In this document: positions 1 to 64,000 of the stretch, in pieces | Layout: each line of letters begins with the position of its first letter | Numbering within the stretch: position 1 is the stretch's first letter | Assembly (NCBI GenBank): GCA_015233145.1 | Contig: JADFYI010000002.1 | Span: 120,858 to 184,857, forward strand | DNA from: Candidatus Omnitrophota bacterium | GTDB lineage: Bacteria > Omnitrophota > Gorgyraeia > Zapsychrales > Fredricksoniimonadaceae | Reading direction: 5' to 3' | DNA length: 64,000 nt | Program-made: the position numbers and the translations under genes | The notes under the pieces: model-generated | Seen by the model: the letters and a program-made list of their open reading frames with translations, nothing else | Told to the model about the DNA's origin: nothing | Database searches by the model: none

Positions 1-801
1 GACCAGAGCCCCCGATGAACAATCAATAAGGTCAACCCCCTCTTTTTTCAACACATGGGCCAAGCAAACAGACTGTTCAATATCCCAGCCTTCAGCTCCA
101 AGCCAGTCAGTGGCTGAGATACGCACAAAAAGCGGACGCTCTTTCGGCCAAACGGTTTTTACATCAGAAACAATTTCTCTTAAAAGACGCATGCGGTTTT
201 CCAACGAGCCTCCATACTGGTCTGTCCGCTTGTTAGAAACAGGCGAAAGAAATTCATGCAATAAATACCCGTGCGCTGAATGGATTTCAAGCACCTTAAA
301 ACCTGCCTGCAGAGCACGACGGGCAGCTTTTAAAAAAGCACTTTTCACTTCGTCAATGCCTGCCCGGGTCAACTCTTCAGGCACTTGAAAAGCCTGGTCA
401 AAAGGAACAGCACTCGGGGCAACCGGGGCCCAGCTTCCCTGCTCTGGGGTGAGAGGAAGCCCCCCAGCCCACGGCTTTGCCGTGGAGGCTTTTCTTCCGG
501 CATGCGCCAGTTGGATTCCCGGAACAGCCCCCTGGGATTCAATAAAACGCGTCACACGCTCCAGCATGGGAATGTGATCATCTTTCCATAAGCCCAAATC
601 CTCAGGGCTGATCCTGCCTTCGGGCCGGACAGCCGTCGCCTCTGTCATAACCAGTGCGGCCCCTCCCACGGCGCGGGATCCCAAATGCACCAAATGCCAG
701 TCATTGGCAAATCCGTCGTCACTCGAATACTCACACATGGGAGAAACCACAATCCTGTTTCTGAAAACAATATCCCGTATCTGCAAAGCTTCAAATAGCA
801 T
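1..801 (-). CDS. NADH:flavin oxidoreductase / NADPH dehydrogenase, Old Yellow Enzyme family (YqjM/NamA-like); C-terminus runs off the window
   Basis: Absent from the ORF track because it is open to the window edge. My translation from ATG 801..799 (AGGAA upstream) reads MLFEALQIRDIVFRNRIVVSPMCEYSSDDGFANDWHLVHLGSRAVGGAALVMTEATAVRPEGRISPEDLGLW..., a typical OYE N-terminal half. Confidence 0.8.
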   Translation of the reverse strand, partial: MLFEALQIRDIVFRNRIVVSPMCEYSSDDGFANDWHLVHLGSRAVGGAALVMTEATAVRPEGRISPEDLGLWKDDHIPMLERVTRFIESQGAVPGIQLAHAGRKASTAKPWAGGLPLTPEQGSWAPVAPSAVPFDQAFQVPEELTRAGIDEVKSAFLKAARRALQAGFKVLEIHSAHGYLLHEFLSPVSNKRTDQYGGSLENRMRLLREIVSDVKTVWPKERPLFVRISATDWLGAEGWDIEQSVCLAHVLKKEGVDLIDCSSGALV

Positions 802-812
802 GACATTCCTTT

Positions 813-1325
813 CTATTTTTCAAACAGTTTAAGGTATTCGCCATACCCTTCTTTGGCCAGATTTTCTTTGGGGATAAACCGCAGTGCCGCAGAATTAATG
901 CAATATCTTAATCCCGTCGGCAAAGGGCCGTCATGAAACACGTGGCCCAAATGAGCGCCTGACGTGGCATCTTTAACCTCTGTCCGGGTCATGCCAAAAG
1001 TTTCATCGGTCTTTGAAACAATTTCTTGGGAACTCATAGGGCTCGTAAAACTCGGCCAACCCGTGCCTGAATCAAACTTGGCCTTTGAGCTGAAAAGAGG
1101 CTTTCCGGAAACACGATCAACATAAATTCCTTCTTTATGATTATTCCAGTATTCATTGTTAAAAGCCGGTTCAGTACCGCAATTTTGCGTGACATCATAT
1201 TGTAAAGGGGTTAAGACTTTTTTAAGTTCTTCTTTATTATAATTTTTTTCTCCCGAAGACATAGACAACCCCTCCCGAAAACTTAGCAAAAAAATAAGTA
1301 AACAAAGAAATATAAATATCCGCAT
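813..1325 (-). CDS. msrB: peptide-methionine (R)-S-oxide reductase MsrB with hydrophobic N-terminal signal/anchor-like extension
   Basis: 170 aa ORF with SelR/MsrB hallmarks GTGWPSF and RYCINSAAL. The N-terminus [16 protein letters not shown] is hydrophobic. An alternative internal ATG at 1262 (M22) has a stronger SD (GGGAGGGG). Confidence 0.9.
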
Positions 1326-1421
1326 ATAGCCTCTTTACTATCCTAAAGAATAGTCGCTTGAAAAAGGATTAACTTACCCGGGAAAACAGGGGTTTTAAAA
1401 TAACTATGGAATTTTCCTGGA

Positions 1422-3020
<1,599 letters not shown>

Positions 3021-3139
3021 TCAAAATTAACAAAATATAATAATATAGTTCTGATTTTTTCGGTAAAAAATTAAAAAGACTGGCCGTTATCCTGAATTTT
3101 TCTAAGGTTTGCGCTAGCGGAATATGAAACGCCAAGTAG

Positions 3140-3269
3140 TTGGAAGGATGGAGGAATCTCTCCTTCGCTCAGCGTTGCGTTCGCTGACAAGTTTAGAATT
3201 AAATAAAAAGAGCTCCCTTTATCAGCTCACTCCACAATTCGCTGCGGAGAGATTCCTCCACCCTTCCAA
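3140..3269. repeat. 130 bp element bounded by 24 bp inverted repeats (MITE-like element or long-stem structured RNA)
   Basis: TTGGAAGGATGGAGGAATCTCTCC (3140..3163) is the reverse complement of GGAGAGATTCCTCCACCCTTCCAA (3246..3269), 23/24 matches. The single mismatch is A.C on the plus strand but U.G on the minus-strand RNA. The interior holds hairpins TCAGCG/CGCTGA and GAGCT/AGCTC plus a U-run on the minus strand. Confidence 0.6.
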
Positions 3270-3284
3270 GGGCGCATTCCATGG

Positions 3285-4232
3285 CTAAATGCCCCACGCT
3301 GTTTCTATCTCTTTGCGGGAAGAAGAAAGAATATGAAAATAATCAAATTCCATTTCAATCATATCGTTATCTTTCTTCCTGAGCCACTCGGAAAGCCAGG
3401 CAAAACGAACGGCAATCACAAGATCCAAAAGGTGTTGAAAGCTGATGTCAGAATAAACACCTGCTCCCTTTAAAGTATGAACAAAATGAACCGCTGCCCC
3501 GTTTTTTAACCCTTCAGGGTCTTCGATCCCTAAGCAGGAGAGCATGTTGGCCGCGTCATAAAGCTCAGGCTTGTAGCCTAAAAACTCCCAATCAATCACC
3601 GCGGCCATGGCTTTATCCTGCCAAATAATGTTGACAGGGTGATAATCCCCGTGGCAAAAACCCGTCGGAAGATCAATATAAACAGGATAAAGGTATTTTT
3701 GGACATAGGAATAAATCGCATCTATTTGCGAAACGACATCCCTACGGCGCTTTCGAATAACACCCATCAACTCATCAATATAGGCTGGGAGAGAGAAAGA
3801 ATCCGTACTTTTAAAAAACGGGATGCCTTGGGAAGCAAAATGAAGCGCTGTTAAGAATTCGCCAGCAACAATCCCCCGCCAATCGTCAAAGATATATTCC
3901 GGACGATTAAGTTCAACTCCCACAACAAACGGCACAACCTGCCAAAAGAAGTCCTCTGCTTTCACAAGAAACAGGCCTTGGGACGAGTCTAAATAAGGAG
4001 TTATGGGAGAAAGTTTTTGTGCCTTTAAGAATTGAAGGGCCTGGGCAATGCGCTGTTTATGTTCTAAAAGGCGGGGACTGACCTTTTCAACAACCAGAAG
4101 CGCGCCTTTGACAGTTTCAACAACGACGCGATAATCCGTCCGCTCAGGGCTTCCGGCAATAAAGATTTCTGGACGAAGACATTTTGCTTCAATGTCCCAA
4201 AAGCGCAAAACATTGCGGATTTGATCAAGCAC
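3285..4232 (-). CDS. phosphotransferase-family small-molecule/protein kinase (APH / choline kinase / homoserine kinase type II-like)
   Basis: 315 aa. Brenner motif HGDYHPVN and downstream VIDWEF are typical of the APH-fold kinase family. The substrate is not inferable. Confidence 0.75.
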   Translation of the reverse strand: MLDQIRNVLRFWDIEAKCLRPEIFIAGSPERTDYRVVVETVKGALLVVEKVSPRLLEHKQRIAQALQFLKAQKLSPITPYLDSSQGLFLVKAEDFFWQVVPFVVGVELNRPEYIFDDWRGIVAGEFLTALHFASQGIPFFKSTDSFSLPAYIDELMGVIRKRRRDVVSQIDAIYSYVQKYLYPVYIDLPTGFCHGDYHPVNIIWQDKAMAAVIDWEFLGYKPELYDAANMLSCLGIEDPEGLKNGAAVHFVHTLKGAGVYSDISFQHLLDLVIAVRFAWLSEWLRKKDNDMIEMEFDYFHILSSSRKEIETAWGI

Positions 4233-4248
4233 CAGGCTTCCTAAAGAA

Positions 4249-4821
4249 TTAACTTAATAATTCCTTGGCCTTTTCAATAAGGTCAACTGAATTAAACGGT
4301 TTATCCAGGCAGGCGTTAACACCCAGTTGAAGAAGTTTTTCCTTATCGCCTTCTTCAAAATAGGCGGAAACAGAAATAATCTTTGTATGGGCGCAATTCG
4401 CCGAACGTTTTATTTTCTGGGCAACCTCGTAACCATTCATCCCCGGCATTTTCATATCAAGGACCACAAGGTCAGGCTTGAAAAGCAACAGTTTAATACC
4501 TGCCTCAAAACCGTCATACGCCACATCAATCTCAAAAGAATGCTCTTTTTTGAAAAGTCTTTTAATGGAACTGACCATATTGACATCGTCATCCACAATC
4601 AAAATTTTACTGTTTTCAGAGCGGCTGGCAAGATGCTCGGGGATCGGCATATTATACTGTTTTAAAAAAGCAATAAAATCGTCAATACTGACACGGCTGT
4701 GGTTGCCTGGCGTCCTGTAAGCTTTTAATTTTCCGTCATGGATCCACTGAAGCACGGTACGAAGATGAACATGGCAAAGATCAGCAATCTCACCGGTTGT
4801 TAAGGGTTTTTCATTAGTCAT
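4249..4821 (-). CDS. response regulator with N-terminal excisionase/MerR-type HTH and C-terminal receiver domain
   Basis: 190 aa. The N-terminus LTTGEIADLCHVHLRTVLQWIHDGKLKAYRTPGNHSRV is HTH_17-like. The receiver has ILIVDDD, DLVVLDMKMPGMNG, SVSAY and DKPF, so all phospho-acceptor residues are present. Confidence 0.85.
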   Translation of the reverse strand: MTNEKPLTTGEIADLCHVHLRTVLQWIHDGKLKAYRTPGNHSRVSIDDFIAFLKQYNMPIPEHLASRSENSKILIVDDDVNMVSSIKRLFKKEHSFEIDVAYDGFEAGIKLLLFKPDLVVLDMKMPGMNGYEVAQKIKRSANCAHTKIISVSAYFEEGDKEKLLQLGVNACLDKPFNSVDLIEKAKELLS

Positions 4822-4853
4822 AATGGTTTCCTGTTTCTCTTGTTTTTCAAAAA

Positions 4854-4882
4854 ATAATACATGATTGGGTTTGTTTTGTCAA
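4854..4882 (-). promoter_or_regulatory. sigma70-like promoter for the response-regulator/kinase operon
   Basis: Minus strand TTGACA (4882..4877), a 17 nt spacer, then TATTAT (4859..4854), about 30 nt upstream of ATG 4821. Confidence 0.45.
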
Positions 4883-4883
4883 C

Positions 4884-4921
4884 ATGCCAAAAGAAACCAT
4901 TTCTTCGTTTCTCATGGCATG
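4884..4921 (-). terminator. stem-loop after atpC (possible operon-end terminator or stabiliser; no clear U-tract)
   Basis: CATGCCA (4884..4890) pairs with TGGCATG (4915..4921). An inner GAAAC/GTTTC helix lies at 4893..4897/4907..4911. Confidence 0.3.
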
Positions 4922-4968
4922 CCTTTTAGAGCATTTTAATACCACAATCATAATAATGTGGAAAAATA

Positions 4969-7530
<2,562 letters not shown>

Positions 7531-7538
7531 GATTTTTG

Positions 7539-9059
7539 TTATTTCTTAAATGCCAGTTTAAATTCCCCGACAGCTTTCTTAAGCGCCTCAGCGGTTTCGT
7601 CGGAAATATCTCCCGAAGAGTCAATGGTCTTTTCAAGGTCAGGATATTTCTGAGCAATAAACTGATAAAGCTCGACTTCAAAAGCCTTGATCTTCTCAAC
7701 CGGCAGATCATCCAGAAGCCCGTTAACACCGGAGAAAATCAGGATCACCTGTTTGGCCAGTGACAAAGGCACATACTGCCCCTGTTTTAAAATTTCCACA
7801 ATCCTCTCGCCGCGGTTGAGCTGGTCCTGGGTAGCCTTGTCAAGGTCGGAGCCAAACTGCAGGAATGTGACGAGCTCACGATACTGCGCCAGCTCCAGGC
7901 GCACCTTGCCGGCCACCTTACGCATGGCTTTTGCCTGGGCCTTGCCGCCGACACGCGACACTGAAAGGCCCACATTAATCGCTGGACGGATGCCGGAAAA
8001 GAAAAGGTCAGACTCAAGATAAATCTGGCCATCGGTAATCGAGATAACGTTTGTGGGGATGTAGCTCGTAATGTCACCCCCCTGTGTTTCAATAATGGGA
8101 AGCGCGGTTAAAGACCCTGCGCCCAAAGAATCAGACAACTTGGCGGAACGCTCCAGCAGGCGCGAATGAAGGTAGAAAATATCCCCTGGATACGCCTCGC
8201 GGCCCGGCGGACGGCGGAGCAAGAGCGCCAGCTGGCGGTAGGCCTGGGCATGCTTGGAAAGGTCATCATAAACAACCAAAACATCCTTGCCGTTATACAT
8301 AAATTCTTCGCCGATCGCACAGCCTGAATAAGGAGCCAGATACTGGGAAGACGCCGAAGCGCGGGATGATGCGCTGACAATGGTTGTATAATCCATGGCG
8401 CCATACTTCTTTAACGTTTCAGCAATCGCAACAATGCTCGAAATTTTTTGTCCAATAGCCACATAAACGCAAAAAACGCCCTTGCCTTTTTGATTGATAA
8501 TCGTATCAATGGCCACCGCTGTTTTTCCGGTCTGGCGGTCTCCGATAATGAGCTCACGCTGGCCTCGCCCGATGGGAATCATGGCATCCACAGCCTTAAT
8601 CCCGGTTTGCAATGGCGCATTGATGGGCTGGCGGGAAATGACGTCTGGCGCGTTAAATTCAATTGGACGGAATTTTTCTGTCACAATCGGGCCTTTGCCG
8701 TCAATGGGGCTGCCCAGGGCATTAACAACGCGGCCTATGAGGGCATCACCGACAGGAACCTGGACCACTTTTCCGGTCCGCTTGACAACATCACCCTCTT
8801 TAATTTTCTGGTCGGGATTGTCTTTTCCGAAAATAATAACACCGACACTGTCTTCTTCAAGGTTAACGGCCATGCCCAAAACATTATTGGGGAACTCAAT
8901 GATTTCATTAACCATGACGTCATCCAGGCCGTAAACACGGGCAATGGCATCCCCCACCTGGATAACCGTGCCCACAGATTCGGTCTTGAGCTGGCTGGAA
9001 AAATTCTCGAGCTCGCTTTTAATAATCGAAGAAATTTCCTCGGGTCTTAAATTACTCAT
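7539..9059 (-). CDS. atpA: F1 ATP synthase alpha subunit
   Basis: 506 aa with Walker A GDRQTGKT. Confidence 0.97.
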
Positions 9060-9604
9060 CGCACCACCTGTACTTTCAACAATTGTTTTCTCAACTCTTC
9101 AAGTTTATGGCGGATAGAGCCATCCATGATTTTATTCCCGATCACGATTTGTATGCCGCCCAAAAGCTCCGGCTTAAGTTCCAGATAAAGATTAATTTTC
9201 TTTCCCAAACGCGCCGCGAGTTTGTTTTTAATGGCCTCGACAATATCAAGCTCAACAGGAAAAGTTGTCCGCAACACAGCATCAACAACCTCGCCGTGAG
9301 AATAGACCACGCGAATATAATCCGTAATGTCCACAATCCTGTTAATGCGCTTTTTGGAAATCAAATACTTCAAGAATTCCCTGGTCTCAAGATGGAACCC
9401 CTCAGACATGACATGGTCAATAACCCTCGCCTTATCCGGCTGAGGCACCTCAGGGGTTTCAAGAAAATGCTGGAACTCCGGATGCTCGCGCAAAACCCCG
9501 CGCAGAGATTTCATGTCCTCGACAATCTGCGGCAAGCCGATTTTCGGAAGCGCAAAAGTCACGTACGCCTGAGCGTACCTTGTCACAAGAGTCCTGTCAC
9601 GCAT
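9056..9604 (-). CDS. atpH: F1 ATP synthase delta (OSCP) subunit
   Basis: 182 aa, assigned by operon position and OSCP-like sequence. It has 4 nt and 8 nt overlaps with its neighbours. Confidence 0.85.
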
Positions 9605-10097
9605 GAGGCTTATCCAGTTCCGTCAAGATGCCTTCAATGATTTTCTTGTCGTTCTCAAAAGAAAGTTTTTCCTGAATCATGTGCTCTGTGGCGCTGATGA
9701 CCATTTCAACAATTTCAGTCTTAAGGACTTCACGGGATTTGGCGAACTCAAAAGTGATTTCTTTCTTGGCATCAGCAACAATTCGCTCAGCCTCCTGGCG
9801 GGCATGCTCACGGATTTCCTGGGCCTTGACCTCACCCATGGCCTCATACTCCTTGAGGCGTTTTTTCGAAATCTCCTCAACCTTGCTTAAAAAGGTTTCA
9901 TATTCCCCCTTAAGCCTGGCCACTTCGAGCCTTGTTGTTTCAATGGCCTTGAGCTCGCCCTCAACCTTGGAACGGCGATCTTCGAGGACTTTAAAAATCT
10001 TCGTCCAAAGAAGATGCTTTAAAAGAAAATAAACCAAAGCAAAGCAAACAACCTGAGCCACAATCAATTTAAAATCTAGGAGTTTTAAAAGTTCCAT
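9597..10097 (-). CDS. atpF: Fo ATP synthase b subunit
   Basis: 166 aa with a single N-terminal TM and a long charged helix. Confidence 0.85.
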   Translation of the reverse strand: MELLKLLDFKLIVAQVVCFALVYFLLKHLLWTKIFKVLEDRRSKVEGELKAIETTRLEVARLKGEYETFLSKVEEISKKRLKEYEAMGEVKAQEIREHARQEAERIVADAKKEITFEFAKSREVLKTEIVEMVISATEHMIQEKLSFENDKKIIEGILTELDKPHA

Positions 10098-10187
10098 AAC
10101 CGCCCTCTTCTCTTAAGGATTCCCAAAGCCTCTTTGAATACGCAAAAGTGGCTCCCGTCGCTCCATCTTATGGGGTCTCCCATGGAG

Positions 10188-10421
10188 TTATATTTTCCCA
10201 ACTAGAGGAAAAACGATAAACGCAAGAACGTAAAAAATGATTGTTTCAATGAGCGCGCAGCCCAAAAGCATCACTGTCATAATTTTTCCCATGGCTTCAG
10301 GCTGGCGGCCAAGAGCTTCCATAGCCCCACCGACGGCCCGGCCAAGCGCCATCCCCACACCCAAAGCCGCGAGACCAACGCCAATGGGCAACCCTATAGC
10401 TAATGCAAACTTGTAATCCAT
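10188..10421 (-). CDS. atpE: Fo ATP synthase c subunit
   Basis: 77 aa helical hairpin with an RQPE loop and the carboxylate Glu in ALIETIIFY. Confidence 0.93.
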   Translation of the reverse strand: MDYKFALAIGLPIGVGLAALGVGMALGRAVGGAMEALGRQPEAMGKIMTVMLLGCALIETIIFYVLAFIVFPLVGKI

Positions 10422-10439
10422 TATACCCTCCCTATTGTT

Positions 10440-11201
10440 TTAATGATGCGCCTCATCATGCTTCATGAATAAAGAAAAATAAACCAACGTCAGGATACTG
10501 AAAACTGCCGCCTGAATCGTAGATGTCAATATGACCAGAAGAAAATTAGGAAAAAGCCAGACAATACCGTCTTTAAGCCCCCAGCTTGAAAAAAGCGCCA
10601 AGATCATGTCGTCGCTGTAAATATTGCTCCTCAAGCGCAATGATAAACTTATAGGACGCACCAAGAGGCTCACGGTTTCCATAAAAAATAAAAAAATCGG
10701 GATAATAATCGTCATGGCCATAACCCCGCGCGGCTGGCCCATAAGATGATCAAAAAAACCCAGGAATCCCTGCTCCTTAAAGCCGATGTAGAGCATATAA
10801 AAGAAAACAACCAGTGCCAGCGCCAATGTTGTGGATAACTCCGTTGTCGGCGACTTAAAAAACGGGATAAGCCCGATATAGTTCATGGCTAAAATATAAA
10901 TGAAAAGCGTTCCGATAAAAGGGGTATACTTCCGTCCCTTGTCACCGAGAAGGCTGCAGACAAAGTCATCCAGAAAAGTCACAAAAAATTCAGCCGCGCT
11001 CTGCAAACGGCCGGGGCTTGTTTCACACTTGCGGGTTGCAAAATAAGCAACCACGGCCAAAAGAACAATAACAACAACAGAATAAATCGTGCTTTCCCAA
11101 AAATGCAGAAAATGGCCCAACGGCTTATCAGCGTTTAATTCGGCTATAAGGCTGACCAGATTGGGAAATTCAGGATGTGACTGGGACGCTGCTTCTGACA
11201 T
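10440..11201 (-). CDS. atpB: Fo ATP synthase a subunit
   Basis: 253 aa polytopic protein with the conserved Arg region SLSLRLRSN. Confidence 0.9.
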   Translation of the reverse strand: MSEAASQSHPEFPNLVSLIAELNADKPLGHFLHFWESTIYSVVVIVLLAVVAYFATRKCETSPGRLQSAAEFFVTFLDDFVCSLLGDKGRKYTPFIGTLFIYILAMNYIGLIPFFKSPTTELSTTLALALVVFFYMLYIGFKEQGFLGFFDHLMGQPRGVMAMTIIIPIFLFFMETVSLLVRPISLSLRLRSNIYSDDMILALFSSWGLKDGIVWLFPNFLLVILTSTIQAAVFSILTLVYFSLFMKHDEAHH

Positions 11202-11218
11202 GAGAGTCTCTTTTGTGA

Positions 11219-11283
11219 ATTAGGGACACAACCTTTACCCCAACTGCCTGATGGCGTAAATGAATAAAAGTTGTGTCCCTAAT
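11219..11283 (-). promoter_or_regulatory. 14 bp perfect stem-loop in the atp operon 5' UTR
   Basis: ATTAGGGACACAAC (11219..11232) pairs with GTTGTGTCCCTAAT (11270..11283), with a 37 nt loop. It ends 18 nt upstream of the atpB ATG. Confidence 0.5.
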
Positions 11284-11310
11284 GAATCATTTCTAATCTG
11301 AACTCGTCTC

Positions 11311-11338
11311 AATATAACATAAAAGACATCTTTGTCAA
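11311..11338 (-). promoter_or_regulatory. sigma70-like promoter of the atp operon
   Basis: Minus strand TTGACA (11338..11333), a 16 nt spacer, then an extended -10 TGtTATATT (-10 at 11316..11311). Confidence 0.5.
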
Positions 11339-11386
11339 TTTAGGGTAAAACTATTTAAGATGCCCTGACCGTGAGGTCGTGGCGCT

Positions 11387-11728
11387 TCACCCTATGGCAA
11401 TTCCGCCGCGCTCCTCCGTGCGGATGCGGATGCACTGCTCTAACGGCAGGATAAAAATTTTGCCGTCCCCTGTTTCACCGGTCTTGGCGCCCTTAATGAT
11501 CGCCTTGACAGTGGCTTCGGCAAAATTATCATTCACGGCAATCTCAAGGCGGACCTTGCGAAGCAAGTTCCCATGCTCCCTGGCGCCGCGGTAAACCTCG
11601 GTCACGCCTTTCTGGCGGCCATGGCCTAACACTTCACTCACGGTAATCAAATTAATCTCAGCCTTGTACAACTGCTCCTTGACCTCTTCCAACCTGCTCG
11701 GTTGTATAATGGCGATAATAAGTTTCAT
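11387..11728 (-). CDS. glnK: nitrogen regulatory protein P-II (GlnK)
   Basis: 113 aa from [10 protein letters not shown] (ATG 11728, GGAGG SD). The T-loop is [13 protein letters not shown] and the family motif [10 protein letters not shown] is present. The track ORF 11387..11788 carries a spurious 20 aa N-terminal extension that overlaps amtB. Confidence 0.93.
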
Positions 11729-11759
11729 GATATCCTCCGTATTTCTATTCCAAAATGGT

Positions 11760-12986
11760 TTATTCCAACATCGTATAAGCACGCTCATGATGCTGCGTCA
11801 GGTCAAGGCCGACATCCTCATCTTTCGGGCTCACCTTCATGCCCATGACCAGGTCAACCACCTTGAAAATAACCGCAGTCACAATCCCCGAATAAATTAA
11901 AGTGACAGCCACAGCCTTAATCTGAATCAGAAACTGCGCAGGATTGCCAAAAAACAACCCGTCATTACCTGCCGAATTCACAAACTTTGTGGCAAAAAGG
12001 CCTGTTGCCAAAGCCCCCCAGATACCACCAACACAGTGGACGCCGAAAGCATCAAGCGCATCATCATAACCAAGCTGCGGCTTGATGACAACAGCAGCAA
12101 AGTAGCAGAACACGCTGACCAAAAGCCCAATGATAACAGCACCTCCGACATTCACAAACCCGGCTGCAGGTGTAATGGCCACCAATCCCGCCACAGCTCC
12201 GGAACAAACACCGAACATCGTCGGCTTACCGCCGCGAACCCACTCAATAATAGCCCAGCTTAAACCTGCTGCTGCTGCCGCAGTGTTTGTGACCACAAAA
12301 GCATTGGTCGCAAGGCCATTGGCTGCCAGGGCTGAACCTGCGTTAAACCCAAACCATCCGAACCACAAAAGAGCAGTCCCGAGCACAATAAAAGGAACAT
12401 TGTGAGGTGCTGGAACATGCTTATCCGTATTTTTACGACGGCCAAGCATGATGGCCATGACCAAAGCCGCAATACCTGCGTTAATATGAACCACAGTACC
12501 GCCAGCGAAATCCAGAGCCCCTAAATCGCGAAGGAATCCGCCCATGCCCCACACCCAATGGCAAACCGGCGCATAAACAAAAGTCAACCACAGAGTAATA
12601 AAAACTAAGAACGAAGAAAACTTCATCCTTTCCGCAAAACCACCGATGATCAAAGCCGGGGTAATGACCGCGAACATGGCCTGAAAAATCATAAAGGCCT
12701 GATGCGGAATTGTGGCAGAGTAATCATTATAGGGTTCCAGGCTGACACCGTTGAGCATCCACCACTGAAACCCGCCCCAAAAACTCTTGCCTGGCGCAAA
12801 AGCCAGACTATACCCATAAATCACCCATAAAACACTGACCAGGCACAACACAATCATGCACTGCATTAAAACACTCAAAACATTCTTCCTTCTCACCATG
12901 CCTCCGTAAAAAAAGGCCAACCCTGGTGTCATTAACATGACCAGCGCCGTTGAAACAAGTACCCAAGCTGTATCTCCTGCATTCAT
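11760..12986 (-). CDS. amtB: ammonium transporter AmtB
   Basis: 408 aa with the twin-His pore motifs [10 protein letters not shown] and [18 protein letters not shown] precedes the ATG. Confidence 0.95.
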
Positions 12987-13010
12987 AGTAAACTCCTTTT
13001 TTAATCTACA

Positions 13011-13063
13011 TTAAAAAATAAAAATGGCGTCTTCGAACCAATCCTTGTTGGTCTGAAGACGCC
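13011..13063 (-). terminator. intrinsic terminator inside the amtB leader
   Basis: Minus-strand stem GGCGUCUUCAGACCAA / UUGGUUCGAAGACGCC (13063..13048 / 13041..13026; 16 positions with 1 mismatch and 1 G.U), a 6 nt loop, then AUUUUUAUUUUUU (13025..13013). Confidence 0.7.
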
Positions 13064-13077
13064 TTCGTCTTAAATCT

Positions 13078-13177
13078 TCTAAAGCTTCTTTACTTTATGC
13101 TCTCGGGCTGCTTAGCCCGTTTCTTTCACGGCCTTTTCGGCCGTGCTAGGACTCACAACTGTGTGAATCCGCTTAGA
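13078..13177 (-). promoter_or_regulatory. candidate aptamer-like four-way-junction RNA fold in the amtB-glnK leader (class unknown)
   Basis: P1 is UCUAAGC (13177..13171) with GCUUUAGA (13085..13078). P2 is 13170..13149 (9 bp, loop CAGU), P3 is 13145..13127 (7 bp, loop GAAAA) and P4 is 13119..13104 (6 bp, loop AAGC). It starts at the predicted TSS and is followed by the terminator. Confidence 0.4.
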
Positions 13178-13184
13178 TAATTTA

Positions 13185-13213
13185 AATATATACCTCCACG
13201 GAAAAAATATCAA
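13185..13213 (-). promoter_or_regulatory. sigma70-like promoter driving the amtB leader
   Basis: Minus strand TTGATA (13213..13208), a 17 nt spacer, then TATATT (13190..13185), with an A/T-rich UP-like region upstream. Confidence 0.5.
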
Positions 13214-13284
13214 GTGCTAAAATAAAAAACTTCCCGTCGAGAAAGAAATATTTTTAAAAAACTGAAATAAATTAAAGCATTATT

Positions 13285-13437
13285 GGTAGCTCCTAAAGCC
13301 CCGGGGCGCTATTGCGCCCCTGGTGGCTTTAGGAGTTATTTCGCAAAAATCTTTGCGAAATAACATCCGCCCCACTACCGAACACACCCCTTAAATCCTT
13401 TCTCCCCCTACGGAGAAAGCGCGTGTTCCAACGGATG
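13285..13437. ncRNA. unassigned structured element (multi-helix RNA or palindrome cluster) downstream of spoVG
   Basis: Helix A is 13290..13300/13325..13335 plus a GC core at 13303..13309/13314..13320. Helix B is a perfect 12 bp stem at 13336..13347/13352..13363. Helix C has nested pairings at 13364..13369/13432..13437, 13380..13385/13423..13428 and 13398..13405/13412..13419. Confidence 0.35.
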
Positions 13438-13450
13438 CTAAAATCAAAAA

Positions 13451-13717
13451 TCAATTAGAATTATTCTGATAATATTCAATCACGAGACGAGAAAGATCCT
13501 CATAAACTCCAGCAGACTTGCAAACCACCCGGTCATACCAGCGCTCGTCTTTTCCCAACTCCTGGGGCATGGACACAAAAATTCCTTTTTTTCCTGCCAC
13601 AACCCGCACACCCTTAATCACAAGGGCATCATTCACAGAAACATCTGCAAATGCTTTTAAGCCCCCGGCATCAGGTAAACGAACCATTTTCTCAACCTTA
13701 AAACTAATGCTCCCCAT
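13451..13717 (-). CDS. spoVG: SpoVG family protein
   Basis: 88 aa. The segment ...GGLKAFADVSVNDALVIKGVRVVAGKKGIFVSMPQ is typical of SpoVG. Confidence 0.9.
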   Translation of the reverse strand: MGSISFKVEKMVRLPDAGGLKAFADVSVNDALVIKGVRVVAGKKGIFVSMPQELGKDERWYDRVVCKSAGVYEDLSRLVIEYYQNNSN

Positions 13718-13738
13718 ATTTCCCGCTCCTTTTTTATT

Positions 13739-13963
13739 TTAACCAATTTTTTCTTCATCAGCACAGACCACTTCATATAAGCTGACCAAAGCCCTGTCTT
13801 TCAATTCACTGCTAACAGCTTCTTTAATGCCAGGGTCACGCTTCTCTATTAATGTCACATATTTTTCGAGAAAAGAAAGCATGGCTTCTATTCCAAGGCG
13901 CTCGCGCATATCTTTGAGAATAATCAATGTGGTATAAACAGAAACTTTGTTGCGATTTAGCAT
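13739..13963 (-). CDS. hypothetical small protein
   Basis: 74 aa ORF immediately upstream of spoVG. No family recognised. Confidence 0.5.
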   Translation of the reverse strand: MLNRNKVSVYTTLIILKDMRERLGIEAMLSFLEKYVTLIEKRDPGIKEAVSSELKDRALVSLYEVVCADEEKIG

Positions 13964-14181
13964 AATCAGCTTTTTAAAAAATTTTGTTTTGATATAAAGT
14001 CAAATCCTACAAACAAAATATAACATATTATTGCCTTATTGTCAAGTATATATTTGTTTAAAAGTCAAATAAAATATAAACATCATTTTTCTCAAATATC
14101 CTATTGATAATTGGTCAAAATATGATAGATTTAATGAACTGAAGCTTTGTTCTGGAAAAATGCTTTAGAAAGGAAAATAAT

Positions 14182-14730
14182 ATGCAGGTCGGCTCTCAAA
14201 TCAAAAAATTCAGGAATCTCCGAAAAATGTCGCTCCTCTCCCTTGCCAAGGCTAGCGGTGTTCAAATCGCTACCCTCTCACGCATTGAGAACGGAAAAAT
14301 GACAGGCACATTGGAAAGCCATCTTAATGTCGCCAAGTCTCTGGGCATTGATATTGCTGAACTTTATCAAAATCTTCAGCCCGAGGAACTATTAACAGCA
14401 AGCCCTACAGAATCCTTTGAGCCAACTCCTGCGGCGGACACCAAAGTCCTTAAAGAAATCCTGACCAAACAGGTTTCTACAAAGAAAATGCTGCCGCTTC
14501 TCATGAAAATTGAGGGAAAAACAAAGACATCCGAGGAAGCCCAGCTTTTTGGCGCGGAACGTTTTATTTTTGTGCTCTCCGGGACTGTTTGTGTGCATGT
14601 CAAAAACCAGAAAGTTCAACTCACAGAAAACATGTCTCTTTACTTTAATGCCATGCTGCCTCACTTTTTTGAAAATCCATCAGACACTCCGGTGAAATTT
14701 TTGTCAATCGCAACACCTGTTAACCTTTAG
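14182..14730 (+). CDS. XRE-family HTH transcriptional regulator with C-terminal cupin domain
   Basis: 182 aa. The N-terminal HTH_3-like segment is IKKFRNLRKMSLLSLAKASGVQIATLSRIENG, and the C-terminal beta-barrel is cupin-like. AAGGAAA SD. Confidence 0.85.
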   Translation: MQVGSQIKKFRNLRKMSLLSLAKASGVQIATLSRIENGKMTGTLESHLNVAKSLGIDIAELYQNLQPEELLTASPTESFEPTPAADTKVLKEILTKQVSTKKMLPLLMKIEGKTKTSEEAQLFGAERFIFVLSGTVCVHVKNQKVQLTENMSLYFNAMLPHFFENPSDTPVKFLSIATPVNL

Positions 14731-14741
14731 AGAAATACTTT

Positions 14742-15101
14742 ATGCCCAAAACGATTCTTATCTGCGATATTGAAGAAAATACCCGGGAAGCCTTAAAAAC
14801 AATTCTTCTCAACCACGCCAACCTTATTGTTGTGGAAAACCCGCTCCAATGCCTGTCAGCCTTAAAACAAAAAGCCCCTGTTCATCTGGCTTTTGTCGGC
14901 GTGCGCACTGAGGACGGTTTTGATACACATTTTTTTGAAGAGATCCGGAAAATTGCGCCTCAAATCCCGCTCATCGCCATGGGCGACCATAAATGTGAAG
15001 AAGAGACGCTTGAGGCCGTGCGGATGGGCGCGACAGGCTATATGATCAAGCCTTTCAAAGCCGAAGAAGTCCAGGCCCTTGCCCAAAAAGATTTAAATTA
15101 A
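14742..15101 (+). CDS. stand-alone receiver-like domain protein lacking the canonical phospho-acceptor Asp (pseudo-receiver)
   Basis: 119 aa with a CheY-like fold signature (ILICDIEEN ... MIKPF). The expected DxxMP position reads HLAFVGVRTEDG. Confidence 0.75.
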   Translation: MPKTILICDIEENTREALKTILLNHANLIVVENPLQCLSALKQKAPVHLAFVGVRTEDGFDTHFFEEIRKIAPQIPLIAMGDHKCEEETLEAVRMGATGYMIKPFKAEEVQALAQKDLN

Positions 15102-16253
15102 TTATTCAGGATAAACAACAAGGTCTGAGGAAGGATAGTAAAAGGAAAGAATCGCTTTATAATCATAATTCTTTTTTGCCATGCCGTAAGCGCCCCACTG
15201 GCACATCCCCACGCCGTGGCCCCAGCCGTAACCCGCAAAATCCACATACCAGCCTTTCATCTCAACATCATATTTATTGCTCTTGAGAATATTGGGGCCA
15301 ATAATATCGCGGAATACTTTTCCCTCCAGGGTCTCTGAGGTGGCGTCATGGGAAACGACCATTAATTTGCGTATGCGCCCGCTTTTATCACGTTCAAGGA
15401 TTTTAATCTCCTCAATAGTGCCGACGTGGTAGCCCCGGGCGTTGAGTTTGTCTTGAATGTCTTTAAGACGCAAATTCACTTTCCAGCGGTAATGCGGGGC
15501 ATCAATTGAAAAAGGCGACACGATATTCCCTTTTAAAGGCGGCAGGTCAATCCCCCACAATTCTGCGGCATCTTCGGTGATCCCTCCAGAATTGGCATGA
15601 AAGAAGGCTGGAAAAATCTTGCCCTTATACATAAGGACTTCGCCTTTGGTGCGCCTGACCGCAAGGTTTGTCCGATACCGCTCTGCAGAACGGCCGCCGT
15701 AAACCTGGGAATAAATATCATTGGTCATGTCATAATCGCGCGCGGCAAACTTGTCTAAAGAATAAAGGGCAAAGGTGCGCGTGGCCACAGCCTGGGCCTT
15801 GATAGCCTCGAGCGGCCACTTGTCGGAAATCTCGTGATATAACACTCCTCGGATATATTGTTCCAGTTCAATGGAATTCACAACCGTCAAGTTTTTTCCG
15901 CCGTTATTAATAATCGTAAGGCTTCCGCGAAAATGCATATTATTCACGCCCATCATCGCGTCTTTCCGCGGCTCAATAACAATGCGTTCCTTATCGTAAA
16001 CCGTTTCGCCAATCTTAAGCTTTCCCTTGGCAAGCATAACCATGGCCGGGCGCAGGCGAACCCCTTCTGACAAAGATTGGCCGGAAGCAGAATCAAGAAA
16101 GCTGTAACGGCCATCCGTATAAACAATAAAATGGTCTGCTTCCCGCAAGACAGCAACCCGGACCAGGACAGTCTTTTCCATGCCTCTGGCATCAGCCAAA
16201 AGCAGGAAACTGATCACAACAAAAAACAGTATGCGTTTTATTTTGGAAAACAT
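15102..16253 (-). CDS. spoIID: SpoIID/LytB-domain peptidoglycan lytic protein
   Basis: 383 aa with a signal/anchor, AQAVATRTFALY, FFHANSGGITE and GHGVGMCQWGA. Confidence 0.9.
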   Translation of the reverse strand: MFSKIKRILFFVVISFLLLADARGMEKTVLVRVAVLREADHFIVYTDGRYSFLDSASGQSLSEGVRLRPAMVMLAKGKLKIGETVYDKERIVIEPRKDAMMGVNNMHFRGSLTIINNGGKNLTVVNSIELEQYIRGVLYHEISDKWPLEAIKAQAVATRTFALYSLDKFAARDYDMTNDIYSQVYGGRSAERYRTNLAVRRTKGEVLMYKGKIFPAFFHANSGGITEDAAELWGIDLPPLKGNIVSPFSIDAPHYRWKVNLRLKDIQDKLNARGYHVGTIEEIKILERDKSGRIRKLMVVSHDATSETLEGKVFRDIIGPNILKSNKYDVEMKGWYVDFAGYGWGHGVGMCQWGAYGMAKKNYDYKAILSFYYPSSDLVVYPE

Positions 16254-16265
16254 ATCGAGCTGGTC

Positions 16266-17264
16266 TTACGGTATGAGTAAGTGTTGTCTTGCTTTTTCCG
16301 TGACTTCACGGCCGCGTGAGGTGCGGCGCAAAAACCCGATTTTGAGAAGATAAGGCTCCACCACATCCGCAATCGTATCAGACTCTTCGTTCAACGTGGC
16401 AGACAAGGCTTCAATGCCAACAGGGCCTCCGTTATAATTTTCCAGGATAACCCTTAAAATTTTACGGTCAAATTCATCAAGACCCTGGGAGTCAATTTTA
16501 AGGCGTTCCATGGCAAGGCTGACAATCTTGGGCTCAATCGCCGATTTTCCCGTCTCAACCTGGGCGAAATCCCTGGAGCGCTTAAGAAGCCTTATCGCAA
16601 TCCTCGGTGTGCCTCGCGCCCGGGCCGCAATCAAGGCCGCGGCCTCGTTGTCAAGCGTAACCCCGAGCTTCCTGGCTGCATTCATAATGATTTTCGCCAA
16701 ATCCGCCGGCTCATAAAAATCCAAATGATGAAAAATCCCGAAACGGTCGCGCAAGGGAGAGGCCAAAAGGCCGCTGCGTGTCGTGGCCCCAATCAGGGTA
16801 AAAGGTTTCAGGTTAAAATTAATTGTTTTGGCATAAGGCCCTTTATCCACCACAAAATCAATCTTAAAACTTTCCATGGCCGGGTAAAGGAACTCTTCCA
16901 CTGTTTTAGACATGCGGTGGATCTCATCAATAAAAAGGATGTCGCCGGCTTCAAGGTTGGTCAAAATGCCGATAAAGTCCCCTGCCCGTTCAATAGCAGG
17001 GCCGGATGTGACTGTAATGCGGGAATTCATTTCATGGCTGATGATATGGGCCAAAGAAGTTTTTCCAAGGCCCGGAGGCCCTGAAAAAAGCATGTGTTCC
17101 AACGGCTCCTGGCGCTGTTTTGCCGCATCAACAGCGACACGGATATTGGCCACGAGATCTTTCTGGCCAATGAAATCACTTAACCTCTCCGGCCTTAAAG
17201 AAATACTCGTGACGCGGTCTTCGTCGGTTTCCTGATTAAGGACAATACGTTTGACTTCATCCAT
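16266..17264 (-). CDS. ruvB: Holliday junction branch migration helicase RuvB
   Basis: 332 aa with Walker A GPPGLGKTSLA and full-length RuvB similarity. Confidence 0.96.
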   Translation of the reverse strand: MDEVKRIVLNQETDEDRVTSISLRPERLSDFIGQKDLVANIRVAVDAAKQRQEPLEHMLFSGPPGLGKTSLAHIISHEMNSRITVTSGPAIERAGDFIGILTNLEAGDILFIDEIHRMSKTVEEFLYPAMESFKIDFVVDKGPYAKTINFNLKPFTLIGATTRSGLLASPLRDRFGIFHHLDFYEPADLAKIIMNAARKLGVTLDNEAAALIAARARGTPRIAIRLLKRSRDFAQVETGKSAIEPKIVSLAMERLKIDSQGLDEFDRKILRVILENYNGGPVGIEALSATLNEESDTIADVVEPYLLKIGFLRRTSRGREVTEKARQHLLIP

Positions 17265-17279
17265 AAGAAGAACGCTTTG

Positions 17280-18080
17280 TTAGGGGGCTTCGGACGGTTT
17301 AATGGCTTGATCGTTTACAGGCTCAACAACAGGCGTATTTTCCTGAGGCACGACCACAATGTTTTCTTTTGTGCTGACAAGTTCTATATCAGAAAAAATG
17401 CGTTTTTGGACAACCACAAGTTCTTTTTGACGGCAAAGTTCCAACACAGCCATAAAAGTCACGATGACTTCCATCTTGTCGTGCGTCTTGGAAAAAAGCT
17501 CATCCAAAGAAATCCTCGGCCGCTCAACCAAAAGATGCATGATGAAACCTACCTTTTTCTCAACTGTATACTCTTCCCGGACAACTTCATACTCGCCTTT
17601 TTCTGGCTTGTTTTGGATGGCTTTGGTCAGGGCTGTGACAAGGTCAAATAAATTAGCCTCAAAAAAAACTTCCTTGGAATCTTCCTTAAGGTCATTCATC
17701 GCTGTTTCATCAACACGGCGGGAGAAAAGGTCTGAACGCTTTTCCGCCCGAAGGCGCAAGGCTTCTGCGGCCTCGCGGATGCGCTGGTATTCTTCAAGCC
17801 TTTGGACAAGGCCAAGCCTGGGGTCAGTTTCTTCTGCGACCTCATTGGGATCCGGAGGAAGGAGCATTTTTGACTTTATGCGCAAAAGCTCCGCCGCCAT
17901 GACTAGGAAATCCCCGATCCCCTCCAGGTCCACCATCTTCATCATTTCAATATACTGGATATACTGGTCGGTAATTTCAGCAATGGGGATATCGTAAATA
18001 TTGACTTCGTTCTTCTTGATAAGATAAACAAGGAGATCCAAAGGGCCTTCAAACATGTCGAGGGAAAACTTATAATTCAC
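17280..18080 (-). CDS. scpA: segregation and condensation protein A (kleisin)
   Basis: 266 aa. The N-terminus FEGPLDLLVYLIKKNEVNIYDIPIAEIT is typical of ScpA. Confidence 0.9.
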   Translation of the reverse strand: MNYKFSLDMFEGPLDLLVYLIKKNEVNIYDIPIAEITDQYIQYIEMMKMVDLEGIGDFLVMAAELLRIKSKMLLPPDPNEVAEETDPRLGLVQRLEEYQRIREAAEALRLRAEKRSDLFSRRVDETAMNDLKEDSKEVFFEANLFDLVTALTKAIQNKPEKGEYEVVREEYTVEKKVGFIMHLLVERPRISLDELFSKTHDKMEVIVTFMAVLELCRQKELVVVQKRIFSDIELVSTKENIVVVPQENTPVVEPVNDQAIKPSEAP

Positions 18081-18105
18081 GAAAAATCCTCCTCAAAAGA
18101 AAGCC

Positions 18106-19086
18106 TCACTTGAAAACCGCGGCCTTGACTTCGGCCATGGTCAGCGCCGCAATCTCTCTGGCCTGTGCCGCGCCTTTTTTAAGGATGGCCCGGACATAAT
18201 CCTGACTGGCTTCAAGCTTCAAACGTTTTTCACGGATAGGACGGAGGTATTCAATAATTTCATCGGCCAGAATCTTTTTGCATTCCGTACAGCCCTTCCT
18301 GGCATTTTCACACCAGTCACGGACTTCCAGTTCCTTTGCCGGCGCAAAGACTTTGTAGTAGCTGAAAACATTGCACTCATCCGGATGCCCTGGATCCTTC
18401 AGACGCTGGCGCTTGGGGTCTGTCATCATGTTTTTGACTTTGGAGTAAATATCCTCCGGTGAATCAGAAAGATTGATCGTGTTCTGGTAGCTCTTTGACA
18501 TTTTACGGCCATCAAGGCCTAAAAGCCTTGGCGTTGGCGTCAGAATCGCCTCACAATCAGAAAAAACCTGTTTTCCATACATCGTATTAAACCGGCGGGC
18601 TATTTCGCGCGTGAGTTCCAGATGAGGGATCTGGTCTTCACCGATCGGGACTGCCGTGGCTTTGTATAAGAGGATATCCGCGGCCTGAAGCACCGGATAA
18701 CCTAAAAAAGCATAGGTCTGCAGATCGCGGGTCGTGATTTCCCGAAGCTGTTCTTTATAAGTGGGGTTGCGTTCAAGCCAGCCTAACGGCGTCAAACAGG
18801 AAAGGACCATCTGAAGTTCCAGATGCTCAGGAACTTCGGATTGAACAAAAATAATGGAACGCTCAGGATCAATGCCGCACGCCAGCCAATCGAGCGCCAT
18901 GTCCATAATATGAGACTTGATGTTCTGGCTATGTTCATATTCTCCCATCAGGGCATGCCAGTCAACAACGGAATAGATGCAACGGTGCGTGTCCTGCAAA
19001 CGCACCCAATTATGGAGCGCGCCGACCAAATGGCCTAAATGGAGCTTTCCCGTCGGTCGCATGCCGCTGAATACTGTCTTTTTCAT
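18106..19086 (-). CDS. trpS: tryptophan--tRNA ligase
   Basis: 326 aa with a HIGH-type motif (GKLHLGHLVG) and KMSKS. Confidence 0.96.
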   Translation of the reverse strand: MKKTVFSGMRPTGKLHLGHLVGALHNWVRLQDTHRCIYSVVDWHALMGEYEHSQNIKSHIMDMALDWLACGIDPERSIIFVQSEVPEHLELQMVLSCLTPLGWLERNPTYKEQLREITTRDLQTYAFLGYPVLQAADILLYKATAVPIGEDQIPHLELTREIARRFNTMYGKQVFSDCEAILTPTPRLLGLDGRKMSKSYQNTINLSDSPEDIYSKVKNMMTDPKRQRLKDPGHPDECNVFSYYKVFAPAKELEVRDWCENARKGCTECKKILADEIIEYLRPIREKRLKLEASQDYVRAILKKGAAQAREIAALTMAEVKAAVFK

Positions 19087-21566
19087 AACTTCCTGGCAAT
19101 ATGTTCAATCTGGAAGGCTTCAATAAGGTCTCCGACCTGATAACCGTCAAACCCGGACACAGAAATACCGCACTCAAACCCTTCGCCGACCTCGCGCACA
19201 TCGTCTTTAAAGCGTTTTAGGGCGGAAATTTTACCTGTATGAATAACCGCGGCATTGCGGATAACCTCCACGTCAAGCTTCTGGCGCATCTTTCCCTTCT
19301 GGATAAAACAACCTGCCACAAGGCCTGATTTGGAAAGGTTAAAGACCTGCCGAACTTCCGCACGGGCAATAAAAAGGCGTTTCATATCAGGCTTGAGCAT
19401 TCCCTCAAGCGCAGCCCTCACATCATTGACCACGTCATAAATAATGTTGTAGTTGCGGACTTCGACAGGTGTTTTTTGAAGTTCGTCCTGCGCATCGGCA
19501 TTCATTCCGATGTTAAAAGCAACAACAATAGCCTTGGAGACTGATGCCAGAATAATGTCCGAGGCGTTGACAGCACCCACGCCGATATGAATAAACTTGA
19601 CATTGACTTCCCTGTTCTCGGCAGGCACTTTGGCCAAAGAATCGCGCAACGCCTCCACAGATCCCTGGACGTCGCCTTTAATAACAACATTGAGCTCCCT
19701 GACTTCACCAGCCTTTTTTTGCGCCAAAAGTTCTTCAAGCGTAATTTTAGAAGACGAGCGCAAACGTTCTGCTTTATATTTCTCTTCACGGATGGCTGTG
19801 ATTTCCCGGGCCGCTTTTTCATTCTCGGCCACAAAAAACCTGTCACCGGCCTCAGGAACCGCCGGAAGGCCAAGGATTTCCACAGGCATCGAAGGCCCGG
19901 CTTCTTTCACCGGACGCTTGCGGTCGTCGAACATCGCCTTGATACGGCCGGAATAAGGGCCGACAATAACAATATCGCCTTCCTTTAAAGTCCCGCTCTG
20001 GACAATCAGCGTCGCCAAAGCCCCTTTTCCCGGGCTTAAATGCGCCTCAACAACAATGCCTGCTGCTTTCTTCGATGGATTAACTTTAAGCTCAAGCATT
20101 TCCGACTCCAGAAGGATCATGTCCAACAGGTCGTCAATGCCCTGCCCCGTCTGCGCGGAAACCGGAACCACAACAGTTTTGCCGCCCCAATCTTCAGGCA
20201 CAAGTTCATTTTCCATCAGCTGCTTCTTGACTTTTTCAGGATCAGCGCCTTTAAGATCCATTTTGTTCATGGCAACCACGATGGGAACCTTGGCCGCCCT
20301 GGCATGATTAATCGCTTCAAGGGTTTGCGGCATAATGCCTTCATTCGCCGCAATAACAAGGACCACAATATCCGTAATATGAGCGCCCCGGGCACGCATG
20401 GCTGTGAACGCCGCATGGCCAGGTGTATCCATAAACGTAATGGTGCCTTTGGGAATTTTGACAGAATACGCCCTGATATGCTGGGTGATGCCGCCATGCT
20501 CGGAATCAACGACCTTGGTTTTACGAATGCAATCCAAAAGAGACGTTTTACCATGGTCAACATGGCCCATAAATGTCACCACGGGCGCGCGTTGCGTCAA
20601 AAGCGCAGGATCGTCCTGCTCTTTCTCATGGTCTAAAATCAGCTGCTCTTCCTGAGTCTTTAATTCTTTAAGGTTAAATCCAAATTCCTGGCAAAGCTTG
20701 CGCGTAATTTCTTCGCCAAGGTTTTGATTGATATTGGCAAAAATCCCCATGCCCATAAGGGTTTTTAAAAGCACATTGGCTTTTTGCTGAAGTTTAAACG
20801 CCAAATCTCCGACGGTAATCGGAATCTTAAGTTCCAGGTCTTCCAGCGGGCCATCGCGCTTAAGGGGCTGGACCGGCTGGGCCTCTAATGGCTTGTCAAC
20901 AGTATGACCCGAATCTGTGCGATGGTCATGCCGCTCTCCAGGCTCCTGGGAACGCCTTTTGCCATGGGCCAAAGGCTTCATGGAAACAAATTCCGGCTGT
21001 TCCTTGGGCACAACTTTCTTGATAACTTTGATGACTTTCTTGACAACTGTCGTGGTCGTCTTTTTGGCAGCATCGGCATTGGGGTCTAAAGAAGGCTGAA
21101 ACTGGGCCAGCTCATTAGGAAGCATCACTTTGGGCTCAATAGCAGGCTCTGGTTTAACCGCTATTTTTTCTTGTGTCTTAACAGGCTCAATCTTAGGTGC
21201 TTTGGCAACAGCCTTGGCCGCCTGTGGCTTGGAAGGCTTTTCAACACTGGTAACAGAAGGCTTTTCCGCCTCTTTAATCTCGTCGGAAGATGTGAGCGCT
21301 ATTTCCTTTTTCTTGCGCGCAGGTTTTTCTTCATCCGCGACAGCCGGCTTTTTTACCGCAGGTTTTCGCACCGGGGGCGCTTTTTTGACAGGCTCAGGCT
21401 CTTTGGGAATAATCCCTTTTTCCTCAAGCTCGCCTTTAAGGACCATAAGGACTGCCGGGTTTAATTCATGGTCATCGCCCTTGGCACGGAGCTTAAGGCC
21501 CTTTAAAGTCGTCAGGATAATCTCTTCGGAAATATTGTACTTTTTCGCCAAATCCCTAGCTAACAT
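19083..21566 (-). CDS. infB: translation initiation factor IF-2
   Basis: 827 aa with a K/P/E-rich N-terminal region and G-domain GHVDHGKTSLLD. Confidence 0.97.
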   Translation of the reverse strand: MLARDLAKKYNISEEIILTTLKGLKLRAKGDDHELNPAVLMVLKGELEEKGIIPKEPEPVKKAPPVRKPAVKKPAVADEEKPARKKKEIALTSSDEIKEAEKPSVTSVEKPSKPQAAKAVAKAPKIEPVKTQEKIAVKPEPAIEPKVMLPNELAQFQPSLDPNADAAKKTTTTVVKKVIKVIKKVVPKEQPEFVSMKPLAHGKRRSQEPGERHDHRTDSGHTVDKPLEAQPVQPLKRDGPLEDLELKIPITVGDLAFKLQQKANVLLKTLMGMGIFANINQNLGEEITRKLCQEFGFNLKELKTQEEQLILDHEKEQDDPALLTQRAPVVTFMGHVDHGKTSLLDCIRKTKVVDSEHGGITQHIRAYSVKIPKGTITFMDTPGHAAFTAMRARGAHITDIVVLVIAANEGIMPQTLEAINHARAAKVPIVVAMNKMDLKGADPEKVKKQLMENELVPEDWGGKTVVVPVSAQTGQGIDDLLDMILLESEMLELKVNPSKKAAGIVVEAHLSPGKGALATLIVQSGTLKEGDIVIVGPYSGRIKAMFDDRKRPVKEAGPSMPVEILGLPAVPEAGDRFFVAENEKAAREITAIREEKYKAERLRSSSKITLEELLAQKKAGEVRELNVVIKGDVQGSVEALRDSLAKVPAENREVNVKFIHIGVGAVNASDIILASVSKAIVVAFNIGMNADAQDELQKTPVEVRNYNIIYDVVNDVRAALEGMLKPDMKRLFIARAEVRQVFNLSKSGLVAGCFIQKGKMRQKLDVEVIRNAAVIHTGKISALKRFKDDVREVGEGFECGISVSGFDGYQVGDLIEAFQIEHIARKL

Positions 21567-21584
21567 AGGCTCAATCTTTCTCTC

Positions 21585-22652
21585 TTATTTGTCTTCAGGC
21601 GATTCGCCGTTCGCATCGCTCTTTGTCTCATCAACAACTTCTTCTTCAACCACCTCTTCAACAACTTCCTCAACCTCTTCCACTCTTTCAGAATCCTGTT
21701 TCAAATGCTCTTCCCACTGCTTGGCAGAAAAAATATCAAGTTCCCACCCCACAAGTTTTCCGGCAAGGCGGACATTCTGGCCAAAACGGCCGATGGCGAT
21801 CGAAAGCTGGTCATCGGCAACAATGATATTCGCCTTTTTTTCAAGCGATAAAAGCTGCATCTGGGAAATTTCCGCAGGAGAAAGCGCGGCCTGGATATAT
21901 TCCTTAATATCATTGGCAAAACGCACGATATCAATCTTCTCTCCATGCAGTTCAGCCACGATGTTTTTGACGCGCGAACCGCGCATTCCGACGCAAGCCC
22001 CGACGCAGTCGACCTTGTCGTCTTTGGAAAACACGGAGATTTTGGTGCGCTCGCCGGGATCGCGCGCAATGGCCTTGACTTCAATAATGCCCTCAAATAT
22101 TTCCGGAACCTCAAGCTCAAACAGACGCTTGACAAAATTCGGATGGGCGCGGGAAAGGACAATCTGGGGGCCCCTCGATTCGCGCTGGGCCTCAAGGATA
22201 AGCGCTCGCACACGGTCGCCCTGTTTAAACTCTTCCTTGCCGCAAAGCTCGCTCCTGGGGATAATTGCCTCGGTCTTCCCGAGATCAACAATAACATTCC
22301 CTTTTTCAAAACGGTAAACGCTCCCTGAAATGATCTGGCCGATACGGGCGTTATACTCAGTATAAACAACATCCTTCTCAGCTTCGCGGATCTTTTGAAA
22401 AACAACCTGCTTGGCTGTTTGAGCGGCAATGCGTCCAAACTCGCTCGATCGGATTTCCTGGCCGTTGGCATACGCCGTAATTTTTCCAGTCTTAAGATCC
22501 AGCTTGGCCGAGATCTCCTCTTCTTTATCAACAGTCCAAACTTTACGGGCAGCTGATGCAACAGCCGCCTCAACAGCCTGGATAAGGACTTCCTTGGGGA
22601 TGCCCTTGTCACGTTCAATCTGATCCAAAATTCCCATCAATTCACTTTCCAT
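21585..22652 (-). CDS. nusA: transcription termination/antitermination factor NusA (short form with acidic tail)
   Basis: 355 aa with an NTD, S1 domain and two KH domains. The C-terminal tail is EEVEEVVEEVVEEEVVDE. Confidence 0.95.
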   Translation of the reverse strand: MESELMGILDQIERDKGIPKEVLIQAVEAAVASAARKVWTVDKEEEISAKLDLKTGKITAYANGQEIRSSEFGRIAAQTAKQVVFQKIREAEKDVVYTEYNARIGQIISGSVYRFEKGNVIVDLGKTEAIIPRSELCGKEEFKQGDRVRALILEAQRESRGPQIVLSRAHPNFVKRLFELEVPEIFEGIIEVKAIARDPGERTKISVFSKDDKVDCVGACVGMRGSRVKNIVAELHGEKIDIVRFANDIKEYIQAALSPAEISQMQLLSLEKKANIIVADDQLSIAIGRFGQNVRLAGKLVGWELDIFSAKQWEEHLKQDSERVEEVEEVVEEVVEEEVVDETKSDANGESPEDK

Positions 22653-22669
22653 GAGACCTCACTCCTAAA

Positions 22670-23134
22670 TTAAATGATAATCTGTTTTGCCTTCTCTATT
22701 TTTTCTATGGGAACCAGCCATTCTTCGCCTTTCACGACAAGCATGAGCTCGTCTTCACGAACCCCGTTCAATGTCGCGTCTGTTTCCCTTTTCCCGCGCA
22801 CCGGTTCTTTAAAAAAAACATGGATACCCCGCCCCACCACGCGGCGAAAATCCCGATAATTCAAAAGCGGCCTGTCCAAACCCGGCGAGGACACTTCCAG
22901 CGTATAGTTGTCGCCAAGCATTAACTCGTTATAAAGAACATGGTCAAGTTTCTGATTTAAAAGGCTGCATTCTTCAAGCCCGATCCCGCCGGTAGGCCTG
23001 TCTGCAAAAACCTGAACAGCCAAAGAATCATGATAAGGGTTAAGCCTTACCTCAACAATCTCAATACCGATCTCATCGGCAATAGAAACCGCGCGCCTTG
23101 AAATATTTTCTTTTAACTCGTCCAACCTTCCCAT
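22670..23134 (-). CDS. rimP: ribosome maturation factor RimP
   Basis: 154 aa in the rimP-nusA-infB synteny, with LEVSSPGLDRPL. Confidence 0.9.
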   Translation of the reverse strand: MGRLDELKENISRRAVSIADEIGIEIVEVRLNPYHDSLAVQVFADRPTGGIGLEECSLLNQKLDHVLYNELMLGDNYTLEVSSPGLDRPLLNYRDFRRVVGRGIHVFFKEPVRGKRETDATLNGVREDELMLVVKGEEWLVPIEKIEKAKQIII

Positions 23135-23143
23135 AAAGATACC

Positions 23144-24328
23144 TTATTTTCCAGCCAATGCCAACATTCTTCCCACCGCCGCATCTTTGGGTAATACTTC
23201 AACCTGGGAGGTCGCACGATTCTTGATTTCAACCTTTCCTTCGGCGAGCGTCCGCTTGCCGATGGTGATCCGAAAAGGCAAACCAATCAAGTCTGCATCA
23301 TTAAATTTCCGTCCCGCGCTCTCGTCGCGGTCGTCCATTAGAACATCAATCTTGCATTTTGTCAACTCGTCATAATATTGTTCCGCCAGCCCCATCACTT
23401 CGGGATCCGAAGGCTGAAGCGGTAAAATCTCGACAAGGAAAGGCGCCACTTCCTGGGGCCACTTAATGCCCTTGTCATCGTTATGAACTTCAATGATGGT
23501 TGAAATAAGCCTGCTTACGCCAATGCCGTAACAGCCCATAATCATGGGCTGCTGTTTTCCCTGTTCATCCAGGTAAACCGCGCCTAAAGCTTCGGAATAT
23601 TTGGTGCCTAGCTGAAAAATATGGCCAACCTCAATGGCTTGATGCTCAATACCGTCTTCGTCTTTGGCCTTATCTTCGCCAATGGGTGCCGGCACCAAAA
23701 ACTCGTGGGACAAGCGCCCGCCCATGGCCCCGGTATCAGCCTCGGCAATAATAGGTTTAAGCCCGCAACGGTCAAAAATTTTCTTATACGCCGCATACAT
23801 GGCGTCGTAATTCTTCTTTAAGCCCTCCAGGGAAGTGTCAAAGCTGTAAGCATCTTTCATGATAAATTCACAGGCGCGCACAACGCCGAAACGAGGCCTG
23901 GTCTCATCACGGAACTTGGTCTGGATCTGGTAAAGCGTCACCGGAAGCTGACGGTAGGACTGAACAAATGATTTCACAAGGTCTGTAATAATCTCCTCAT
24001 GCGTCGGCCCCAGGCACATGGAAGTGCCTTTTTTATTTTTGAAACGAATCATGACCTCTTCAAGCGTTTTGTCACGCCCTGTCTTTTGCCAGATCTCGAG
24101 CGGCTGGATCGCCGGCATTAAAAGCTCATGGGCACCGGCGGCATTCATTTCTTCACGAATAATGTTTTCAATCTTTGAAAGGACGCGCCATCCCAAAGGC
24201 AAATAGGAATATACCCCTGAGGTCAGCATATGAACCAGCCCCGAACGCAAAAGGAGCTGGTGGCTTACCGCCTCAGTCCCTGTCGGAACCTCTTTGATCG
24301 TTGGAAGAAAATATTTTGACCACTTCAT
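23144..24328 (-). CDS. proS: proline--tRNA ligase, bacterial type without the INS editing domain
   Basis: 394 aa from MKWSKYFLPTIKEVP (ATG 24328). The track ORF extends to 24460 into the upstream gene. Class II motifs and a C-terminal anticodon-binding domain are present, with only about 15 aa between motifs 2 and 3. Confidence 0.9.
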   Translation of the reverse strand: MKWSKYFLPTIKEVPTGTEAVSHQLLLRSGLVHMLTSGVYSYLPLGWRVLSKIENIIREEMNAAGAHELLMPAIQPLEIWQKTGRDKTLEEVMIRFKNKKGTSMCLGPTHEEIITDLVKSFVQSYRQLPVTLYQIQTKFRDETRPRFGVVRACEFIMKDAYSFDTSLEGLKKNYDAMYAAYKKIFDRCGLKPIIAEADTGAMGGRLSHEFLVPAPIGEDKAKDEDGIEHQAIEVGHIFQLGTKYSEALGAVYLDEQGKQQPMIMGCYGIGVSRLISTIIEVHNDDKGIKWPQEVAPFLVEILPLQPSDPEVMGLAEQYYDELTKCKIDVLMDDRDESAGRKFNDADLIGLPFRITIGKRTLAEGKVEIKNRATSQVEVLPKDAAVGRMLALAGK

Positions 24329-24347
24329 AAAAAACCTTTCTTGCGGG

Positions 24348-25625
24348 CTATTCGCTGAATTCCTTAGGAAGACGGATATTGCGCTTGACAAATTTATCGC
24401 TGAACGATGGAAGCTTATGGTTAAACACCCACTCTCCGTGGACCTTGTTATTCTCGTCAATCCGATCCTGTTTAAAACTATAAACGTCCTCCAGCGCCAC
24501 CGTGTCCAGCTGCCTGTCGTAACGAAGGTCTGTAATATTCACAATACGCCTCACGCCATCCATAAACAGTTCTGAATAAACAAGGAGGTCAATGGAAGTC
24601 GCAATCTGGCGGCGAATTTGATCTCCAGTCAAACGGATCCCTGACATGAGCATCATGGTAATCATACGGTTAAAACATTCTTCCGGAGAATCGGCGTGAA
24701 CAATGGCCAGCGTTCCTGAATGCCCCGAAGAAATAGACTGGATCATATCAAGGATTTCCTCTCCTCTCACCTCACCCACGATAATACGATCCGGCCGCAT
24801 GCGCAGTGAATTAACAAAAAGATCACGGATCGTGATGGCGCCACGGCCTTCGATATTGGAAGCCTTGGCCTGAAGGTTCACAATATGCTCCTGGTACAAC
24901 CTCAACTCCGAAGTATCTTCAATAGTAATAATGCGCTCATCCTCAGGAATGTGGCGTGACAAAACGTTGAGTAACGTTGTTTTTCCCGACCCTGTGGCCC
25001 CGCAAAACACAATATTCAGCTTTGCCTTAATCGCTGATGTTAAAAATGAAGCCATGGCTTTGTTAAGCGTGCCCAGTTCAATCAGATTATCTACCGTCGT
25101 AATATCCCTTGAAAATTTACGGACAGTGACAACCGGGCCAATCATGGCACAGGGGGGAATAATAATGTTCACCCGCGAGCCATCCGGCATGGAAAAATCC
25201 ACATAAGGCTGGGATTCATCCACGCGCCGGTTAGAGCCGGATGCCGCTATAATTTTCTGGATCGTGTGCATCAGCTGGCCGTTGTCCTCAAACCTGACAT
25301 TGGACAGGACAATTTTACCGTCCTTCTGATAATAAACCTGTTTATGGCCATTGATCATGATCTCGGTCACATCCTTGTCTTCCATCAAAGGACGAATCGG
25401 GCCTAAACTCACAACTGCGCTTGCAAGCTCACGGATTAACCGCGTGCGGTCTTCAAAAGAAATCTTTAAATCTGATTCCTGGCAGAGGCTCACAATGGCC
25501 TTATCAACAAACAAGCGAAGCTGGTCTTCATTCATGCTGTCTTTGACGGCAATGAACTCTGTTTTTGCAATAAGATACCTGTGAATCCTGGCTTTCACTT
25601 CTTCGTATTCTGACTGAATAGGCAT
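24348..25625 (-). CDS. cpaF: CpaF/TadA-type secretion ATPase (type II/IV secretion NTPase family)
   Basis: 425 aa with Walker A GATGSGKTTLLN. It has a CpaF-like N-terminal domain and a His-box region (SGHSGTLAIVHA). Confidence 0.85.
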   Translation of the reverse strand: MPIQSEYEEVKARIHRYLIAKTEFIAVKDSMNEDQLRLFVDKAIVSLCQESDLKISFEDRTRLIRELASAVVSLGPIRPLMEDKDVTEIMINGHKQVYYQKDGKIVLSNVRFEDNGQLMHTIQKIIAASGSNRRVDESQPYVDFSMPDGSRVNIIIPPCAMIGPVVTVRKFSRDITTVDNLIELGTLNKAMASFLTSAIKAKLNIVFCGATGSGKTTLLNVLSRHIPEDERIITIEDTSELRLYQEHIVNLQAKASNIEGRGAITIRDLFVNSLRMRPDRIIVGEVRGEEILDMIQSISSGHSGTLAIVHADSPEECFNRMITMMLMSGIRLTGDQIRRQIATSIDLLVYSELFMDGVRRIVNITDLRYDRQLDTVALEDVYSFKQDRIDENNKVHGEWVFNHKLPSFSDKFVKRNIRLPKEFSE

Positions 25626-25640
25626 GGAGCCCCCCGCTTA

Positions 25641-26753
25641 TTATTTAAAGAAATGTATCACTTTATCGATAAGCCCGATTCGTTCAAAATCAACATAAAA
25701 GACAAAAAGAGCCAAAACAATAATAAGCCCGAAACCAACTCTTGTAATAATATCTTCAGCTTTCGGGGAAAGCGGCCTTGAGCGAAGTTTCTCCAATCCC
25801 AGCAAAGCCAAATGCCCGCCGTCAAGAGGGATTAAAGGCAAAAGGTTAAAAATTGCCAGACTTGCGCTGATCACCCCAATAATATGCAGAAGAAATGCAA
25901 ATCCGACACTGGCAGCAAACTTGATAATAAAAAATATCCCGATAAGCCCGGTCATGCCTTCCTTGGCTGACCGCGCGCCAATCACAATTTCCCATAGCGA
26001 ACTGTACGTTTTGGCTGTCACAAGCCAAAGCTCCTGGCCAGCCTTCTTGAATGCCCCCCGCACGCCGTAACGCTTCACAAAAGCCTTATCAATCTCCTGG
26101 GACTGGTCAGGCTGAACGCCGATACGGCTCACAGGATGTTCGCGGCCAAAAATATCTTTTGATATTTGGCTCTCCGGTGTCACTTTGAGAGAAACCTGTT
26201 CCTGGCCCCGAGCCACAACCATGTCCAGAGTTTTACCCCCAGAGCCCATAACCTCATCCTGCATCACGCTCCAGCCTGCCACAGCATGGGTGCCGATCTT
26301 GACCACCGTATCCCCGACCTTAACCCCTGCCTTCTCGGCCGGAGAACCTGCCATGACCTTGCCGATCTTGGCGGGTAAGGCTTTCATGGAGGCATCGAGA
26401 TCAACATACCCGACCATAAAAACAACCACAAAACAAAAATAGGCAAGCGCATAATTGACAACCGGCCCCATCAAAGCGATCAAAGCCCGGTGCCCTGGAG
26501 ATTTTGAAAAAAATTCATCCGTCATCCCCTGGCATTTATCCCGTTCATCTCCAGCCATCTTGACATACCCGCCCAGAGGAATGGCGCAAAGCCGGTAATC
26601 CGTCCCGCCGGATTTCCAGGAGAATATCTTCGGGCCGAACCCGAGCGCAAACTCCTCCACCCTGACCCCGAGTTTTCGGGCCATCAGAAAATGCCCGGCT
26701 TCATGAACAATAATAAGAATGCTCAAAACAAGAACAAATATAAGAAACGTCAT
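25641..26753 (-). CDS. rseP: RIP zinc metalloprotease RseP (site-2 protease, M50)
   Basis: 370 aa with HEAGHF, one PDZ region and a C-terminal LDGG motif. Confidence 0.93.
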   Translation of the reverse strand: MTFLIFVLVLSILIIVHEAGHFLMARKLGVRVEEFALGFGPKIFSWKSGGTDYRLCAIPLGGYVKMAGDERDKCQGMTDEFFSKSPGHRALIALMGPVVNYALAYFCFVVVFMVGYVDLDASMKALPAKIGKVMAGSPAEKAGVKVGDTVVKIGTHAVAGWSVMQDEVMGSGGKTLDMVVARGQEQVSLKVTPESQISKDIFGREHPVSRIGVQPDQSQEIDKAFVKRYGVRGAFKKAGQELWLVTAKTYSSLWEIVIGARSAKEGMTGLIGIFFIIKFAASVGFAFLLHIIGVISASLAIFNLLPLIPLDGGHLALLGLEKLRSRPLSPKAEDIITRVGFGLIIVLALFVFYVDFERIGLIDKVIHFFK

Positions 26754-26754
26754 T

Positions 26755-27909
26755 TTATCCTTTCAAATATCCTTTGGCCTTTAACCTGGACTCTTGATCT
26801 GCCTGCTGAATATTACGCAGGGATGGCATTTTCACAGTTTTAAAATTCATGACCACTTTTTCAACAACCTTGTAAATAGATGTGAACGTGATCTTCCCTT
26901 GAAGAAACGCCTCAACCGCAACTTCATCCGCAGCATTGAGAACCGCTGGAAAAATTCCGCCCTTTTTAGCCACATGATACGCCAGGGCCAATGCCGGAAA
27001 AGTACGCGTATCAGGCTTTTTAAATGTCAAGGTCTTCAGTTCTGCCAAATCAAGATGCCTTAACCCTGTCGGCAATCGATCAGGATATGTCAGGGCATAT
27101 TGAATCGGCAGGCGCATGTCTGTCACACCGAGCTGGGCCAGGCAGGCGCCGTCGTTAAATTCCACCATGGAATGAATAACAGCCTCGGGATGCACTAGGA
27201 CATCCACCTGGTCTGCCGTAAGGTCAAAAAGGCGCATGGCCTCAATCACCTCAAACCCTTTATTCATAAGGGTTGCGGAATCAACGGTAATTTTTGCCCC
27301 CATTCGCCAGCGCGGATGCGCCAAAATCTGACGCATGGAAAGCTTGTCCTGCTTTGCCAACGGGACATTACAAAGAGCTCCTCCTGAGGCCGTAAGGTGG
27401 ATACTCTTTAAATCCGCCAGGTCTTTGCGCCCATCCAGGCATTGAAATATTGCGCTCTGTTCGCTGTCCACAGGAATCACCCTGGCCCCGGCTTTTGACG
27501 CCTCAGCCATAATGATGTCCCCGGCCATGACCAAGGCCTCCTTATTCGACGGCGCAATGATTTTCCCTGCCTGGGCAGCCCTTAAAAAAGGCGCCAGAGC
27601 CGCGGCCCCGGACATGGCAATCACCACAATATCAATATCCCGCCGCGCTACCAATTCCGCAAGCCCTGTCTCAACATCAAAGAAATCAACGTTGCGGCCA
27701 AATTTTTCCTTCAAACAGGAAAAATGTTCCCTGGAAAACGCAAGATAATCCGGCTTAAAACGCCTGGCCTGTTTTTGCAGAACCGAAATATTATTATACG
27801 CCGTCAAAGCCGCAACCTCAAAGCGGTCAGGAAAGCGTTCGATGACCCTGAGCGTATTGATCCCTACGGAACCGGTGGCCCCTAAGACAGCGACTCTTTT
27901 TTTTCTCAT
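26755..27909 (-). CDS. dxr: 1-deoxy-D-xylulose 5-phosphate reductoisomerase
   Basis: 384 aa with GATGSVG and full-length Dxr similarity. Confidence 0.96.
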   Translation of the reverse strand: MRKKRVAVLGATGSVGINTLRVIERFPDRFEVAALTAYNNISVLQKQARRFKPDYLAFSREHFSCLKEKFGRNVDFFDVETGLAELVARRDIDIVVIAMSGAAALAPFLRAAQAGKIIAPSNKEALVMAGDIIMAEASKAGARVIPVDSEQSAIFQCLDGRKDLADLKSIHLTASGGALCNVPLAKQDKLSMRQILAHPRWRMGAKITVDSATLMNKGFEVIEAMRLFDLTADQVDVLVHPEAVIHSMVEFNDGACLAQLGVTDMRLPIQYALTYPDRLPTGLRHLDLAELKTLTFKKPDTRTFPALALAYHVAKKGGIFPAVLNAADEVAVEAFLQGKITFTSIYKVVEKVVMNFKTVKMPSLRNIQQADQESRLKAKGYLKG

Positions 27910-28736
27910 GGCTTGAGCAAATTAAGCGTTGAACTCATATAAAGATAAAAAGCCGGCGCTGAAAACAAAAGACTGTCAATAATGTCCAAAACGCCTCCCA
28001 TGCCTGGTAAAAGTTTCCCGGAATCTTTGACTTCGCAATCACGTTTAATAAGAGATTCTGATAAATCGCCGAGCTGGCCCAACCCGCCAAAAAAACACCC
28101 CATGACAGCAATAAACGGTAGCGTAAAATAAGGAACCGGCGGAAGCCATGTATGGCAAAGGACAGCCGCCAGTGCGCTGAATAAAAGCCCCCCCAAGGTT
28201 CCTTCAACGGATTTATTGGGGCTCACCTTGGGTAACAGCGGGTGTTTCCCCATCCATGTCCCAACCAAAAGCGCGCCAACATCTCCCGCCTTGGTGACCG
28301 TAATAATAAACGCTACCAGTTTGGCGCCCGATACCCCTGGCAAAAGAAGCTTGATCTTGACCAGAAAACTGAGAAACCATGATACATACAAAACCGCAAA
28401 AAGCGTTGTGGAAAGTCCGATGACAGCATTGCGGTTGTCTTCACGCGCGAATTGCAGCATAAGGATGAGAAGAAACGTACAGACAATAAAAAGAAGTTCC
28501 CAGTTTTTTGTGAGCTCAAAATGTGTGGCAATGGATAACGGGATAAGAAGCCCGATAAAAATACCGGTATAACTGTAAATGGGGATACCCTTTTTCTTTT
28601 TTAAAAGATAAAAAAATTCGTAGAGGCCTCCCAGCGTCAGCAGGCAAATAACAGCAATAAAAAGCCAGTCGTTCATGATGGCCATAGCCGTCAGAAGAAC
28701 GCCAACAAGACTGCTCATAACACGTTTTAAATTCAT
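27906..28736 (-). CDS. cdsA: phosphatidate cytidylyltransferase
   Basis: 276 aa polytopic protein. The C-terminal SLIKRDCEVKDSGKLLPGMGGVLD is the CdsA signature. Confidence 0.92.
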   Translation of the reverse strand: MNLKRVMSSLVGVLLTAMAIMNDWLFIAVICLLTLGGLYEFFYLLKKKKGIPIYSYTGIFIGLLIPLSIATHFELTKNWELLFIVCTFLLILMLQFAREDNRNAVIGLSTTLFAVLYVSWFLSFLVKIKLLLPGVSGAKLVAFIITVTKAGDVGALLVGTWMGKHPLLPKVSPNKSVEGTLGGLLFSALAAVLCHTWLPPVPYFTLPFIAVMGCFFGGLGQLGDLSESLIKRDCEVKDSGKLLPGMGGVLDIIDSLLFSAPAFYLYMSSTLNLLKP

Positions 28737-29482
28737 TTCTTATCCTTTTCAAGCGAAGCTTGAAGATGCCCAAAACGGCGTTCCCTGTGGGCATAATCTG
28801 TCATGGCCTTAAGAAATTCGTTTTCTGTAAAATCCGGCCAGTATTTCTCAGTGAAATACAATTCAGCATAAGACAACTGCCATAAAAGGAAATTGCTGAT
28901 ACGCTTTTCACCGGAAGTCCTGATCAATAAATCCGGGTCTGGAAGGCCCCGGGTATAAAGATACGAAGAAAATAACGCATCATCAATGCCCTGGGGATCA
29001 ATTTTCCCAGACTGACAATCCTTGACGATCGAGCTCACCGCGTCAAGGATTTCCTGCCTCCCGCCGTAATTAAAGGCAATATTCAAAACAAGGCCGTCAT
29101 TATTTCTGGTATATTCCGCCACCCTGTCAAAAGTTTCCAAAACCTTGCGCGGCGCGCCCTGACGCCGGCCTGAAACACAAAAACGCACATTATTGTCATG
29201 CAGCTTCTTTAGCTTCATTTCCAAGGCTGAAACAAGGGTTTGCATCAGAAGCGAAACTTCTGTCTCCGGGCGGTTCCAGTTCTCGGTTGAAAATGTAAAA
29301 AGCGTCAGGATCTTGACCCCGAAATTCTTTGCGACTTCCACGATTTCATCAACACGTTTAACGCCTTCAATATGGCCTTGTGTCCGCGGCAAGCCCCGTT
29401 CCCTGGCCCAGCGGCCATTGCCATCCATAATAATGGCGACATGAGCGGGAATGTTATTTTGTGCTGATTCTGTTATTTCCAC
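28733..29482 (-). CDS. uppS: ditrans,polycis-undecaprenyl-diphosphate synthase
   Basis: 249 aa with a GTG start and HVAIIMDGNGRWA. Confidence 0.95.
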   Translation of the reverse strand: MEITESAQNNIPAHVAIIMDGNGRWARERGLPRTQGHIEGVKRVDEIVEVAKNFGVKILTLFTFSTENWNRPETEVSLLMQTLVSALEMKLKKLHDNNVRFCVSGRRQGAPRKVLETFDRVAEYTRNNDGLVLNIAFNYGGRQEILDAVSSIVKDCQSGKIDPQGIDDALFSSYLYTRGLPDPDLLIRTSGEKRISNFLLWQLSYAELYFTEKYWPDFTENEFLKAMTDYAHRERRFGHLQASLEKDKK

Positions 29483-29503
29483 AACTTAAAACCCCTTATC
29501 CCC

Positions 29504-29534
29504 TAAATAAAAGAAGGGGATACATGATATCCCC
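29504..29534 (-). terminator. intrinsic terminator after the coiled-coil gene
   Basis: Minus strand GGGGAUA (29534..29528), loop UCAUG, UAUCCCC (29522..29516), then UUCUUUUAUUUA (29515..29504). Confidence 0.55.
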
Positions 29535-29596
29535 CATGACACCGTTCACAAACACTTTTCGCCATCCGACAACGCTAAGAACTCAGTGCTATGGAA

Positions 29597-30085
29597 CTAC
29601 TTCGATGCCGCTGCTGCATTCGTGGCGGCCGCCGACGCCTGCGCTTCCCTCAGGGCCTCTTCTCGCGCAGCCTTGGCATTGGCCTCTTCCAGCTGGGCCT
29701 GGGCCGCAAGGACGCGGGCCTCAGCATCCTTTTTCATGCGCTCAAGGTCAGCCTTGCGCTTAAGGGCCTCATCAAGATACTTTTGGAGGCTCTCTTTGGT
29801 ATGCCCCACCTCTTCGAGCTGGGTCTTGACCTCTTGATTGACTTCTTTTTCCTTATCAAGCGATTCCTGCATCTTGGCAAGCTTGACCTGGGTTGTCTGC
29901 AAATCCGCCTCGAGCTTTTTGATCCGGTAATCGCTCTTTTGAAGTTCCTCTTCCGCGCTCATGCGGCTGTAACGCTCCTGGTCAAGGCTCTTGGTGACCT
30001 CGGAATTCTCTTTATTAAACTTGATCAAAAGTAAAACGCTCACAGCCGCAACGAGCAAAACAAGAAACAATATAAAGTTTTTCAC
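29597..30085 (-). CDS. membrane-anchored coiled-coil protein (hypothetical)
   Basis: 162 aa with an N-terminal TM, heptad-rich charged sequence and an Ala-rich C-terminus. Confidence 0.6.
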   Translation of the reverse strand: MKNFILFLVLLVAAVSVLLLIKFNKENSEVTKSLDQERYSRMSAEEELQKSDYRIKKLEADLQTTQVKLAKMQESLDKEKEVNQEVKTQLEEVGHTKESLQKYLDEALKRKADLERMKKDAEARVLAAQAQLEEANAKAAREEALREAQASAAATNAAAASK

Positions 30086-30100
30086 AACAAACTCCCTAAC

Positions 30101-30742
30101 CTATTTCTCCATCTCCTCAGCCGGCTGCTTGGCAGCCTTGGGAAGAATAACAATCTCAACCCGACGATTTTTCTGGCGGCCTTCTTTGGAGTCATTCGAC
30201 GCCATCGGGTGGTACTCGCCATACCCGGTTGCAGCCAAACGCTCAGGCGCGACATCTTTCTCAATCAAATAATGAAGAACGCTCAAAGCCCGCGCAGAAG
30301 AAAGCTCCCAGTTGCTTTTCCAGCTGGAATGCTTAATCGGTTCATTATCCGTATGCCCCTCAACACCGACATTGAGATCAACAACCGTTGTCTTTAAAAC
30401 AGAAGAGACTTTCTCAAGCTTCTGCAAAGAATCATCCTTAAGATCAGCCTTGCCTGAATCAAAAAGGACCTCGGCCACAAAGGTAATAACAAGCCCCTTT
30501 TCGAGCATTTCAACCTTGACCTCTTTGTCTGAAATTTCCTTGGAAAGGCGGTCTTCCAGCTCTTTTTTGGCGCGCTCGAGCTCAGAAAGTTCGTTTTTCA
30601 GGCGCGATATTTTTTCCACATCCACCCTGCGGCCTTTCTGAAAAATAACAGTGCAGCCCGAAAAAGATATGGCAAGAATTACCGTCGAGAAAATAATCAG
30701 AAAATTGAACACACCCCTGGACATCTTCGCCTCCTTTTTCAA
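30101..30742 (-). CDS. OmpA/MotB-family peptidoglycan-binding protein with coiled-coil segment (probable lipoprotein)
   Basis: 213 aa with the lipobox-like ISFSGC. OmpA_C motifs are GHTDNEPI and NRRVEIVI. Confidence 0.85.
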   Translation of the reverse strand: MKKEAKMSRGVFNFLIIFSTVILAISFSGCTVIFQKGRRVDVEKISRLKNELSELERAKKELEDRLSKEISDKEVKVEMLEKGLVITFVAEVLFDSGKADLKDDSLQKLEKVSSVLKTTVVDLNVGVEGHTDNEPIKHSSWKSNWELSSARALSVLHYLIEKDVAPERLAATGYGEYHPMASNDSKEGRQKNRRVEIVILPKAAKQPAEEMEK

Positions 30743-30801
30743 TGCCTCAAATTATCATGGACGTTTTTCAAAGTCAAGGGATAACAGGCTTCTCTCCGTC
30801 A

Positions 30802-32073
30802 TTAACGGACAATAATTTCGTCGCGCTCAGAGCCGATGGAAATATATTTGATCGGAACTCCCACAAGTTCTTCCATGCGCTCCACATAGGCGCGAGCCTG
30901 GGGTGGAAGTTTCCTGAATTCGCGCACAGCATTAATGGGCTTTTGCCAACCCGGCATTTCAATGTAAACAGGCTTTGCCCGGCAGATAACCTCATAATCA
31001 TGAGAAAAATCTTTTAATATCTTCCCCTTATACTTATAGGCAGAACAAAGCTTTATGGTTTTTAATTCATCCAGGACATCCAGTTTCATGATGGCCAGTT
31101 CGTCAAATCCGCCGGTCACAGCGGCATAACGCACCAAGACACTGTCAAACCATCCGCAGCGGCGCGCCCTCCCTGTGGTCGCGCCGAATTCTTTTCCCTT
31201 GGCGCGGATTTCTTCATCCATCTTGGGGTCAAATTCCGTTGGGAAAGGGCCTTCGCCGACACGCGTGGTATACGCCTTGACCGCAGCAATCACCTTGTCA
31301 ATACTGGTCACAGCAACCCCGCTGCCGCTCGGCGCACCGCCAACCGTAGTATTGGACGATGTCACATACGGGTATGTCCCGAAGTCAATATCCAGAAACG
31401 CACCCTGGGCGCCTTCGAAAAGCACTGATTTCTTTTTGGAAATTTCTTCATTCACAAAAAGGGCGGTATCACAAACATAAGCCCTAAGCCTTCTGGCATA
31501 CGTCATATACTCGCTGTAAATCTCGTCAAAATGAAAACCCTTTTGATTAAAAACCTTCTTGAAATATTCGTTCTTCTCGCGGAGGTTATCCTGAAGCTTT
31601 GCGCGAAAAACCCGGGGGTTTAAAAGATCCACCATGCGGATGCCGCAACGGGTTACTTTATCAGCATAACAAGGGCCGATACCGCGGCCGGTCGTGCCGA
31701 TCTTGTGTTCTCTCATCTTTTCACGAAGGCCATCCAGGATGCGGTGATACGGCATCACAACATGGCTGTTCACCGCAATTTTAAGCTGTTTCGGCGTGAC
31801 CGCAATCCCGCGCCTTTTTAGTCCGTCCATCTCCTCCAAAAGGGCCTTGGGATCAACCACGACGCCATTGCCAATGACGCAAATTTTCCCCTTGCGCAGA
31901 ATCGCGGAGGGAAGAAGGTGAAAAACATACTGTTCATCCCCGACCCTCACCGTATGACCCGCATTGCTCCCACCCTGGTAGCGCACAGTAATATCCACGT
32001 CTTTTGAAAGGATATCAATCAGTTTCCCTTTTCCTTCATCACCCCACTGGGCGCCTACAACCACAATATTCAT
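30802..32073 (-). CDS. purA: adenylosuccinate synthetase
   Basis: 423 aa with GAQWGDEGKGK. Confidence 0.97.
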   Translation of the reverse strand: MNIVVVGAQWGDEGKGKLIDILSKDVDITVRYQGGSNAGHTVRVGDEQYVFHLLPSAILRKGKICVIGNGVVVDPKALLEEMDGLKRRGIAVTPKQLKIAVNSHVVMPYHRILDGLREKMREHKIGTTGRGIGPCYADKVTRCGIRMVDLLNPRVFRAKLQDNLREKNEYFKKVFNQKGFHFDEIYSEYMTYARRLRAYVCDTALFVNEEISKKKSVLFEGAQGAFLDIDFGTYPYVTSSNTTVGGAPSGSGVAVTSIDKVIAAVKAYTTRVGEGPFPTEFDPKMDEEIRAKGKEFGATTGRARRCGWFDSVLVRYAAVTGGFDELAIMKLDVLDELKTIKLCSAYKYKGKILKDFSHDYEVICRAKPVYIEMPGWQKPINAVREFRKLPPQARAYVERMEELVGVPIKYISIGSERDEIIVR

Positions 32074-32098
32074 GGATTTCCTTTAACTCCGTTAACAG

Positions 32099-32794
32099 TT
32101 AAAACCTTCCCCCGAAAATATAAACAAGCGCAATTCCCAAACCCAAAAACACTGCCGCAAGGATAATACAGGCAAAACTTTTTTGTTTCTCTACAGACCG
32201 GTTCAAAAAACGGCCAGGCATCATTTGAAAAGCCGCGAACCATACGGCCCCGATCCAAAGAGAACTCGCCACAGAATAAATCAAAAGCTTTCCAAAAACA
32301 AACCACTTAAACCCGGGATAAGCAAAACTATTCAGCGTGATCGTGACCGTATAATTCGGCGGCCAAACAACGCTGGCCAGAAGAGAAATCGCGCATCCCC
32401 AGGCCACAAGCAAAGACATGACCAGCGGATGCACTGAAACCTTTTCCATAAGCCTCAAAACAAGAGGGCTGCGAAGGCTCTTATGCGCATAACCATGCCA
32501 GTCATAAAGAAACACTGCGCCTGAAATCAAGAACATGACGCCGAGAAAGATATAATAAATATTTGCAAAAAACGCGTAACCCCGGGTGGAAAAAAAGCTC
32601 AAATCCCCCATAAGCGTCAAAAACAAAGAACAAAAAATATAAGAAACCAGAAAATGAAAAGCAAACCCGTTCCTGGCTTTATCATGGGGAAACGGCAAAA
32701 ACATAAAAAGAGCAAACAAGCCCAAAACCGCCAGCCGGCAAGGATTAAGCCCGTCTAAAATTCCCGGCATGACCAAAGCCCAGAGATCATCCAT
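32099..32794 (-). CDS. polytopic membrane protein, family uncertain (N-terminal GLNPC motif reminiscent of CcdA/DsbD-type proteins)
   Basis: 231 aa with about 6 predicted TM helices. Only weak motif-level resemblance. Confidence 0.55.
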   Translation of the reverse strand: MDDLWALVMPGILDGLNPCRLAVLGLFALFMFLPFPHDKARNGFAFHFLVSYIFCSLFLTLMGDLSFFSTRGYAFFANIYYIFLGVMFLISGAVFLYDWHGYAHKSLRSPLVLRLMEKVSVHPLVMSLLVAWGCAISLLASVVWPPNYTVTITLNSFAYPGFKWFVFGKLLIYSVASSLWIGAVWFAAFQMMPGRFLNRSVEKQKSFACIILAAVFLGLGIALVYIFGGRF

Positions 32795-32818
32795 GAACAG
32801 CTCTCCTTGTGATCGTCA

Positions 32819-34408
32819 TCAAACATTCAACATTTTGACAAACTGGATGCCCTTGATGCCCTTGATCGTGTCAATGACGCCTGTAGACACAGGGCCATCG
32901 ACATTGACAACGCTCACGGCCATGGCCCCAGCCTTTTCACGGCCAAAAGTAATATACGCGATATTAATCTTGGCATCCCCCAGAACCGTCCCTACCGCAC
33001 CCACAATGCCGGGGACATCATTATTACGGATAAAAAGAATGTTACCTGAGGGGACTGCCTCAACATAAACATTGTCAACCTTCACAATGCGCGGTTTTTT
33101 ATTCGACGAAAGCGTGCCCCACACCTCAAGGGTCTGTTTATCTGTCACGATTTCAAGCTTGATAAAATTAACAAACTCTTCTTCCTTGCTGGAATGAATC
33201 TCCTGGATGTCAATGCCGCGCTCTTTGGCAATGTCCAAGGAATTAATGGCGTTGACATTTTCAACCAGGATCGGCTTTAAAACACCATGGGAAATCGCCA
33301 TGGTAACCGGCATCACATTATATTTCGTGAGAAGCCCGTTATAAGTAATCCTGATCGTTTTAAGCCCGCCGGAAACAAGCTGTCCGGCAAATTTCCCCAG
33401 CTTATCGCCAAGGTCAATATAAGGCTCAAGAATTTTATATGTTTCCTCATCCAGAGAAGGAAAATTCGCGGCATTGCGGATGCCCTTCCCTAAAAGCGCA
33501 TCGCGCACGGTATAGGCAATTTCAATGGCAACGTTCACCTGAGCTTCCACGGTGGACGCTCCCAAATGCGGCGTCACAACGCAGTTGTCAAACTTAAGAA
33601 CCCCTAAGTCTGCCGGTGGAGGCTCCTGGTCAAACACGTCTAACGCCGCCCCTGCAATACGCTTAGTCTCAAGGGCTTTGGCCAGAGCCGCTTCATCAAT
33701 AATACCGCCGCGCGCGCAATTGATCAGGCGCACGGTTTTTTTCATCATTGCGATTTCTTTTTCACCAATCATCCCCTTGGTTTCCTCGGTCTTGGGCACA
33801 TGAACCGTGATGAAATCGGAATTCTTAATAAGGTCTTCCAGCGGCGCCATATTGATCCCACGTTTAGCAGCCATTTCAGCAGACAAAAACGGGTCATAAG
33901 CTTTGATGGTCATGCCAAACCCCTGGGCAAACTTGGCCACGGTTGATCCGATACGGCCCAACCCAATGACACCCAAAGTTTTTCCATAAAGCTCAACGCC
34001 GCCATATTTGCTGCGTTCCCATTTGCCATTCTTGAGCGCTCCATGAGCCTGAGGAATATTACGCGCCAAAGACATGATCAGGCTAAAGGCATGTTCAGCA
34101 GTTGAGGTGGTGTTGCCGCCGGGAGTATTCATGGCAATGATGCCGCGCTTGGTGGCAGCCTTAAGGTCCACATTGTCCAGGCCAACACCGGCGCGCCCGA
34201 TCACTTTCAGCTTTGTTGCCGCATTAATAATATCTTCCGTCACTTGCGTGCCGCTGCGGACAATCAGGGCATCATAATCTTTTATGATGTCTTTCAGCTG
34301 CTCCGGTTTAAGGTCGTATTTTGTGTCAACCTCAAACACATTACCTTCTTTCAATATTTTCAAACCTTCTTCGGCCAGTTTATCGCTGACCAGCACTTTC
34401 ATTGTCAT
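32819..34408 (-). CDS. serA: D-3-phosphoglycerate dehydrogenase, long form with ASB/ACT domains
   Basis: 529 aa with NAD site GLGRIG and a C-terminal ACT-like region. Confidence 0.95.
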   Translation of the reverse strand: MTMKVLVSDKLAEEGLKILKEGNVFEVDTKYDLKPEQLKDIIKDYDALIVRSGTQVTEDIINAATKLKVIGRAGVGLDNVDLKAATKRGIIAMNTPGGNTTSTAEHAFSLIMSLARNIPQAHGALKNGKWERSKYGGVELYGKTLGVIGLGRIGSTVAKFAQGFGMTIKAYDPFLSAEMAAKRGINMAPLEDLIKNSDFITVHVPKTEETKGMIGEKEIAMMKKTVRLINCARGGIIDEAALAKALETKRIAGAALDVFDQEPPPADLGVLKFDNCVVTPHLGASTVEAQVNVAIEIAYTVRDALLGKGIRNAANFPSLDEETYKILEPYIDLGDKLGKFAGQLVSGGLKTIRITYNGLLTKYNVMPVTMAISHGVLKPILVENVNAINSLDIAKERGIDIQEIHSSKEEEFVNFIKLEIVTDKQTLEVWGTLSSNKKPRIVKVDNVYVEAVPSGNILFIRNNDVPGIVGAVGTVLGDAKINIAYITFGREKAGAMAVSVVNVDGPVSTGVIDTIKGIKGIQFVKMLNV

Positions 34409-34423
34409 CGCAAAAAACTCCTT

Positions 34424-35563
34424 TTAACTGTTAAACACCTTCTGGGCTGCCGCAAGGCTTGCGCCCAACTCAAACTTATGCCCGGCTTCTTTAAGAACTT
34501 TTTCCAGGCAGGAAAGCCCTGTCAAAATATCATACTCATCCACAGCACCCATATGGGCAATGCGGACAACCTTGCCATCAAGCTCACCCTGGCCGCCGGC
34601 AAACGTAATGCCATGCACATCGCGCATGGTCTTGACGATCTTCTTGGGGTTCAAGGCCTCAGGGATCACAATGGCGGTCAGTGCCCTTGAGCGGAACTTG
34701 GGGTCTGCATAAACCTTAAGGCCCATAGCCTCGGCCGCGGCCCACACTGCCCTGGCCATTTTAAGATAATATTCCTGTTTTTTATCAAGCCCCTCGCTCA
34801 AAAGCATTTTAATGGCTTCATTTAAGGCAATCACAATCCCGATCGCCGGAGTAAACGGCGTATCAATGTCAGCCAGGGCTTTCTTGGATTTTCTGAGGTC
34901 AAAATAATAACGGACGTTGGTGGAAGAGGCAATCATCGCAATCGCCTTTGCGCTCACCGCCACAATCCCGACTCCCGGCGGAAGCATGAGTCCCTTATGA
35001 GAACCCGAGCAAACCACATCCACACCCCACCCGTCCATGGCCATGGGTTCTGTGCCCAAAGCGCTTACAGAATCCGCAACAAGAACAGCTGTGCCTGATT
35101 TCATGACAGCACCAATCGCCTGAAGATCAGGAGTTACGGACGTTGATGTCTCGCACTGCGTCAAAAACACAGCCTTGGCATCAGGATTTTGGGCCAATGC
35201 TGCCTTGATTTCCTCAGCCGTCACAGCCTTGCCCCATTGAATTTTTAAAACAACGGGAACCGCTTTATAAGCCTTCACAAGCTCTGTCCAGCGTTCGCCG
35301 AATTTTCCGTATTCAACGGTGATCGCTTTATCACCGGGAGAAAGAAGGTTTGAGACTGCAGCTTCCATGGCGCCGGTGCCGGAAGATGCCAGAAGGTAAA
35401 CATCGCTCGACGTCCCGATAATTTTCTTAAGGCCATCGTTCACTTCCTTAAGAACCTGCTGGAACTGGGGTGTGCGGTGATGGATAATCGGCTTTCCTAA
35501 AATTTCACAAAGCTCAACCGGAACCTTTGACGGGCCCGGGGTTAATAACAAATTCCTCTTCAT
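34424..35563 (-). CDS. class V aminotransferase (AGXT/serine-pyruvate family), probable phosphoserine aminotransferase by context
   Basis: 379 aa with the PLP-Lys region SGSHKGLMLPPG. It lies immediately upstream of serA. Confidence 0.8.
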   Translation of the reverse strand: MKRNLLLTPGPSKVPVELCEILGKPIIHHRTPQFQQVLKEVNDGLKKIIGTSSDVYLLASSGTGAMEAAVSNLLSPGDKAITVEYGKFGERWTELVKAYKAVPVVLKIQWGKAVTAEEIKAALAQNPDAKAVFLTQCETSTSVTPDLQAIGAVMKSGTAVLVADSVSALGTEPMAMDGWGVDVVCSGSHKGLMLPPGVGIVAVSAKAIAMIASSTNVRYYFDLRKSKKALADIDTPFTPAIGIVIALNEAIKMLLSEGLDKKQEYYLKMARAVWAAAEAMGLKVYADPKFRSRALTAIVIPEALNPKKIVKTMRDVHGITFAGGQGELDGKVVRIAHMGAVDEYDILTGLSCLEKVLKEAGHKFELGASLAAAQKVFNS

Positions 35564-35595
35564 GATAAATCCCTTTCCTTCCTGAAAACTTTTAA

Positions 35596-36207
35596 TTAAA
35601 CTTTAACCGGTAATGATTCTATAACGCCATCTACCAATCCGTAATCTTTGGCCTCCACCGCAGACATAAAGAAATCACGATCTGAATCTTTCATGACCTT
35701 GTCTATCGGCTGATGGGAATGCTTGGCAATAATGCCAGTCAGATTCTCTTTCATCCTGAGGATTTCCCTGGCCTGAATGGAAATATCGCTGGCTGTTCCT
35801 TCGGCCCCGCCCCAGGGCTGATGGATCATGATACGGGCATTCGGAAGCGCAAACCGTTTCCCTGCGGCTCCGGCTGTTAAAAGCACAGCCCCCATGCTCG
35901 CGGCCTGCCCGAGGCAGTAGGTGGCCACTTTAGGCTTGACAAACTGCATGGTGTCATAAATCGCGAGCCCTGCCGTGACAGATCCGCCCGGAGAATTGAT
36001 GTAAAGGCTGATATCTTTTTGAGGGTCTTCCGACTGCAAAAACAATAACTGCGCCACCACCAGGTTGGCCACGACATCATCAATGGCTGTTCCCAAAAAA
36101 ATAATTCGGTCCTTGAGCAAACGTGAATAAATATCATACGCGCGTTCCGCATGGCCCGTGGTTTCTATGACCATCGGGACTAAAGTTGACCGGACAGGTT
36201 GAGTCAT
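35596..36207 (-). CDS. clpP: ATP-dependent Clp protease proteolytic subunit
   Basis: 203 aa from MTQPV (ATG 36207, GGAGG SD, ATGA overlap with the tig stop). The catalytic residues sit in GQAASMG, IHQP and DRDFF. Confidence 0.95.
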
Positions 36208-37097
36208 GATTTTTCCTCCCATTTAGCTTCTTTCAAAAGGAACTCCATCACCTTAACAGCAAGATTCTCGCCTTTTTCAACTGAAATGTTTTCCAGTTCC
36301 GCTATTTTTTGAAGGAGCAAGAAAACTTTCACGTCTTTTTCTGCGGCCTCCCTGATCTCCTTCTTTGACTCTTCTATTTTCTTGGCAATATCCTCATCCT
36401 TGGCGCCATAGGCTTTCAGCCTGCGGTGGAATTCCTGAAGGCGGCCCTCAAGCTGACGGTCAACCAGAGACTGGGGCACGTCGAACTTGCTTTTTTTAAA
36501 TAATTCATCCACCAGCTGGTTTTCAATTTCCTGGCGGTTTTGGCGTTCTTTATCAATTTCAAGATTGCGTTTAAGCGCTTTCTTGAAATCTTCAAGCGTC
36601 GGGAATCCCATGCTTTTGGCAAACGCGTCATCAAGCTCTGCCTTGTCATCAAGGCCGCGCCCTTTCTTAAAATAATCTATGGTCTTGTTGATCTCTTCAT
36701 CGGAAACTTCAGGCGTCTTTTTCGTGACCGGAATCCCTTTATAGTCCTTGATCTCAACTTTCGGACGAACGTCAAAAGTGGCGCGGAATTTAAGAATTCC
36801 TTCATTCAGTTCCACCTGGTCAATGGCTGGGAAATCAATCGGGTCTAAATTCTCACCCTTGACCCCTTCCTGATAAACTTCAGGAATAAGCCCTTTTAAC
36901 ATCTCTTCGCGGGCCACGCTGCTGTGGGCGGTCTGGACCATATTTTTAGGAGCCTTGCCCTTGCGGAAACCCGGAATCTTGGCATGCTTCGTAATTTCAC
37001 TTAAAACTTCGTCAAGCTTTTTAGCCACACGGTCTTTCGGGACCTCAAAGTGCATTTCCCGTCTTAATGCGTCAATTTTCTTTACAGATACCTTCAT
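36204..37097 (-). CDS. tig: trigger factor lacking the PPIase (FKBP) domain
   Basis: 297 aa from MKVSVKK (ATG 37097, AAGGAG SD). The ribosome-binding motif GFRKGKAP is present. N- and C-terminal TF domains are contiguous with no FKBP segment. The track ORF extends 38 aa further upstream. Confidence 0.85.
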
Positions 37098-37153
37098 GAT
37101 AATAACCGCTCCTTTATGTCGTTGTCTTGTGTTATTGATCCCAAAACTACCCC

Positions 37154-37216
37154 CAGCCCTTCGGGCTGTTGGAGTAAATTTTGGGGTATGGAAACCTAAT
37201 AATTTCCCCAAAATTT
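37154..37216 (-). terminator. two stem-loops after lptB (weak terminator candidate)
   Basis: AAATTTTGGGG (37176..37186) pairs with CCCCAAAATTT (37206..37216). CAGCCC-TTC-GGGCTG lies at 37154..37168. Only a short U-run follows on the minus strand. Confidence 0.3.
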
Positions 37217-37937
37217 ACATCGTGAATTTTTCGCCCAAATATATTTTCCGCGCTTTGGGGTCGTTGATCAAGTCCTGGGCTGTGCCGGAAATCAAAATTC
37301 TTCCCTCAGCCACCAAATACGCCCTGTCGACGATGGATAAAGTTTCCCGGACATTATGGTCTGTTAATAATATCCCCAAACCTCTGTTTTTCAATTCTTT
37401 TATGATTTCTTGCGCTTCCGCAACCACAATGGGGTCTATCCCGGAAAAAGGTTCATCCAGCAAAAGAAAAGAAGGATTGGTCACAAGCGCCCTTGTAATC
37501 TCCAAACGCCTCCGTTCTCCCCCTGAAAGCGTATAAGCCTTGCTTTTGGCCAAATGCGCAATGTTAAGCTCTTCCAACAGAGATTCCAGGCGGCGACGGC
37601 GCTCCCGCGGCCCGATATCCAACGTCTCCAGGACTGCCATGATATTTTCTTCCACAGTCAGCTTACGAAAAATCGACGGCTCCTGGGCCAGATACCCCAT
37701 CCCCAGCTTGCACCGGTCATGAATAGGCACCTTGGTAATGTCTTCCTGGTCAAAATAGATGCTCCCGGAATCAGGATGGACAATCCCGACAGCCATATAA
37801 AAGCTCGTGGTCTTGCCCGCGCCATTGGGCCCCAAAAGCCCGACGATCTCGGAACGGCCCACGGAAAGGCTGAGTCCATTGACAACATTTCTCATGTTGT
37901 ACGTTTTTACCAAATCTTTGACTTCCAAAAGGTCCAT
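37215..37937 (-). CDS. lptB: LPS export ABC transporter ATP-binding protein LptB
   Basis: 240 aa with GPNGAGKTTSF and LSGGERRRLEI. It is adjacent to lptA and kdsCD as in E. coli. Confidence 0.92.
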   Translation of the reverse strand: MDLLEVKDLVKTYNMRNVVNGLSLSVGRSEIVGLLGPNGAGKTTSFYMAVGIVHPDSGSIYFDQEDITKVPIHDRCKLGMGYLAQEPSIFRKLTVEENIMAVLETLDIGPRERRRRLESLLEELNIAHLAKSKAYTLSGGERRRLEITRALVTNPSFLLLDEPFSGIDPIVVAEAQEIIKELKNRGLGILLTDHNVRETLSIVDRAYLVAEGRILISGTAQDLINDPKARKIYLGEKFTM

Positions 37938-37945
37938 AATTTTTC

Positions 37946-38809
37946 CTAGAATTTAAGAGCGTCCGCACTGGTACGGTCACCGGGGTCAAGGATCAGCTTG
38001 GGCTTGCCGGTTAAAACCATGCGCTGCTCATCCGCCTTATAAATTAAACTTTCAGAATGAGTGATATTATTGCCCTGAAAAACCGAAACATGGCCTGTAC
38101 AAACAATTTCCTTGATTTTTCTTGTTTTCTGGTCGAAATGGACATCCATACGGTCAGCCTTTAACTTCCGGCCCGTGGCAATCTCAAAAGCAATGACATT
38201 ATCCGTAAAAACAGCGGTCTGGGTGTTCTGGTCGATCTCCATGGGGCCGTCGGATGTAATTTGAATGCGGCCGCCCTTTTTATCTTTTGTCTCGGACTTG
38301 ATATCTGCCGTAACACCGCTGTGAAGCGTGGCCTCTTTTAAAGATGGATGCGCATCCATTCCCGTGCCTTTGATCTTCATAGTTTCATCTTCAAGCGTCA
38401 CGACATCCTCGGTCTTCACAACATCCTTGCCTCTTTGCCAATCCAGGGTGTCGGTTTTCATCTGCGCGCCGCTTTCCGAGGTGATGACAACATTATTTTC
38501 CAGATGAACGTTTCCTGTGGCTTTGTCAATCACGCCCTTTTCCGCCATAAGATTGGTATCTTCATCGCCATAAGAATTGGCATTCACCTTGTTCACAGCC
38601 ACTTTGTTATCATTAATATCCGCGGTATCTCCCTTGATATCCCAGCTCTTTTCACCGCCCTCGGCATATCCTGAAAGGTTAAAGCCCTCCATCTGCTGGG
38701 GGACGCCCTGCGGAGACTTTTCTTTAACCGTGGAAGCGTCCTGGGCATAAACCTCAAAACCCAGCCCGCACAACAAAAGCATAGAAAAAAAACAAAGAGA
38801 AAGCTTCAT
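37946..38809 (-). CDS. lptA: OstA/LptA-family periplasmic LPS transport protein (long form)
   Basis: 287 aa from ATG 38809 (ATGA overlap with the kdsC stop), or a GTG start at 38821. It has a signal peptide ending VYAQ, and repeated beta-strand OstA-like sequence. Confidence 0.7.
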   Translation of the reverse strand: MKLSLCFFSMLLLCGLGFEVYAQDASTVKEKSPQGVPQQMEGFNLSGYAEGGEKSWDIKGDTADINDNKVAVNKVNANSYGDEDTNLMAEKGVIDKATGNVHLENNVVITSESGAQMKTDTLDWQRGKDVVKTEDVVTLEDETMKIKGTGMDAHPSLKEATLHSGVTADIKSETKDKKGGRIQITSDGPMEIDQNTQTAVFTDNVIAFEIATGRKLKADRMDVHFDQKTRKIKEIVCTGHVSVFQGNNITHSESLIYKADEQRMVLTGKPKLILDPGDRTSADALKF

Positions 38810-39309
38810 TTGATTGTCCACTTCCCCTGGGCTTTAAGGATTTTCTCAACAACCTCACGCACGGCACCCCTCCCGCCATGACACCGGGTAACGTAATGGG
38901 CCACACCTTTCAATTCCGGTGCAGCATTAGAAACAGCCACAGCAAAACCCACACGCGAAAGGATCTCAAAGTCCGGCAAATCATCCCCTATAAAACACAC
39001 CTCATCATCTTTGACATGAAATTTTTCAAGCATATCCCCATAGGCTGTGACCTTCGGAGAAACGCCCAGATAAACCTTGTCGATCTTAAGGTCATCCGTA
39101 CGCGCCTTGACAGCCCGGCAGCCGCGCGCAGAAATAACCGCTGTTTTAAGGCCTGCTTTACGAATACGCGCAATGCCATAACCGTCGCGCACGTCAAAAA
39201 ACTTGAGTTCCTTCCCATCGCCGTCATAAACAATACGGCCGTCTGTCATGACACCATCAACATCCATGGCCAGAACTTTGATTTTCTTTAATCTTTTTAA
39301 TCCGCTCAT
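38806..39309 (-). CDS. kdsC: 3-deoxy-D-manno-octulosonate 8-phosphate phosphatase
   Basis: 167 aa, HAD with DVDGVMTDG, in KdsC-family context. Confidence 0.92.
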   Translation of the reverse strand: MSGLKRLKKIKVLAMDVDGVMTDGRIVYDGDGKELKFFDVRDGYGIARIRKAGLKTAVISARGCRAVKARTDDLKIDKVYLGVSPKVTAYGDMLEKFHVKDDEVCFIGDDLPDFEILSRVGFAVAVSNAAPELKGVAHYVTRCHGGRGAVREVVEKILKAQGKWTIK

Positions 39310-40268
39310 CGGATAAGCCCTGCTTTCAGTAAATCCTGGACATCCAAAAGCCCCACCAGACGATTTTTACAGTCCACCACAGGAAGCTCGTCAACTTTCT
39401 TCTGAATAAGAAGTTCAAACGCCTCAACCGCCAGCCGGTCCTTATCAATGGTCAAGGGTGATTTGGTCATAACCTCGCTAACCTCCCGGTTCAACAACGC
39501 TTCATCTTCCTTCAAATGCCGGCGGAGGTCACCATCCGTAAAAATACCGACAAATTTCTTTTTAGCATCCACAATGCATGCCGAGCCGCAGCGCGCCGCT
39601 GTAATTTCCAAAAGGACTTCTTTGACAGGTGTTGTCGTTGCAACCACGGCAAAATGCCTGCCCTTGCGCATAACGTCTTCCACTTTCAACAGCAGCCTTC
39701 GGCCCAAACTTCCGCCAGGATGAAAAAACGCAAAATCCTCCTGCTTAAAATTCTTACGATCAATGAGACATGCGGCCAACGCATCACCCATAGCCAAAGT
39801 CGCTGTGGTAGACGCCATAGGCGCCAGCCCCAGGGGGCAGCCTTCTTTATCAACGCCGACATTTAAAACCAGGTCGCAATACCGGGCTAAGGATGATTTC
39901 AGGTCTCCGGTCATGGCAATGGTTTTACAACCAATCTTTTTCAGGCTCGGAAGAAGCCTCACAGTCTCTTCGGTTTCTCCGCTTGAGGAAATGAGAATCA
40001 CCACATCCTCGCGGCCAACCTGCCCCAAATCGCCATGCACAGCTTCCGCACTGTGCATAAAAATGCTGGGTGTTCCCGTGGAAGACAATGTGGCTGAAAT
40101 CTTATGGCCGATAATTCCGGTTTTCCCCATGCCAGCCACAACCACACGGCCTTTGCATTTTGTGATAATGGAAACAGCTTTCTTAAAATTATCATCGAGC
40201 CTGCTGATCAAAGATTTTAAGGCAGCGGCTTCAATCTCAAGAACATCTTTGGCACGTTTTAATGGCAT
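39306..40268 (-). CDS. kdsD: arabinose-5-phosphate isomerase (SIS + tandem CBS)
   Basis: 320 aa with the SIS motif VVVAGMGKTG and a C-terminal CBS pair. Confidence 0.93.
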   Translation of the reverse strand: MPLKRAKDVLEIEAAALKSLISRLDDNFKKAVSIITKCKGRVVVAGMGKTGIIGHKISATLSSTGTPSIFMHSAEAVHGDLGQVGREDVVILISSSGETEETVRLLPSLKKIGCKTIAMTGDLKSSLARYCDLVLNVGVDKEGCPLGLAPMASTTATLAMGDALAACLIDRKNFKQEDFAFFHPGGSLGRRLLLKVEDVMRKGRHFAVVATTTPVKEVLLEITAARCGSACIVDAKKKFVGIFTDGDLRRHLKEDEALLNREVSEVMTKSPLTIDKDRLAVEAFELLIQKKVDELPVVDCKNRLVGLLDVQDLLKAGLIR

Positions 40269-41086
40269 TTGACAATCCTGTCAATTTTTATCATGTCCCT
40301 CAAAAGCGGTTCCAGCTGTCCTAAAGGAATCATATTAGGCCCGTCGGAAAGTGCTTTTTTGGGGTTAACATGCGTTTCCATAAAAACCGCATCCACTCCT
40401 GCAGCCACGCCTGCGCGCGCCAGAAGGGGAACAAACTCGCTCTTGCCCCCTGTGGCCTCCCCAAGCCCGCCGGGCTGCTGCACGCTGTGGGTCACATCAT
40501 AAACAACCGGATACCCGGTCTCACGCATGATTTGGAAAGCGCGAAAATCCGTAACCAGGTTGTTATACCCGAAAGAAACGCCCCGCTCGGTCAAAAGAAT
40601 TTTATGGTTGCGAACCGCTTCAATCTTTTTCACAATGGCTTTGACATCCCACGGCGCCAAAAACTGTCCTTTTTTGATATTAATCACTTTCCCCGTCAAC
40701 GCCGCGGCCTGAACAAGGCTCGTCTGACGGCAAAGAAACGCAGGAATCTGGATAATATCAAGAACCTTTGCCGCAAGGTCAACTTCTGCAATATCATGCA
40801 CATCGCTTATGACAGGGACAGAAAAACGTTCTTTGATTTCTTTGAGGATTTCCAACCCGGCCTTGAGCCCCGGCCCCCGAAAAGAATTAACGGATGTACG
40901 ATTAGCCTTATCGTAGCTGACCTTAAAGACATAAGGAATTTTCAAACGCCTGGCAATCTTTATCAAATCAGCCGCCATTTTAACCGTGGCTTTGCGGCTC
41001 TCAATGACACACGGGCCTGCGATGAGAACAAAAGGATTATTCCCGCCGAATAGAACATCATTGACTTTAACAACACGTGTTTTCAT
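40259..41086 (-). CDS. kdsA: 3-deoxy-8-phosphooctulonate synthase
   Basis: 275 aa with full-length KdsA similarity (IQIPAFLCRQT). Confidence 0.95.
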   Translation of the reverse strand: MKTRVVKVNDVLFGGNNPFVLIAGPCVIESRKATVKMAADLIKIARRLKIPYVFKVSYDKANRTSVNSFRGPGLKAGLEILKEIKERFSVPVISDVHDIAEVDLAAKVLDIIQIPAFLCRQTSLVQAAALTGKVINIKKGQFLAPWDVKAIVKKIEAVRNHKILLTERGVSFGYNNLVTDFRAFQIMRETGYPVVYDVTHSVQQPGGLGEATGGKSEFVPLLARAGVAAGVDAVFMETHVNPKKALSDGPNMIPLGQLEPLLRDMIKIDRIVKCH

Positions 41087-41829
41087 TATTTTCCTTGCTG
41101 ACGAAGAAAGTAATCGTTTATTTTCTTTAAATCTTGAGGCGTATCAACACCGATTGTTTCATAATCCGTTAAAACCGTTTTTATCTTGTAGCCGGCTTCA
41201 AGGACACGCAATTGCTCCAGCGATTCCTCCTGCTCTAAAAAGGATTTTGGCCATGAACAATAATCCAGCAAGAAATCCCGGCGATAAGCATAAATCCCCA
41301 GATGCCTGAAACAACGGGAATAGTCTTCCACTTTTCCATCACGATGGAAAGGAATGGCCGCCCGAGAGAAGTAAAGCGCGTTCCATGTCCGGTCCACAAC
41401 AACCTTGACGATATTCGAATTGTTAAATTCTTCGGCTGTCCGGATCCGCTTAATCGCGGTTGTCATCACAGCGCCCATCTCTTTTTGAAGCGCATCCGCA
41501 AGGTCATCAATAAGCTTTGGCTCAATCAAGGGCTCATCGCCTTGAATATTCACAATCCCCTTGGCATCGGTTTGAAGCGCCACTTCCGCCACCCTGTCCG
41601 AACCGGAAACATGGTCCTTGCGGGTCAAAACAGCGTGCGCTCCAAATGACTTTGCCTTTTCAAAGACATGCTCCTCATCGCAGGCAATAATAACATCTGT
41701 CAAAGTTTTGGCTTGTTTGGCCCTTTCCCAAACATGCTGCAGCATGGGCTTTCCCGCAATATCAGCAAGGATCTTACCCGGAAAACGTGTGGAAGCCCAT
41801 CGGGCAGGAATAACGCCGATTAATGCCAT
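41086..41829 (-). CDS. kdsB: 3-deoxy-manno-octulosonate cytidylyltransferase
   Basis: 247 aa with IPARWASTRFPGK and NIQGDEP. Confidence 0.95.
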   Translation of the reverse strand: MALIGVIPARWASTRFPGKILADIAGKPMLQHVWERAKQAKTLTDVIIACDEEHVFEKAKSFGAHAVLTRKDHVSGSDRVAEVALQTDAKGIVNIQGDEPLIEPKLIDDLADALQKEMGAVMTTAIKRIRTAEEFNNSNIVKVVVDRTWNALYFSRAAIPFHRDGKVEDYSRCFRHLGIYAYRRDFLLDYCSWPKSFLEQEESLEQLRVLEAGYKIKTVLTDYETIGVDTPQDLKKINDYFLRQQGK

Positions 41830-42851
41830 CAGTTCTCCTTTAATGACACAATAAGTTCATCCGGAGTGACAGCCGCGGCACCAACCTTCCCCACCACAAT
41901 ACCAGCTGCGTGGTTGGCCAGGTCAGCGGCCTCTCTTTTTCCTGCTCCTGCGGCCATGGCCAGGGTAAAGACAGAAATCACGGTGTCCCCTGCGCCGGAA
42001 ACATCAAACACCTCTTTGGCGCGTGTCGGAATATGAAAAGGATCTTTCCCGCTTTCAAAAAGGTACATTCCATCCTCCCCCAGGGTCACCAGGAGAGAAT
42101 CAATGCCAAGATATTTAAGAAGCCCCAGGCCAGCATTCTTCACAGCATCAAGGCTGTCAAGGGTTGTTGTTTTAATCAAAACAGCCTTGCGGGTCTCTGG
42201 CTCAAGGCTTTTTAAGGCATTCTCGGTTTCTTTACGGTTGGGAGTGATGGCTGTCACGGGCCCATAAAATTTCAAATTCTCGACCTTAGGGTCAACAACA
42301 ACCGGAATCCCGGATCTTGCGGCCATGGTGGCAACATCATTCAAAAGCTCGGGCTGCACAATGCCTTTTCCGTAGTCGGAAATAATCACGGCATCGAAAC
42401 TGTTAAAATGTTTATGAATAAAAGGAGCGACTGTGTTGCAATAAAAAGCCCCGTCAGAGTCATCTACAATTTTTTCCCGGTCAATGCGGACCACCTGCTG
42501 GCGATGGGCAATGATCCGTGTCTTTAAAATAGTATGTACCCTTTTATCAGCAAAAATGCCTTCTGTGCGGATCTTGCGCTGATCCAGAACCTCCTTAAGA
42601 GTTGCTCCTTCATGATCATGGCCAATTCGGCCGACCACGGTGACCTTGGCTTCAAGGCTGCTCAGATTGTTGGCCACATTCGCCGCACCTCCAGGAGTGA
42701 AAAAAGACTCTTCCTGGACCACAACCGGAACCGGAGCCTCAGGCGAAATGCGGCTGACACTGCCCTTGATATACTGGTCGAGCATCAAATCTCCGACCAC
42801 AAGGACGTGCTTATTCCGAAACTCATTAAGTATGGAAGTATATTTTTTCAT
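41829..42851 (-). CDS. hldA: D-glycero-beta-D-manno-heptose-7-phosphate kinase (RfaE domain I, stand-alone)
   Basis: 340 aa of the pfkB family. The N-terminus VLVVGDLMLDQYIKGSVSRISPEAPVPV is typical of the HldE kinase domain. No adenylyltransferase domain is present. Confidence 0.85.
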   Translation of the reverse strand: MKKYTSILNEFRNKHVLVVGDLMLDQYIKGSVSRISPEAPVPVVVQEESFFTPGGAANVANNLSSLEAKVTVVGRIGHDHEGATLKEVLDQRKIRTEGIFADKRVHTILKTRIIAHRQQVVRIDREKIVDDSDGAFYCNTVAPFIHKHFNSFDAVIISDYGKGIVQPELLNDVATMAARSGIPVVVDPKVENLKFYGPVTAITPNRKETENALKSLEPETRKAVLIKTTTLDSLDAVKNAGLGLLKYLGIDSLLVTLGEDGMYLFESGKDPFHIPTRAKEVFDVSGAGDTVISVFTLAMAAGAGKREAADLANHAAGIVVGKVGAAAVTPDELIVSLKEN

Positions 42852-42910
42852 ATATTATTTTTAATTATTATAAAAAGAAGGAATTATCGTAACATGGCAG
42901 GAAAAGAATG

Positions 42911-44569
42911 TCAACGCGAGAGACTATTTCTGTATTTTTCTGTCACTTTGAATTCCATATACCGGCCCAGCATAAGGCGTGTTTGAGCGTCCAGAGCCGG
43001 AATAGCGCTAAAAACCAGAATAACAACCGGTATGGCCAGCCAATCAAAAACATGGAGGATTTTCTGGGAAAAACGCTGCTCTGTCGTGCTTGTGGATAAT
43101 AAAGAAAAACTGATCACCATACAGGCCAATAACCCCACCAGAGAAAGGTCAAATATAATGCCTTTAATACGCGGCGCCATATAATACATGGTTGTGGTGG
43201 CAAACTCCCTGCCGGCAAAAATCGTGGGAAGCCATGTGATAAAGACCAATAAAAAAGACCATGTGGCCCACGATATAAACCCGTCAAATAATCTGATGGC
43301 AAACATCAATTTCTTATAAAACGAAATTTCTTTGGCTTGTAAAAAGGCCCTGATGACAATCGGAAGATTTTCAACCCCCCAGGCCCAACGGCGTTTTTGT
43401 TTGTAAATATTAAGAAACGTCTGCCATGCATTTTTACCGCTGGCAATGTCCATGGAAACTGTCACATAAATAGGAACGACCTGATAATGGCCGTCATAAT
43501 GGATAAACGATTTCCAGAATATGGCGGAATCATCTGAAATCATGTCCACCGGCCAATATCCAACCTCAACCAGGGCCTGAAAACTCATGCTGTGGCTTGA
43601 AAACGTGACAAGCTTCTCCGTATTGGTAGCCTCAACAAGCTGAAAAAATGACGTGCCGATATCAATAATCCTGGCAAAACTCGGCACTTCCCAAAGATTA
43701 TTATAGTAAACCGGGATGGGCTGGAAGCTTGCCCTGGTTCGATTCGGCGTTATCATAAAATAATAGGTCAGGCAAGCCAGGTATTCGGCATGAGCCACGG
43801 TATCCGCGTCAAAACAAGAAACAATAACATTGTTGTAATCAAAGCCCTTTTCACGAAAATAAACAGCGGCCTTTCTGCCTGCAAAAGTGGCATTGGCCCC
43901 CTTCACCTTTGCCTCACCCGGGATGTCACAAGGATGCTCAGCGACAATAAAATCCATAAAATTTGTCTGAAATTTCTTTTGGATCGCGTAAACATCATCT
44001 TTCACTTCCTGGGAAGAGTGCTCTTCAAGGGCAATCAGGAGCAAAACCCTTTTTGCAGGATAGATGCCGCTGGCAATGCTTTTTACGCTCGGCTCTATGA
44101 CCTGGCGAGTCTCTTTGGACACAGGCAAAATCACCAAATGATAAATGTCGGTTGACCGTGGAGGAAGAGACCCGCTGGCCTTAAGGGCCGCAAGCTGCCT
44201 TCGGCGGATCATGGCAGCGAACCCTGAACGCAGGCCCTCGGATGATAAAAAAGGTTCCAGGGCGTTTTCAGCCTCACGAAAACGATCAACTAAAGCGATG
44301 AACTTCATCCAGTCGGTGTTTTTCTCGACAGAAAGGCGGGCATAAGAAACAGCCAGAAAAAAATTGATATAAACAAGCCTGAAAACCCAGTATAAAACAA
44401 AGGCCACCATAATTCCGGCGGCAATAAAGGGCTTCACAACAGAAAGGACTGTCATACCCAGAATAATAAACCAGGAAATAGCACCAGGGAGAATTTCCAG
44501 AAAACGCTCAAGCCTGTTCTCTTTCTCAGAAAGATTGTTACGCGAATAATTAAATTTCATCCGTATCAT
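42911..44569 (-). CDS. membrane-embedded family-2 glycosyltransferase, processive beta-glycan synthase-like
   Basis: 552 aa with N- and C-terminal TM bundles. Motifs are CFDADT, ISDDSAIF and QKRRWAWG (QxxRW). Confidence 0.8.
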   Translation of the reverse strand: MIRMKFNYSRNNLSEKENRLERFLEILPGAISWFIILGMTVLSVVKPFIAAGIMVAFVLYWVFRLVYINFFLAVSYARLSVEKNTDWMKFIALVDRFREAENALEPFLSSEGLRSGFAAMIRRRQLAALKASGSLPPRSTDIYHLVILPVSKETRQVIEPSVKSIASGIYPAKRVLLLIALEEHSSQEVKDDVYAIQKKFQTNFMDFIVAEHPCDIPGEAKVKGANATFAGRKAAVYFREKGFDYNNVIVSCFDADTVAHAEYLACLTYYFMITPNRTRASFQPIPVYYNNLWEVPSFARIIDIGTSFFQLVEATNTEKLVTFSSHSMSFQALVEVGYWPVDMISDDSAIFWKSFIHYDGHYQVVPIYVTVSMDIASGKNAWQTFLNIYKQKRRWAWGVENLPIVIRAFLQAKEISFYKKLMFAIRLFDGFISWATWSFLLVFITWLPTIFAGREFATTTMYYMAPRIKGIIFDLSLVGLLACMVISFSLLSTSTTEQRFSQKILHVFDWLAIPVVILVFSAIPALDAQTRLMLGRYMEFKVTEKYRNSLSR

Positions 44570-45981
44570 TCATCCTTGTTTAACAATTGCTCGACTATAT
44601 TTTCCTTGGGGATCAGCTGAATTTTCCTAAACTGCCCTGCCTCATCCAGAAAATAAACACACCCCGTCTCATTGCTATAAAAAATCAACGATCCTTTCTT
44701 CACGGAAACAAGCGCTTCCCCGTGAAATCCGCTGACCGGCTCTGTTTCAAAGACATAAATTTTGTCATTGTCATTCACAATCACATAGGAAGCGTCCAAC
44801 GCCCAAAAGCACTGTTTAATGTCTTCGCCCCCCTGGTAAACCTGCCGGAACTTCCATTCCTTGATGCCGCTCTGACCAGCTACAAATTTGGCCGAAAACA
44901 CGGCTCCGGCTGTCCATACCAGAAGAGATTTTGAGCGTTCATGATACTTAATCCCCAGGACACCCTTGTCCATCAGCTGATAGGGGGCAGAATTCGTGAT
45001 CAGCCGACCATCTTCCCCCTGGAGAAAAACAAGATCATCCGGATAAATCATAATATTGAAGAAAACATTTTTCCCCAACGCCGAGGTATCCATGCGCTTG
45101 TTTTCCAGGAAAGATTCCGGCTTGGTTTTTTCATGGTCATACTTGGTAAAAACATTTTCGTTGGAGACAAGAAATATTTTATTGTTGTGAAACCCGCAGC
45201 CTTTGACGTCTTCCAGGTATCTGGGATAAAAAGCAGAAGTCCCGACATCAATGCGGTCGATATAATTGGCATAAACAGGGAAAAGGTCATTGCTGCTCGC
45301 GGGATCCCACTTTATTAACAACGGATCTTTGGAAAATAATTTTGTGATATCCGAAATAACCGGAACGTCCCCTTTCATATCCACAAAAAGGTATTTTCTT
45401 TCCCACAGCCCGCCGCCATAGAGAATAAAGACCTTGCTGTCATCCTCATGAAAGACTGACAAAACCGGAAACCCGTACCATGCCGATGAGTGATCCGCGA
45501 GAGGAAAATGTTTATTTGTTTTCCAGTTGTGCAATTGAAAACTTCCCAGATTAACATCCTGGGCCGTAAGGATAAAATCCGTGCCCGTGAGCGGCCTTAA
45601 TTGCCGGAATGTTCCTGCCATAAAAATCGAAGGGGACAAATCTTTAGGAATCAAAAGGATCTTGTCAAACGCTGTTGCCTTTCCAGGGCTCACTGCAACC
45701 TGTTTACCCCATGTCCTGTAACCCGGCAAATCCAGGGTGACATGATACTGGCCGGGATGCAGTTCGTTGATATTCGTCGGGGTCTTTTGAACAAACCGGC
45801 TGTGCTCCAAATAAACGCTGGCGCCAGCAGGAATGGTGGACAAATGAATCAGCCCTGTCTGCTCAACCTCCCGAGTCAGGGGGTTGATGGTATACCCCAG
45901 GGCAAATAATAATAAGACCGGGCACACGATAAAATACAGCACGACAAGACAATAAAATATAATCCGGCGCAAAAGAAGCAT
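44566..45981 (-). CDS. PEGA-domain membrane-anchored protein with large uncharacterised C-terminal domain
   Basis: 471 aa with an N-terminal TM. The PEGA-like segment is IPAGASVYL...PGQYHVTLDLPGYRTW. It has a 4 nt overlap with the GT2 gene. Confidence 0.7.
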   Translation of the reverse strand: MLLLRRIIFYCLVVLYFIVCPVLLLFALGYTINPLTREVEQTGLIHLSTIPAGASVYLEHSRFVQKTPTNINELHPGQYHVTLDLPGYRTWGKQVAVSPGKATAFDKILLIPKDLSPSIFMAGTFRQLRPLTGTDFILTAQDVNLGSFQLHNWKTNKHFPLADHSSAWYGFPVLSVFHEDDSKVFILYGGGLWERKYLFVDMKGDVPVISDITKLFSKDPLLIKWDPASSNDLFPVYANYIDRIDVGTSAFYPRYLEDVKGCGFHNNKIFLVSNENVFTKYDHEKTKPESFLENKRMDTSALGKNVFFNIMIYPDDLVFLQGEDGRLITNSAPYQLMDKGVLGIKYHERSKSLLVWTAGAVFSAKFVAGQSGIKEWKFRQVYQGGEDIKQCFWALDASYVIVNDNDKIYVFETEPVSGFHGEALVSVKKGSLIFYSNETGCVYFLDEAGQFRKIQLIPKENIVEQLLNKDE

Positions 45982-45982
45982 T

Positions 45983-46504
45983 TTAAAGTTTCTTCTCCAA
46001 AAGCAGTTTTTCCATTAACCAGTCATCGGCCCAAAATCCGCCACCCAGATCCTTCATATCTGATGCCGCTTTAACAAACCCCATTCTTACATAAAAGTCA
46101 ATTGTCGCGGCGTTTCTTTTATTCACATTCAATGACAAGGCCTTTAGATTCATTGATCGGGCCATGTCTTCAACAAACCCAAGCATCTCACGGCCAAACC
46201 CCTGTCCCCGGTAACGGGCCAAAAGATACAATTTGCTTAAAAAAAGCGAAGCTCCTTTTCCCTCTGGAACCACTGATAAATAACCGATATTATTCTTCTC
46301 AAAAACAACAAGAAAATACAGCGCCCCGTCTTCAATCTGTTTTTTAATGGCACCCGCTGATTGAAACTGCGCCAGCATATACTGAACCTGCTCAGGGCCG
46401 ATAATGGGCAAAAAATGCTCAGGCCAAATCTCCCGGGCCAGGCACTCAACATTGTTGATGCCTGTATTATCCGCAACCTTTATAAATGATGCCCTTAACG
46501 CCAT
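45983..46504 (-). CDS. GNAT family N-acetyltransferase
   Basis: 173 aa with the acetyl-CoA site RYRGQGFGREML. Confidence 0.8.
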   Translation of the reverse strand: MALRASFIKVADNTGINNVECLAREIWPEHFLPIIGPEQVQYMLAQFQSAGAIKKQIEDGALYFLVVFEKNNIGYLSVVPEGKGASLFLSKLYLLARYRGQGFGREMLGFVEDMARSMNLKALSLNVNKRNAATIDFYVRMGFVKAASDMKDLGGGFWADDWLMEKLLLEKKL

Positions 46505-46523
46505 GCCCCCTCCTCATTTCAAA

Positions 46524-46940
46524 TCAATGATGAGATAATGCCGGAGGCGCCGGACGGTCCAAAACCCTTGCATTCTCTAAAACCTTTGTTTCTTTTTGAT
46601 CCTGATCAATCTTTCCGGAAATATAAGCCCTTATCCTTTGGCCAGCCAAAAGTTTGGGTGCTTGAGAAGTTAAAATCTCCACATTGGCCTGTGTGGAGGC
46701 GTCATATTCCGTATTGCATGAGAAATCTTTATAAAGCACCGGATCCCCTTCACGCACCTGCCCAAGGACAGACATGACCAAAATATCCACTTTCCCGCTG
46801 GAATAAGAGCGAAGAACCCTGGCCGTCACTTCGCAGGCCGGAGTTACGATTGCAGGGCTCGAAGTGTCTGAATCTGCCCGAAGAGGGCTCGTAAACACAA
46901 AAGAAAAAAGCATCATCAAAAACACTGATCGCATATTCAT
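46524..46940 (-). CDS. secreted hypothetical protein
   Basis: 138 aa with the signal peptide MNMRSVFLMMLFSFVFTSPLRA. No family recognised. Confidence 0.55.
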   Translation of the reverse strand: MNMRSVFLMMLFSFVFTSPLRADSDTSSPAIVTPACEVTARVLRSYSSGKVDILVMSVLGQVREGDPVLYKDFSCNTEYDASTQANVEILTSQAPKLLAGQRIRAYISGKIDQDQKETKVLENARVLDRPAPPALSHH

Positions 46941-47272
46941 TTTCTTGTCCTTTTTATCTTCCTATTCACTTTTCCATGGCCCAAGACCAAAATGTCTTTT
47001 TCTTTTCTTGTTAACCTCTTGATCCGGCATTCTTCGGCAAATGCTGATTTATAATAGCAAAATTTTCTGGCATAAACCAGGCAAAATGGCCGCCGGGCAC
47101 GGACATATTTTGAACCCTTCCCAGACTCGTGAAGTTTCAAACGAATTTTAAGATTATTGGTATATCCTGTGTAGAACGAGCCGTCCGCGCACTCTAAAAT
47201 ATAGACAGCAAACCGGCCTTTACGAATAAACTTCCGTTTCACCTTTTTTAAAAAAATTTTTCTTTTTCTCAC
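46937..47272 (-). CDS. GIY-YIG domain protein (UPF0213/YhbQ-like) with basic N- and C-terminal tails
   Basis: 111 aa. The segment FAVYILECADGSFYTGYTNNLKIRLKLH carries the GIY-YIG core. It has 4 nt overlaps with both neighbours. Confidence 0.8.
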   Translation of the reverse strand: MRKRKIFLKKVKRKFIRKGRFAVYILECADGSFYTGYTNNLKIRLKLHESGKGSKYVRARRPFCLVYARKFCYYKSAFAEECRIKRLTRKEKDILVLGHGKVNRKIKRTRK

Positions 47273-48951
47273 AGCCCCGTCGCTTTGGCTTGGACCCGGA
47301 CAATATACTCATCCCCTATGACCTTAAGCAAGTCACATTGAAGCCCCATACCCAAAGCAACTCGCTTGATTTCATTATAATAGGTACGGTTAACCAAAGC
47401 ATAAGAAATGGCCTGACTTCTTAAGAAATCTTTCAGTTTTTCTTCGGCATTTAAAGTCACGACAGGATGCGGGCTGAAAAAATTGGAGCCATTGGCATTG
47501 ATGACCGCAACATTTTTATCCGTATACAGACTGACCCCGCGAAGAAACATCTTGGAGCAAATAACAATATTATTGACTGAATAATTCTTGGCTAAATACT
47601 GCGCAGCATTTTTACTGGAAACATAATCCCCGAAATGCTGATATGAACCCAGGGCCACCATGAGAATCAAAAGAGGCTGTGCAGCCAGAAAATACACCCC
47701 CGCTCGATACTTTTTCTTAAAAAGAAAAAAGAGCCCTGTGGAAAATAAAACAATATAAAAAGCGGCCACGCCCAAAACCTTGACCGGTGAAGGAAGATAA
47801 ACCGGATACTTCCAAAGGCCGATGAGAAGAATTATAGGGATAACAAAAAAGAAAATCCCTGTAGCCTTAAAAAGCCGCCCGATAGTTTTTCCTTTTTCAT
47901 GGCGCAGGAACGTGTCTATATAATCTCCGGCCAAAATGCCCATGGCAGGAAAAAGCGGGAGGATATAACTCACAAGCTTGGAATGGGCGATTTGAAAGAC
48001 CACAAAAACAACAGCAATCCATATCAAACAAAATTGTTCAACAGCCAGAAGGCTTTCTTTATTCTTTAGACGGGACGCAAACCAAACGAAAGCGGCGCCC
48101 ATAAAAAAAGTCCAGGGAAACATGCAGCCCAGCATGGACAAAGGGTAAAAATAAAATTTATCATTCGAACGATGTTCCGCGATAATAAGGCGGCGCCAGT
48201 GGTCGTTATAAAAAAATTCGTGCGTAAAAAAAACGCCGTATTTTTTAATCACAAAAACATACCAGGGCAAAGCCACACCCCAAAAAAGAAGAAACCCGGC
48301 CAACACCGCAGGGCATAATAAAAAACGCAGTTCCTTACGGCAAAAAAGGAAAATAGCCACAACAAACGCCGGCAAAACCAACCCCAAAGGCCCTTTTGTA
48401 AGCACAGCAAGCCCGGCAAAAAGAAAAGCGAGAACAATTCCCCATGTTTTCCTCGCAGGAACCTGGTAAGCCCAGAAAAATGCTGCCAGAGAAAAAAGCA
48501 TTGAAACCGAGAAAATCATATCCGTAAAAACCGTGCGCCCCATTCCTATGTAAAAAACAGATGACATGAGGATCAGTGCCGAGAGAAACGCCTTGCGCCG
48601 GTCACCAAATCCTAAGCATGCCATCCAGTAAACCAAAAGCACGCCAAGGCCGGCAAAAAAAGCCGGAAAAAAACGCGCGGAAAAATTTGTTTCTCCGAAA
48701 AGAAGAAAACTGACCCGCAAAAACCAGTAAACGCCGATGGGCTTTTCAAATTGGGGCTGGTCAAAAAGATAAGGCACGTTCCAGGAAGCCTTCTGCACCA
48801 TTTCCCTTGCGGTCTGGACATAAAAGACCTCATCGGGATTGGTAAGGTCCATGACATTATTGCCGGCAAAAAAGAATGCCCCTGACAAAAGGACTAACAA
48901 AACGATATTCCTCAACCCATCCCCTTGTGCTTTTAAAAATTTTTCCATCAT
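47269..48951 (-). CDS. GT-C fold glycosyltransferase, ArnT/PMT (family 39/83)-like
   Basis: 560 aa with about 12 TM helices. The N-terminal loop motif is DEVFYVQTAREM ... FEKPIGVYW. Confidence 0.8.
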   Translation of the reverse strand: MMEKFLKAQGDGLRNIVLLVLLSGAFFFAGNNVMDLTNPDEVFYVQTAREMVQKASWNVPYLFDQPQFEKPIGVYWFLRVSFLLFGETNFSARFFPAFFAGLGVLLVYWMACLGFGDRRKAFLSALILMSSVFYIGMGRTVFTDMIFSVSMLFSLAAFFWAYQVPARKTWGIVLAFLFAGLAVLTKGPLGLVLPAFVVAIFLFCRKELRFLLCPAVLAGFLLFWGVALPWYVFVIKKYGVFFTHEFFYNDHWRRLIIAEHRSNDKFYFYPLSMLGCMFPWTFFMGAAFVWFASRLKNKESLLAVEQFCLIWIAVVFVVFQIAHSKLVSYILPLFPAMGILAGDYIDTFLRHEKGKTIGRLFKATGIFFFVIPIILLIGLWKYPVYLPSPVKVLGVAAFYIVLFSTGLFFLFKKKYRAGVYFLAAQPLLILMVALGSYQHFGDYVSSKNAAQYLAKNYSVNNIVICSKMFLRGVSLYTDKNVAVINANGSNFFSPHPVVTLNAEEKLKDFLRSQAISYALVNRTYYNEIKRVALGMGLQCDLLKVIGDEYIVRVQAKATGL

Positions 48952-49619
48952 AGTTTTTTCCCGTAAACAGTTGATATAACCTTCTCGGGCATGACATGAG
49001 AAAAATATGTGCGCGGCGACTGAAATAAAATTTCAAAACCATTCTTGCAAAAAAAGGCCTCTGCCCGTAAAGACATGGAAGCCATCCGGACACCAGGAAC
49101 CGCAGCTTTTTTCAAATAGGCAAGATACGTTTCAATAAGGCTGGTCCCGGCGCCATAAGCGCGCGCGTTTTCCGAAAGGTTGATATGCAGTGTGGCCGGG
49201 TATTTTTGATAAAAATCAGGAGTAAAAAATTCGCCGCGCACAAAAGAAAGAAAAAGACGGCCCAGCAAAGCCCAATTTTTTGCCTTTCCCCAAAACCCGG
49301 AAACAATAGACCGCCAGAAAACCGGCCCTAAAATTTTTGTAACAAAAACGCGCTCCATAGGATGCGTATCTTTGGCCCCTGAAATATATCCGACAACTTC
49401 TCCGGACCGTTCTGCGACAAATAAAGACTCTGGCTCATAATCTGTAAAATAAAGCGTCAACAGATCCGCAAGGATTTCATCGCCTTCTAAAAAAAGATTC
49501 GCTGGCCGGCCCATGAGTGCCGTTGCAACCGCAATGCGCCGCACAGCCTCACGGTCGCTGGCCGCATAAGAACGAATCAGGATTTCCTGCCCCATAACTT
49601 TTTCCTCCCCACCTTCCAC
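48948..49619 (-). CDS. GNAT family acetyltransferase
   Basis: 223 aa with GNAT-like core strands. The start is uncertain (alternative M9). Confidence 0.65.
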   Translation of the reverse strand: MEGGEEKVMGQEILIRSYAASDREAVRRIAVATALMGRPANLFLEGDEILADLLTLYFTDYEPESLFVAERSGEVVGYISGAKDTHPMERVFVTKILGPVFWRSIVSGFWGKAKNWALLGRLFLSFVRGEFFTPDFYQKYPATLHINLSENARAYGAGTSLIETYLAYLKKAAVPGVRMASMSLRAEAFFCKNGFEILFQSPRTYFSHVMPEKVISTVYGKKL

Positions 49620-50056
49620 AATGTCATACCGGCGTAAATCGTTACAAAAAGAAAAAGGCCTGTCAAAAGCGCCAGCACAAAGCTGCCTGTAAAAAGCACC
49701 ACAAGAAATTCGCCTAATTTTTGAAAATGAAAATTGCGGAAATAATCCAGTGACAACGATGGCAGCGAAGGATTAAGAATCCGGCGGCCGATGTCATAAC
49801 CTGCCCAGGTAATGAACGGCACCGTGGGCGGCAAAGAAACATTGGTCCCCAAAAGAACAGCAGCCTTGTTGACGCGCGGAATCAAAAAAGCCAGCATCAC
49901 CGCAAGAATAGTATGAAAGCCGTAAAGGGGCAAAATCACCACAAAAGCGCCCACGGAAAAGCCCAGGGCAATCCCGAATGGTGACGCATTCTCCTTTAAA
50001 AGCCTTGCCGCCGCCGCTTTTAAACGCGGCCATAAATCCAACTTTGCCATAAACAT
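49577..50056 (-). CDS. DUF2062-family membrane protein
   Basis: 159 aa. The segment SPFGIALGFSVGAFVVILPLYGFHTILAV is typical of DUF2062. Confidence 0.7.
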   Translation of the reverse strand: MFMAKLDLWPRLKAAAARLLKENASPFGIALGFSVGAFVVILPLYGFHTILAVMLAFLIPRVNKAAVLLGTNVSLPPTVPFITWAGYDIGRRILNPSLPSLSLDYFRNFHFQKLGEFLVVLFTGSFVLALLTGLFLFVTIYAGMTLWKVGRKKLWGRKS

Positions 50057-50061
50057 AATTT

Positions 50062-51453
50062 CTATTGAAAACTGAGGGCTAAAACACGCCAGGCTGTTTC
50101 ATCCAGTGCAAGATCATATAATGACGTCTTCGCGGAACTTAAAATCCGGTCAGGATTTCCAAGAAAAGACAACGGGATCTTGAACAAAAGCGTCTTGTTT
50201 TTTGATTCAAACTCCACTTCCTTGCTGGGGAGCCTCTTCAATTTATCATGAATAATAAGACCATCCAGCCGATAATTCAGAGTCACTTTAGGCATTTGGG
50301 AAAACGGCGTAGCCTTGCTATAGGGCAGCAAATAAAGCATGACGCCCAGTTCTTTGTCAATTTCTCTCTTTAAAGTCAGGCGGACAAGAAGCTTGTCTTT
50401 TTGCAAAGCATATTCCAAAGAAGAAATCTGGTCTGAATGAGCAGGCTCTTTTAAAGAAGTTTGGGGAATAACGCTGGAGGCATCTGTCCATTGGACTTGA
50501 TCTCCTAGCTGATTGGCTAATGGAATGGGAGAATAATCCCCAAAATCCTCATTCTTACGGGCAAATGTTACAAGATAGTTAGGCGCATATTTAATTTGCG
50601 ACTGGTACAATTCAATCGAATTCTTTTTTCTTTGAACTTCCACACGGGAAAGATCAAGTTTTTTCCATCCGATCTCGCTCTCTTTAAGGTCTGGCGGGAC
50701 ATCAAGCGCAAGCTCCGGATGATACCCTCGCGGCTTTGGCCAGCCGACAACGTGAATAATATAAGGGTCGATTTCCGGTGAAGGAATTTTCCCTTCAAGG
50801 TCCCATAAGGCAATCCTGGTAAAAAGATAAAGCGCGCGATGGTCCCGGTTGACATCCGCAGGATGGGAAACAACAACCCTTGTGGGGCGAAAATCAAAAA
50901 TAACTTTCTCGAGATCCGTGAGTACGCTTTCCCCCACATAAGGGACATTTAAAGACAGTGCCGTGGCATAAGGAACCTGTCGGACCCGTGAAAGCATGCT
51001 CTTAAAAGGCTTGGCACTGCTCCCCCAGTATTTCAGCAAAACTTCCATGGTCCCAAAATCAGGGAATCCCAAAGAAACAATATCACCCGGATCCAGCCCC
51101 AAATACTCCATGGCAGCCAGGGATTCCTCACGGCGCACTTCTCCCAGGCGCAAAAATTCTTTTTTGCGGAAAACAATCCTTTTTTCATAAACAATGAAAG
51201 CAAACTCGTTATTTTCCCCATAAGTGAGGAGCACAACTTTGACTTTGGCCCCGGCCTTGATGGCCTGCTGGATCAGCCCGCCGGCGCCAATGGTCTCGTC
51301 ATCCGGATGAGGGGCCAAAACCAGAATACGGTCGTTGCTGGTGATGGGAGACAATTCTTTTTCCGGTTGCCCCTGGGCCCAGGGTCCCAGAATCAAAAGA
51401 AAAGAAAAAGCAGTCAAAAAACTGCGGATATTTTTTTGAAAATCCAACGTCAC
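50062..51453 (-). CDS. exported PIG-L/LmbE-family de-N-acetylase with extra C-terminal domain
   Basis: 463 aa with an N-terminal signal-like segment, the PIG-L motif LVLAPHPDDETIGAGG, and about 200 aa of unassigned C-terminus. Confidence 0.8.
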   Translation of the reverse strand: MTLDFQKNIRSFLTAFSFLLILGPWAQGQPEKELSPITSNDRILVLAPHPDDETIGAGGLIQQAIKAGAKVKVVLLTYGENNEFAFIVYEKRIVFRKKEFLRLGEVRREESLAAMEYLGLDPGDIVSLGFPDFGTMEVLLKYWGSSAKPFKSMLSRVRQVPYATALSLNVPYVGESVLTDLEKVIFDFRPTRVVVSHPADVNRDHRALYLFTRIALWDLEGKIPSPEIDPYIIHVVGWPKPRGYHPELALDVPPDLKESEIGWKKLDLSRVEVQRKKNSIELYQSQIKYAPNYLVTFARKNEDFGDYSPIPLANQLGDQVQWTDASSVIPQTSLKEPAHSDQISSLEYALQKDKLLVRLTLKREIDKELGVMLYLLPYSKATPFSQMPKVTLNYRLDGLIIHDKLKRLPSKEVEFESKNKTLLFKIPLSFLGNPDRILSSAKTSLYDLALDETAWRVLALSFQ

Positions 51454-51469
51454 TTAAACTCCCTCAAAA

Positions 51470-53197
51470 CTATTTCTTTTTTTTATGAACAATAAACCTG
51501 GAAGAAAACTTTTCCAGGAAGATATCCCAAATCTGCTGACTTTCCGCAGCTTTCATAATGGCGCTGCGGACATCCTCCTCTGACATAGCCTTGGCAATCA
51601 GGGAAAGAATCTGCACCTGGACGTCAGCGCCGCGCTGCGGAGTCAAAATCAAAAATATGAACCGTGCGGGCTTCCCGTCAGGCGAGTTCCATTCAATGCC
51701 ATCCTGGGAACGGCCAAAAAGAATTACCGCACGGCGGATATTGGAAAGCCTGGCATGCGGAACTGCAACCCCATTTTCAAGCCCGGTGCCGATAACATTT
51801 TCGCGCTCAAGAACCGACGTAAAAATCGACCCTGTATCAGGCAAATCATCATACTGGCCGGCAAACTCCGCAAGCTCACGCAAAGCCGCATCGCGGGACT
51901 GGGCTTTAAGGTTAACAATAATATCCCTGCGTGAAAAGTATTCCAGGATGCTGATTTCCTTGCGGCGCTTGATCGCATAACTGAGCAGCGGCCCCAAAGC
52001 CATGGCCGAAAGTACAGCGCTCAAAACAATGCCGATAAATACAGGTTCGGAAATGATGCCAAACTCCAAAGCCAAAATCCCCAGGACAATCTCCATAGCC
52101 CCGCCCGGTGTATGCGCAACCGCCACAGCCAGGTGGTTGGAACGGGAAACCCTTGTGAATTTGACGCCGATCCAGGCCCCCAGAAAACGCGCTGAAAAGC
52201 CGACCACGGCAATAAAGAAAACAATAAAGAAATCAAAATTCCGGATAAAATCAAGTTTAAGGCCGATATTGACAAAAAATATCGGGACAAAAATCGCATA
52301 AACCATTTGTGAAATAATCTGGCGGGAACGCTCCGAAAGAGAACGGGCGCCTCCGGCCATGATTCCGGCCAGGAAGAAACCGAAAAGGGCATGAATCCCC
52401 AGCCTCTGGGTCACGGCGCCGCAAAAAAGCCCTAAAAGGCAAATGAATGTCAACGATGTCGCCGGTTCCGGAAGCTGGCGCTCGGAAATCTTTTTCACAA
52501 CCACATCTGACCAACGCCGCCCAAGCGTCATGCAAAAAACAGAAAAAAGGATCATGAGCAAAAACAAAAACAAAATTCCTGACACATCAGGCATGGCCTG
52601 GGTAAAGAAAGAAAATACGAGCGTAAACACCAGCCAGCCGATAATGTCATTGACAGACAACGCCGATAAAATAAGAAACCCTAAATCTGTTTTTAAAACT
52701 TTAAGCTCATTCAATGCGCGGGCTGCCACCGGCATGGCGCTGATCGACATGGCCGTGGCCATAAAAGCGGCAAAAACAAGCCTTTTGGACGGATCCGGGA
52801 GGTACTTATCCGGCAATGCCAGGCATAAAAGGAAGCATAAAACAAATGGAGCAATAACGTCGATAAGCGCAATCCTCAAAGCATCCCCCCTCTGGCGCCA
52901 CGCTGAGGAAAAATCAACCTCAAGCCCGGTTTCGAGAAGAAGGAAAAAGACGCCCAGCCAGCCAATGGTTTCAAGCATGCTGAACTGCGTGGGATCTTGA
53001 GGAAAAATAGCAGCCTGAAGATGGGGAAAAACCCTCCCCAAAATAGTCGGCCCCATCATGAGCCCCACTAAAATTTCTGCTGTCAAAACCGGCTGTTTCC
53101 AGAAGCGAAAAACCTCCCCCAGTCCCCTGGCCAAAAAAAGAAGAATGAAAAACTGCAGTAAAAATAAGAAGAGATTTTGCTCATTAAGATAGTTCAT
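51470..53197 (-). CDS. CPA2-family cation/proton antiporter fused to a PTS EIIA(Ntr/Fru)-type domain
   Basis: 575 aa with a Na_H_exchanger-like membrane domain of about 400 aa. The C-terminal EIIA-2 domain carries the GVAVPHARL histidine. Confidence 0.85.
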   Translation of the reverse strand: MNYLNEQNLFLFLLQFFILLFLARGLGEVFRFWKQPVLTAEILVGLMMGPTILGRVFPHLQAAIFPQDPTQFSMLETIGWLGVFFLLLETGLEVDFSSAWRQRGDALRIALIDVIAPFVLCFLLCLALPDKYLPDPSKRLVFAAFMATAMSISAMPVAARALNELKVLKTDLGFLILSALSVNDIIGWLVFTLVFSFFTQAMPDVSGILFLFLLMILFSVFCMTLGRRWSDVVVKKISERQLPEPATSLTFICLLGLFCGAVTQRLGIHALFGFFLAGIMAGGARSLSERSRQIISQMVYAIFVPIFFVNIGLKLDFIRNFDFFIVFFIAVVGFSARFLGAWIGVKFTRVSRSNHLAVAVAHTPGGAMEIVLGILALEFGIISEPVFIGIVLSAVLSAMALGPLLSYAIKRRKEISILEYFSRRDIIVNLKAQSRDAALRELAEFAGQYDDLPDTGSIFTSVLERENVIGTGLENGVAVPHARLSNIRRAVILFGRSQDGIEWNSPDGKPARFIFLILTPQRGADVQVQILSLIAKAMSEEDVRSAIMKAAESQQIWDIFLEKFSSRFIVHKKKK

Positions 53198-53203
53198 ACG
53201 TTG

Positions 53204-54214
53204 TCACCTCGCAATCTTCTCATGAAAAGGATTAACAGCCACATCTTTTAAAACTCCGGCCAATTCTTTCTTCCAGAGCCCCGAAGAATTATGCGCAATA
53301 TAAACAACTTCAAAATATCCTGTCGGGCGCTGGAACCTCTGGCCATCACTATAAATCGCCACGACCCGGTCACGGCCTAACTTTCCCAGCAGATACCCCA
53401 AAGCAAAGCTTGTAGCCAAAGACGGCCCCGGCACAGCCACAGACTGGCCTTGCCGGCGAGAATGCGTCCAGCACTCTTCGCTTAAAACAACAACAGCCAT
53501 TTGAAGGAAAGAGCACTGCAGAACCTGCTCATGGATGGCGGGAGAGGAAAAAGACAATGTCTCGCCACAAACAATCGATGCGCCAATCGTTGTCAAATGC
53601 CCTGCAATATCATCATTCATTGCCTTATTGTTCCCCGGCAGAAAAAAGACCTGTTTCAAGGCATTGGAGGAAACTTGCGGCTTAAAATGCCTGGGTAAAA
53701 GATCTCCGCCATCGCCGGGAATGCACATCATGTCCTTAAGATTGATCCTGACACGCACAAGTCCTGGCGGCATGCGGCCTTCAGGCACTGTCAAAGGGCT
53801 TTCCATTCTCGAAAAATCCACCCGAACCCTGTTTTTAAGGGCTGAAACAATTTCGGAAAAAGAGCTCTCGAGTTCATACGATGGCGGTTCATCTGGAAAT
53901 TGCGAAGAGAGCTCCTCCTGGCGATAGTGGCCCAAAGAACGAAGGCTGTGGTCATCCAGCATCACAAACAAAAGGTCGCGCATCTCTTTTTTAGCCCTGG
54001 CCCAGTAACGGATATTGTCTTCAACAGAGGCCAATGGCGATGACGGCCGAAAACGAATCACGTTGAGGCACGTCATATACTGGCTGTGCGCGCCAAAAAT
54101 CTCCTCAACCACATCTTTCAGGCGCGTCAAAAACAAATCCAGCTGACGGTCATCATCGTAAGATATGGCATGAAGCAACGGGACAAGCTCTTGTATTTGC
54201 CGCTTGTGTACCAT
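53204..54214 (-). CDS. hypothetical protein with C-terminal TIR-like nucleotide-binding domain (COG4271/pfam10137-like, degenerate)
   Basis: 336 aa. The C-terminal VFFLPGNN ... MAVVVLSEEC ... SFALGYLLGKLGRDRVVAIY ... GLWKKELAGVLK matches my recollection of the family consensus VFIVHGHD ... FAVVLLTPDD ... IFELGYFIGKLGRERV. The N-terminal ~190 aa are unassigned. Confidence 0.6.
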   Translation of the reverse strand: MVHKRQIQELVPLLHAISYDDDRQLDLFLTRLKDVVEEIFGAHSQYMTCLNVIRFRPSSPLASVEDNIRYWARAKKEMRDLLFVMLDDHSLRSLGHYRQEELSSQFPDEPPSYELESSFSEIVSALKNRVRVDFSRMESPLTVPEGRMPPGLVRVRINLKDMMCIPGDGGDLLPRHFKPQVSSNALKQVFFLPGNNKAMNDDIAGHLTTIGASIVCGETLSFSSPAIHEQVLQCSFLQMAVVVLSEECWTHSRRQGQSVAVPGPSLATSFALGYLLGKLGRDRVVAIYSDGQRFQRPTGYFEVVYIAHNSSGLWKKELAGVLKDVAVNPFHEKIAR

Positions 54215-54224
54215 GAGAAATAAG

Positions 54225-55508
54225 CTATTCCAGCACAGTTCCTAGAATTGCTTCTCCGTCGATCTTATGAAGCCTGACAGAGACCATTTTGTTCTTTAAA
54301 TTCCTTTTCGAAAACACTTTAATTTTAACATAATTATCAGTATGACCAACCCAATAATCACCTTTCTTTTCTTCGATCAAAACGCCTCCTCTGGAGCCAA
54401 TCAAGCTTTCTAAGAAAATGCGCTTTTTTTGAAGGCTGAGGTTTCGAAGGATTTCACTTCTTTTCTTGATAACGTCTGCGGCGATCGCCCCTTTAAACGT
54501 GCGGCTGCGTGCGCGATAACGATGGGAATAAGAAAAAACATGGCAATAATTCACTGAAGACCGTTCCAGAAAAAGGCGCGTTTCCTCAAAATGCCGGTCT
54601 GTTTCCCCTGGGAACCCCACAATAACATCGGTCCCGATCATAAGCCCGGGAACCCTGCGGCGAAGGGAATGCGTAAGCTTAAAAAACTCTTTGACGGTAT
54701 AACGCCTCCCCATCTTTTCTAAAATATCCGCAGACCCGCTTTGAACAGGAATGTGAAGGAACCGGCACAACTTCCCTTGAGGAACCATAAATTCCGCGAG
54801 CTTGAGGGGAAGCGTTGTATGTTCAATCGAAGAAATTCTGATCCGTTCAAGCCCGGAAAGATCATGGAGGGCTTTCACCACATCCATCAGATTCTTATTT
54901 TTGTGCTGGTAAAGCCCGACATTAATGCCTGTGAGCACGATTTCCTTATGGCCCAGATTCACCAGAGCCGCAGCTTCGTCTAAAATGTTTTCAAATTCCC
55001 GCGACCGTGCCCGGCCCCTGGCATAAGGTATTTCACAATACGCGCAAAAATTATCGCAGCCATCCTGGATTTTAAGGTTGGCCCTGGTGCGGGAAGACAC
55101 CGCTGAGCTGATCGGCAGCGAAAAAGGCTTCCGGGAAATAGGCGGAATGACCATCGCCGTTTTTTGAGAAAAATCTTTCTGCACAAAATCGCACAATTCC
55201 ATCTTTTTGGCCGTTCCAACAACCCAGCGAACCCCTGGCCAGGACAAAAGCTTTTCTTTCTGGACCTGGGCCTGGCATCCAATAACGGCAATGGAGGCCT
55301 GCGGCTGCTCACGATGAACCCTGGCCGCCAATTTCCTGGCATCGGAATCACCCTCGGCCGTGACCGTGCAGGTATTAATGACCACAATATCTGCGGGATC
55401 ATTTTTACCCACCACCTGAAAACCTCTGGCGCGAAACACCCCTTCCAGCACAGCGGTTTCAGACTGATTTAAGCGGCAACCCAATGTAAAAAAGTGTACC
55501 TTGGACAT
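54225..55508 (-). CDS. mtaB: tRNA (t6A37) methylthiotransferase MtaB (radical SAM MTTase)
   Basis: 427 aa with a UPF0004 N-domain, the radical SAM motif CDNFCAYC, and a TRAM-like C-terminus. Confidence 0.88.
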   Translation of the reverse strand: MSKVHFFTLGCRLNQSETAVLEGVFRARGFQVVGKNDPADIVVINTCTVTAEGDSDARKLAARVHREQPQASIAVIGCQAQVQKEKLLSWPGVRWVVGTAKKMELCDFVQKDFSQKTAMVIPPISRKPFSLPISSAVSSRTRANLKIQDGCDNFCAYCEIPYARGRARSREFENILDEAAALVNLGHKEIVLTGINVGLYQHKNKNLMDVVKALHDLSGLERIRISSIEHTTLPLKLAEFMVPQGKLCRFLHIPVQSGSADILEKMGRRYTVKEFFKLTHSLRRRVPGLMIGTDVIVGFPGETDRHFEETRLFLERSSVNYCHVFSYSHRYRARSRTFKGAIAADVIKKRSEILRNLSLQKKRIFLESLIGSRGGVLIEEKKGDYWVGHTDNYVKIKVFSKRNLKNKMVSVRLHKIDGEAILGTVLE

Positions 55509-55550
55509 AATGACTACACAGTATAAGATTCATGAGCCTTTTTTCAAGTA

Positions 55551-55578
55551 TTGCTTTTCCTAAAACTTGGATTATAAT
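55551..55578 (+). promoter_or_regulatory. sigma70-like promoter placing the TSS at or next to the dusB ATG (leaderless candidate)
   Basis: TTGCTT (55551..55556), a 16 nt spacer, TATAAT (55573..55578), then 7 nt to ATG 55586. Confidence 0.45.
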
Positions 55579-55585
55579 TCCCGGC

Positions 55586-56560
55586 ATGAAACTCGCCAAC
55601 TATGAACTTATTCAGCCTCTTTTTCTGGCCCCCATGGAAGACATTACAGACCTGCCGTTCCGCTTGGTCTGTAAAAGGCTTGGCTGTGATGTTACAGTCA
55701 CGGAATTTACGGCCGCGGAAGCCCTGATCAGGAATATCCCCAGGGCTGTTAAAAAAATTACCATTTGCGAAGAGGAGCGTCCCGTCGGAATTCAACTGTT
55801 CGGCTCAAGGCCTGACGCCTTAAAAGAAGCCGCGGCATTTGCCCAAACCCTTGCGCCTGATTTTATTGATATCAACTGCGGCTGCTGGGTCAAAAACCAC
55901 GTTGCAAGGACTGAAGGCGCAGGACTCCTTAAAGACCTTCCTTTGTTCGAAAAACTTGTCAAAGCAACTGTCTCAGGGACAAAACTGCCAGTCACAGTAA
56001 AAACCCGTCTGGGCTGGGACCAAAACTCTATTGTCATTATGGATGTTGCCAAAATGGTTGAGCAGGCTGGAGCCAAAATGCTCACGGTCCACTGCCGCAC
56101 ACGCTCCCAGGCCCACCGTGGCCTGGCCGACTGGTCGTGGCTTGAACGGATCAAAAAAGCCATCTCAATTCCCTTGATCGGTAACGGCGACATTAACTCG
56201 CCCCAGGATGTCAAAGCCATGCTTGAAACCGGCTGTGACGGCGTTATGATCGGCCGCGGGGCTGTGGCCAACCCCTGGATTTTTCAACAGGCCAAACATT
56301 ATCTTACGACCGGCCAGTTTTTACCTGAGCCTTCGGTTGAGGAAAAAATAAAACTTTGCATTGAGCACCTGGCGCATTCCTGCCGCGAGAAATCCTGCCG
56401 CAACCCGGTTATGACATTTCGTAAACATTATGTCGGATATCTTAAAGGCCTGCCCGGCATTTCAAAGCTGCGCCATGACCTTATGACCATGGAAACTTTT
56501 GAAGCGGTCCGTGATCGCCTGCATCAATTTATGATTGAAAAAACAAAAACCATGCATTAG
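55586..56560 (+). CDS. dusB: tRNA-dihydrouridine synthase
   Basis: 324 aa from MKLANYELIQPLFLAPMEDITDLPFR. The track ORF starts 18 codons earlier, upstream of the promoter -10. Confidence 0.88.
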   Translation: MKLANYELIQPLFLAPMEDITDLPFRLVCKRLGCDVTVTEFTAAEALIRNIPRAVKKITICEEERPVGIQLFGSRPDALKEAAAFAQTLAPDFIDINCGCWVKNHVARTEGAGLLKDLPLFEKLVKATVSGTKLPVTVKTRLGWDQNSIVIMDVAKMVEQAGAKMLTVHCRTRSQAHRGLADWSWLERIKKAISIPLIGNGDINSPQDVKAMLETGCDGVMIGRGAVANPWIFQQAKHYLTTGQFLPEPSVEEKIKLCIEHLAHSCREKSCRNPVMTFRKHYVGYLKGLPGISKLRHDLMTMETFEAVRDRLHQFMIEKTKTMH

Positions 56561-56587
56561 TATGCTTTAACAATTGAAGGGCTTTTC

Positions 56588-57316
56588 ATGCGCGACTCCG
56601 ATAATGCCATCCATATTTCCAATCTTTCCAAATTTTATGGGAAACTGCAGGCATTAAACAATATTTCCTTTACGATCAAGCGCGGGGACTTTTACGGTTT
56701 CCTGGGGCCCAACGGCGCCGGAAAAACGACGACCATTAACATTATCACAGGACTTTCCAACTACAACGCAGGCTCTGTGAAAATTTTTGGGCACGACGTG
56801 ACCCGCGATTACCGTGACGCGCGCCGCCTGATCGGGCTATGCACCCAGGAATTTAACTTTGACCCTTTCCTTTCCATTGCCCAGCTCCTTGTTTATCAGG
56901 CCGGATATTTCGGCATCCCCAAGGAAGAGGCCAAATCACGCGCCGCCACCCTTCTGCAGCGCTTCCAGCTCCTAGACAAAAAAGACCTGAAATACCGCGC
57001 CCTTTCCGGCGGGATGAAAAAACGCCTGTTGTTATGCCGCGCCCTTATTCATGACCCTGAAATCCTGATCCTTGATGAGCCGACATCCGGCTGCGACCTG
57101 GAGCTCAAATTTTTAATCTGGGACCATCTGGCAAAACTTAACAAGGAAGGCAAAACTATTTTTCTCACCACCCACTATATGGAAGAGGCTGAAAAACTCT
57201 GCAAAACCATCGGCATCATCAACCACGGCCGCATTGTCAAAATGGATTCCAAAGAAAATATCCTGCAGGACAAATCGCTTCAGGACGTATTTTTAGAAGT
57301 CACAGGGATTGAATAA
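56588..57316 (+). CDS. ABC transporter ATP-binding protein (ABC-2 exporter type)
   Basis: 242 aa with GPNGAGKTTT, LSGGMKKRL and ILILDEPT. Confidence 0.9.
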   Translation: MRDSDNAIHISNLSKFYGKLQALNNISFTIKRGDFYGFLGPNGAGKTTTINIITGLSNYNAGSVKIFGHDVTRDYRDARRLIGLCTQEFNFDPFLSIAQLLVYQAGYFGIPKEEAKSRAATLLQRFQLLDKKDLKYRALSGGMKKRLLLCRALIHDPEILILDEPTSGCDLELKFLIWDHLAKLNKEGKTIFLTTHYMEEAEKLCKTIGIINHGRIVKMDSKENILQDKSLQDVFLEVTGIE

Positions 57317-58095
57317 TGCTTAAACTCATCACCAACCCCATCGGTGTCACAGCCCTTTCAAGAAGGGAAATCGTGCGTTTTCTCGCGGTTTCCATTCAAA
57401 CCATTTTTCCGCCATGGATCAGTTCGGTCCTGTTTATTTACATCTTCGGCGTAGCCATCGGAAGACAGATCATTTTTACCATCCCGGGGATCACCTATCT
57501 CCAATTTATCGTGCCCGGACTCATGGCCATGCATCTTATTTCAAGCTCCTATGAAAACACGGCCGCATCCCTTTTTATCGGCAGATGGCATAACAACATT
57601 CAAGAAGTTCTGTTATCGCCCTTGTCTTATCTGGAAATGGTATTGGGGCTTTTGGCCGGAGGATTGGCCAGGGGCGCTTTGGTTTGCCTGGGGGTTTTTG
57701 CGGCTTCACAATTCTTCATGCTGCAAGGGATTGAACATCCGTTCTTCCTGATTTATTTTATCATCATGACATCAACCATATTCTCCTGCGCCGGCATGCT
57801 CGCCGCCCTCTGGGCTGAAGATTTTGGGATGCTGAACCTTTGGAACGTCTATATTATTTTTCCCATGGTCATTTTAGGCGGAGTTTTTCATCCGCTCTCT
57901 CTTTTACCGCTGCCGTTACGGATCCTTTCCCATTTTAATCCCATTCATTACCTTGTCTGCGGGATACGTTATTCCATCGTGGGATATTCTGACCAAAACA
58001 TCTGGCTATGCGCAGGCCTTGCCGTAACTCTCGCCGCAATATTGGGGTTCGTGACAGTTTATTTATTCAAAATCGGCTATAAATTACGCACTTAA
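57316..58095 (+). CDS. ABC-2 type transporter permease
   Basis: 259 aa with 6 TM helices. It has a 1 nt overlap with the ATPase gene. Confidence 0.85.
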   Translation: MLKLITNPIGVTALSRREIVRFLAVSIQTIFPPWISSVLFIYIFGVAIGRQIIFTIPGITYLQFIVPGLMAMHLISSSYENTAASLFIGRWHNNIQEVLLSPLSYLEMVLGLLAGGLARGALVCLGVFAASQFFMLQGIEHPFFLIYFIIMTSTIFSCAGMLAALWAEDFGMLNLWNVYIIFPMVILGGVFHPLSLLPLPLRILSHFNPIHYLVCGIRYSIVGYSDQNIWLCAGLAVTLAAILGFVTVYLFKIGYKLRT

Positions 58096-58129
58096 AAAAA
58101 GAGCCCCGTCAAAAGACGAGGCCCTTTTT
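58094..58129. terminator. bidirectional intrinsic terminator between convergent genes
   Basis: The sequence is A7-GAGCCCCGTC-AAAA-GACGAGGCCC-T5. The stem spans 58101..58124 with 10 positions and 2 mismatches. Confidence 0.6.
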
Positions 58130-58147
58130 AATATCCGCTTCAAACTT

Positions 58148-58714
58148 TTATTTTATGCTCGCCTTTACAATCTTCTGATCTTCCACGGGGCGGTCGCCAG
58201 GCCCTGTTTTAGAGTTCTCAATCGCCTGAACAACATCATACCCTTTGGTCACAACACCAAAAATTGTGTGTTTCCCGGTCAAGTAAGGTGTTGCGGTTGT
58301 AGTAATAAAAAACTGACTGCCGTTGGTATTGGGTCCGCGATTCGCCATGGCCAGAATCCCCGGCTTGTCAAAGGAAAGTCCGGGCGCAAATTCATCCTCA
58401 AAGTCTTTGTTCCAAAGGCTTGCCCCGCCGCGGCCAGTGCCTGTCGGGTCGCCGCCCTGAATCATAAAAGACTTGATCACACGGTGAAAAATCAGACCGT
58501 CGTAATATCCTTTTTTCACAAGGCCTATAAAATTTTCACAGGTCTTTGGAGCTTTGTCAGTAAAAAGCTCGATCTCAACAGTCCCGCGATTTGTTTCCAG
58601 GACCGCCACTGGATTCTTAACTTCCCCCACAGGTTCTCCTTTCTGGGCCCTGGCGGGGGCAATGCACACAAAAGCTAAAATTACAGCCGCCAAAGACACA
58701 ATACTGTTTTTCAT
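58148..58714 (-). CDS. cyclophilin-type peptidyl-prolyl cis-trans isomerase, exported
   Basis: 188 aa with a signal peptide ending ARAQ and FHRVIKSFMIQGGDP. Confidence 0.93.
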   Translation of the reverse strand: MKNSIVSLAAVILAFVCIAPARAQKGEPVGEVKNPVAVLETNRGTVEIELFTDKAPKTCENFIGLVKKGYYDGLIFHRVIKSFMIQGGDPTGTGRGGASLWNKDFEDEFAPGLSFDKPGILAMANRGPNTNGSQFFITTTATPYLTGKHTIFGVVTKGYDVVQAIENSKTGPGDRPVEDQKIVKASIK

Positions 58715-58734
58715 GTTAACCTTTCTCCTTTACC

Positions 58735-59277
58735 TTAAAAGTTTTTTTGATTTGAATTTTCCAAAACATCACGCAAAAAAAGCGTGCTTTCCACATCAGA
58801 AGCAGGGCTTGCGGGAATGACAGCCTGCCCTTCATCCCAGAACGAGCCGCTGGGAATATATTTTTTGGTCAGCTCCAGGTTTTTCTGGCGCAGTCCTTGC
58901 AAATCTTCTTTTAACGCCCTGTTATGCTGTTTTAAATCATGAATCTGCTGTTGAAGAATTGTTTTAAAATTTTCAAACTCTGCCCGACAAGCGCGTTCAA
59001 CGTCAAGGTCGTGTTTTAACCGCTCCAGGATGCGGTTTTTTTCTTCCATCATCTGTTCCAGTTTAATGTATTTTTCTTCGAACTTGCCGGCCTGATCCGG
59101 CGGGGCATCTTTAGCCAATGGCTTCACAGCAGGCTCGGCAACAGGCTGAAGAGCAGGCTTTCTGAAAAAAGGGTCAAAAGCAGGGTTTTTCTTTCTTTCG
59201 TTCTCCAAAGCCTTGAAAAAAAGAATTTTAAAAAAATAAAGCCCGGCGGCAATAAATAAAAAATAAATCAGGAACAT
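58735..59277 (-). CDS. membrane-anchored coiled-coil protein (hypothetical)
   Basis: 180 aa with an N-terminal TM and a long charged helical region. Confidence 0.6.
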   Translation of the reverse strand: MFLIYFLFIAAGLYFFKILFFKALENERKKNPAFDPFFRKPALQPVAEPAVKPLAKDAPPDQAGKFEEKYIKLEQMMEEKNRILERLKHDLDVERACRAEFENFKTILQQQIHDLKQHNRALKEDLQGLRQKNLELTKKYIPSGSFWDEGQAVIPASPASDVESTLFLRDVLENSNQKNF

Positions 59278-59284
59278 TTTTCCT

Positions 59285-59656
59285 CTATTTAAAAACTATG
59301 ACTTTCGCGCTGTACATGAGCCGCAAATAGGCATTAGCCAGCAAATCGTCTTTTTTCTTCTGAGGGGCTGACGGCTGAGACGAAAGGTCTGTAACCGCAT
59401 CCCCTCCGAGCATGGCGGCTTCACTGCGCATTTGAGTTATCACCTCATCTAACGGGCGCGTACGGTCTGCCGTGACCGTCACAATGCCTATAACCTCATA
59501 AGGCTTGGACGTTTTCTCCAGATAAGGAACTGTCTGGGAGGATTCTTTGGGAGGATAAAAATCCAAAGTTGTATCCTGGGAATCAACCCGGTACACGCTG
59601 CAACCCGCCAGGAAAAAAAAAGAAAAGAATAACAGCATCAGGTTCTTTTTGGACAT
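59285..59656 (-). CDS. small lipoprotein (hypothetical)
   Basis: From M8 the sequence is MSKKNLMLLFFSFFFLAGCSVY, with lipobox LAGC. An alternative GTG start at 59677 overlaps the upstream stop (GTGA). Confidence 0.6.
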   Translation of the reverse strand: MSKKNLMLLFFSFFFLAGCSVYRVDSQDTTLDFYPPKESSQTVPYLEKTSKPYEVIGIVTVTADRTRPLDEVITQMRSEAAMLGGDAVTDLSSQPSAPQKKKDDLLANAYLRLMYSAKVIVFK

Positions 59657-59673
59657 CGCTTGCATCCTGCAGA

Positions 59674-60426
59674 TCACATGAGATTAATGACTTCCTTGGG
59701 AAGATTTTTAAGTTCCTCGGTCCCCAGAATCTTGACCGACCAGCGCAAAAGCTGAATCTTTTTCTTAAGACGAGAATCGTTGGGATCAGCATTTTGTAAT
59801 TTCTTGCGCGCCAGAAAAAACGTCTTTCTCAAAGTATTAAAAACAATCCTGGCCTCACGCGTGCGCTGGTTGCCGGCCTCAATAATATGGTTGAGCGCCT
59901 TATCCGCCAGGTCGCTGACCGTGTCATCATAATGATCCATTTTTTGAACAAGCGCCGGAACCATGGCGTCAAAATAACGATAGCGGTCCATAATGACCAA
60001 GGTATGCATGATCTCAACCTGGACAAAAACAGAACTGGCCCTTTCCATCTGGCGAAGAAGAACCCGCTCGATGATCACCCTCTCGCTTTGGACCATCTGG
60101 GGGGCAAATCTTTCGCGAAAAACCCTTATTGCAGCGGCTTTTTTGTAAGGATAAAGGCTGTCATCATTGATCATGGCGAGCAATATGTCTTTCGGGGCGT
60201 TTGACAGCTTGGCCGAATAACCGTCAATCAAAAGTCTGTCGTCAAAAATATTGTCTAACGAATCGCCGGGAGATGTTAATGAGGCTGCAACATGGCCCGT
60301 GTCTGCGACCGCAGGAAGCGGCGAAGCCAATGACGCTGCAGGGTCTGCCCCTGCTTTCAGGGGCTCTGCCGCTGCGTTCAGCGCTCCCAGGAAAAAAAGG
60401 ATCAAAAAAAGAAAAAAGGCTCTCAT
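59674..60426 (-). CDS. exported alpha-helical repeat protein (hypothetical)
   Basis: 250 aa with a signal peptide and a helical, HEAT/ARM-like composition. It has a 4 nt overlap with nadC. Confidence 0.6.
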   Translation of the reverse strand: MRAFFLFLILFFLGALNAAAEPLKAGADPAASLASPLPAVADTGHVAASLTSPGDSLDNIFDDRLLIDGYSAKLSNAPKDILLAMINDDSLYPYKKAAAIRVFRERFAPQMVQSERVIIERVLLRQMERASSVFVQVEIMHTLVIMDRYRYFDAMVPALVQKMDHYDDTVSDLADKALNHIIEAGNQRTREARIVFNTLRKTFFLARKKLQNADPNDSRLKKKIQLLRWSVKILGTEELKNLPKEVINLM

Positions 60427-61274
60427 CCCATCAGCTCCAGTGTCATATCAATGGCCTTGCGAGAATGTGTCAGTGATCCGACGGAAATCCGGTCAACCCC
60501 GGTTGCCGCGATTTTCTTGACGTTCTCAAGCGTAATGCCTCCTGAGGCCTCCAAAAGGGGCGGCTTGTTCGGGCAGCATTTTCGTGTCATGACCACAGCT
60601 TTTTTCAGTTCCAGCGGGGTCATGTTATCCAAAAGCACCATTTCAGGATGGGCTTTTAACACCTCTTCCAGTTCCCACAAATGATCCACTTCGATTTCAA
60701 TCTTTTTATGGGTCTTTATGTGCAGCCTGCGGACAGTCTCTGATAATTTTTCCTTTTCGCGTGAAATGACCCGGTGATTGTCCTTTAAAAGGACCATATC
60801 ATGCAAATTAAACCTGTGATTGACGCCCCCGCCGCAACGCACAGCGTAACGCTCAATAGGCCGGGCACACGGGGTTGTTTTACGGGTATCAAGAATCTTG
60901 ACCGGGTAAGGCTTCACAGCTTCCGTAAAAAAATGCGTTCTTGTGGCAATCGCAGACAAGTAGCTTAAAAAATTCAAGGCCACCCGCTCGCCGGTTAAAA
61001 TAGCGCGCGTTTTCCCGTTGAGGGTAATCAATGACGCGCCTTTTTTCACCTTGTCGCCGTCTTTAAAATGAGCCATAAACTCCATTTTAGGGTCCAGCAA
61101 AGAAAAAACCTCATGGGCAAACGCCATCCCGCACAAGACCACGTCTTCTCGCGTAAGAATAACGCCCTTGCTCTTGTGGGAAGAGCCGACCACCAGGGTG
61201 GTTGTGATGTCGCCTGCGCCGATATCTTCTTTAAGCGCGGCAAGGACTGTTTTTTTAATCTCTTCGTGGTGCAT
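60423..61274 (-). CDS. nadC: nicotinate-nucleotide pyrophosphorylase (carboxylating)
   Basis: 283 aa with LKEDIGAGDITT and full-length NadC similarity. Confidence 0.94.
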   Translation of the reverse strand: MHHEEIKKTVLAALKEDIGAGDITTTLVVGSSHKSKGVILTREDVVLCGMAFAHEVFSLLDPKMEFMAHFKDGDKVKKGASLITLNGKTRAILTGERVALNFLSYLSAIATRTHFFTEAVKPYPVKILDTRKTTPCARPIERYAVRCGGGVNHRFNLHDMVLLKDNHRVISREKEKLSETVRRLHIKTHKKIEIEVDHLWELEEVLKAHPEMVLLDNMTPLELKKAVVMTRKCCPNKPPLLEASGGITLENVKKIAATGVDRISVGSLTHSRKAIDMTLELMG

Positions 61275-61285
61275 ATAAGTAGTTG

Positions 61286-61314
61286 ATTATAATATCAGAA
61301 AAAAAGCGTTTCAA
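61286..61314 (-). promoter_or_regulatory. near-consensus sigma70 promoter of nadC (very short 5' UTR)
   Basis: Minus strand TTGAAA (61314..61309), a 17 nt spacer, TATAAT (61291..61286), then 11 nt to ATG 61274 with no SD. Confidence 0.5.
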
Positions 61315-61339
61315 TCATTATATCCAAAAAACACAAACC

Positions 61340-61801
61340 TTATGTCCCGGCGGGAGGAACTTTTAAATTAATTTCAAAAGAAACCCGAATATAGTCCTGG
61401 GGCAAATGGCAATCATGGGCCCCCTTGATCACGGCGGCAATGTATTCGTGAGACGGCGCGCCCTCGGGATGAGGCTCACGGGTATAGACCCAGGCCTGAA
61501 TTTTATCCTTCCGGCCTCTTAAATCCACATTAACCTGGCGGCGTTGATAAAAACGGGGATACCCTTCATACCCATCTAGGACTTTTAACTGGCTTTCAGA
61601 AATTTCAAATAACCCTCCCCAAACCTCGTCATCCCGGGAAGGCAAAATGTTCGCCACAGCCCCGCGCCAATGCGTGGAATAACCGTCAAACACAAGCCAA
61701 TAGCCAGTCAACCGCGCCGGGCCGACAAATATCGCACCGGGACACCGTTCTTTAAGCATCTGGTTATGGTCCATGTTAGAGCCATAAGCAAAATAAAACA
61801 T
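61340..61801 (-). CDS. gamma-glutamylcyclotransferase (AIG2/GGCT-like) family protein
   Basis: 153 aa with FYFAYGSNM and LDGYEGYP. Confidence 0.85.
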   Translation of the reverse strand: MFYFAYGSNMDHNQMLKERCPGAIFVGPARLTGYWLVFDGYSTHWRGAVANILPSRDDEVWGGLFEISESQLKVLDGYEGYPRFYQRRQVNVDLRGRKDKIQAWVYTREPHPEGAPSHEYIAAVIKGAHDCHLPQDYIRVSFEINLKVPPAGT

Positions 61802-61894
61802 AACTTTTCCACCATCACTTTAGGAATGTTTTTTAAATTATAACTTATAATTTCTTAAAACCAACAACGGAAAAAAATACTTTTAACAAGCCGT

Positions 61895-62944
61895 TTAATC
61901 TGTAAAAACACCTTTTAAGCGCAAGTCAGTATCCATCATCCGCTCCAAATCAGGAACCTGGTCTTTTTCAGAAAGGACCGTATAAAAATCAGACTTAATG
62001 GTAGGAGCCATTTTAAAGGCCTCAATCCATTCTGCCTTCACAAAAGGATCATCCTTAACAGCCTTCCAGAAATCAGTCCTGTCAAAAAGCCCGGCAATCC
62101 TCTCCGTGCCCCGGCCCTGCAACTGGCTGACCATATAGGTCGCAACCCCGACCTGCAGGCCATGCAAACGCGGCTTTTCACACACCAGGTCAAGGGCATG
62201 GGAAATCAAATGTTCGCTTCCGCTCGCCGGACGCGACGACCCGCAGATTTCCATCGCGATCCCGTTTAACATGAGCGCAGTTCCCAGAAGGCGGATACCC
62301 TCGAGATCATGATCCGGTTTAGCCATCAGCTGAAAAACCGTGGCATCCGACAAAAGCGCTGCAAAATCATCCACCTGGGTTCCTTTGATTTTATATGCCA
62401 GCTTCCAGTCGTAAATGGCTGTAATTTTCGCCACAGAATCCCCGATTCCGGCGAGCCAGAGTATCCGCGGGGCTTTAAGGCATACCTCGGTATCAATCAC
62501 AATACCGTAAGGCATGGCCGCAGGGTAACTGTGTTTTTGGCCCTGAAAATCCAGGCTGGACTGCGGAGAGCAAAAACCGTCATTGGAAAGGGCTGTGGGA
62601 ACCGCAATATAAGGCAGCTGCATTAAAAAAGCCACATACTTGGCCACATCCAAAGCCTTTCCGCCGCCAAAAGCAATAATCACGTCAGTTTTCTTCGGGA
62701 TGGACTGAAAAATTTCCTGGGCCCGTTCAAAGCTTGAGGCAGACACTTCCACCTCAGAGATGATATCCGCCCCTTGCGTGCGGAGGGAACGCTTCACACG
62801 TTCCACGAGCCCCGAATCAAGTTCCTGGCTGAAAATAAGAACAACCCTCATCAACCGGCTTCGTTCCACATAAACTCCCAGGCGGTCTAAAGCGCCGGGC
62901 TTAATGCGGACCAGCGTTGGAATAATAATGGAGGTGTTTCTCAT
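61895..62944 (-). CDS. egsA: sn-glycerol-1-phosphate dehydrogenase (archaeal EgsA / bacterial AraM family)
   Basis: 349 aa. Four blocks match archaeal G1PDH as I recall it (M. jannaschii): GGGKALDVAKYVAFLMQLPYIAVPTALSNDGFCSP, IGDSVAKITAIYDWKLAYK, SSRPASGSEHLISHALD and LHGLQVGVAT. Confidence 0.85.
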   Translation of the reverse strand: MRNTSIIIPTLVRIKPGALDRLGVYVERSRLMRVVLIFSQELDSGLVERVKRSLRTQGADIISEVEVSASSFERAQEIFQSIPKKTDVIIAFGGGKALDVAKYVAFLMQLPYIAVPTALSNDGFCSPQSSLDFQGQKHSYPAAMPYGIVIDTEVCLKAPRILWLAGIGDSVAKITAIYDWKLAYKIKGTQVDDFAALLSDATVFQLMAKPDHDLEGIRLLGTALMLNGIAMEICGSSRPASGSEHLISHALDLVCEKPRLHGLQVGVATYMVSQLQGRGTERIAGLFDRTDFWKAVKDDPFVKAEWIEAFKMAPTIKSDFYTVLSEKDQVPDLERMMDTDLRLKGVFTD

Positions 62945-63627
62945 GGATTCCTGTCCTCTTTCAAAAGCGCCCGGGCAACTTCATCCCAGTGGTCAAAGGG
63001 AACAAAGCTTTCGCCAATCTCATGAAGTTTCTTGGCAAGCCAGCTTTTGGCAAAACGGCGCTCCGGGGAAACCAAAAGCGCAGGTGCCAAATCCGGCCGG
63101 CCATCGCCAGCAAAAGCCACCTTGGCTGATCTTTGGAGCGCATCCTTAACGACAAAAACCTTGTTCACGCCCAAATCCGCAGAGAAAAAAGGCGAGGCTT
63201 CGGGCAAACGCATCACAAGGCCTTTCTGAGAAGAAAACTCGCCGGGGTTCGCGTGTACCGTGATATCAACGTGGCTATTTTTCAAAAGCCGGCGGATATA
63301 CCAATCGCATCCGGCAGAGGCCACAACCACAGACCAGCCCTTTGCGGAAAGATCTTTAACCGCATCTGCCAGTTTAGGTTCAATCTGCATGCTGTTAACA
63401 ATTTCTAAAATATCGTGTTCACTCGCCCGTATCCCTCCAAAAATAAGCCGTAGCGCTTCAAAATGGGTCAATTCGCCTTGTTCATACCGCGGCCAGAAAT
63501 CTCCGGCAATTTGAGGAAACGCCTGACAAACAAGGTCATAAAAATCAAACCGCGTCATGGTGCCGTCAAAATCAGTTACTAATATCCCGGCCTTTGAGTC
63601 TTTAGACAATACACTTTCTTTATCCAT
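62941..63627 (-). CDS. HAD-IB family phosphatase (MtnX/PSP-like)
   Basis: 228 aa with motif I VTDFDGTMT and motif IV FAGDGRPD. It has a 4 nt overlap with the G1PDH gene. Confidence 0.8.
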   Translation of the reverse strand: MDKESVLSKDSKAGILVTDFDGTMTRFDFYDLVCQAFPQIAGDFWPRYEQGELTHFEALRLIFGGIRASEHDILEIVNSMQIEPKLADAVKDLSAKGWSVVVASAGCDWYIRRLLKNSHVDITVHANPGEFSSQKGLVMRLPEASPFFSADLGVNKVFVVKDALQRSAKVAFAGDGRPDLAPALLVSPERRFAKSWLAKKLHEIGESFVPFDHWDEVARALLKEDRNP

Positions 63628-63679
63628 AAATTTATTCTAGCAATTCTTTCAATTATTAGTATAAAGCAATGAAAAACAA

Positions 63680-64000
63680 TTACAGGCCTGTCTTTTTTCT
63701 TGACGGCACCCCAGCAAGAAAGACCGCCACAAAAAGAACCTCTGCAATCAAAGACGTAATTCCCAAAGGCTCGAGCCAAGCCTCTGGTTCGGCCGGGATG
63801 AACGGCAAGCCTACGGTCCGGCTGGCCACATACCCCATAAATGCACCCACAGCAATCATCAGCCCCCAATACCATCCCCAGGCGTGCCTGCGAAAAATAC
63901 CAACAGCAGATACCAATGCCGCGGCGCCATTGCCATAAAAAAGCCACCCTTTATAGGCGGCATCATGAAAACTGTCCGGCGCATCAATCACATGAATGAT
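63680..64000 (-). CDS. small integral membrane protein, N-terminus possibly beyond the window
   Basis: The track ORF 63680..63991 starts at GTG, but the frame stays open to position 64000. It has three hydrophobic segments. Confidence 0.5.
   Translation of the reverse strand: MIHVIDAPDSFHDAAYKGWLFYGNGAAALVSAVGIFRRHAWGWYWGLMIAVGAFMGYVASRTVGLPFIPAEPEAWLEPLGITSLIAEVLFVAVFLAGVPSRKKTGL

Follow-up and report, generated by a model that had tools for sequence, protein, structure and literature searches.

A conserved leader upstream of amtB-glnK in Omnitrophota looks like a lineage-specific form of ANTAR-type antitermination

Introduction

Omnitrophota are uncultivated and their gene regulation is almost uncharted, and the locus studied here raises the question of how one of their nitrogen operons is controlled. 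In a stretch of 64,000 nucleotides from a Candidatus Omnitrophota bacterium (the window), the ammonium transporter gene amtB and the P-II gene glnK are preceded by a leader that runs from a promoter to an intrinsic terminator. An initial annotation, made from the sequence alone, proposed that a helix P1 closes three hairpins (P2, P3 and P4) into a compact four-way junction, that two short segments compete with the terminator, and that the leader is a candidate undescribed attenuator or riboswitch. Here we ask which of these pairings are kept in relatives, and whether a metabolite or a protein is more likely to decide between termination and read-through.

ANTAR-domain proteins are known to act on leaders of this general kind. 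Their RNA targets consist of two short hairpins with hexaloops in which the G at position 4 (G4) is critical, and the second hairpin overlaps the 5' half of a terminator (Ramesh et al. 2012, PMC3369931). In the crystal structure of EutV with RNA, the flipped-out G4 is the one base recognised specifically, and the protein does not touch A1 (Walshe et al. 2022, PMC8934654). ANTAR RNA matches before operons for ammonium transporters and P-II proteins were already given in Table S2 of Ramesh et al. (PMC3369931). In Geobacter sulfurreducens, the REC-ANTAR response regulator GnfR acts at terminators in leaders that precede amtB, glnK and nif genes (Ueki and Lovley 2010, PMC2995071).

Results

The amtB-glnK locus

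The gene regulated by the leader is amtB (11760..12986, minus strand), which encodes a protein of 408 aa with a match to Pfam PF00909 (E = 9.5e-132). This AmtB is 100% identical to MBF0485228.1 from a Candidatus Omnitrophica MAG. It is followed on the same strand by glnK (11387..11728), whose product matches PF00543. An open reading frame for glnK can be read from 11788 (133 aa); the PF00543 match begins only at residue 21, and the P-II protein has a length of 113 aa in every syntenic relative. The start of glnK is thus probably at 11728 (113 aa) and not at 11788. An ATP synthase operon lies downstream of amtB-glnK on the minus strand. The identity of its AmtB places the window in the phylum Omnitrophota, although it also contains homologues of spoVG and spoIID. 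A link of the leader to the upstream spoVG, HTH-cupin and REC-only response regulator genes was ruled out; these neighbours are common only to one relative (L175), and genes for an SNF-type transporter, a YHS-domain protein or the CCA-adding enzyme were found upstream in other family members.

The promoter and the extent of the leader

The sigma-70-type promoter of the initial annotation is present at 13213..13185 on the minus strand, with a -35 element TTGATA (13213..13208), a 17-nt spacer and a -10 element TATATT (13190..13185). It matches 10 of the 12 consensus positions. A match of this quality is not by itself above chance in the region (2 found versus 1.7 expected); in the alignment, CTTGA of the -35 element and TATA.T of the -10 element are invariant in seven related leaders. 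The promoter predicts a transcription start at about 13178. The leader of 172 nt folds with -66.4 kcal/mol, compared to -35.3 ± 3.8 kcal/mol for shuffled sequences (z = -8.2), and none of 200 shuffles was as good.

At the other end of the leader, the GGAG Shine-Dalgarno sequence (12996..12993, minus strand) and the amtB ATG at 12986 follow shortly after the terminator, as had been described, with 26 nt between the U tract and the ATG. Because this gap is so short, the window has no room for a second promoter. The same statement fails for the relatives, in which the spacing from U tract to ATG is about 60-240 nt. A leader-peptide attenuator was ruled out, as inspection of the leader revealed no open reading frame with a preceding Shine-Dalgarno sequence.

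Related leaders and covariation

Relatives of the leader were obtained by exact-protein contig look-ups of AmtB homologues with 84-89% identity; two of the contigs looked up end just upstream of amtB. A homologous leader was found directly upstream of amtB-glnK in six further lineages (L161, L163, L164/L165, L166-L169, L170/L172 and L175). Including the window, it is thus present in seven distinct Omnitrophota lineages, always in the same position and orientation before amtB and with differing upstream neighbours. No leader similarity was detected by blastn or nhmmer in 160 amtB loci among the matches listed from genome and metagenome collections; the AmtB relatives among these matches were all distant, with 74-78% identity or less. 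Two AmtB relatives of 80-82% identity (L174 and L176) are also without the leader, and a histidine kinase gene and an HTH-REC gene stand upstream of amtB in its place.

A covariance model (R1) was built from the alignment of the leaders and recovered all members at 118-176 bits. In this alignment, 95.9% of the cells are paired, compared to 25-50% when the partners are slid by 1-3 columns. Changes on both sides were seen in 14 of 38 pairs (4 of 6 in H1, 3 of 7 in H2, 1 of 5 in H3 and 6 of 15 in the terminator), H1, H2 and H3 being our names for the hairpins P2, P3 and P4 of the initial annotation. Comparison of relatives for covariation had been proposed with that annotation, and compensatory changes were found in each of the three hairpins and in the terminator. 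Since pairing is kept with compensatory changes, H1, H2, H3 and the terminator are real, selected structures. Judged from these sequences, the leader is a genuine regulatory element that has been kept in related, uncultivated members of Omnitrophota. The earlier view of a leader that runs from promoter to terminator and must control amtB-glnK by regulated read-through is supported.

The R1 model found no second copy of the leader in the window. Its matches at 28486..28601 and 51340..51484 are weak, the former lying inside a coding region, and a match at 12954..13074 on the plus strand is the terminator read from the opposite strand.

The 5' hairpins H1 and H2

H1 (13170..13149, minus strand) has 9 bp in the window (-12.5 kcal/mol). 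Its core is paired in 100% of the cells, with the both-side changes given above, and its loop and distal stem differ among relatives in both sequence and length. As only the pairing of H1 is kept, it may be merely a hairpin that stabilises the 5' end. H2 (13145..13127, minus strand) has 7 bp and the sequence CACGGCC-GAAAA-GGCCGUG (-14.6 kcal/mol). The top four pairs, the GGCC stem top, are invariant, and the loops are GAAAA, GGACA or GAACA, which is consistent with a GNRA-like pentaloop. Such a loop may make a tertiary or protein contact. Both hairpins, including the GAAAA loop of H2, lie where the initial annotation had placed them. The H1-H2 module occurs in this Omnitrophota subclade alone, and more distant leaders have H5 (see below) and the terminator without it.

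H3 and the linker to H5

H3 (13119..13104, minus strand) is a hairpin of 5 bp, CGGGC-UAAGCA-GCCCG, with a folding energy of -10.3 kcal/mol and G13111 at position 4 of the loop. It too was predicted correctly from the window, and its pairing is kept in relatives: the stem is 100% paired in 8 sequences, with one change from G-C to A-U and one G-U pair. The loops in the seven lineages are UAAGCA, GCUGAA, AGUGAA, GAUGUG, AAUGUU, GAUGGU and AGAGAA. G4 is the sole invariant position (8 of 8 sequences) and the other five positions vary freely. By analogy with the known targets, we propose that H3 is an ANTAR P1-type hexaloop hairpin.

A purine-rich stretch, AUAAAGUAAAGA, is conserved after H3. The linker from H3 to the next hairpin, H5, contains in the window an optional local hairpin, H4 (13097..13080, minus strand; UAAAG-UAAAGAAG-CUUUA, -3.1 kcal/mol), the 3' strand of which is also the 3' strand of the proposed helix P1. 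Covariation in H4 is uninformative because its sequence is invariant where it is present. The whole H4 segment is absent in L161 and L163, and L166 has an additional hairpin inserted at this position. Accordingly, the window has a linker of 32 nt and L166 one of 51 nt, compared to 14-15 nt in L161 and L163. The added nucleotides form local hairpins (H4 and, in L166, the further one), so that about 14-17 nt are unpaired in all lineages. A constant unpaired length would be expected if two hexaloops must stay close to each other.

H5 and the terminator are mutually exclusive

The intrinsic terminator (13063..13013, minus strand) is present as the initial annotation described it. It has a stem at 13063..13026 (9 bp, a 1x1 mismatch and 6 bp, with a 6-nt loop) followed by the U tract AUUUUUAUUUUUU at 13025..13013, and a folding energy of -23.8 kcal/mol. 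Besides the both-side changes in 6 of its 15 pairs, 90% of the cells are paired. H5 (13071..13056, minus strand) is a small hairpin of 5 bp, AAGAC-GAAGGC-GUCUU, with only -5.7 kcal/mol and G13063 at position 4 of its loop. The three core pairs GAC/GUC are invariant and 92.5% of the cells are paired; the loops are GAAGGC, AAAGGC, GAAGAC and AUUGAC, with G4 in 8 of 8 sequences. The invariance of G4 in H5 is not independent evidence for a role in the loop, because this base also pairs in the terminator.

The loop and 3' arm of H5, GGCGUCUU (13063..13056), form the 5' arm of the terminator. This overlap is kept in all 8 sequences, and apart from H5 no conserved structure competes with the terminator. 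From the energies of -5.7 versus -23.8 kcal/mol it follows that termination is the default and that an external factor is needed to keep H5 closed. Of the two segments thought to compete with the terminator, AAGACG (13071..13066) is conserved as the 5' arm of H5, and GAAGAU (13079..13074) is not conserved in relatives.

H3 and H5 both have hexaloops in all 8 sequences by the stem register that is conserved in the family. In the minimum-energy fold of the window alone, one extra pair forms in each of the two hairpins and leaves tetraloops. Our reading of H3 and H5 as hexaloop hairpins is thus a comparative one, drawn from the family. With this register, we propose that H5 corresponds to an ANTAR P2-type hexaloop hairpin.

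Helix P1 and the riboswitch logic

Helix P1 (13177..13171 with 13085..13078) can pair in the window and was ruled out by comparison across relatives. Across the family only 74% of its cells are paired, and L161 and L163 lack the 3' strand altogether. Without a conserved P1, the compact four-way junction that it was thought to close is not conserved either. The riboswitch logic of the initial annotation depended on an overlap of the P1 3' strand with GAAGAU, and this overlap is likewise not conserved. No conserved pairing of H1, H2 or H3 with H5 or the terminator was found in the family alignment. The usual riboswitch logic is therefore missing, since nothing conserved ties the 5' hairpins to the terminator by pairing.

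The initial annotation could not assign the leader to a known riboswitch class, and searches with Rfam agree with it. Rfam 15 gave no match at gathering thresholds in the whole window or in L175. With permissive filters, nothing was found at E <= 10 on the leader strand within 13009..13213, and the best scores in two relatives were at most 29.5 bits, compared to cut-offs of 35-90. No Rfam family, including the glutamine riboswitch, matches the leader.

Comparison with ANTAR targets and a search for the regulator

H3 and H5 have stems of 5 bp each, six-nt loops by the family register and G4 in both loops, and H5 and the terminator exclude each other. In these features they agree with ANTAR targets. 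The window lacks A at loop position 1 and has U there in H3 (UAAGCA) and G in H5 (GAAGGC); in the family, A1 is found in 3 of 7 H3 loops and 4 of 7 H5 loops. In actinobacterial ANTAR RNAs, A1 occurs in just over 50% of cases (PMC8164766). Loops with G1 (GAAGGC, GAUGGU) were also found in leaders beside REC-ANTAR genes (L026, L078 and L072).

The linker is a further point of comparison. In eut leaders it is 5-12 nt long and lengthening of the eutP linker abolishes the action of EutV; for actinobacterial ANTAR RNAs, Mehta and Ramesh (2021) accepted linkers of 2-25 nt. The linkers of the window (32 nt) and L166 (51 nt) exceed these published ranges.

Searches with phmmer and an HMM detected no ANTAR open reading frame within the 64-kb window, nor in the flanking 3-10 kb at the seven related loci. 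The HMM does detect ANTAR genes in seven other loci, where they lie beside amtB (L026, L032, L055, L072, L078, L081 and L102); a Pfam scan of five of these gave a match to PF03861 in each. In the Bacillota loci L026 and L078, a REC-ANTAR gene (PF03861) stands beside amtB, and the leader contains AAGU-GAAGGC-GCUU with a terminator, its loop being identical to that of H5 in the window, including G1. The leader of L072 contains CAGC-GAUGGU-GCUG. In L081, an Omnitrophota-like contig with an AmtB of 74% identity, a GAF-ANTAR gene lies directly upstream of amtB, and the leader has three or four tandem terminators with the hairpins CGGGC-ACAGAU-GUCCG and CGGGC-AAUGGC-GUCCG, whose stem is the same as that of H3.

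The nearest homologues of the GAF-ANTAR protein of L081 are named Omnitrophica, and from this we conclude that Omnitrophota possess such regulators. GAF-ANTAR proteins are common in Omnitrophota MAGs; among the ANTAR proteins looked up, none has an accession neighbouring MBF0485228.1. The R1 model also gave weak matches before amtB or glnK in Desulfitobacterium, Deltaproteobacteria, another Omnitrophota MAG and other MAGs. All of these weak matches consist of an (A)GAC-RAAGGC-GUC(U) hairpin fused to a terminator.

Discussion

Proposed mechanism

We consider it likely, by a reasonable but not a wide measure, that the leader is a transcription attenuator controlled by protein-dependent antitermination of the ANTAR type, like that of Geobacter GnfR. 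The mechanism is most likely protein-dependent and of a known kind because H3 and H5 show the arrangement described for ANTAR targets. Transcription would start constitutively from the sigma-70-type promoter at about 13178, and the nascent RNA would fold into H1, H2 and H3. By default the terminator stem at 13063..13026 and the U tract would form, a transcript of about 165 nt would be released and amtB-glnK would be off. Under nitrogen limitation, which we infer to be the signal, the leader would be bound by a dimer of an ANTAR-domain protein whose gene lies elsewhere in the genome. In this phylum the cognate protein would most likely be a GAF-ANTAR one-component sensor. The dimer is expected to bind the flipped-out G4 of H3 (G13111) and then that of H5 (G13063). 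Its binding would keep the weak H5 closed, so that H5 sequesters GGCGUCUU, the 5' arm of the terminator, and transcription reads through into amtB-glnK.

Because A1 is absent in the window and the regulator was not seen there, we file the leader as working like an ANTAR/GnfR attenuator and not as a proven member of that class. H1 and H2 play no part in the ANTAR model, and this counts against it. The base at loop position 1, the linker length, the lack of an ANTAR gene in the sequence searched and the tetraloops in the window's own fold count against it as well. H2 is the sole part of the leader that could conceal something new.

Other readings of the leader

H2 is the starting point of an alternative that we regard as unlikely, in which a factor without an ANTAR domain, such as an arginine-rich-motif protein or a NusA/NusB-type complex, recognises H2 as a boxB-like hairpin, either alone or together with an ANTAR protein. 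The loops GAAAA, GGACA and GAACA fit G-N-R-(N)-A pentaloops, and the loop GAAAA is that of lambda boxB. A top of four pairs and a loop that are (nearly) invariant would also be unusual for a purely structural hairpin. Pentaloops of this kind in boxB are bound by phage N peptides, the P22 loop being GACAA (PMC12550061). However, inspection of the alignment revealed no boxA-like conserved sequence, and no candidate protein was identified. H2 makes no contact with the terminator, and the H2 module is limited to the subclade, whereas H5 and the terminator occur across phyla without it. The resemblance of H2 to boxB may therefore be taken only as a lead.

In a related reading, H1 and H2 form a new domain on an ANTAR-type platform, a second sensor (a small aptamer or a docking site for another protein) that would gate the access of the antiterminator, or H1 to H3 as a whole represent a new class of nitrogen-status riboswitch in Omnitrophota. 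We hold this, too, to be improbable. Somewhat more doubtful is the specific proposal that H1, H2 and H3 are the aptamer of a new riboswitch for a metabolite that reports nitrogen status (glutamine, 2-oxoglutarate, ammonium or a nucleotide), and that the ligand shifts the balance between H5 and the terminator. This proposal can draw on the high degree of structure (z = -8.2), on covariation in three hairpins that match no Rfam family, on the conserved stem and loop of H2, whose GNRA-like pentaloop could make a tertiary contact, on the conserved purine-rich stretch after H3 and on the lack of a visible regulator gene nearby. It is opposed by P1, which is not conserved and whose 3' strand is deleted in two lineages, and by the missing path from aptamer to expression platform, as no conserved pairing joins H1-H3 to H5 or the terminator. 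Each stem is a simple, perfectly paired hairpin in which no bulge, internal loop or junction nucleotide is conserved; the joiners differ both in length and in sequence, and the loop of H1 varies freely. Simple hairpins and variable joiners of this kind do not resemble aptamers. Protein recognition, on the other hand, explains both an invariant G4 in an otherwise free hexaloop and an H5 that resembles the GnfR site. The label of an undescribed riboswitch most likely does not hold, as two hexaloop hairpins with G4, the second of which overlaps the terminator, are an already described type of ANTAR target.

A constitutive small RNA of about 165 nt that stands alone, with amtB expressed by leak-through or, in relatives, by a promoter of its own further downstream, would account for the strong terminator and could use the 60-240 nt between U tract and ATG in relatives to hold a promoter, but it is very improbable because the element always lies immediately upstream of amtB in the same orientation in seven lineages with differing neighbours and the 26-nt gap of the window leaves a promoter no space; the conserved overlap of H5 and the terminator also speaks against it.

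The ANTAR-type reading gives a concrete model for a phylum of this kind: a constitutive sigma-70-type promoter gated by an antiterminator protein, probably a GAF-ANTAR protein. It would also widen the range of putative ANTAR targets to leaders that leave loop position 1 free, keep G4 and have long, structured linkers, which should be useful for covariance searches. For annotation, the leader should not count as an orphan riboswitch candidate before an ANTAR mechanism has been excluded.

Comparison with known systems

The glutamine riboswitch (glnA RNA) and other Rfam families of nitrogen genes share with the leader a structured 5' region before amtB and P-II genes. Unlike them, the leader of the window is a plain series of hairpins without a three-stem junction, E-loop or pseudoknot. 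The boxB element of the phage nut sites (lambda and P22 N) is similar in that a short, G-C-rich hairpin with a GNRA-like pentaloop, here H2, lies in a leader that controls termination. The leader of the window shows no sign of a boxA, an N-like protein or processive antitermination, and the likeness is limited to the type of loop.

The targets of EutV, NasR and AmiR are closer. They share with the leader two short, weak hairpins with six-base loops, an invariant G4, a second hairpin that overlaps the terminator and the need for a protein, and they too belong to genes of nitrogen metabolism, including ammonium transporters and P-II. They differ from it in loop position 1, which in the window is U (H3) or G (H5) and not A, and in the linker, which in the window is 32 nt long and contains a hairpin, compared to 5-12 nt in eut. 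In the leader, two further conserved hairpins also precede the hexaloop pair.

The nearest parallel is GnfR. The promoters in Geobacter are RpoN promoters under the control of GnfL/GnfM, whereas the window has a conserved sigma-70-type promoter. The regulator here is a candidate only, and in this phylum more probably a GAF-ANTAR than a REC-ANTAR protein. H1 and H2 are not described for Geobacter. The GnfR site CAGGCAANGGCGCC is conserved before amtB, glnK and nif genes, where it lies ahead of the terminator and overlaps it (PMC2995071). Written as a hairpin, it reads AGGC-AANGGC-GCCU, compared to AGAC-GAAGGC-GUCU for H5, with the same type of loop and a C-G closing pair. The H5 loop RAAGGC matches CAGGCAANGGCGCC, and the target genes amtB and glnK are common to both systems. 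Overall, the leader has the look of a lineage-specific variant of the ANTAR antitermination already known for nitrogen genes, and not that of a new riboswitch.

Gene context of the leader

Not all relatives of the window's AmtB have the leader in front of their gene. In L174 (2600..3000) and L176 (9650..10000), contigs that encode AmtB proteins at 80-82% identity, it is entirely absent, and genes for a histidine kinase and for an HTH-REC regulator take its place upstream. This indicates that close AmtB orthologues are under differing control.

Another pair of regulator genes lies at 14182..15101 on the plus strand of the window, opposite in strand to the leader and about 1 kb upstream of it; one encodes an HTH-cupin regulator, the other a REC-only response regulator. 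Synteny of this pair is conserved with the homologous contig L175. Because the pair is missing from all leader-bearing loci other than these two, it is probably unrelated to the leader.

An F-type ATP synthase operon (atpB, atpE, atpF, atpH, atpA and further genes) lies directly downstream of amtB-glnK, an order that is conserved in this Omnitrophota group. In the window, amtB-glnK and the ATP synthase genes occupy 7539..12986 on the minus strand; the same arrangement is seen in L161, L163, L164, L170, L173, L175 and L178. Intergenic gaps measure about 120-340 nt. The mechanically called glnK ORF of 133 aa (11387..11788, minus strand) starts at 11788 and overlaps the end of amtB. Its Pfam match begins only at residue 21. 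In all relatives, P-II has a length of 113 aa. The true start is probably 11728 rather than 11788.

Structured elements between spoVG and the amtB promoter

The interval that separates the spoVG stop codon from the amtB promoter contains, at 13362..13441 on the minus strand, a structured element (GCAUCCGUUGG...CUUUCUCCGUAGGGGGAGAAAG...GGUAGUGGGGCGGAUGU) that is about 80 nt long and conserved. Its homologue in the syntenic locus L175 is at 9396..9476, and comparison of the two showed that both sides have changed in 5 pairs of the predicted fold. The element had no match in Rfam. Directly upstream of the amtB promoter are two long near-perfect hairpins (13285..13365, minus strand), which are not conserved in L175. 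One is GUUAUUUCGCAAAGAUUUUUGCGAAAUAAC; the other, with two A residues bulged, is CUCCUAAAGCC(A)CC(A)GGGGCGC-AAUA-GCGCCCCGGGGCUUUAGGAG. These hairpins may serve as terminators for spoVG or may represent an insertion.

Tandem terminators and additional hexaloops in relatives

Two homologous leaders, in L170 (2916..2955) and L164 (2912..2950), carry an additional hairpin 3' of the first terminator, with a hexaloop of the canonical A1/G4 type (GUCC-AAUGAC-GGAU and CCC-AAAGAC-GGG, respectively). The L170 hairpin sits inside a second terminator-like stem, which is followed by UGUUUUU. No equivalent of this second hairpin was found within the 26-nt spacer of the window. In L081, an Omnitrophota-like contig, a GAF-ANTAR gene adjoins amtB on its upstream side. 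Within the amtB leader of this contig (700..960), three or four terminator units are arranged in tandem and carry hexaloop hairpins; in two of the units the hexaloop (GAGGAC, GACGAC) is the terminator's own apical loop.

Follow-up and report, generated by a model that had tools for sequence, protein, structure and literature searches.

A conserved hairpin motif at the 3′ end of spoVG in Omnitrophota, followed by two private hairpins before the amtB promoter

In 3′-UTR elements and small RNAs, the terminator hairpin can serve as a protein-binding module, with recognition of the Hfq, ProQ or CsrA type, and REP elements that lie after a gene stabilise the upstream mRNA. These systems, together with intrinsic terminators and the aptamers of riboswitches and attenuators, are the closest described counterparts of a cluster of three helices (A, B and C) located between spoVG and amtB in a 64-kb stretch of Omnitrophota DNA, which was analysed over its whole length and is called here the window.

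Helix C, which belongs to a motif found after spoVG in other Omnitrophota, resembles intrinsic terminators (including bidirectional ones) in its site at the end of an operon, its GC-rich closing stem, the usual U-tract, a frequent A-tract and a freely covarying stem. It differs from them in its length of 80-110 nt, its two internal loops, its apical hairpin and an interior that is conserved amid randomised spacers; the window copy departs further by a weak P1 stem and a degraded U-tract, and helices A and B by the lack of a U-tract on the sense strand. With the 3′-UTR protein-binding modules the motif shares a conserved structure at the mRNA 3′ end, a terminator-like stem and purine-rich, often GGA-containing, unpaired segments as possible contacts, but it has no conserved single-stranded seed upstream, and GGA is missing in the window and in the related locus L032. 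Riboswitch and attenuator aptamers are similar to it in their nested helices, in conserved internal-loop nucleotides and in a closing stem that doubles as a terminator, whereas the motif lies downstream of its associated gene, is followed by variable genes and has no Rfam match. Helices A and B, near-perfect intergenic palindromes after a gene, are comparable to REP/BIME palindromes and MITEs, but the multi-copy dispersal that defines these elements was not found in the sequences searched.

The spoVG–amtB junction and its hairpin cluster

The genes relevant to the hairpin cluster are all on the minus strand (Table 1). The cluster fills the first 155 nt of the 237-nt gap between the spoVG stop codon and the -35 element of amtB; helix C begins 13 nt past the end of the spoVG ORF (13451, stop codon included), and the amtB promoter is the downstream limit of the spacer that contains helices A and B. 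The same gene order, spoIID, response regulator/HTH, small ORF, spoVG, amtB, glnB and atp, is present in L032, a JGI contig of 535 kb. A convergent SNF transporter gene separates spoVG from amtB in L009, L011 and L003-5 and is missing from this position in the window and in L032, so that in these two spoVG now reads straight towards the amtB promoter.

Table 1. Features of the spoVG–amtB region of the window
Feature	Position	Strand	Description
spoVG-operon promoter, sigma-70-like	14045-14017	(-)	TTGACA-17-TATATT, 11/12 matches (promoter scan); strong; precedes the 74-aa ORF
74-aa ORF	13739-13963	(-)	First gene of the spoVG operon (ORF list)
spoVG	13451..13717	(-)	88 aa; second of the two genes in its operon; Pfam PF04026 SpoVG in homologues
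Helix C, conserved spoVG-3′ compound hairpin	13360..13441	(-)	Covariance models R1/R2: 56.6/53.7 bits, E about 1e-8
P1	13440-13432 with 13369-13361	(-)	UAGCAUCCG with CGGAUGUUA
P2	13428-13421 with 13387-13380	(-)	GAACACGC with GUGUGUUC; one G-U pair included
P3	13419-13412 with 13405-13398	(-)	CUUUCUCC with GGAGAAAG; loop GUAGGG
J3/2, G-rich junction	13397-13388	(-)	GAUUUAAGGG
J2/1	13379-13370	(-)	GGUAGUGGGG
Helix B	13335..13364	strand-symmetric	Perfect 13-bp AT-rich palindrome GTTATTTCGCAAA-N4-TTTGCGAAATAAC; inverted-repeat search
Helix A	13290..13335	strand-symmetric	20-bp GC-rich hairpin (11 + 2 + 7 bp), two single-base bulges, loop TATT; inverted-repeat search
CUACC	13285..13289	(-)	Can pair with GGUAG 13375-13379 in J2/1; alternative fold replacing P1
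Operator-like box	13231..13243		13-bp near-palindrome TTCCCGTCGAGAA just upstream of the amtB -35; conserved box in relatives
amtB promoter, sigma-70-like	13185..13213	(-)	TTGATA-17-TATATT (promoter scan); conserved in relatives' amtB loci
amtB	11760-12986	(-)	ORF list and homologues
glnB	11387-11788	(-)	ORF list and homologues; ATP synthase operon downstream

The first-pass annotation had described the cluster as a single element of about 155 nt, and a base-by-base check places every one of its helix A, B and C pairings exactly where it had been drawn. In helix A, the outer stem pairs CTCCTAAAGCC (13290-13300) with GGCTTTAGGAG (13325-13335), and the core pairs GGGGCGC (13303-13309) with GCGCCCC (13314-13320) around the loop TATT. 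Helix B joins TTATTTCGCAAA (13336-13347) to TTTGCGAAATAA (13352-13363) and stretches to 13 bp, with 100% complementarity, in the inverted-repeat search. The tiers of helix C are 13364-13369/13432-13437, 13380-13385/13423-13428 and 13398-13405/13412-13419.

For the 181-nt region that holds the cluster, the folding energy is -84.5 kcal/mol on the minus (z = -8.7) and -77.9 kcal/mol on the plus strand (z = -10.2), with 0 of 200 shuffles as good in either case. A GC-corrected scan of all 64 kb on both strands, made with a 120-nt sliding window, ranked the cluster as the top fold outlier on both (residual z -6.4 and -6.6), the next region having -4.6.

A pairing of GGTAG (13285-13289) with CTACC (13375-13379) had also been noted, as either a pseudoknot or an alternative fold. 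The minimum-free-energy fold of the minus strand includes this GGUAG/CUACC pairing at -84.5 kcal/mol, against -83.6 kcal/mol with the conserved P1 forced, a difference of 0.9; the pairing and the alternative fold are thus borne out as an iso-energetic option rather than as a pseudoknot. L032 has the same J2/1 segment, GGUAGUGGGG, and lacks helix A, helix B and CUACC, so the CUACC partner is not conserved. A single non-coding RNA that spans the entire 155 nt, structured by three helices and a pseudoknot, is therefore disfavoured and seems highly improbable to us. It is true that GGUAG/CUACC ties the parts together in the minus-strand fold and that nothing in the window folds better than this region, but this clamp is so little ahead of the conserved P1 fold, no Rfam family matches, and conservation is limited to helix C, as shown by L032 with its identical J2/1.

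The cluster is instead composite: a conserved spoVG-3′ RNA hairpin accounts for about one third of it, and the rest is two hairpins private to this genome. The single 155-nt element did not survive the comparison with relatives, which keep only helix C; helices A and B are absent even from L032, the one relative with the same spoVG–amtB junction.

The description of the region as an unassigned structured RNA has stood. The search of Rfam 15 (4227 families) that had been recommended matched no family, with 0 hits at the gathering threshold anywhere in the window, only chance-level matches (E of at least 0.1) in E-value mode over 12900-13800, and no match on the motif in the loci of six relatives. 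ARAGORN found 0 tRNA or tmRNA genes in the window, and literature searches on spoVG or Omnitrophota RNA motifs returned nothing relevant.

Spread, covariation and strand of the spoVG-3′ motif

The spoVG loci used for comparison came from GTDB genomes (L006-L014), exact-protein look-ups (L016-L040) and JGI metagenomes (L041-L090). About 18 distinct Omnitrophota sequences, 15 once near-duplicates are removed, have the motif represented by helix C downstream of the spoVG stop codon. It lies 3-27 nt past the stop codon in L006, L007, L009, L010, L011, L012, L016, L017-31, L035, L036-39, L040, L041, L043, L045, L049, L050 and L051, and the copy of L032-34 sits 153 nt past it. The downstream genes differ among the loci (convergent SNF transporter, Ser/Thr kinase, RHS protein, pilins, serS or amtB), and since they are unrelated the motif goes with the 3′ end of spoVG. 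Two covariance models, R1 built from 11 copies and R2 from 18, gave exactly one match per motif-bearing locus, always after spoVG, in searches of 364 kb, 140 kb and 443 kb, and no further match was obtained in these stretches of Omnitrophota and other spoVG loci.

The motif is missing after spoVG in L008, L046, L048, L053, L054, L055, L064 and L014, and from every locus with a SpoVG identity below 50%. It is not obligatory, because several loci without it (L008, L046, L048, L054, L055 and L064) have SpoVG identities of 58-71%. A simple GC hairpin takes its place in L046 and L053, and L013 and L056 carry a divergent variant that the R1 and R2 models missed. The closest AmtB relatives (L001-L005, 84-89% identity) keep the amtB-glnB-atp order and have other genes upstream, encoding a YHS protein or a divergent SNF transporter; their amtB upstream regions hold no copy of the cluster, which therefore does not belong to amtB.

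In its general layout the motif spans 80-110 nt in which P1, an internal loop, P2, a G-rich internal loop and P3 are nested. The window copy reads GCAUCCG-UUG-GAACACGC-G-CUUUCUCC-GUAGGG-GGAGAAAG-GAUUUAAGGG-GUGUGUUC-GGUAGUGGGG-CGGAUGU, and that of L007 reads GGGCGCCCGG-GUAUA-GACAUGC-GC-UUCUCCC-UGGC-GGGGGAAGG-CUUUUGGGG-GCGUGUC-UGGAGAAGCA-CCGGGCGCCC. P1 varies from 9 to 19 bp across the copies; the one in the window is short (9 bp) and AU-rich, and its U-tract is degraded. When single sequences were folded, the nested P1-P2-P3 arrangement was the minimum-free-energy fold, or close to it, in nearly all copies.

A covariation analysis in relatives, also recommended at the first reading, showed that the motif covaries. 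Over 18 distinct rows, 84% of the cells are paired, against 46-57% with the partners slid by 1-3 columns; 17 of the 26 pairs contain double changes, and the covariation score is 0.49, compared with 0.13-0.19 for the slid controls. The signal is strongest in P1, where all 11 pairs covary and 95% of the cells are paired. P2 and P3 have three pairs each with double changes, a modest number from an automatic alignment, and in P3 the signal partly reflects conserved sequence instead of covariation. The P2 sequences are widely different between copies, with GACAUGC, AAAAAUUGC, GGGUAUGCG and GAACACGC among others.

The strand on which the motif functions, left open at first, is the minus strand, that is, the spoVG sense, as fixed by conserved G-U pairs and by the covariance-model scores. 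Sense matches score 42-88 bits, and antisense matches at the same places at most 24 bits. U-G pairs in P2 and P3 are kept at fixed positions in 13-14 of the 18 rows and would read as C-A mismatches on the opposite strand. In the window, P2 has 8 bp on the minus strand, with a G-U pair at 13422/13386, and only 6 bp on the plus strand, and the motif folds at -34.6 kcal/mol on the minus versus -21.0 kcal/mol on the plus strand.

With a repeated context, covariation and strand specificity, which are the usual grounds for such a proposal, helix C can be put forward from comparative sequence data as a new candidate RNA family of Omnitrophota, for which we suggest the name spoVG-3′ motif.

Several known classes were considered and dropped for helix C. 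A G-quadruplex would call for four tracts of at least three G, and these are not conserved, as seen in the window, L010, L012 and L036; J2/1 is too long for a K-turn. A SECIS element or recoding signal is not indicated, given that TAA, TAG and TGA all occur as stop codons and that no ORF runs on past them; an integron attC site would have R′/R″ cores and an integrase, and neither is present. The loops do not fit an ANTAR dual hairpin, as those of the neighbouring amtB leader do. As for a riboswitch, the motif is always 3′ of spoVG and not in a 5′ leader, and the downstream genes are unrelated to each other.

Terminator shape and interior of helix C

With helix C, the transcription unit has a GC-rich hairpin at its 3′ end. 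Of 16 distinct copies, 10 carry at least 6 U among the 9 nt that come after the GC part of P1, and an A-tract often lies on the 5′ side of P1, e.g. AAAGGGGCG...CGCCCCUUUUCUUUUU. In L009 a U-tract is obtained if the outer stem is counted, while the 9 nt after the stem contain 5 U in the window (TTATTTCGC), 4 in L007 and 3 in L011. A consensus terminator scan of the window called neither the motif nor helix A nor helix B. The opinion that the cluster holds more structure than a terminator needs is weakened by the U-tract directly after the motif in 10 of the 16 copies, but the interior still exceeds that of a plain terminator. Further strong hairpins come after the copies whose U-tail is poor, at -14.7 kcal/mol in L007, -27.9 in L011 and -39.3 in the window, and the one in L007 is followed by its own U-run; this correlation rests on three cases, and L051 is a counter-case, with a good U-tail and yet a strong downstream hairpin.

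The interior is conserved in several respects. The 5′ strand of P3 is all pyrimidine and its 3′ strand all purine, the junction after P3 is nearly always (U)GGGG(G/U)GCG, and J2/1 is purine-rich in all copies, with GGA in 16 of the 18 aligned sequences (the exceptions being the window and L032). Mean pairwise identity is 0.63-0.65 for P3 and J3/2, as opposed to 0.32 for J1/2. The spacer flanking the motif in the window cannot be aligned at all with that of L032, which argues that the interior is under sequence constraint and is not merely slow to diverge.

We propose, with a probability of about 0.6, that the spoVG 3′ hairpin is a conserved operon-ending RNA with a constrained interior, and that helices A and B are probable lineage-specific back-up barriers before the amtB promoter. 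Under this reading we infer roles in termination, 3′ ends, protein docking and insulation. On the minus strand, helix C would be the 3′-terminal structure of the spoVG operon mRNA in an Omnitrophota clade. Judging from its anatomy, the long GC-rich P1 with the usual U-tract would bring about intrinsic termination and a block to 3′ exonucleases, and the conserved interior (P3, the UGGGG junction and J2/1) would dock an RNA-binding protein that tunes the stability of the spoVG message or the efficiency of termination. Docking is the most likely role for these parts, since the pyrimidine/purine P3, the UGGGG junction and the purine-rich J2/1 are superfluous for a plain terminator. SpoVG itself might, by way of speculation, be one candidate for the docking protein; published SpoVG binding sites are AT-rich rather than G-rich, which counts against it as the partner.

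A more specific proposal, which we hold tentatively and with somewhat less than even odds, is that helix C is the founding member of an uncatalogued RNA family restricted to Omnitrophota, in which the G-rich internal loops would form a specific binding site within the spoVG terminator and would have a regulatory role beyond termination. Possible forms of this would be a SpoVG site with autoregulation through the 3′-UTR, or a regulatory RNA derived from the 3′-UTR.

The motif could also be a functional RNA domain in itself, such as a sponge or docking RNA for a protein, a small RNA that the 3′ UTR releases, or an element responding to a ligand, with termination only as its packaging. The conservation of unpaired segments (the UGGGG junction, the G-rich P3 loop and the purine-rich J2/1 with its GGA in 16 of 18) and of specific G-U pairs is in keeping with such a domain, as is the retention of the motif in L007, L011 and the window despite a lost U-tract and a later hairpin, and in L032 at 153 nt from the stop codon. 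We nevertheless consider it unlikely. All copies are at the end of the spoVG operon and most have a U-tract, which makes termination the simplest function; there is no conserved single-stranded seed outside the hairpin, the window and L032 are without GGA in J2/1, no protein or ligand suggests itself as a partner, and the variable downstream genes speak against a read-through switch.

Helices A and B and the amtB promoter

Helices A and B consist of Watson-Crick pairs throughout, with no G-U pairs, and have almost equal energy on the two strands (-39.3/-41.5 kcal/mol for A and -15.5/-15.8 kcal/mol for B). The first bases of helix B overlap the 3′ strand of P1 and the would-be U-rich tail of the motif. 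Reading along the minus strand, CUCCUAAAG comes after helix B and CUACCAAUAAUG after helix A, and neither is a U-tract; in the plus-strand reading, helix A runs into UUAUUU. Without a sense-strand U-tract, they are not canonical intrinsic terminators in the direction of spoVG.

Neither helix, nor its half-sites, has a second copy in the 64-kb window by repeat and pattern searches, and pattern searches of 102 fetched loci found no copy of either. Helix A has 0 matches in IMG/VR viral contigs; the helix B pattern occurs in 11 of these contigs, in unrelated contexts and partly inside phage genes, and was judged chance or unrelated. The 181-nt region has no BLASTN match in plasmid and phage collections. 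The possibility of a dispersed repeat family, raised in the first-pass annotation, finds no support in the window, the 102 loci, plasmids and phages, and for helix A also none in IMG/VR.

These searches bear on the idea that helices A and B are a small palindromic insertion of mobile or repeat-derived origin (REP/BIME-like or MITE-like) between the motif and the amtB promoter. About 95 nt of two perfect hairpins are found in this lineage only, in a spacer that otherwise evolves freely, and the perfection of the stems suggests a recent origin; the window also has other long, near-perfect intergenic hairpins, at 3140-3269 and 11219-11283. These share no sequence with A or B, however, and besides the lack of any second copy in the sequences covered, no terminal inverted repeats or target-site duplication can be recognised, and the comparison with L032 gives no clean insertion boundary or flanking direct repeat. 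We regard an origin of this kind as improbable.

The other boundary of the spacer is the amtB promoter. A weak hairpin plus U-run at 13225-13247 had been noted in connection with termination, but it contains the operator-like box of Table 1. Five other genomes have the box, 20-27 nt upstream of the amtB -35; it is identical to that of the window in L011, has the form TTCTCGACGAGAA in L004 and L005, and occurs in related forms in L009, L003 and L001. Its conservation also where the upstream gene is divergent makes it more likely a putative operator of the amtB promoter than a spoVG terminator. A second match to the box, at 30679-30691, is inside a coding region and probably due to chance.

L001-L005 show strong conservation of the amtB promoter and of a leader of about 190 nt, and the leader holds conserved, covarying hairpins and a terminator. 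A small leader hairpin, AGAC-(G/A)A(A/U)GGC-GUCU, overlaps the 5′ arm of the terminator; its hexaloop has G at position 4, and A at position 1 in 5 of 7 aligned leaders (L001, L003, L009, L011 and L032). The hairpin agrees with the target rule for ANTAR proteins (PMC3369931) and is similar to the GnfR site of Geobacter, CAGGCAANGGCGCC (PMC2995071). The amtB leader is a separate feature of a known kind.

With one conserved operator-like palindrome already present at this regulated promoter, the location of helices A and B upstream of it could suggest that they too act at the DNA level, as operator palindromes for a dimeric regulator of the amtB promoter or of spoVG. Perfect palindromes, with no G-U pairs and nearly the same energy on each strand, would be consistent with this, and L004 and L011 have TTTTTGCGCA and TTGCGG repeats upstream of their amtB promoters that are loosely like the helix B arm TTTGCGAAA. 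A binding-site search for the helix B palindrome, advised in the first reading, was run in the window and in amtB promoters and gave no recurrence: the site is absent upstream of amtB in L001, L003, L004, L009, L011 and L032, and the half-site is seen 3 times in the window against 3.5 expected by chance. Neither palindrome is kept upstream of amtB in any relative examined. Measured from the inferred start site, the two centres are about 134 and 171 bp upstream, a long way for a sigma-70 activator, and 13-bp arms with a 4-bp spacer, or a GC hairpin of 46 bp, are untypical of operators. There is little to recommend an operator role for helices A and B on this evidence.

Most plausibly, helices A and B are lineage-specific barriers to transcription or to exonucleases in a labile, fast-evolving spacer. 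In this genome, where P1 is short and the U-tract degraded, the spacer before the co-directional amtB promoter would have gained hairpins B and A, and these may serve as back-up barriers that prevent read-through from spoVG into amtB-glnB, a separately regulated unit.

For annotation, these results set a conserved RNA element at 13360-13441 of the minus strand apart from lineage-specific palindromic filler, and the supposed terminator at 13225-13247 is re-read as a putative promoter operator. If the conserved interior were functionless, the locus would amount to an elaborate terminator with spacer hairpins, which would be ordinary. Helix C otherwise represents a terminator hairpin that bears extra conserved information. 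SpoVG is a widespread nucleic-acid-binding regulator, and the motif offers a concrete candidate RNA for binding by SpoVG or by another protein. Omnitrophota are uncultivated, and the literature searches turned up no work on their RNA biology; an RNA domain that is conserved, covaries and is linked to spoVG would be among the first candidate regulatory RNAs for the phylum.

The amtB-glnB leader

Alignment of the leader of the amtB-glnB ammonium-transporter unit with its counterparts, seven leaders in all, revealed three hairpins that covary, together with an intrinsic terminator. The small hairpin AGAC-GAAGGC-GUCU overlaps the 5' arm of the terminator. Position 4 of its hexaloop is G, and position 1 is A in five of the seven leaders. 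This hairpin is consistent with the ANTAR dual-hairpin rule (PMC3369931), and is similar to the Geobacter GnfR site CAGGCAANGGCGCC (PMC2995071). The leader is probably an antitermination leader of the ANTAR type. An Rfam search of the leader returned no match, and a crude motif search for an ANTAR protein in the window found none.

Features of the window and of the compared loci (L handles)
Feature	Location	Strand	Remarks
amtB-glnB leader, ~190 nt	window 12987-13178	minus	conserved among aligned leaders
amtB-glnB leader, counterparts	L001 9790-10000; L003 2490-2745; L004 9768-10000; L009 12200-12431; L011 9118-9358; L032 5725-6028
amtB-leader intrinsic terminator	window ~13063-13010	minus	GGCGUCUUCAGACC...GGUUCGAAGACGCC then U-run
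13-bp near-palindrome TTCCCGTCGAGAA	window 13231-13243		upstream of amtB -35
Shared element CTTTTTGCGCA...TTGCGG(G)AAGCTG	L004 ~9640-9675; L011 ~8990-9035		upstream of the putative amtB operator box
Very long imperfect hairpin	window 3140-3269		between ORFs 1422-3005(-) and 3285-4232(-)
19-bp hairpin, 95% complementary, AUUAGGGACACAACCUUUA / UAAAAGUUGUGUCCCUAAU	window 11219-11283		glnB-atpB spacer
Palindrome TTTCGCAAA-N4-TTTGCGAAA, sites	L091 3534, 12063, 12432; L093 1351, 1710, 10240
Divergent spoVG-3' motif variant	L013 1748-1870; L056 ~2766-2885

Sites upstream of amtB

The near-palindromic box is kept 20-27 nt 5' of the amtB -35 in the relatives' loci L004/L005, L011, L009, L003, and L001, and its L004/L005 version is a perfect palindrome, TTCTCGACGAGAA; it is absent from L032. 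A nitrogen regulator probably uses this box as its operator. Probably by chance, a copy with one mismatch occurs at window positions 30679-30691, within OmpA-like coding sequence. The element shared by L004 and L011, both of which have an SNF transporter gene and amtB in divergent arrangement, may represent a second regulatory site.

Other hairpins and palindromes

The very long hairpin has a 24-bp stem, UUGGAAGGGUGGAGGAAUCUCUCC / GGAGAGAUUCCUCCAUCCUUCCAA, around ~80 nt, and its minus-strand fold (-77 kcal/mol) ranks second among those of the window. The hairpin in the glnB-atpB spacer sits immediately 5' of the atpB start.

The tabulated palindrome or close variants of it occur at several sites in each of two related IMG/VR contigs, L091 and L093, the former labelled GVMAG (giant-virus MAG) in its record name. 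These palindromes bear no relation to the window and may be a viral regulatory repeat.

The spoVG-3' motif in L032, L013 and L056

Among the fetched loci, L032 is the sole relative with the spoVG-amtB junction of the window; there, 153 nt with their own hairpins (5268-5420) lie between the spoVG stop codon and the spoVG-3' motif, and gene calling puts a 56-aa ORF in the stretch from the motif to amtB. The variant of the motif in L013 and L056 presents a common outer stem, UAUUAUUCG.AGUGCCC / GGGC.C..CGAAUAAUA, followed by a U-run, as well as an inner hairpin followed by GGGGG. Both covariance models of the motif, R1 and R2, miss this variant in the two loci, and the spoVG-3' family may therefore extend beyond the reach of the models and be wider than they show.

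Follow-up and report, generated by a model that had tools for sequence, protein, structure and literature searches.

The araABDLMNPQ-abfA operon of Bacillus subtilis encodes AraL, a sugar phosphatase of HAD subclass IIA, and AraM, a Ni2+-dependent sn-glycerol-1-phosphate (G1P) dehydrogenase (G1PDH; EC 1.1.1.261). We know of no test of AraL on G1P. In yeast, the sn-glycerol-3-phosphate (G3P) dehydrogenase Gpd1 and the HAD glycerol-3-phosphatase Gpp1 make glycerol. AraM has been reported as a characterised G1PDH (PMC13400652; PMC5059525). It supplies PcrB with G1P, and the product is then dephosphorylated by an enzyme that is not named in that report (PMC9179154). Bacterial homologues of G1PDH have already been tabulated (PMC5059525, PMC6431249) and are routinely cited in the debate over the lipid divide, either for archaeal-type or mixed membranes or for G1PDH in LUCA (PMC5059525, PMC6431249, PMC13400652).

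The locus described here lies within a 64,000 nucleotide stretch of DNA from a Candidatus Omnitrophota bacterium, referred to as the window. Two ORFs on the minus strand encode an MtnX-like, C1-capped HAD-IB phosphatase of 228 aa (63627..62941), which is proposed to be a G1P phosphatase, and a bacterial G1P dehydrogenase homologue of 349 aa (62944..61895) belonging to the Fe-ADH_2, EgsA-AraM family. The sequence bears out the two ORFs and the 4 nt overlap given in the initial annotation. The junction reads AAT CCA TGA / ATG AGA, with the ATGA at 62941..62944 on the minus strand common to the stop of the HAD gene and the start of the dehydrogenase gene, an arrangement indicative of translational coupling. 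A Shine-Dalgarno-like GAGGA, within the HAD coding sequence, precedes the ATG of the dehydrogenase by 9 nt. Scans for promoters and terminators near the pair gave signal at chance level only.

The neighbours of the HAD gene are the G1PDH gene, a gene for an AIG2/GGACT-like protein and nadC. The AIG2-like gene (61340..61801, minus strand, 153 aa, matching Pfam AIG2_2 and GGACT) is 93 nt downstream of the dehydrogenase. Its homologues are directly upstream of the HAD gene at survey loci L003, L004, L085 and L091 and at none of the other loci, and it is possible that this gene is a lineage-specific third member of the cassette in Omnitrophota. Genes like serA and serC are apparently found elsewhere in the window. 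KdsA and KdsB are also encoded within it, and the host was correctly described as encoding LPS. No match to the UbiA or PcrB families was found in the subset of window ORFs scanned, those that are polytopic or PcrB-sized, in agreement with the original statement that the window has neither.

In B. subtilis, araL likewise precedes araM and overlaps it by 4 nt, as in the window. The AraM protein is homologous to the window dehydrogenase and sister to its clade; the two are 34% identical in the core and the window protein is 45 residues shorter. Against the window HAD-IB, with its C1 cap, AraL gives no significant alignment (E 0.052, over motif I only), and it belongs to a different HAD subfamily, as had been noted. 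It is instead 33% identical to the HAD-IIA proteins that occupy the same slot at 10 of the surveyed loci, which adds to the resemblance already pointed out between the two gene pairs. The arabinose operon context of AraL-AraM is not found at the window pair and, whereas AraM is known to supply PcrB, no consumer of G1P is known for the window pair. Judged by its arrangement, the window pair is a predicted cassette of the AraL-AraM type with a non-orthologous phosphatase. Archaeal EgsA (M. jannaschii 4rgq/4rgv, P. calidifontis 5fb3) has the fold family, metal ligands and signature loops of the window dehydrogenase, but egsA serves the synthesis of membrane lipids through GGGPS and DGGGPS, whereas the window gene is paired with a phosphatase.

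The dehydrogenase matches Pfam Fe-ADH_2 with 138 bits. Among NCBIfam models, the archaeal G1PDH equivalog NF002022 scores far above the rest, with 243.6 bits (E 2.9e-72), though this falls short of its curated cutoff of 413; other bacterial members of the family score 192-240 bits. The GldA model NF006941 gives 73.6 bits against a cutoff of 336 and covers the N-terminal half alone, and the glycolaldehyde-reductase model gives 50.7 bits. Matches in the PDB are 3ce9 (E 4e-67), 4rgq (4e-43), 5fb3 (3e-41) and AraM 9h4x (6e-28), and the alignments to the first three, which have the Fe-ADH/DHQS-like fold, are full-length. Core identity is 47% to 3ce9, 43% to M. jannaschii G1PDH, 36% to the P. calidifontis enzyme and 24% to E. 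coli GldA. An AF2 model of the dehydrogenase made from a 12-sequence alignment reached pLDDT 60 and was too poor for a fold search.

The metal ligands D169, H245 and H261 and the nucleotide-binding G93-G94-G95 are invariant in the alignment, and the loop SSRPASGSEHL is the same, letter for letter, as that of M. jannaschii G1PDH. The sequence blocks quoted in the initial annotation are all present and align with the M. jannaschii and P. calidifontis enzymes, and the similarity is well beyond chance. Features specific to G1PDH are the five-residue S237-R238-P239-x-S241-G242 insertion, E244, H249 and D179-W180. All of these are in the window protein, whereas at these positions E. coli GldA is either gapped or occupied by different residues. 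Residues common to three verified G1PDHs and not found in GldA are 96-100% conserved among 23 family members. The SRPxSG loop may bind the phosphate of the substrate. Family membership and the conservation of the active-site features are thus demonstrated at the level of sequence, and NF002022, the structure matches and the motif comparison all support the assignment to the G1PDH family. Since the score is 243.6 bits against a cutoff of 413, the protein is classed as a predicted bacterial member of the family and not as an archaeal EgsA.

A neighbour-joining tree was made from 215 columns and rooted with GldA as the single outgroup. In this tree, in which the deep nodes have bootstrap values of only 53-69%, the archaeal enzymes are basal, AraM (9h4x) is a sister, the window dehydrogenase groups with a large bacterial clade beside AraM, and the family is placed inside the span of assayed G1PDHs. 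AraM is farther from archaeal G1PDH than the window dehydrogenase is. The description 'archaeal-type' was therefore too strong, given this grouping and the score below the cutoff, and the protein falls in the bacterial clan of G1PDHs, sister to Bacillus AraM, that had been catalogued before. The closest solved structure, 3ce9, a Clostridium acetobutylicum protein from structural genomics, sits in a clade of about 40% identity whose members are associated with HAD-IB. Its deposited name, 'glycerol dehydrogenase', is probably generic.

The family is not restricted to Bacillus and a few other lineages, as the initial annotation had it, there being 5360 cluster representatives at E<=1e-10. Loci were obtained from Omnitrophota, Verrucomicrobiota, Planctomycetota, Myxococcota, Desulfovibrionales and Acidobacteriota, and further loci from Actinomycetota, Fibrobacter, Elusimicrobia, Spirochaetes and Alphaproteobacteria. 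Solidesulfovibrio alcoholivorans DSM 5433 and Sorangium are cultured carriers of the pair.

The protein encoded upstream matches Pfam HAD with 32.3 bits. It is above the cutoff of 45 for NCBIfam TIGR01488, subclass IB (53.3 bits), and under that of 81.55 for TIGR01489 (78.7 bits). The catalytic motifs D19-F-D21-G-T23, S104, K156 and G174-D175-G-R-P-D179 are intact and are invariant in 27 homologues, with the DxD of motif I being of the phosphatase/mutase type. In the AF2 model (pLDDT 93), helices 29-95 between strand 1 and strand 2 form a C1 cap, and the best fold matches are MtnX 2fea (TM 0.72-0.74, 19% identity) and phosphoserine phosphatases. No membrane segment is predicted. The TIGR01488 score and the closest fold uphold the designation of MtnX-like HAD-IB phosphatase. 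B. subtilis MtnX, the 2-hydroxy-3-keto-5-methylthiopentenyl-1-phosphate phosphatase of methionine salvage, is also the source of automatic annotations, but the conserved partner of the window HAD is G1PDH. Assignment as MtnX itself was rejected on scores of 34.1 bits against 292 for NF007103 and 30.1 against 303 for TIGR03333, with no methionine-salvage genes adjacent. Assignment as a missing SerB was likewise rejected, with 19 bits against 144 for TIGR00338, 30 against 413 for NF008350, and a conserved pairing with G1PDH.

The genomic survey covered 82 loci in at least 10 phyla, 51 with dehydrogenases of 51-75% identity and 31 of about 40%. The gene immediately upstream, in the same orientation, is a HAD-IB in 37 of the 51 and in 18 of the 31 (55/82 in total), while the non-homologous HAD-IIA of the AraL type fills this position in a further 10 of the 31. 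A HAD phosphatase of one type or the other is therefore immediately upstream of G1PDH in 65 of the 82 loci. It is the sole recurrent neighbour, with no third gene recurring. In the reverse survey, which covered 76 informative metagenome loci with this HAD-IB, the next gene downstream was the dehydrogenase in 69. With starts assigned heuristically, 86 of 123 homologous pairs are predicted to overlap, by 1, 4 or 7 nt. Apparent HAD-dehydrogenase fusions in the high-GC loci L024 and L056 were rejected as products of long open frames, since the two tblastn hits there fall in different frames. The dehydrogenase can also act alone, since 14 of the 51 loci at 51-75% identity have no adjacent HAD-IB (2 of these 14 end at a contig edge) and the AraM of Paenibacillus and Oceanobacillus is likewise without one.

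The phosphatase partner is thus conserved and interchangeable. That a phosphatase of one subclass can take the place of another indicates that phosphatase chemistry itself has been selected beside the dehydrogenase. The HAD-IIA partners are homologous to NagD, pNPPase and the glycerol-3-phosphate phosphatases 7po7 (mouse PGP) and 4i9f (M. tuberculosis Rv1692), with about 93 bits for the latter two, which are of a HAD subclass unlike that of the window phosphatase. Both types of partner fall in groups acting on small phosphomonoesters, those of HAD-IB being MtnX and the phosphoserine phosphatases. No prenyltransferase, nucleotidyltransferase or acyltransferase is recurrent within about 10 kb at the 82 loci or within about 4 kb at 80 more, and among these 162 neighbourhoods no G1P-using prenyltransferase recurs. 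The significance for mixed membranes that was at first attached to the gene therefore finds no support in its context, since it is a phosphatase, rather than any prenyltransferase, that is conserved beside it. It is the pairing of phosphatase and G1PDH that is new here, rather than the dehydrogenase family.

That the constant partner is a phosphatase and not a lipid-building enzyme suggests that G1P is made and then dephosphorylated, and does not go into membranes of the archaeal type. The two genes would form a self-contained module. The dehydrogenase would be a genuine bacterial G1PDH, converting DHAP and NAD(P)H to sn-glycerol-1-phosphate, and the translationally coupled HAD, for which the conserved pairing with G1PDH points to G1P as the substrate, would hydrolyse this to glycerol and phosphate. 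The net reaction would be DHAP + NAD(P)H to glycerol + Pi. Hydrolysis of G1P would make the two-step sequence irreversible, and use of this enantiomer would keep the flux apart from G3P, the essential lipid precursor of bacteria. Possible uses of such a route are as a valve for redox or overflow, as a supply of glycerol, or in control of the G1P pool. What the two enzymes act on, which of them acts first and what the route is for are inferences, and a glycerol or redox route of this kind, separate from the G3P lipid pool, is given about an even chance of being correct. The proposed logic is like that of yeast Gpd1/Gpp1, with DHAP reduced and the glycerol phosphate hydrolysed by a HAD enzyme, but the stereochemistry is opposite and the dehydrogenases have no relationship to each other, that of the window having the Fe-ADH/DHQS-like fold and not that of GpsA/Gpd, making this a functional analogy only.

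It is possible, though rather unlikely, that G1P is instead a building block, for a prenyl-glyceryl ether made by GGGPS or PcrB encoded elsewhere, for acyl lipids formed by PlsY/PlsC or, as an activated glycerol phosphate, for a wall polymer. In that case the phosphatase would dephosphorylate a downstream product, as happens with HepGP in Bacillus, or trim surplus G1P. The supply of PcrB by AraM is one precedent, and in Fibrobacteres G1PDH occurs together with GGGPS and DGGGPS (PMC6431249), with the G1PDH paired with HAD-IIA at the Fibrobacteres loci of the survey. The presence of lipid enzymes alongside a HAD-IIA-paired G1PDH in Bacillus and Fibrobacteres means that the pairing is compatible with a lipid role, and synthesis of G1P merely for hydrolysis looks wasteful in these bacteria. 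In addition, G1P is accepted by PlsY and PlsC in vitro (PMC13400652), and the araM of Streptomyces is syntenic with genes for a nucleotidyltransferase and a CDP-alcohol phosphotransferase and with tagGH (PMC13118837). Against this, no gene for a prenyltransferase, nucleotidyltransferase or acyltransferase recurs in the 82 and 80 loci or is found among the window candidates scanned. The HAD-IB is also predicted to be soluble, with a closed C1 cap and no membrane segment, and the enzymes closest to it in fold use small soluble phosphoesters as substrates.

The phosphatase might also act first, removing the phosphate from DHAP or a small ketose phosphate, with the free ketone then reduced, as from dihydroxyacetone to glycerol. 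Streptococcus pneumoniae Gtp1 reportedly catalyses this last reaction in the CDP-2-glycerol pathway. The substrate of MtnX, the closest fold to the HAD, is a 1-phospho-2-hydroxy-3-keto compound resembling DHAP, and the phosphatase gene is the first in the operon. Along with the Gtp1/Gtp3 precedent, these points are consistent with the phosphatase acting first. The dehydrogenase, however, keeps every G1PDH-specific feature that is missing in GldA, including the Arg-containing insertion, while the GldA and glycolaldehyde-reductase models score poorly on it, and no Gtp2-like nucleotidyltransferase is conserved near the pair in the 82 loci. This order of steps is quite improbable; because the dehydrogenase retains the features of an enzyme with a phosphate-bearing substrate, the phosphatase would most simply act second.

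The G1PDH reaction is reversible, and the pair could serve in oxidative salvage, with G1P from archaeal lipids, lipoteichoic acid or phosphatidylglycerol head groups converted to DHAP and the HAD acting on a related phosphoester. Many carriers share sediments and guts with archaea, judging from record titles. No transporter, phosphodiesterase or lipase is conserved near the pair in the 82 loci, and a phosphatase and a dehydrogenase using one G1P pool would compete rather than cooperate, whereas tight translational coupling suggests consecutive steps in fixed stoichiometry. Salvage is considered very improbable.

Two further readings are each given a slightly lower probability still. In the first, the dehydrogenase has drifted to another substrate and the G1PDH label is a misannotation. 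This would fit the NF002022 score under the curated cutoff and the deposited name of 3ce9, and has a precedent in the haloarchaeal glycolaldehyde reductase once annotated as G1PDH. That enzyme is about 22% identical to true G1PDH, whereas the window protein has 43% core identity to the M. jannaschii enzyme and identical active-site loops. AraM is more divergent from archaeal G1PDH and yet is deposited and named as G1PDH, and the name of 3ce9 is a structural-genomics label for the only family member without R238. In the second, G1P supplied by the dehydrogenase in the many phyla that have the cassette would enter ordinary acyl phospholipids via PlsY and PlsC, which were shown in 2026 to accept both enantiomers, to give naturally heterochiral membranes, with the HAD as a G1P-specific valve setting the ratio of G1P to G3P. 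Were this true, natural leaks in the lipid divide would extend to Omnitrophota, PVC bacteria, myxobacteria, sulfate reducers and other groups. A pair of the haloarchaeal pentose-bisphosphate type, in which a HAD RuBP phosphatase accompanies the glycolaldehyde reductase, was rejected, with 50.7 bits on the dehydrogenase and about 29-30 bits for the RuBP-phosphatase model on the HAD-IIA partners.

In most of the bacteria sampled, the G1PDH gene is locked to a phosphatase, for which a phosphatase of an unrelated subclass can substitute. In the literature searched, no dedicated sn-glycerol-1-phosphate phosphatase was found, and the pair offers a candidate for the first such family. The adjacency of AraL and AraM in B. 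subtilis, long unexplained, may find a simple and testable explanation in this pairing, and the existence of cultured carriers makes the idea of a glycerol route directly testable. If the phosphatase does hydrolyse G1P, then a role in lipids is improbable for many of the G1PDH genes of bacteria, and tables of G1PDH presence and absence should not be counted as lipid potential.

The HAD-IB phosphatase ORF (228 aa, 63627..62941, minus strand) and the G1PDH-family dehydrogenase ORF (349 aa, 62944..61895, minus strand) overlap by 4 bases, with a junction of AAT CCA TGA at the end of the phosphatase and ATG AGA at the start of the dehydrogenase. A GAGGA motif is present 9 bases 5' of the dehydrogenase start codon. 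For this locus an identical protein is on record in a Candidatus Omnitrophica MAG. On the same strand, 3' of the dehydrogenase, lie an AIG2/GGACT-like gene of the gamma-glutamyl cyclotransferase fold (61801..61340) and nadC (61274..60423). The sole strong σ70-like site of the region is directly 5' of nadC (61286–61314, minus strand; TTGAAA, 17 nt, TATAAT; 11/12 consensus match), and on this sequence nadC may be transcribed independently of the HAD, G1PDH and AIG2 genes. Apart from this site, promoter and terminator scans around the pair were at chance level. The window edge is 373 bases upstream of the HAD gene, and all that can be seen there is the terminal part of an ORF for a small membrane protein that matches no family. 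The AIG2/GGACT-like gene adjoins the pair in several Omnitrophota-like loci with a shifting position, being 3' of the dehydrogenase in the window and directly 5' of the HAD gene in four other surveyed loci (L003 8893–9336, L004 3380–3808, L085 1745–2188, and L091 220–648). It is absent near the pair in other phyla and has no obvious chemical link to glycerol phosphate.

The window also encodes KdsA, KdsB, and a bacterial CdsA, all on the minus strand. KdsA (40259–41086) and KdsB (41086–41829), both confirmed, lie in a cell-envelope gene block (37200–49700, minus strand) with a GT2-like membrane glycosyltransferase (42911–44569), a PEGA-domain protein (44566–45981), a PMT/ArnT-like GT-C (47269–48951), a GNAT (48948–49619), and DUF2062 (49577–50056). 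KdsC/KdsD-like ORFs (38806–39309 and 39306–40268) and Lpt-like ORFs (37215–37937 and 37946–38821) on this strand were recognised by eye only. CdsA (27906–28736; CTP_transf_1, 179 bits) is the sole Pfam-confirmed member of an apparent uppS-cdsA-dxr-rseP cluster (25641–29482, minus strand), an ordinary bacterial isoprenoid and phospholipid arrangement. A scan of polytopic and PcrB-sized ORFs in the window yielded no protein of UbiA or PcrB type. The initial annotation was correct in every checkable detail.

The dehydrogenase belongs to Fe-ADH_2 (Pfam, 138 bits). In NCBIfam it matches the archaeal G1PDH equivalog NF002022 best by a wide margin (E 2.9e-72, full length), although the score is well under the curated cutoff (243.6 vs 413 bits); the glycerol dehydrogenase and haloarchaeal glycolaldehyde reductase models give 73.6 and 50.7 bits. 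Among solved structures the best match is 3ce9, a structural-genomics "glycerol dehydrogenase" (4e-67), followed by the G1PDHs of M. jannaschii (about 4e-43) and P. calidifontis (3e-41), then 9h4x (6e-28), with true GldA enzymes last (1e-16 or weaker). Structure 9h4x is Bacillus AraM, having 99% identity to P0241, named sn-glycerol-1-phosphate dehydrogenase [Bacillus]. When the window protein was aligned with these structures, E. coli GldA, and 23 bacterial relatives, all positions identical in the three verified G1PDHs but different in GldA were kept, and these are 96–100% conserved across the relatives. They include the five-residue insertion Ser-Arg-Pro-x-Ser-Gly directly before the metal-binding His, E244, H249, and D179-W180. 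The metal ligands D169, H245, and H261 are intact in the alignment. In 3ce9, aligned to window residues 236–240, Ser replaces the conserved Arg of this loop, alone among 23 family members; the name under which it was deposited is probably generic, and it may act on a different substrate.

In a neighbour-joining tree (215 core columns, GldA root) the window protein falls inside a 90%-supported clade, itself grouped with a second bacterial tier containing 3ce9. The sister of this bacterial group is AraM, and the two archaeal enzymes are outside, with deep nodes having only 53–69% support. Over the core, the window protein is 43% identical to the M. jannaschii enzyme, 36% to that of P. calidifontis, 34% to AraM, and 24% to GldA. 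The dehydrogenase is assigned to the bacterial G1PDH family, outside the archaeal equivalog, and is very probably a real G1PDH. This placement agrees with published trees, in which most bacterial homologues fall in a deep bacterial clan (PMC6431249) or a fast-evolving bacterial group (PMC5059525), and homologues have already been listed in Planctomycetes, Verrucomicrobia, Fibrobacteres, Deltaproteobacteria, Spirochaetes, and others (PMC6431249, PMC5059525). The initial finding holds and its description is accurate, but it is neither rare nor an archaeal transfer; the gene belongs to a large, already recognised bacterial clade.

The phosphatase passes the HAD-IB subfamily model TIGR01488 (53.3 vs 45-bit cutoff), is narrowly under the MtnX-like subfamily model (78.7 vs 81.55 bits), and scores far under the MtnX and SerB equivalogs. 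Its four HAD motifs, including the phosphatase Asp-x-Asp, are invariant across 27 homologues. By sequence no solved structure is close; a phosphoserine phosphatase comes first (4e-07). A confident AF2 model (pLDDT 93) has B. subtilis MtnX as its nearest fold (TM 0.72–0.74, 19% identity), then phosphoserine phosphatases. The protein is thus a C1-capped HAD of the kind acting on small phosphomonoesters, of an uncharacterised subfamily. SerA-like (529 aa) and class-V aminotransferase/SerC-like (379 aa) ORFs were seen by eye at 32819–35563 (minus strand). They suggested that the HAD-IB might be a missing phosphoserine phosphatase, a reading rejected on the SerB model scores and the conserved G1PDH pairing.

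Homologues of the two genes have the same taxonomic spread, with many contigs in common. The forward survey covered 82 loci, 80 from a scan of one genome per GTDB species and 2 by exact protein look-up. Where the dehydrogenase is 51–75% identical to that of the window, a HAD-IB gene is directly upstream on the same strand in 37 of 51 loci (2 of the other 14 are cut by a contig end). These are from Omnitrophota, Verrucomicrobiota, Planctomycetota, Myxococcota, Desulfovibrionales, Acidobacteriota, Armatimonadota, and Actinomycetota. At about 40% identity, in Fibrobacter, Elusimicrobia, gut Alphaproteobacteria, Treponema and other spirochaetes, and Actinomycetes, HAD-IB occupies the upstream slot in 18 of 31 loci, though diverged to 25–34% identity. 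A different phosphatase, a HAD-IIA of NagD/AraL type (TIGR01460, 155 vs 100-bit cutoff), takes the same slot in 10 of the 31. All-against-all clustering of neighbouring ORFs in the 82 loci found no third recurrent family, the largest cluster after the dehydrogenase and HAD-IB being HAD-IIA itself (8 loci). The reverse survey searched metagenomes with the HAD-IB alignment; of its 80 loci, 69 have the dehydrogenase as the next gene downstream. Four of the remaining 11 are truncated, one has the dehydrogenase 2 kb off, and six are true exceptions with no substitute gene in common. With start codons assigned heuristically, an overlap of 1, 4 or 7 bases is seen in 86 of 123 pairs, and in another 19 the genes are no more than 30 bases apart.

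Locus L054, from a Candidatus Marinamargulisbacteria MAG, has no HAD gene; a calcineurin-like phosphoesterase (11044–11577; Metallophos_2, 80.6 bits) begins 9 nt 3' of the G1PDH-like gene and may, in this single case, be a third kind of phosphatase partner. Large polytopic membrane proteins are directly upstream of HAD on the same strand in an Omnitrophica MAG (L002 6454–9325; 401 and 551 aa) and a 4.2-Mb genome (L001 7575–8912; 445 aa). These have no Pfam match or mutual similarity by clustering and are not conserved across loci.

The resemblance to B. subtilis AraL-AraM proposed initially is borne out. The operon order there is araA, araB, araD, araL (272-aa HAD-IIA, ending at 5004), and araM (starting at 5001), giving the same gene order and four-base overlap as the window pair. 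AraL matches the survey HAD-IIA partners (33% identity, full length, E 9e-39), yet has no similarity to the window HAD-IB beyond motif I. The window cassette therefore functions like AraL-AraM with a non-orthologous phosphatase. Paenibacillus and Oceanobacillus AraM-type genes have no HAD gene upstream. In L001, Aldolase_II and FGGY kinase genes (AraD and AraB families; 591–3046), roughly 6 kb away from the pair and on the other strand, recall the B. subtilis araB-araD-araL-araM order; these may be coincidental, with no recurrence in the clustering.

Across many phyla two unrelated HAD subclasses share this position and nothing else accompanies the dehydrogenase constantly, so what appears to be selected for is the joint production of G1PDH and a small-molecule phosphatase. 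The dehydrogenase retains the features of an enzyme with a phosphate-bearing substrate. In the simplest sequence, G1PDH would convert DHAP to G1P, and the partner HAD would take the next step, from G1P to glycerol and phosphate. Bacteria require sn-glycerol-3-phosphate for phospholipids; a G1P-specific phosphatase would, as we infer the rationale, provide an irreversible route from DHAP to glycerol that spares it. Mouse PGP (7po7) and M. tuberculosis Rv1692 (4i9f), each matched by a survey partner at about 93 bits, are HAD-IIA enzymes verified as glycerol-3-phosphate phosphatases, and relatives of the HAD-IB act on C3–C5 phosphoesters. The chances that the partner is a G1P phosphatase are evenly balanced, and any particular physiological purpose is less probable than that.

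Alternatively, G1P could be used for lipid, with the phosphatase acting on a downstream lipid phosphate or trimming the G1P pool. B. subtilis PcrB uses G1P, its product HepGP being dephosphorylated by an enzyme unnamed in that paper (PMC9179154), and Fibrobacteres are reported to have GGGPS and DGGGPS besides G1PDH (PMC6431249). The G1PDH genes of both are still paired with HAD-IIA, therefore the pairing is compatible with a lipid role. G1P is also accepted by PlsY and PlsC in vitro (PMC13400652), and in Streptomyces the neighbours of an araM homologue include nucleotidyltransferase, CDP-alcohol phosphotransferase, and tagGH genes (PMC13118837). A phosphatase-first route, from DHAP through dihydroxyacetone to glycerol, is disfavoured by retention of the G1PDH-specific loop. 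Misannotation, as with the haloarchaeal glycolaldehyde reductase, is disfavoured by a similarity to G1PDH much higher than in that case.

In the literature searched, no description of a glycerol-1-phosphate phosphatase was found, nor any mention of a phosphatase partner of G1PDH in that on the lipid divide. The near-obligate coupling of G1PDH to a HAD phosphatase, with replacement of the subclass, appears to be unreported so far. It generalises AraL-AraM and yields a candidate family of G1P phosphatases; it also speaks against assuming by default that a bacterial G1PDH gene is a lipid gene.
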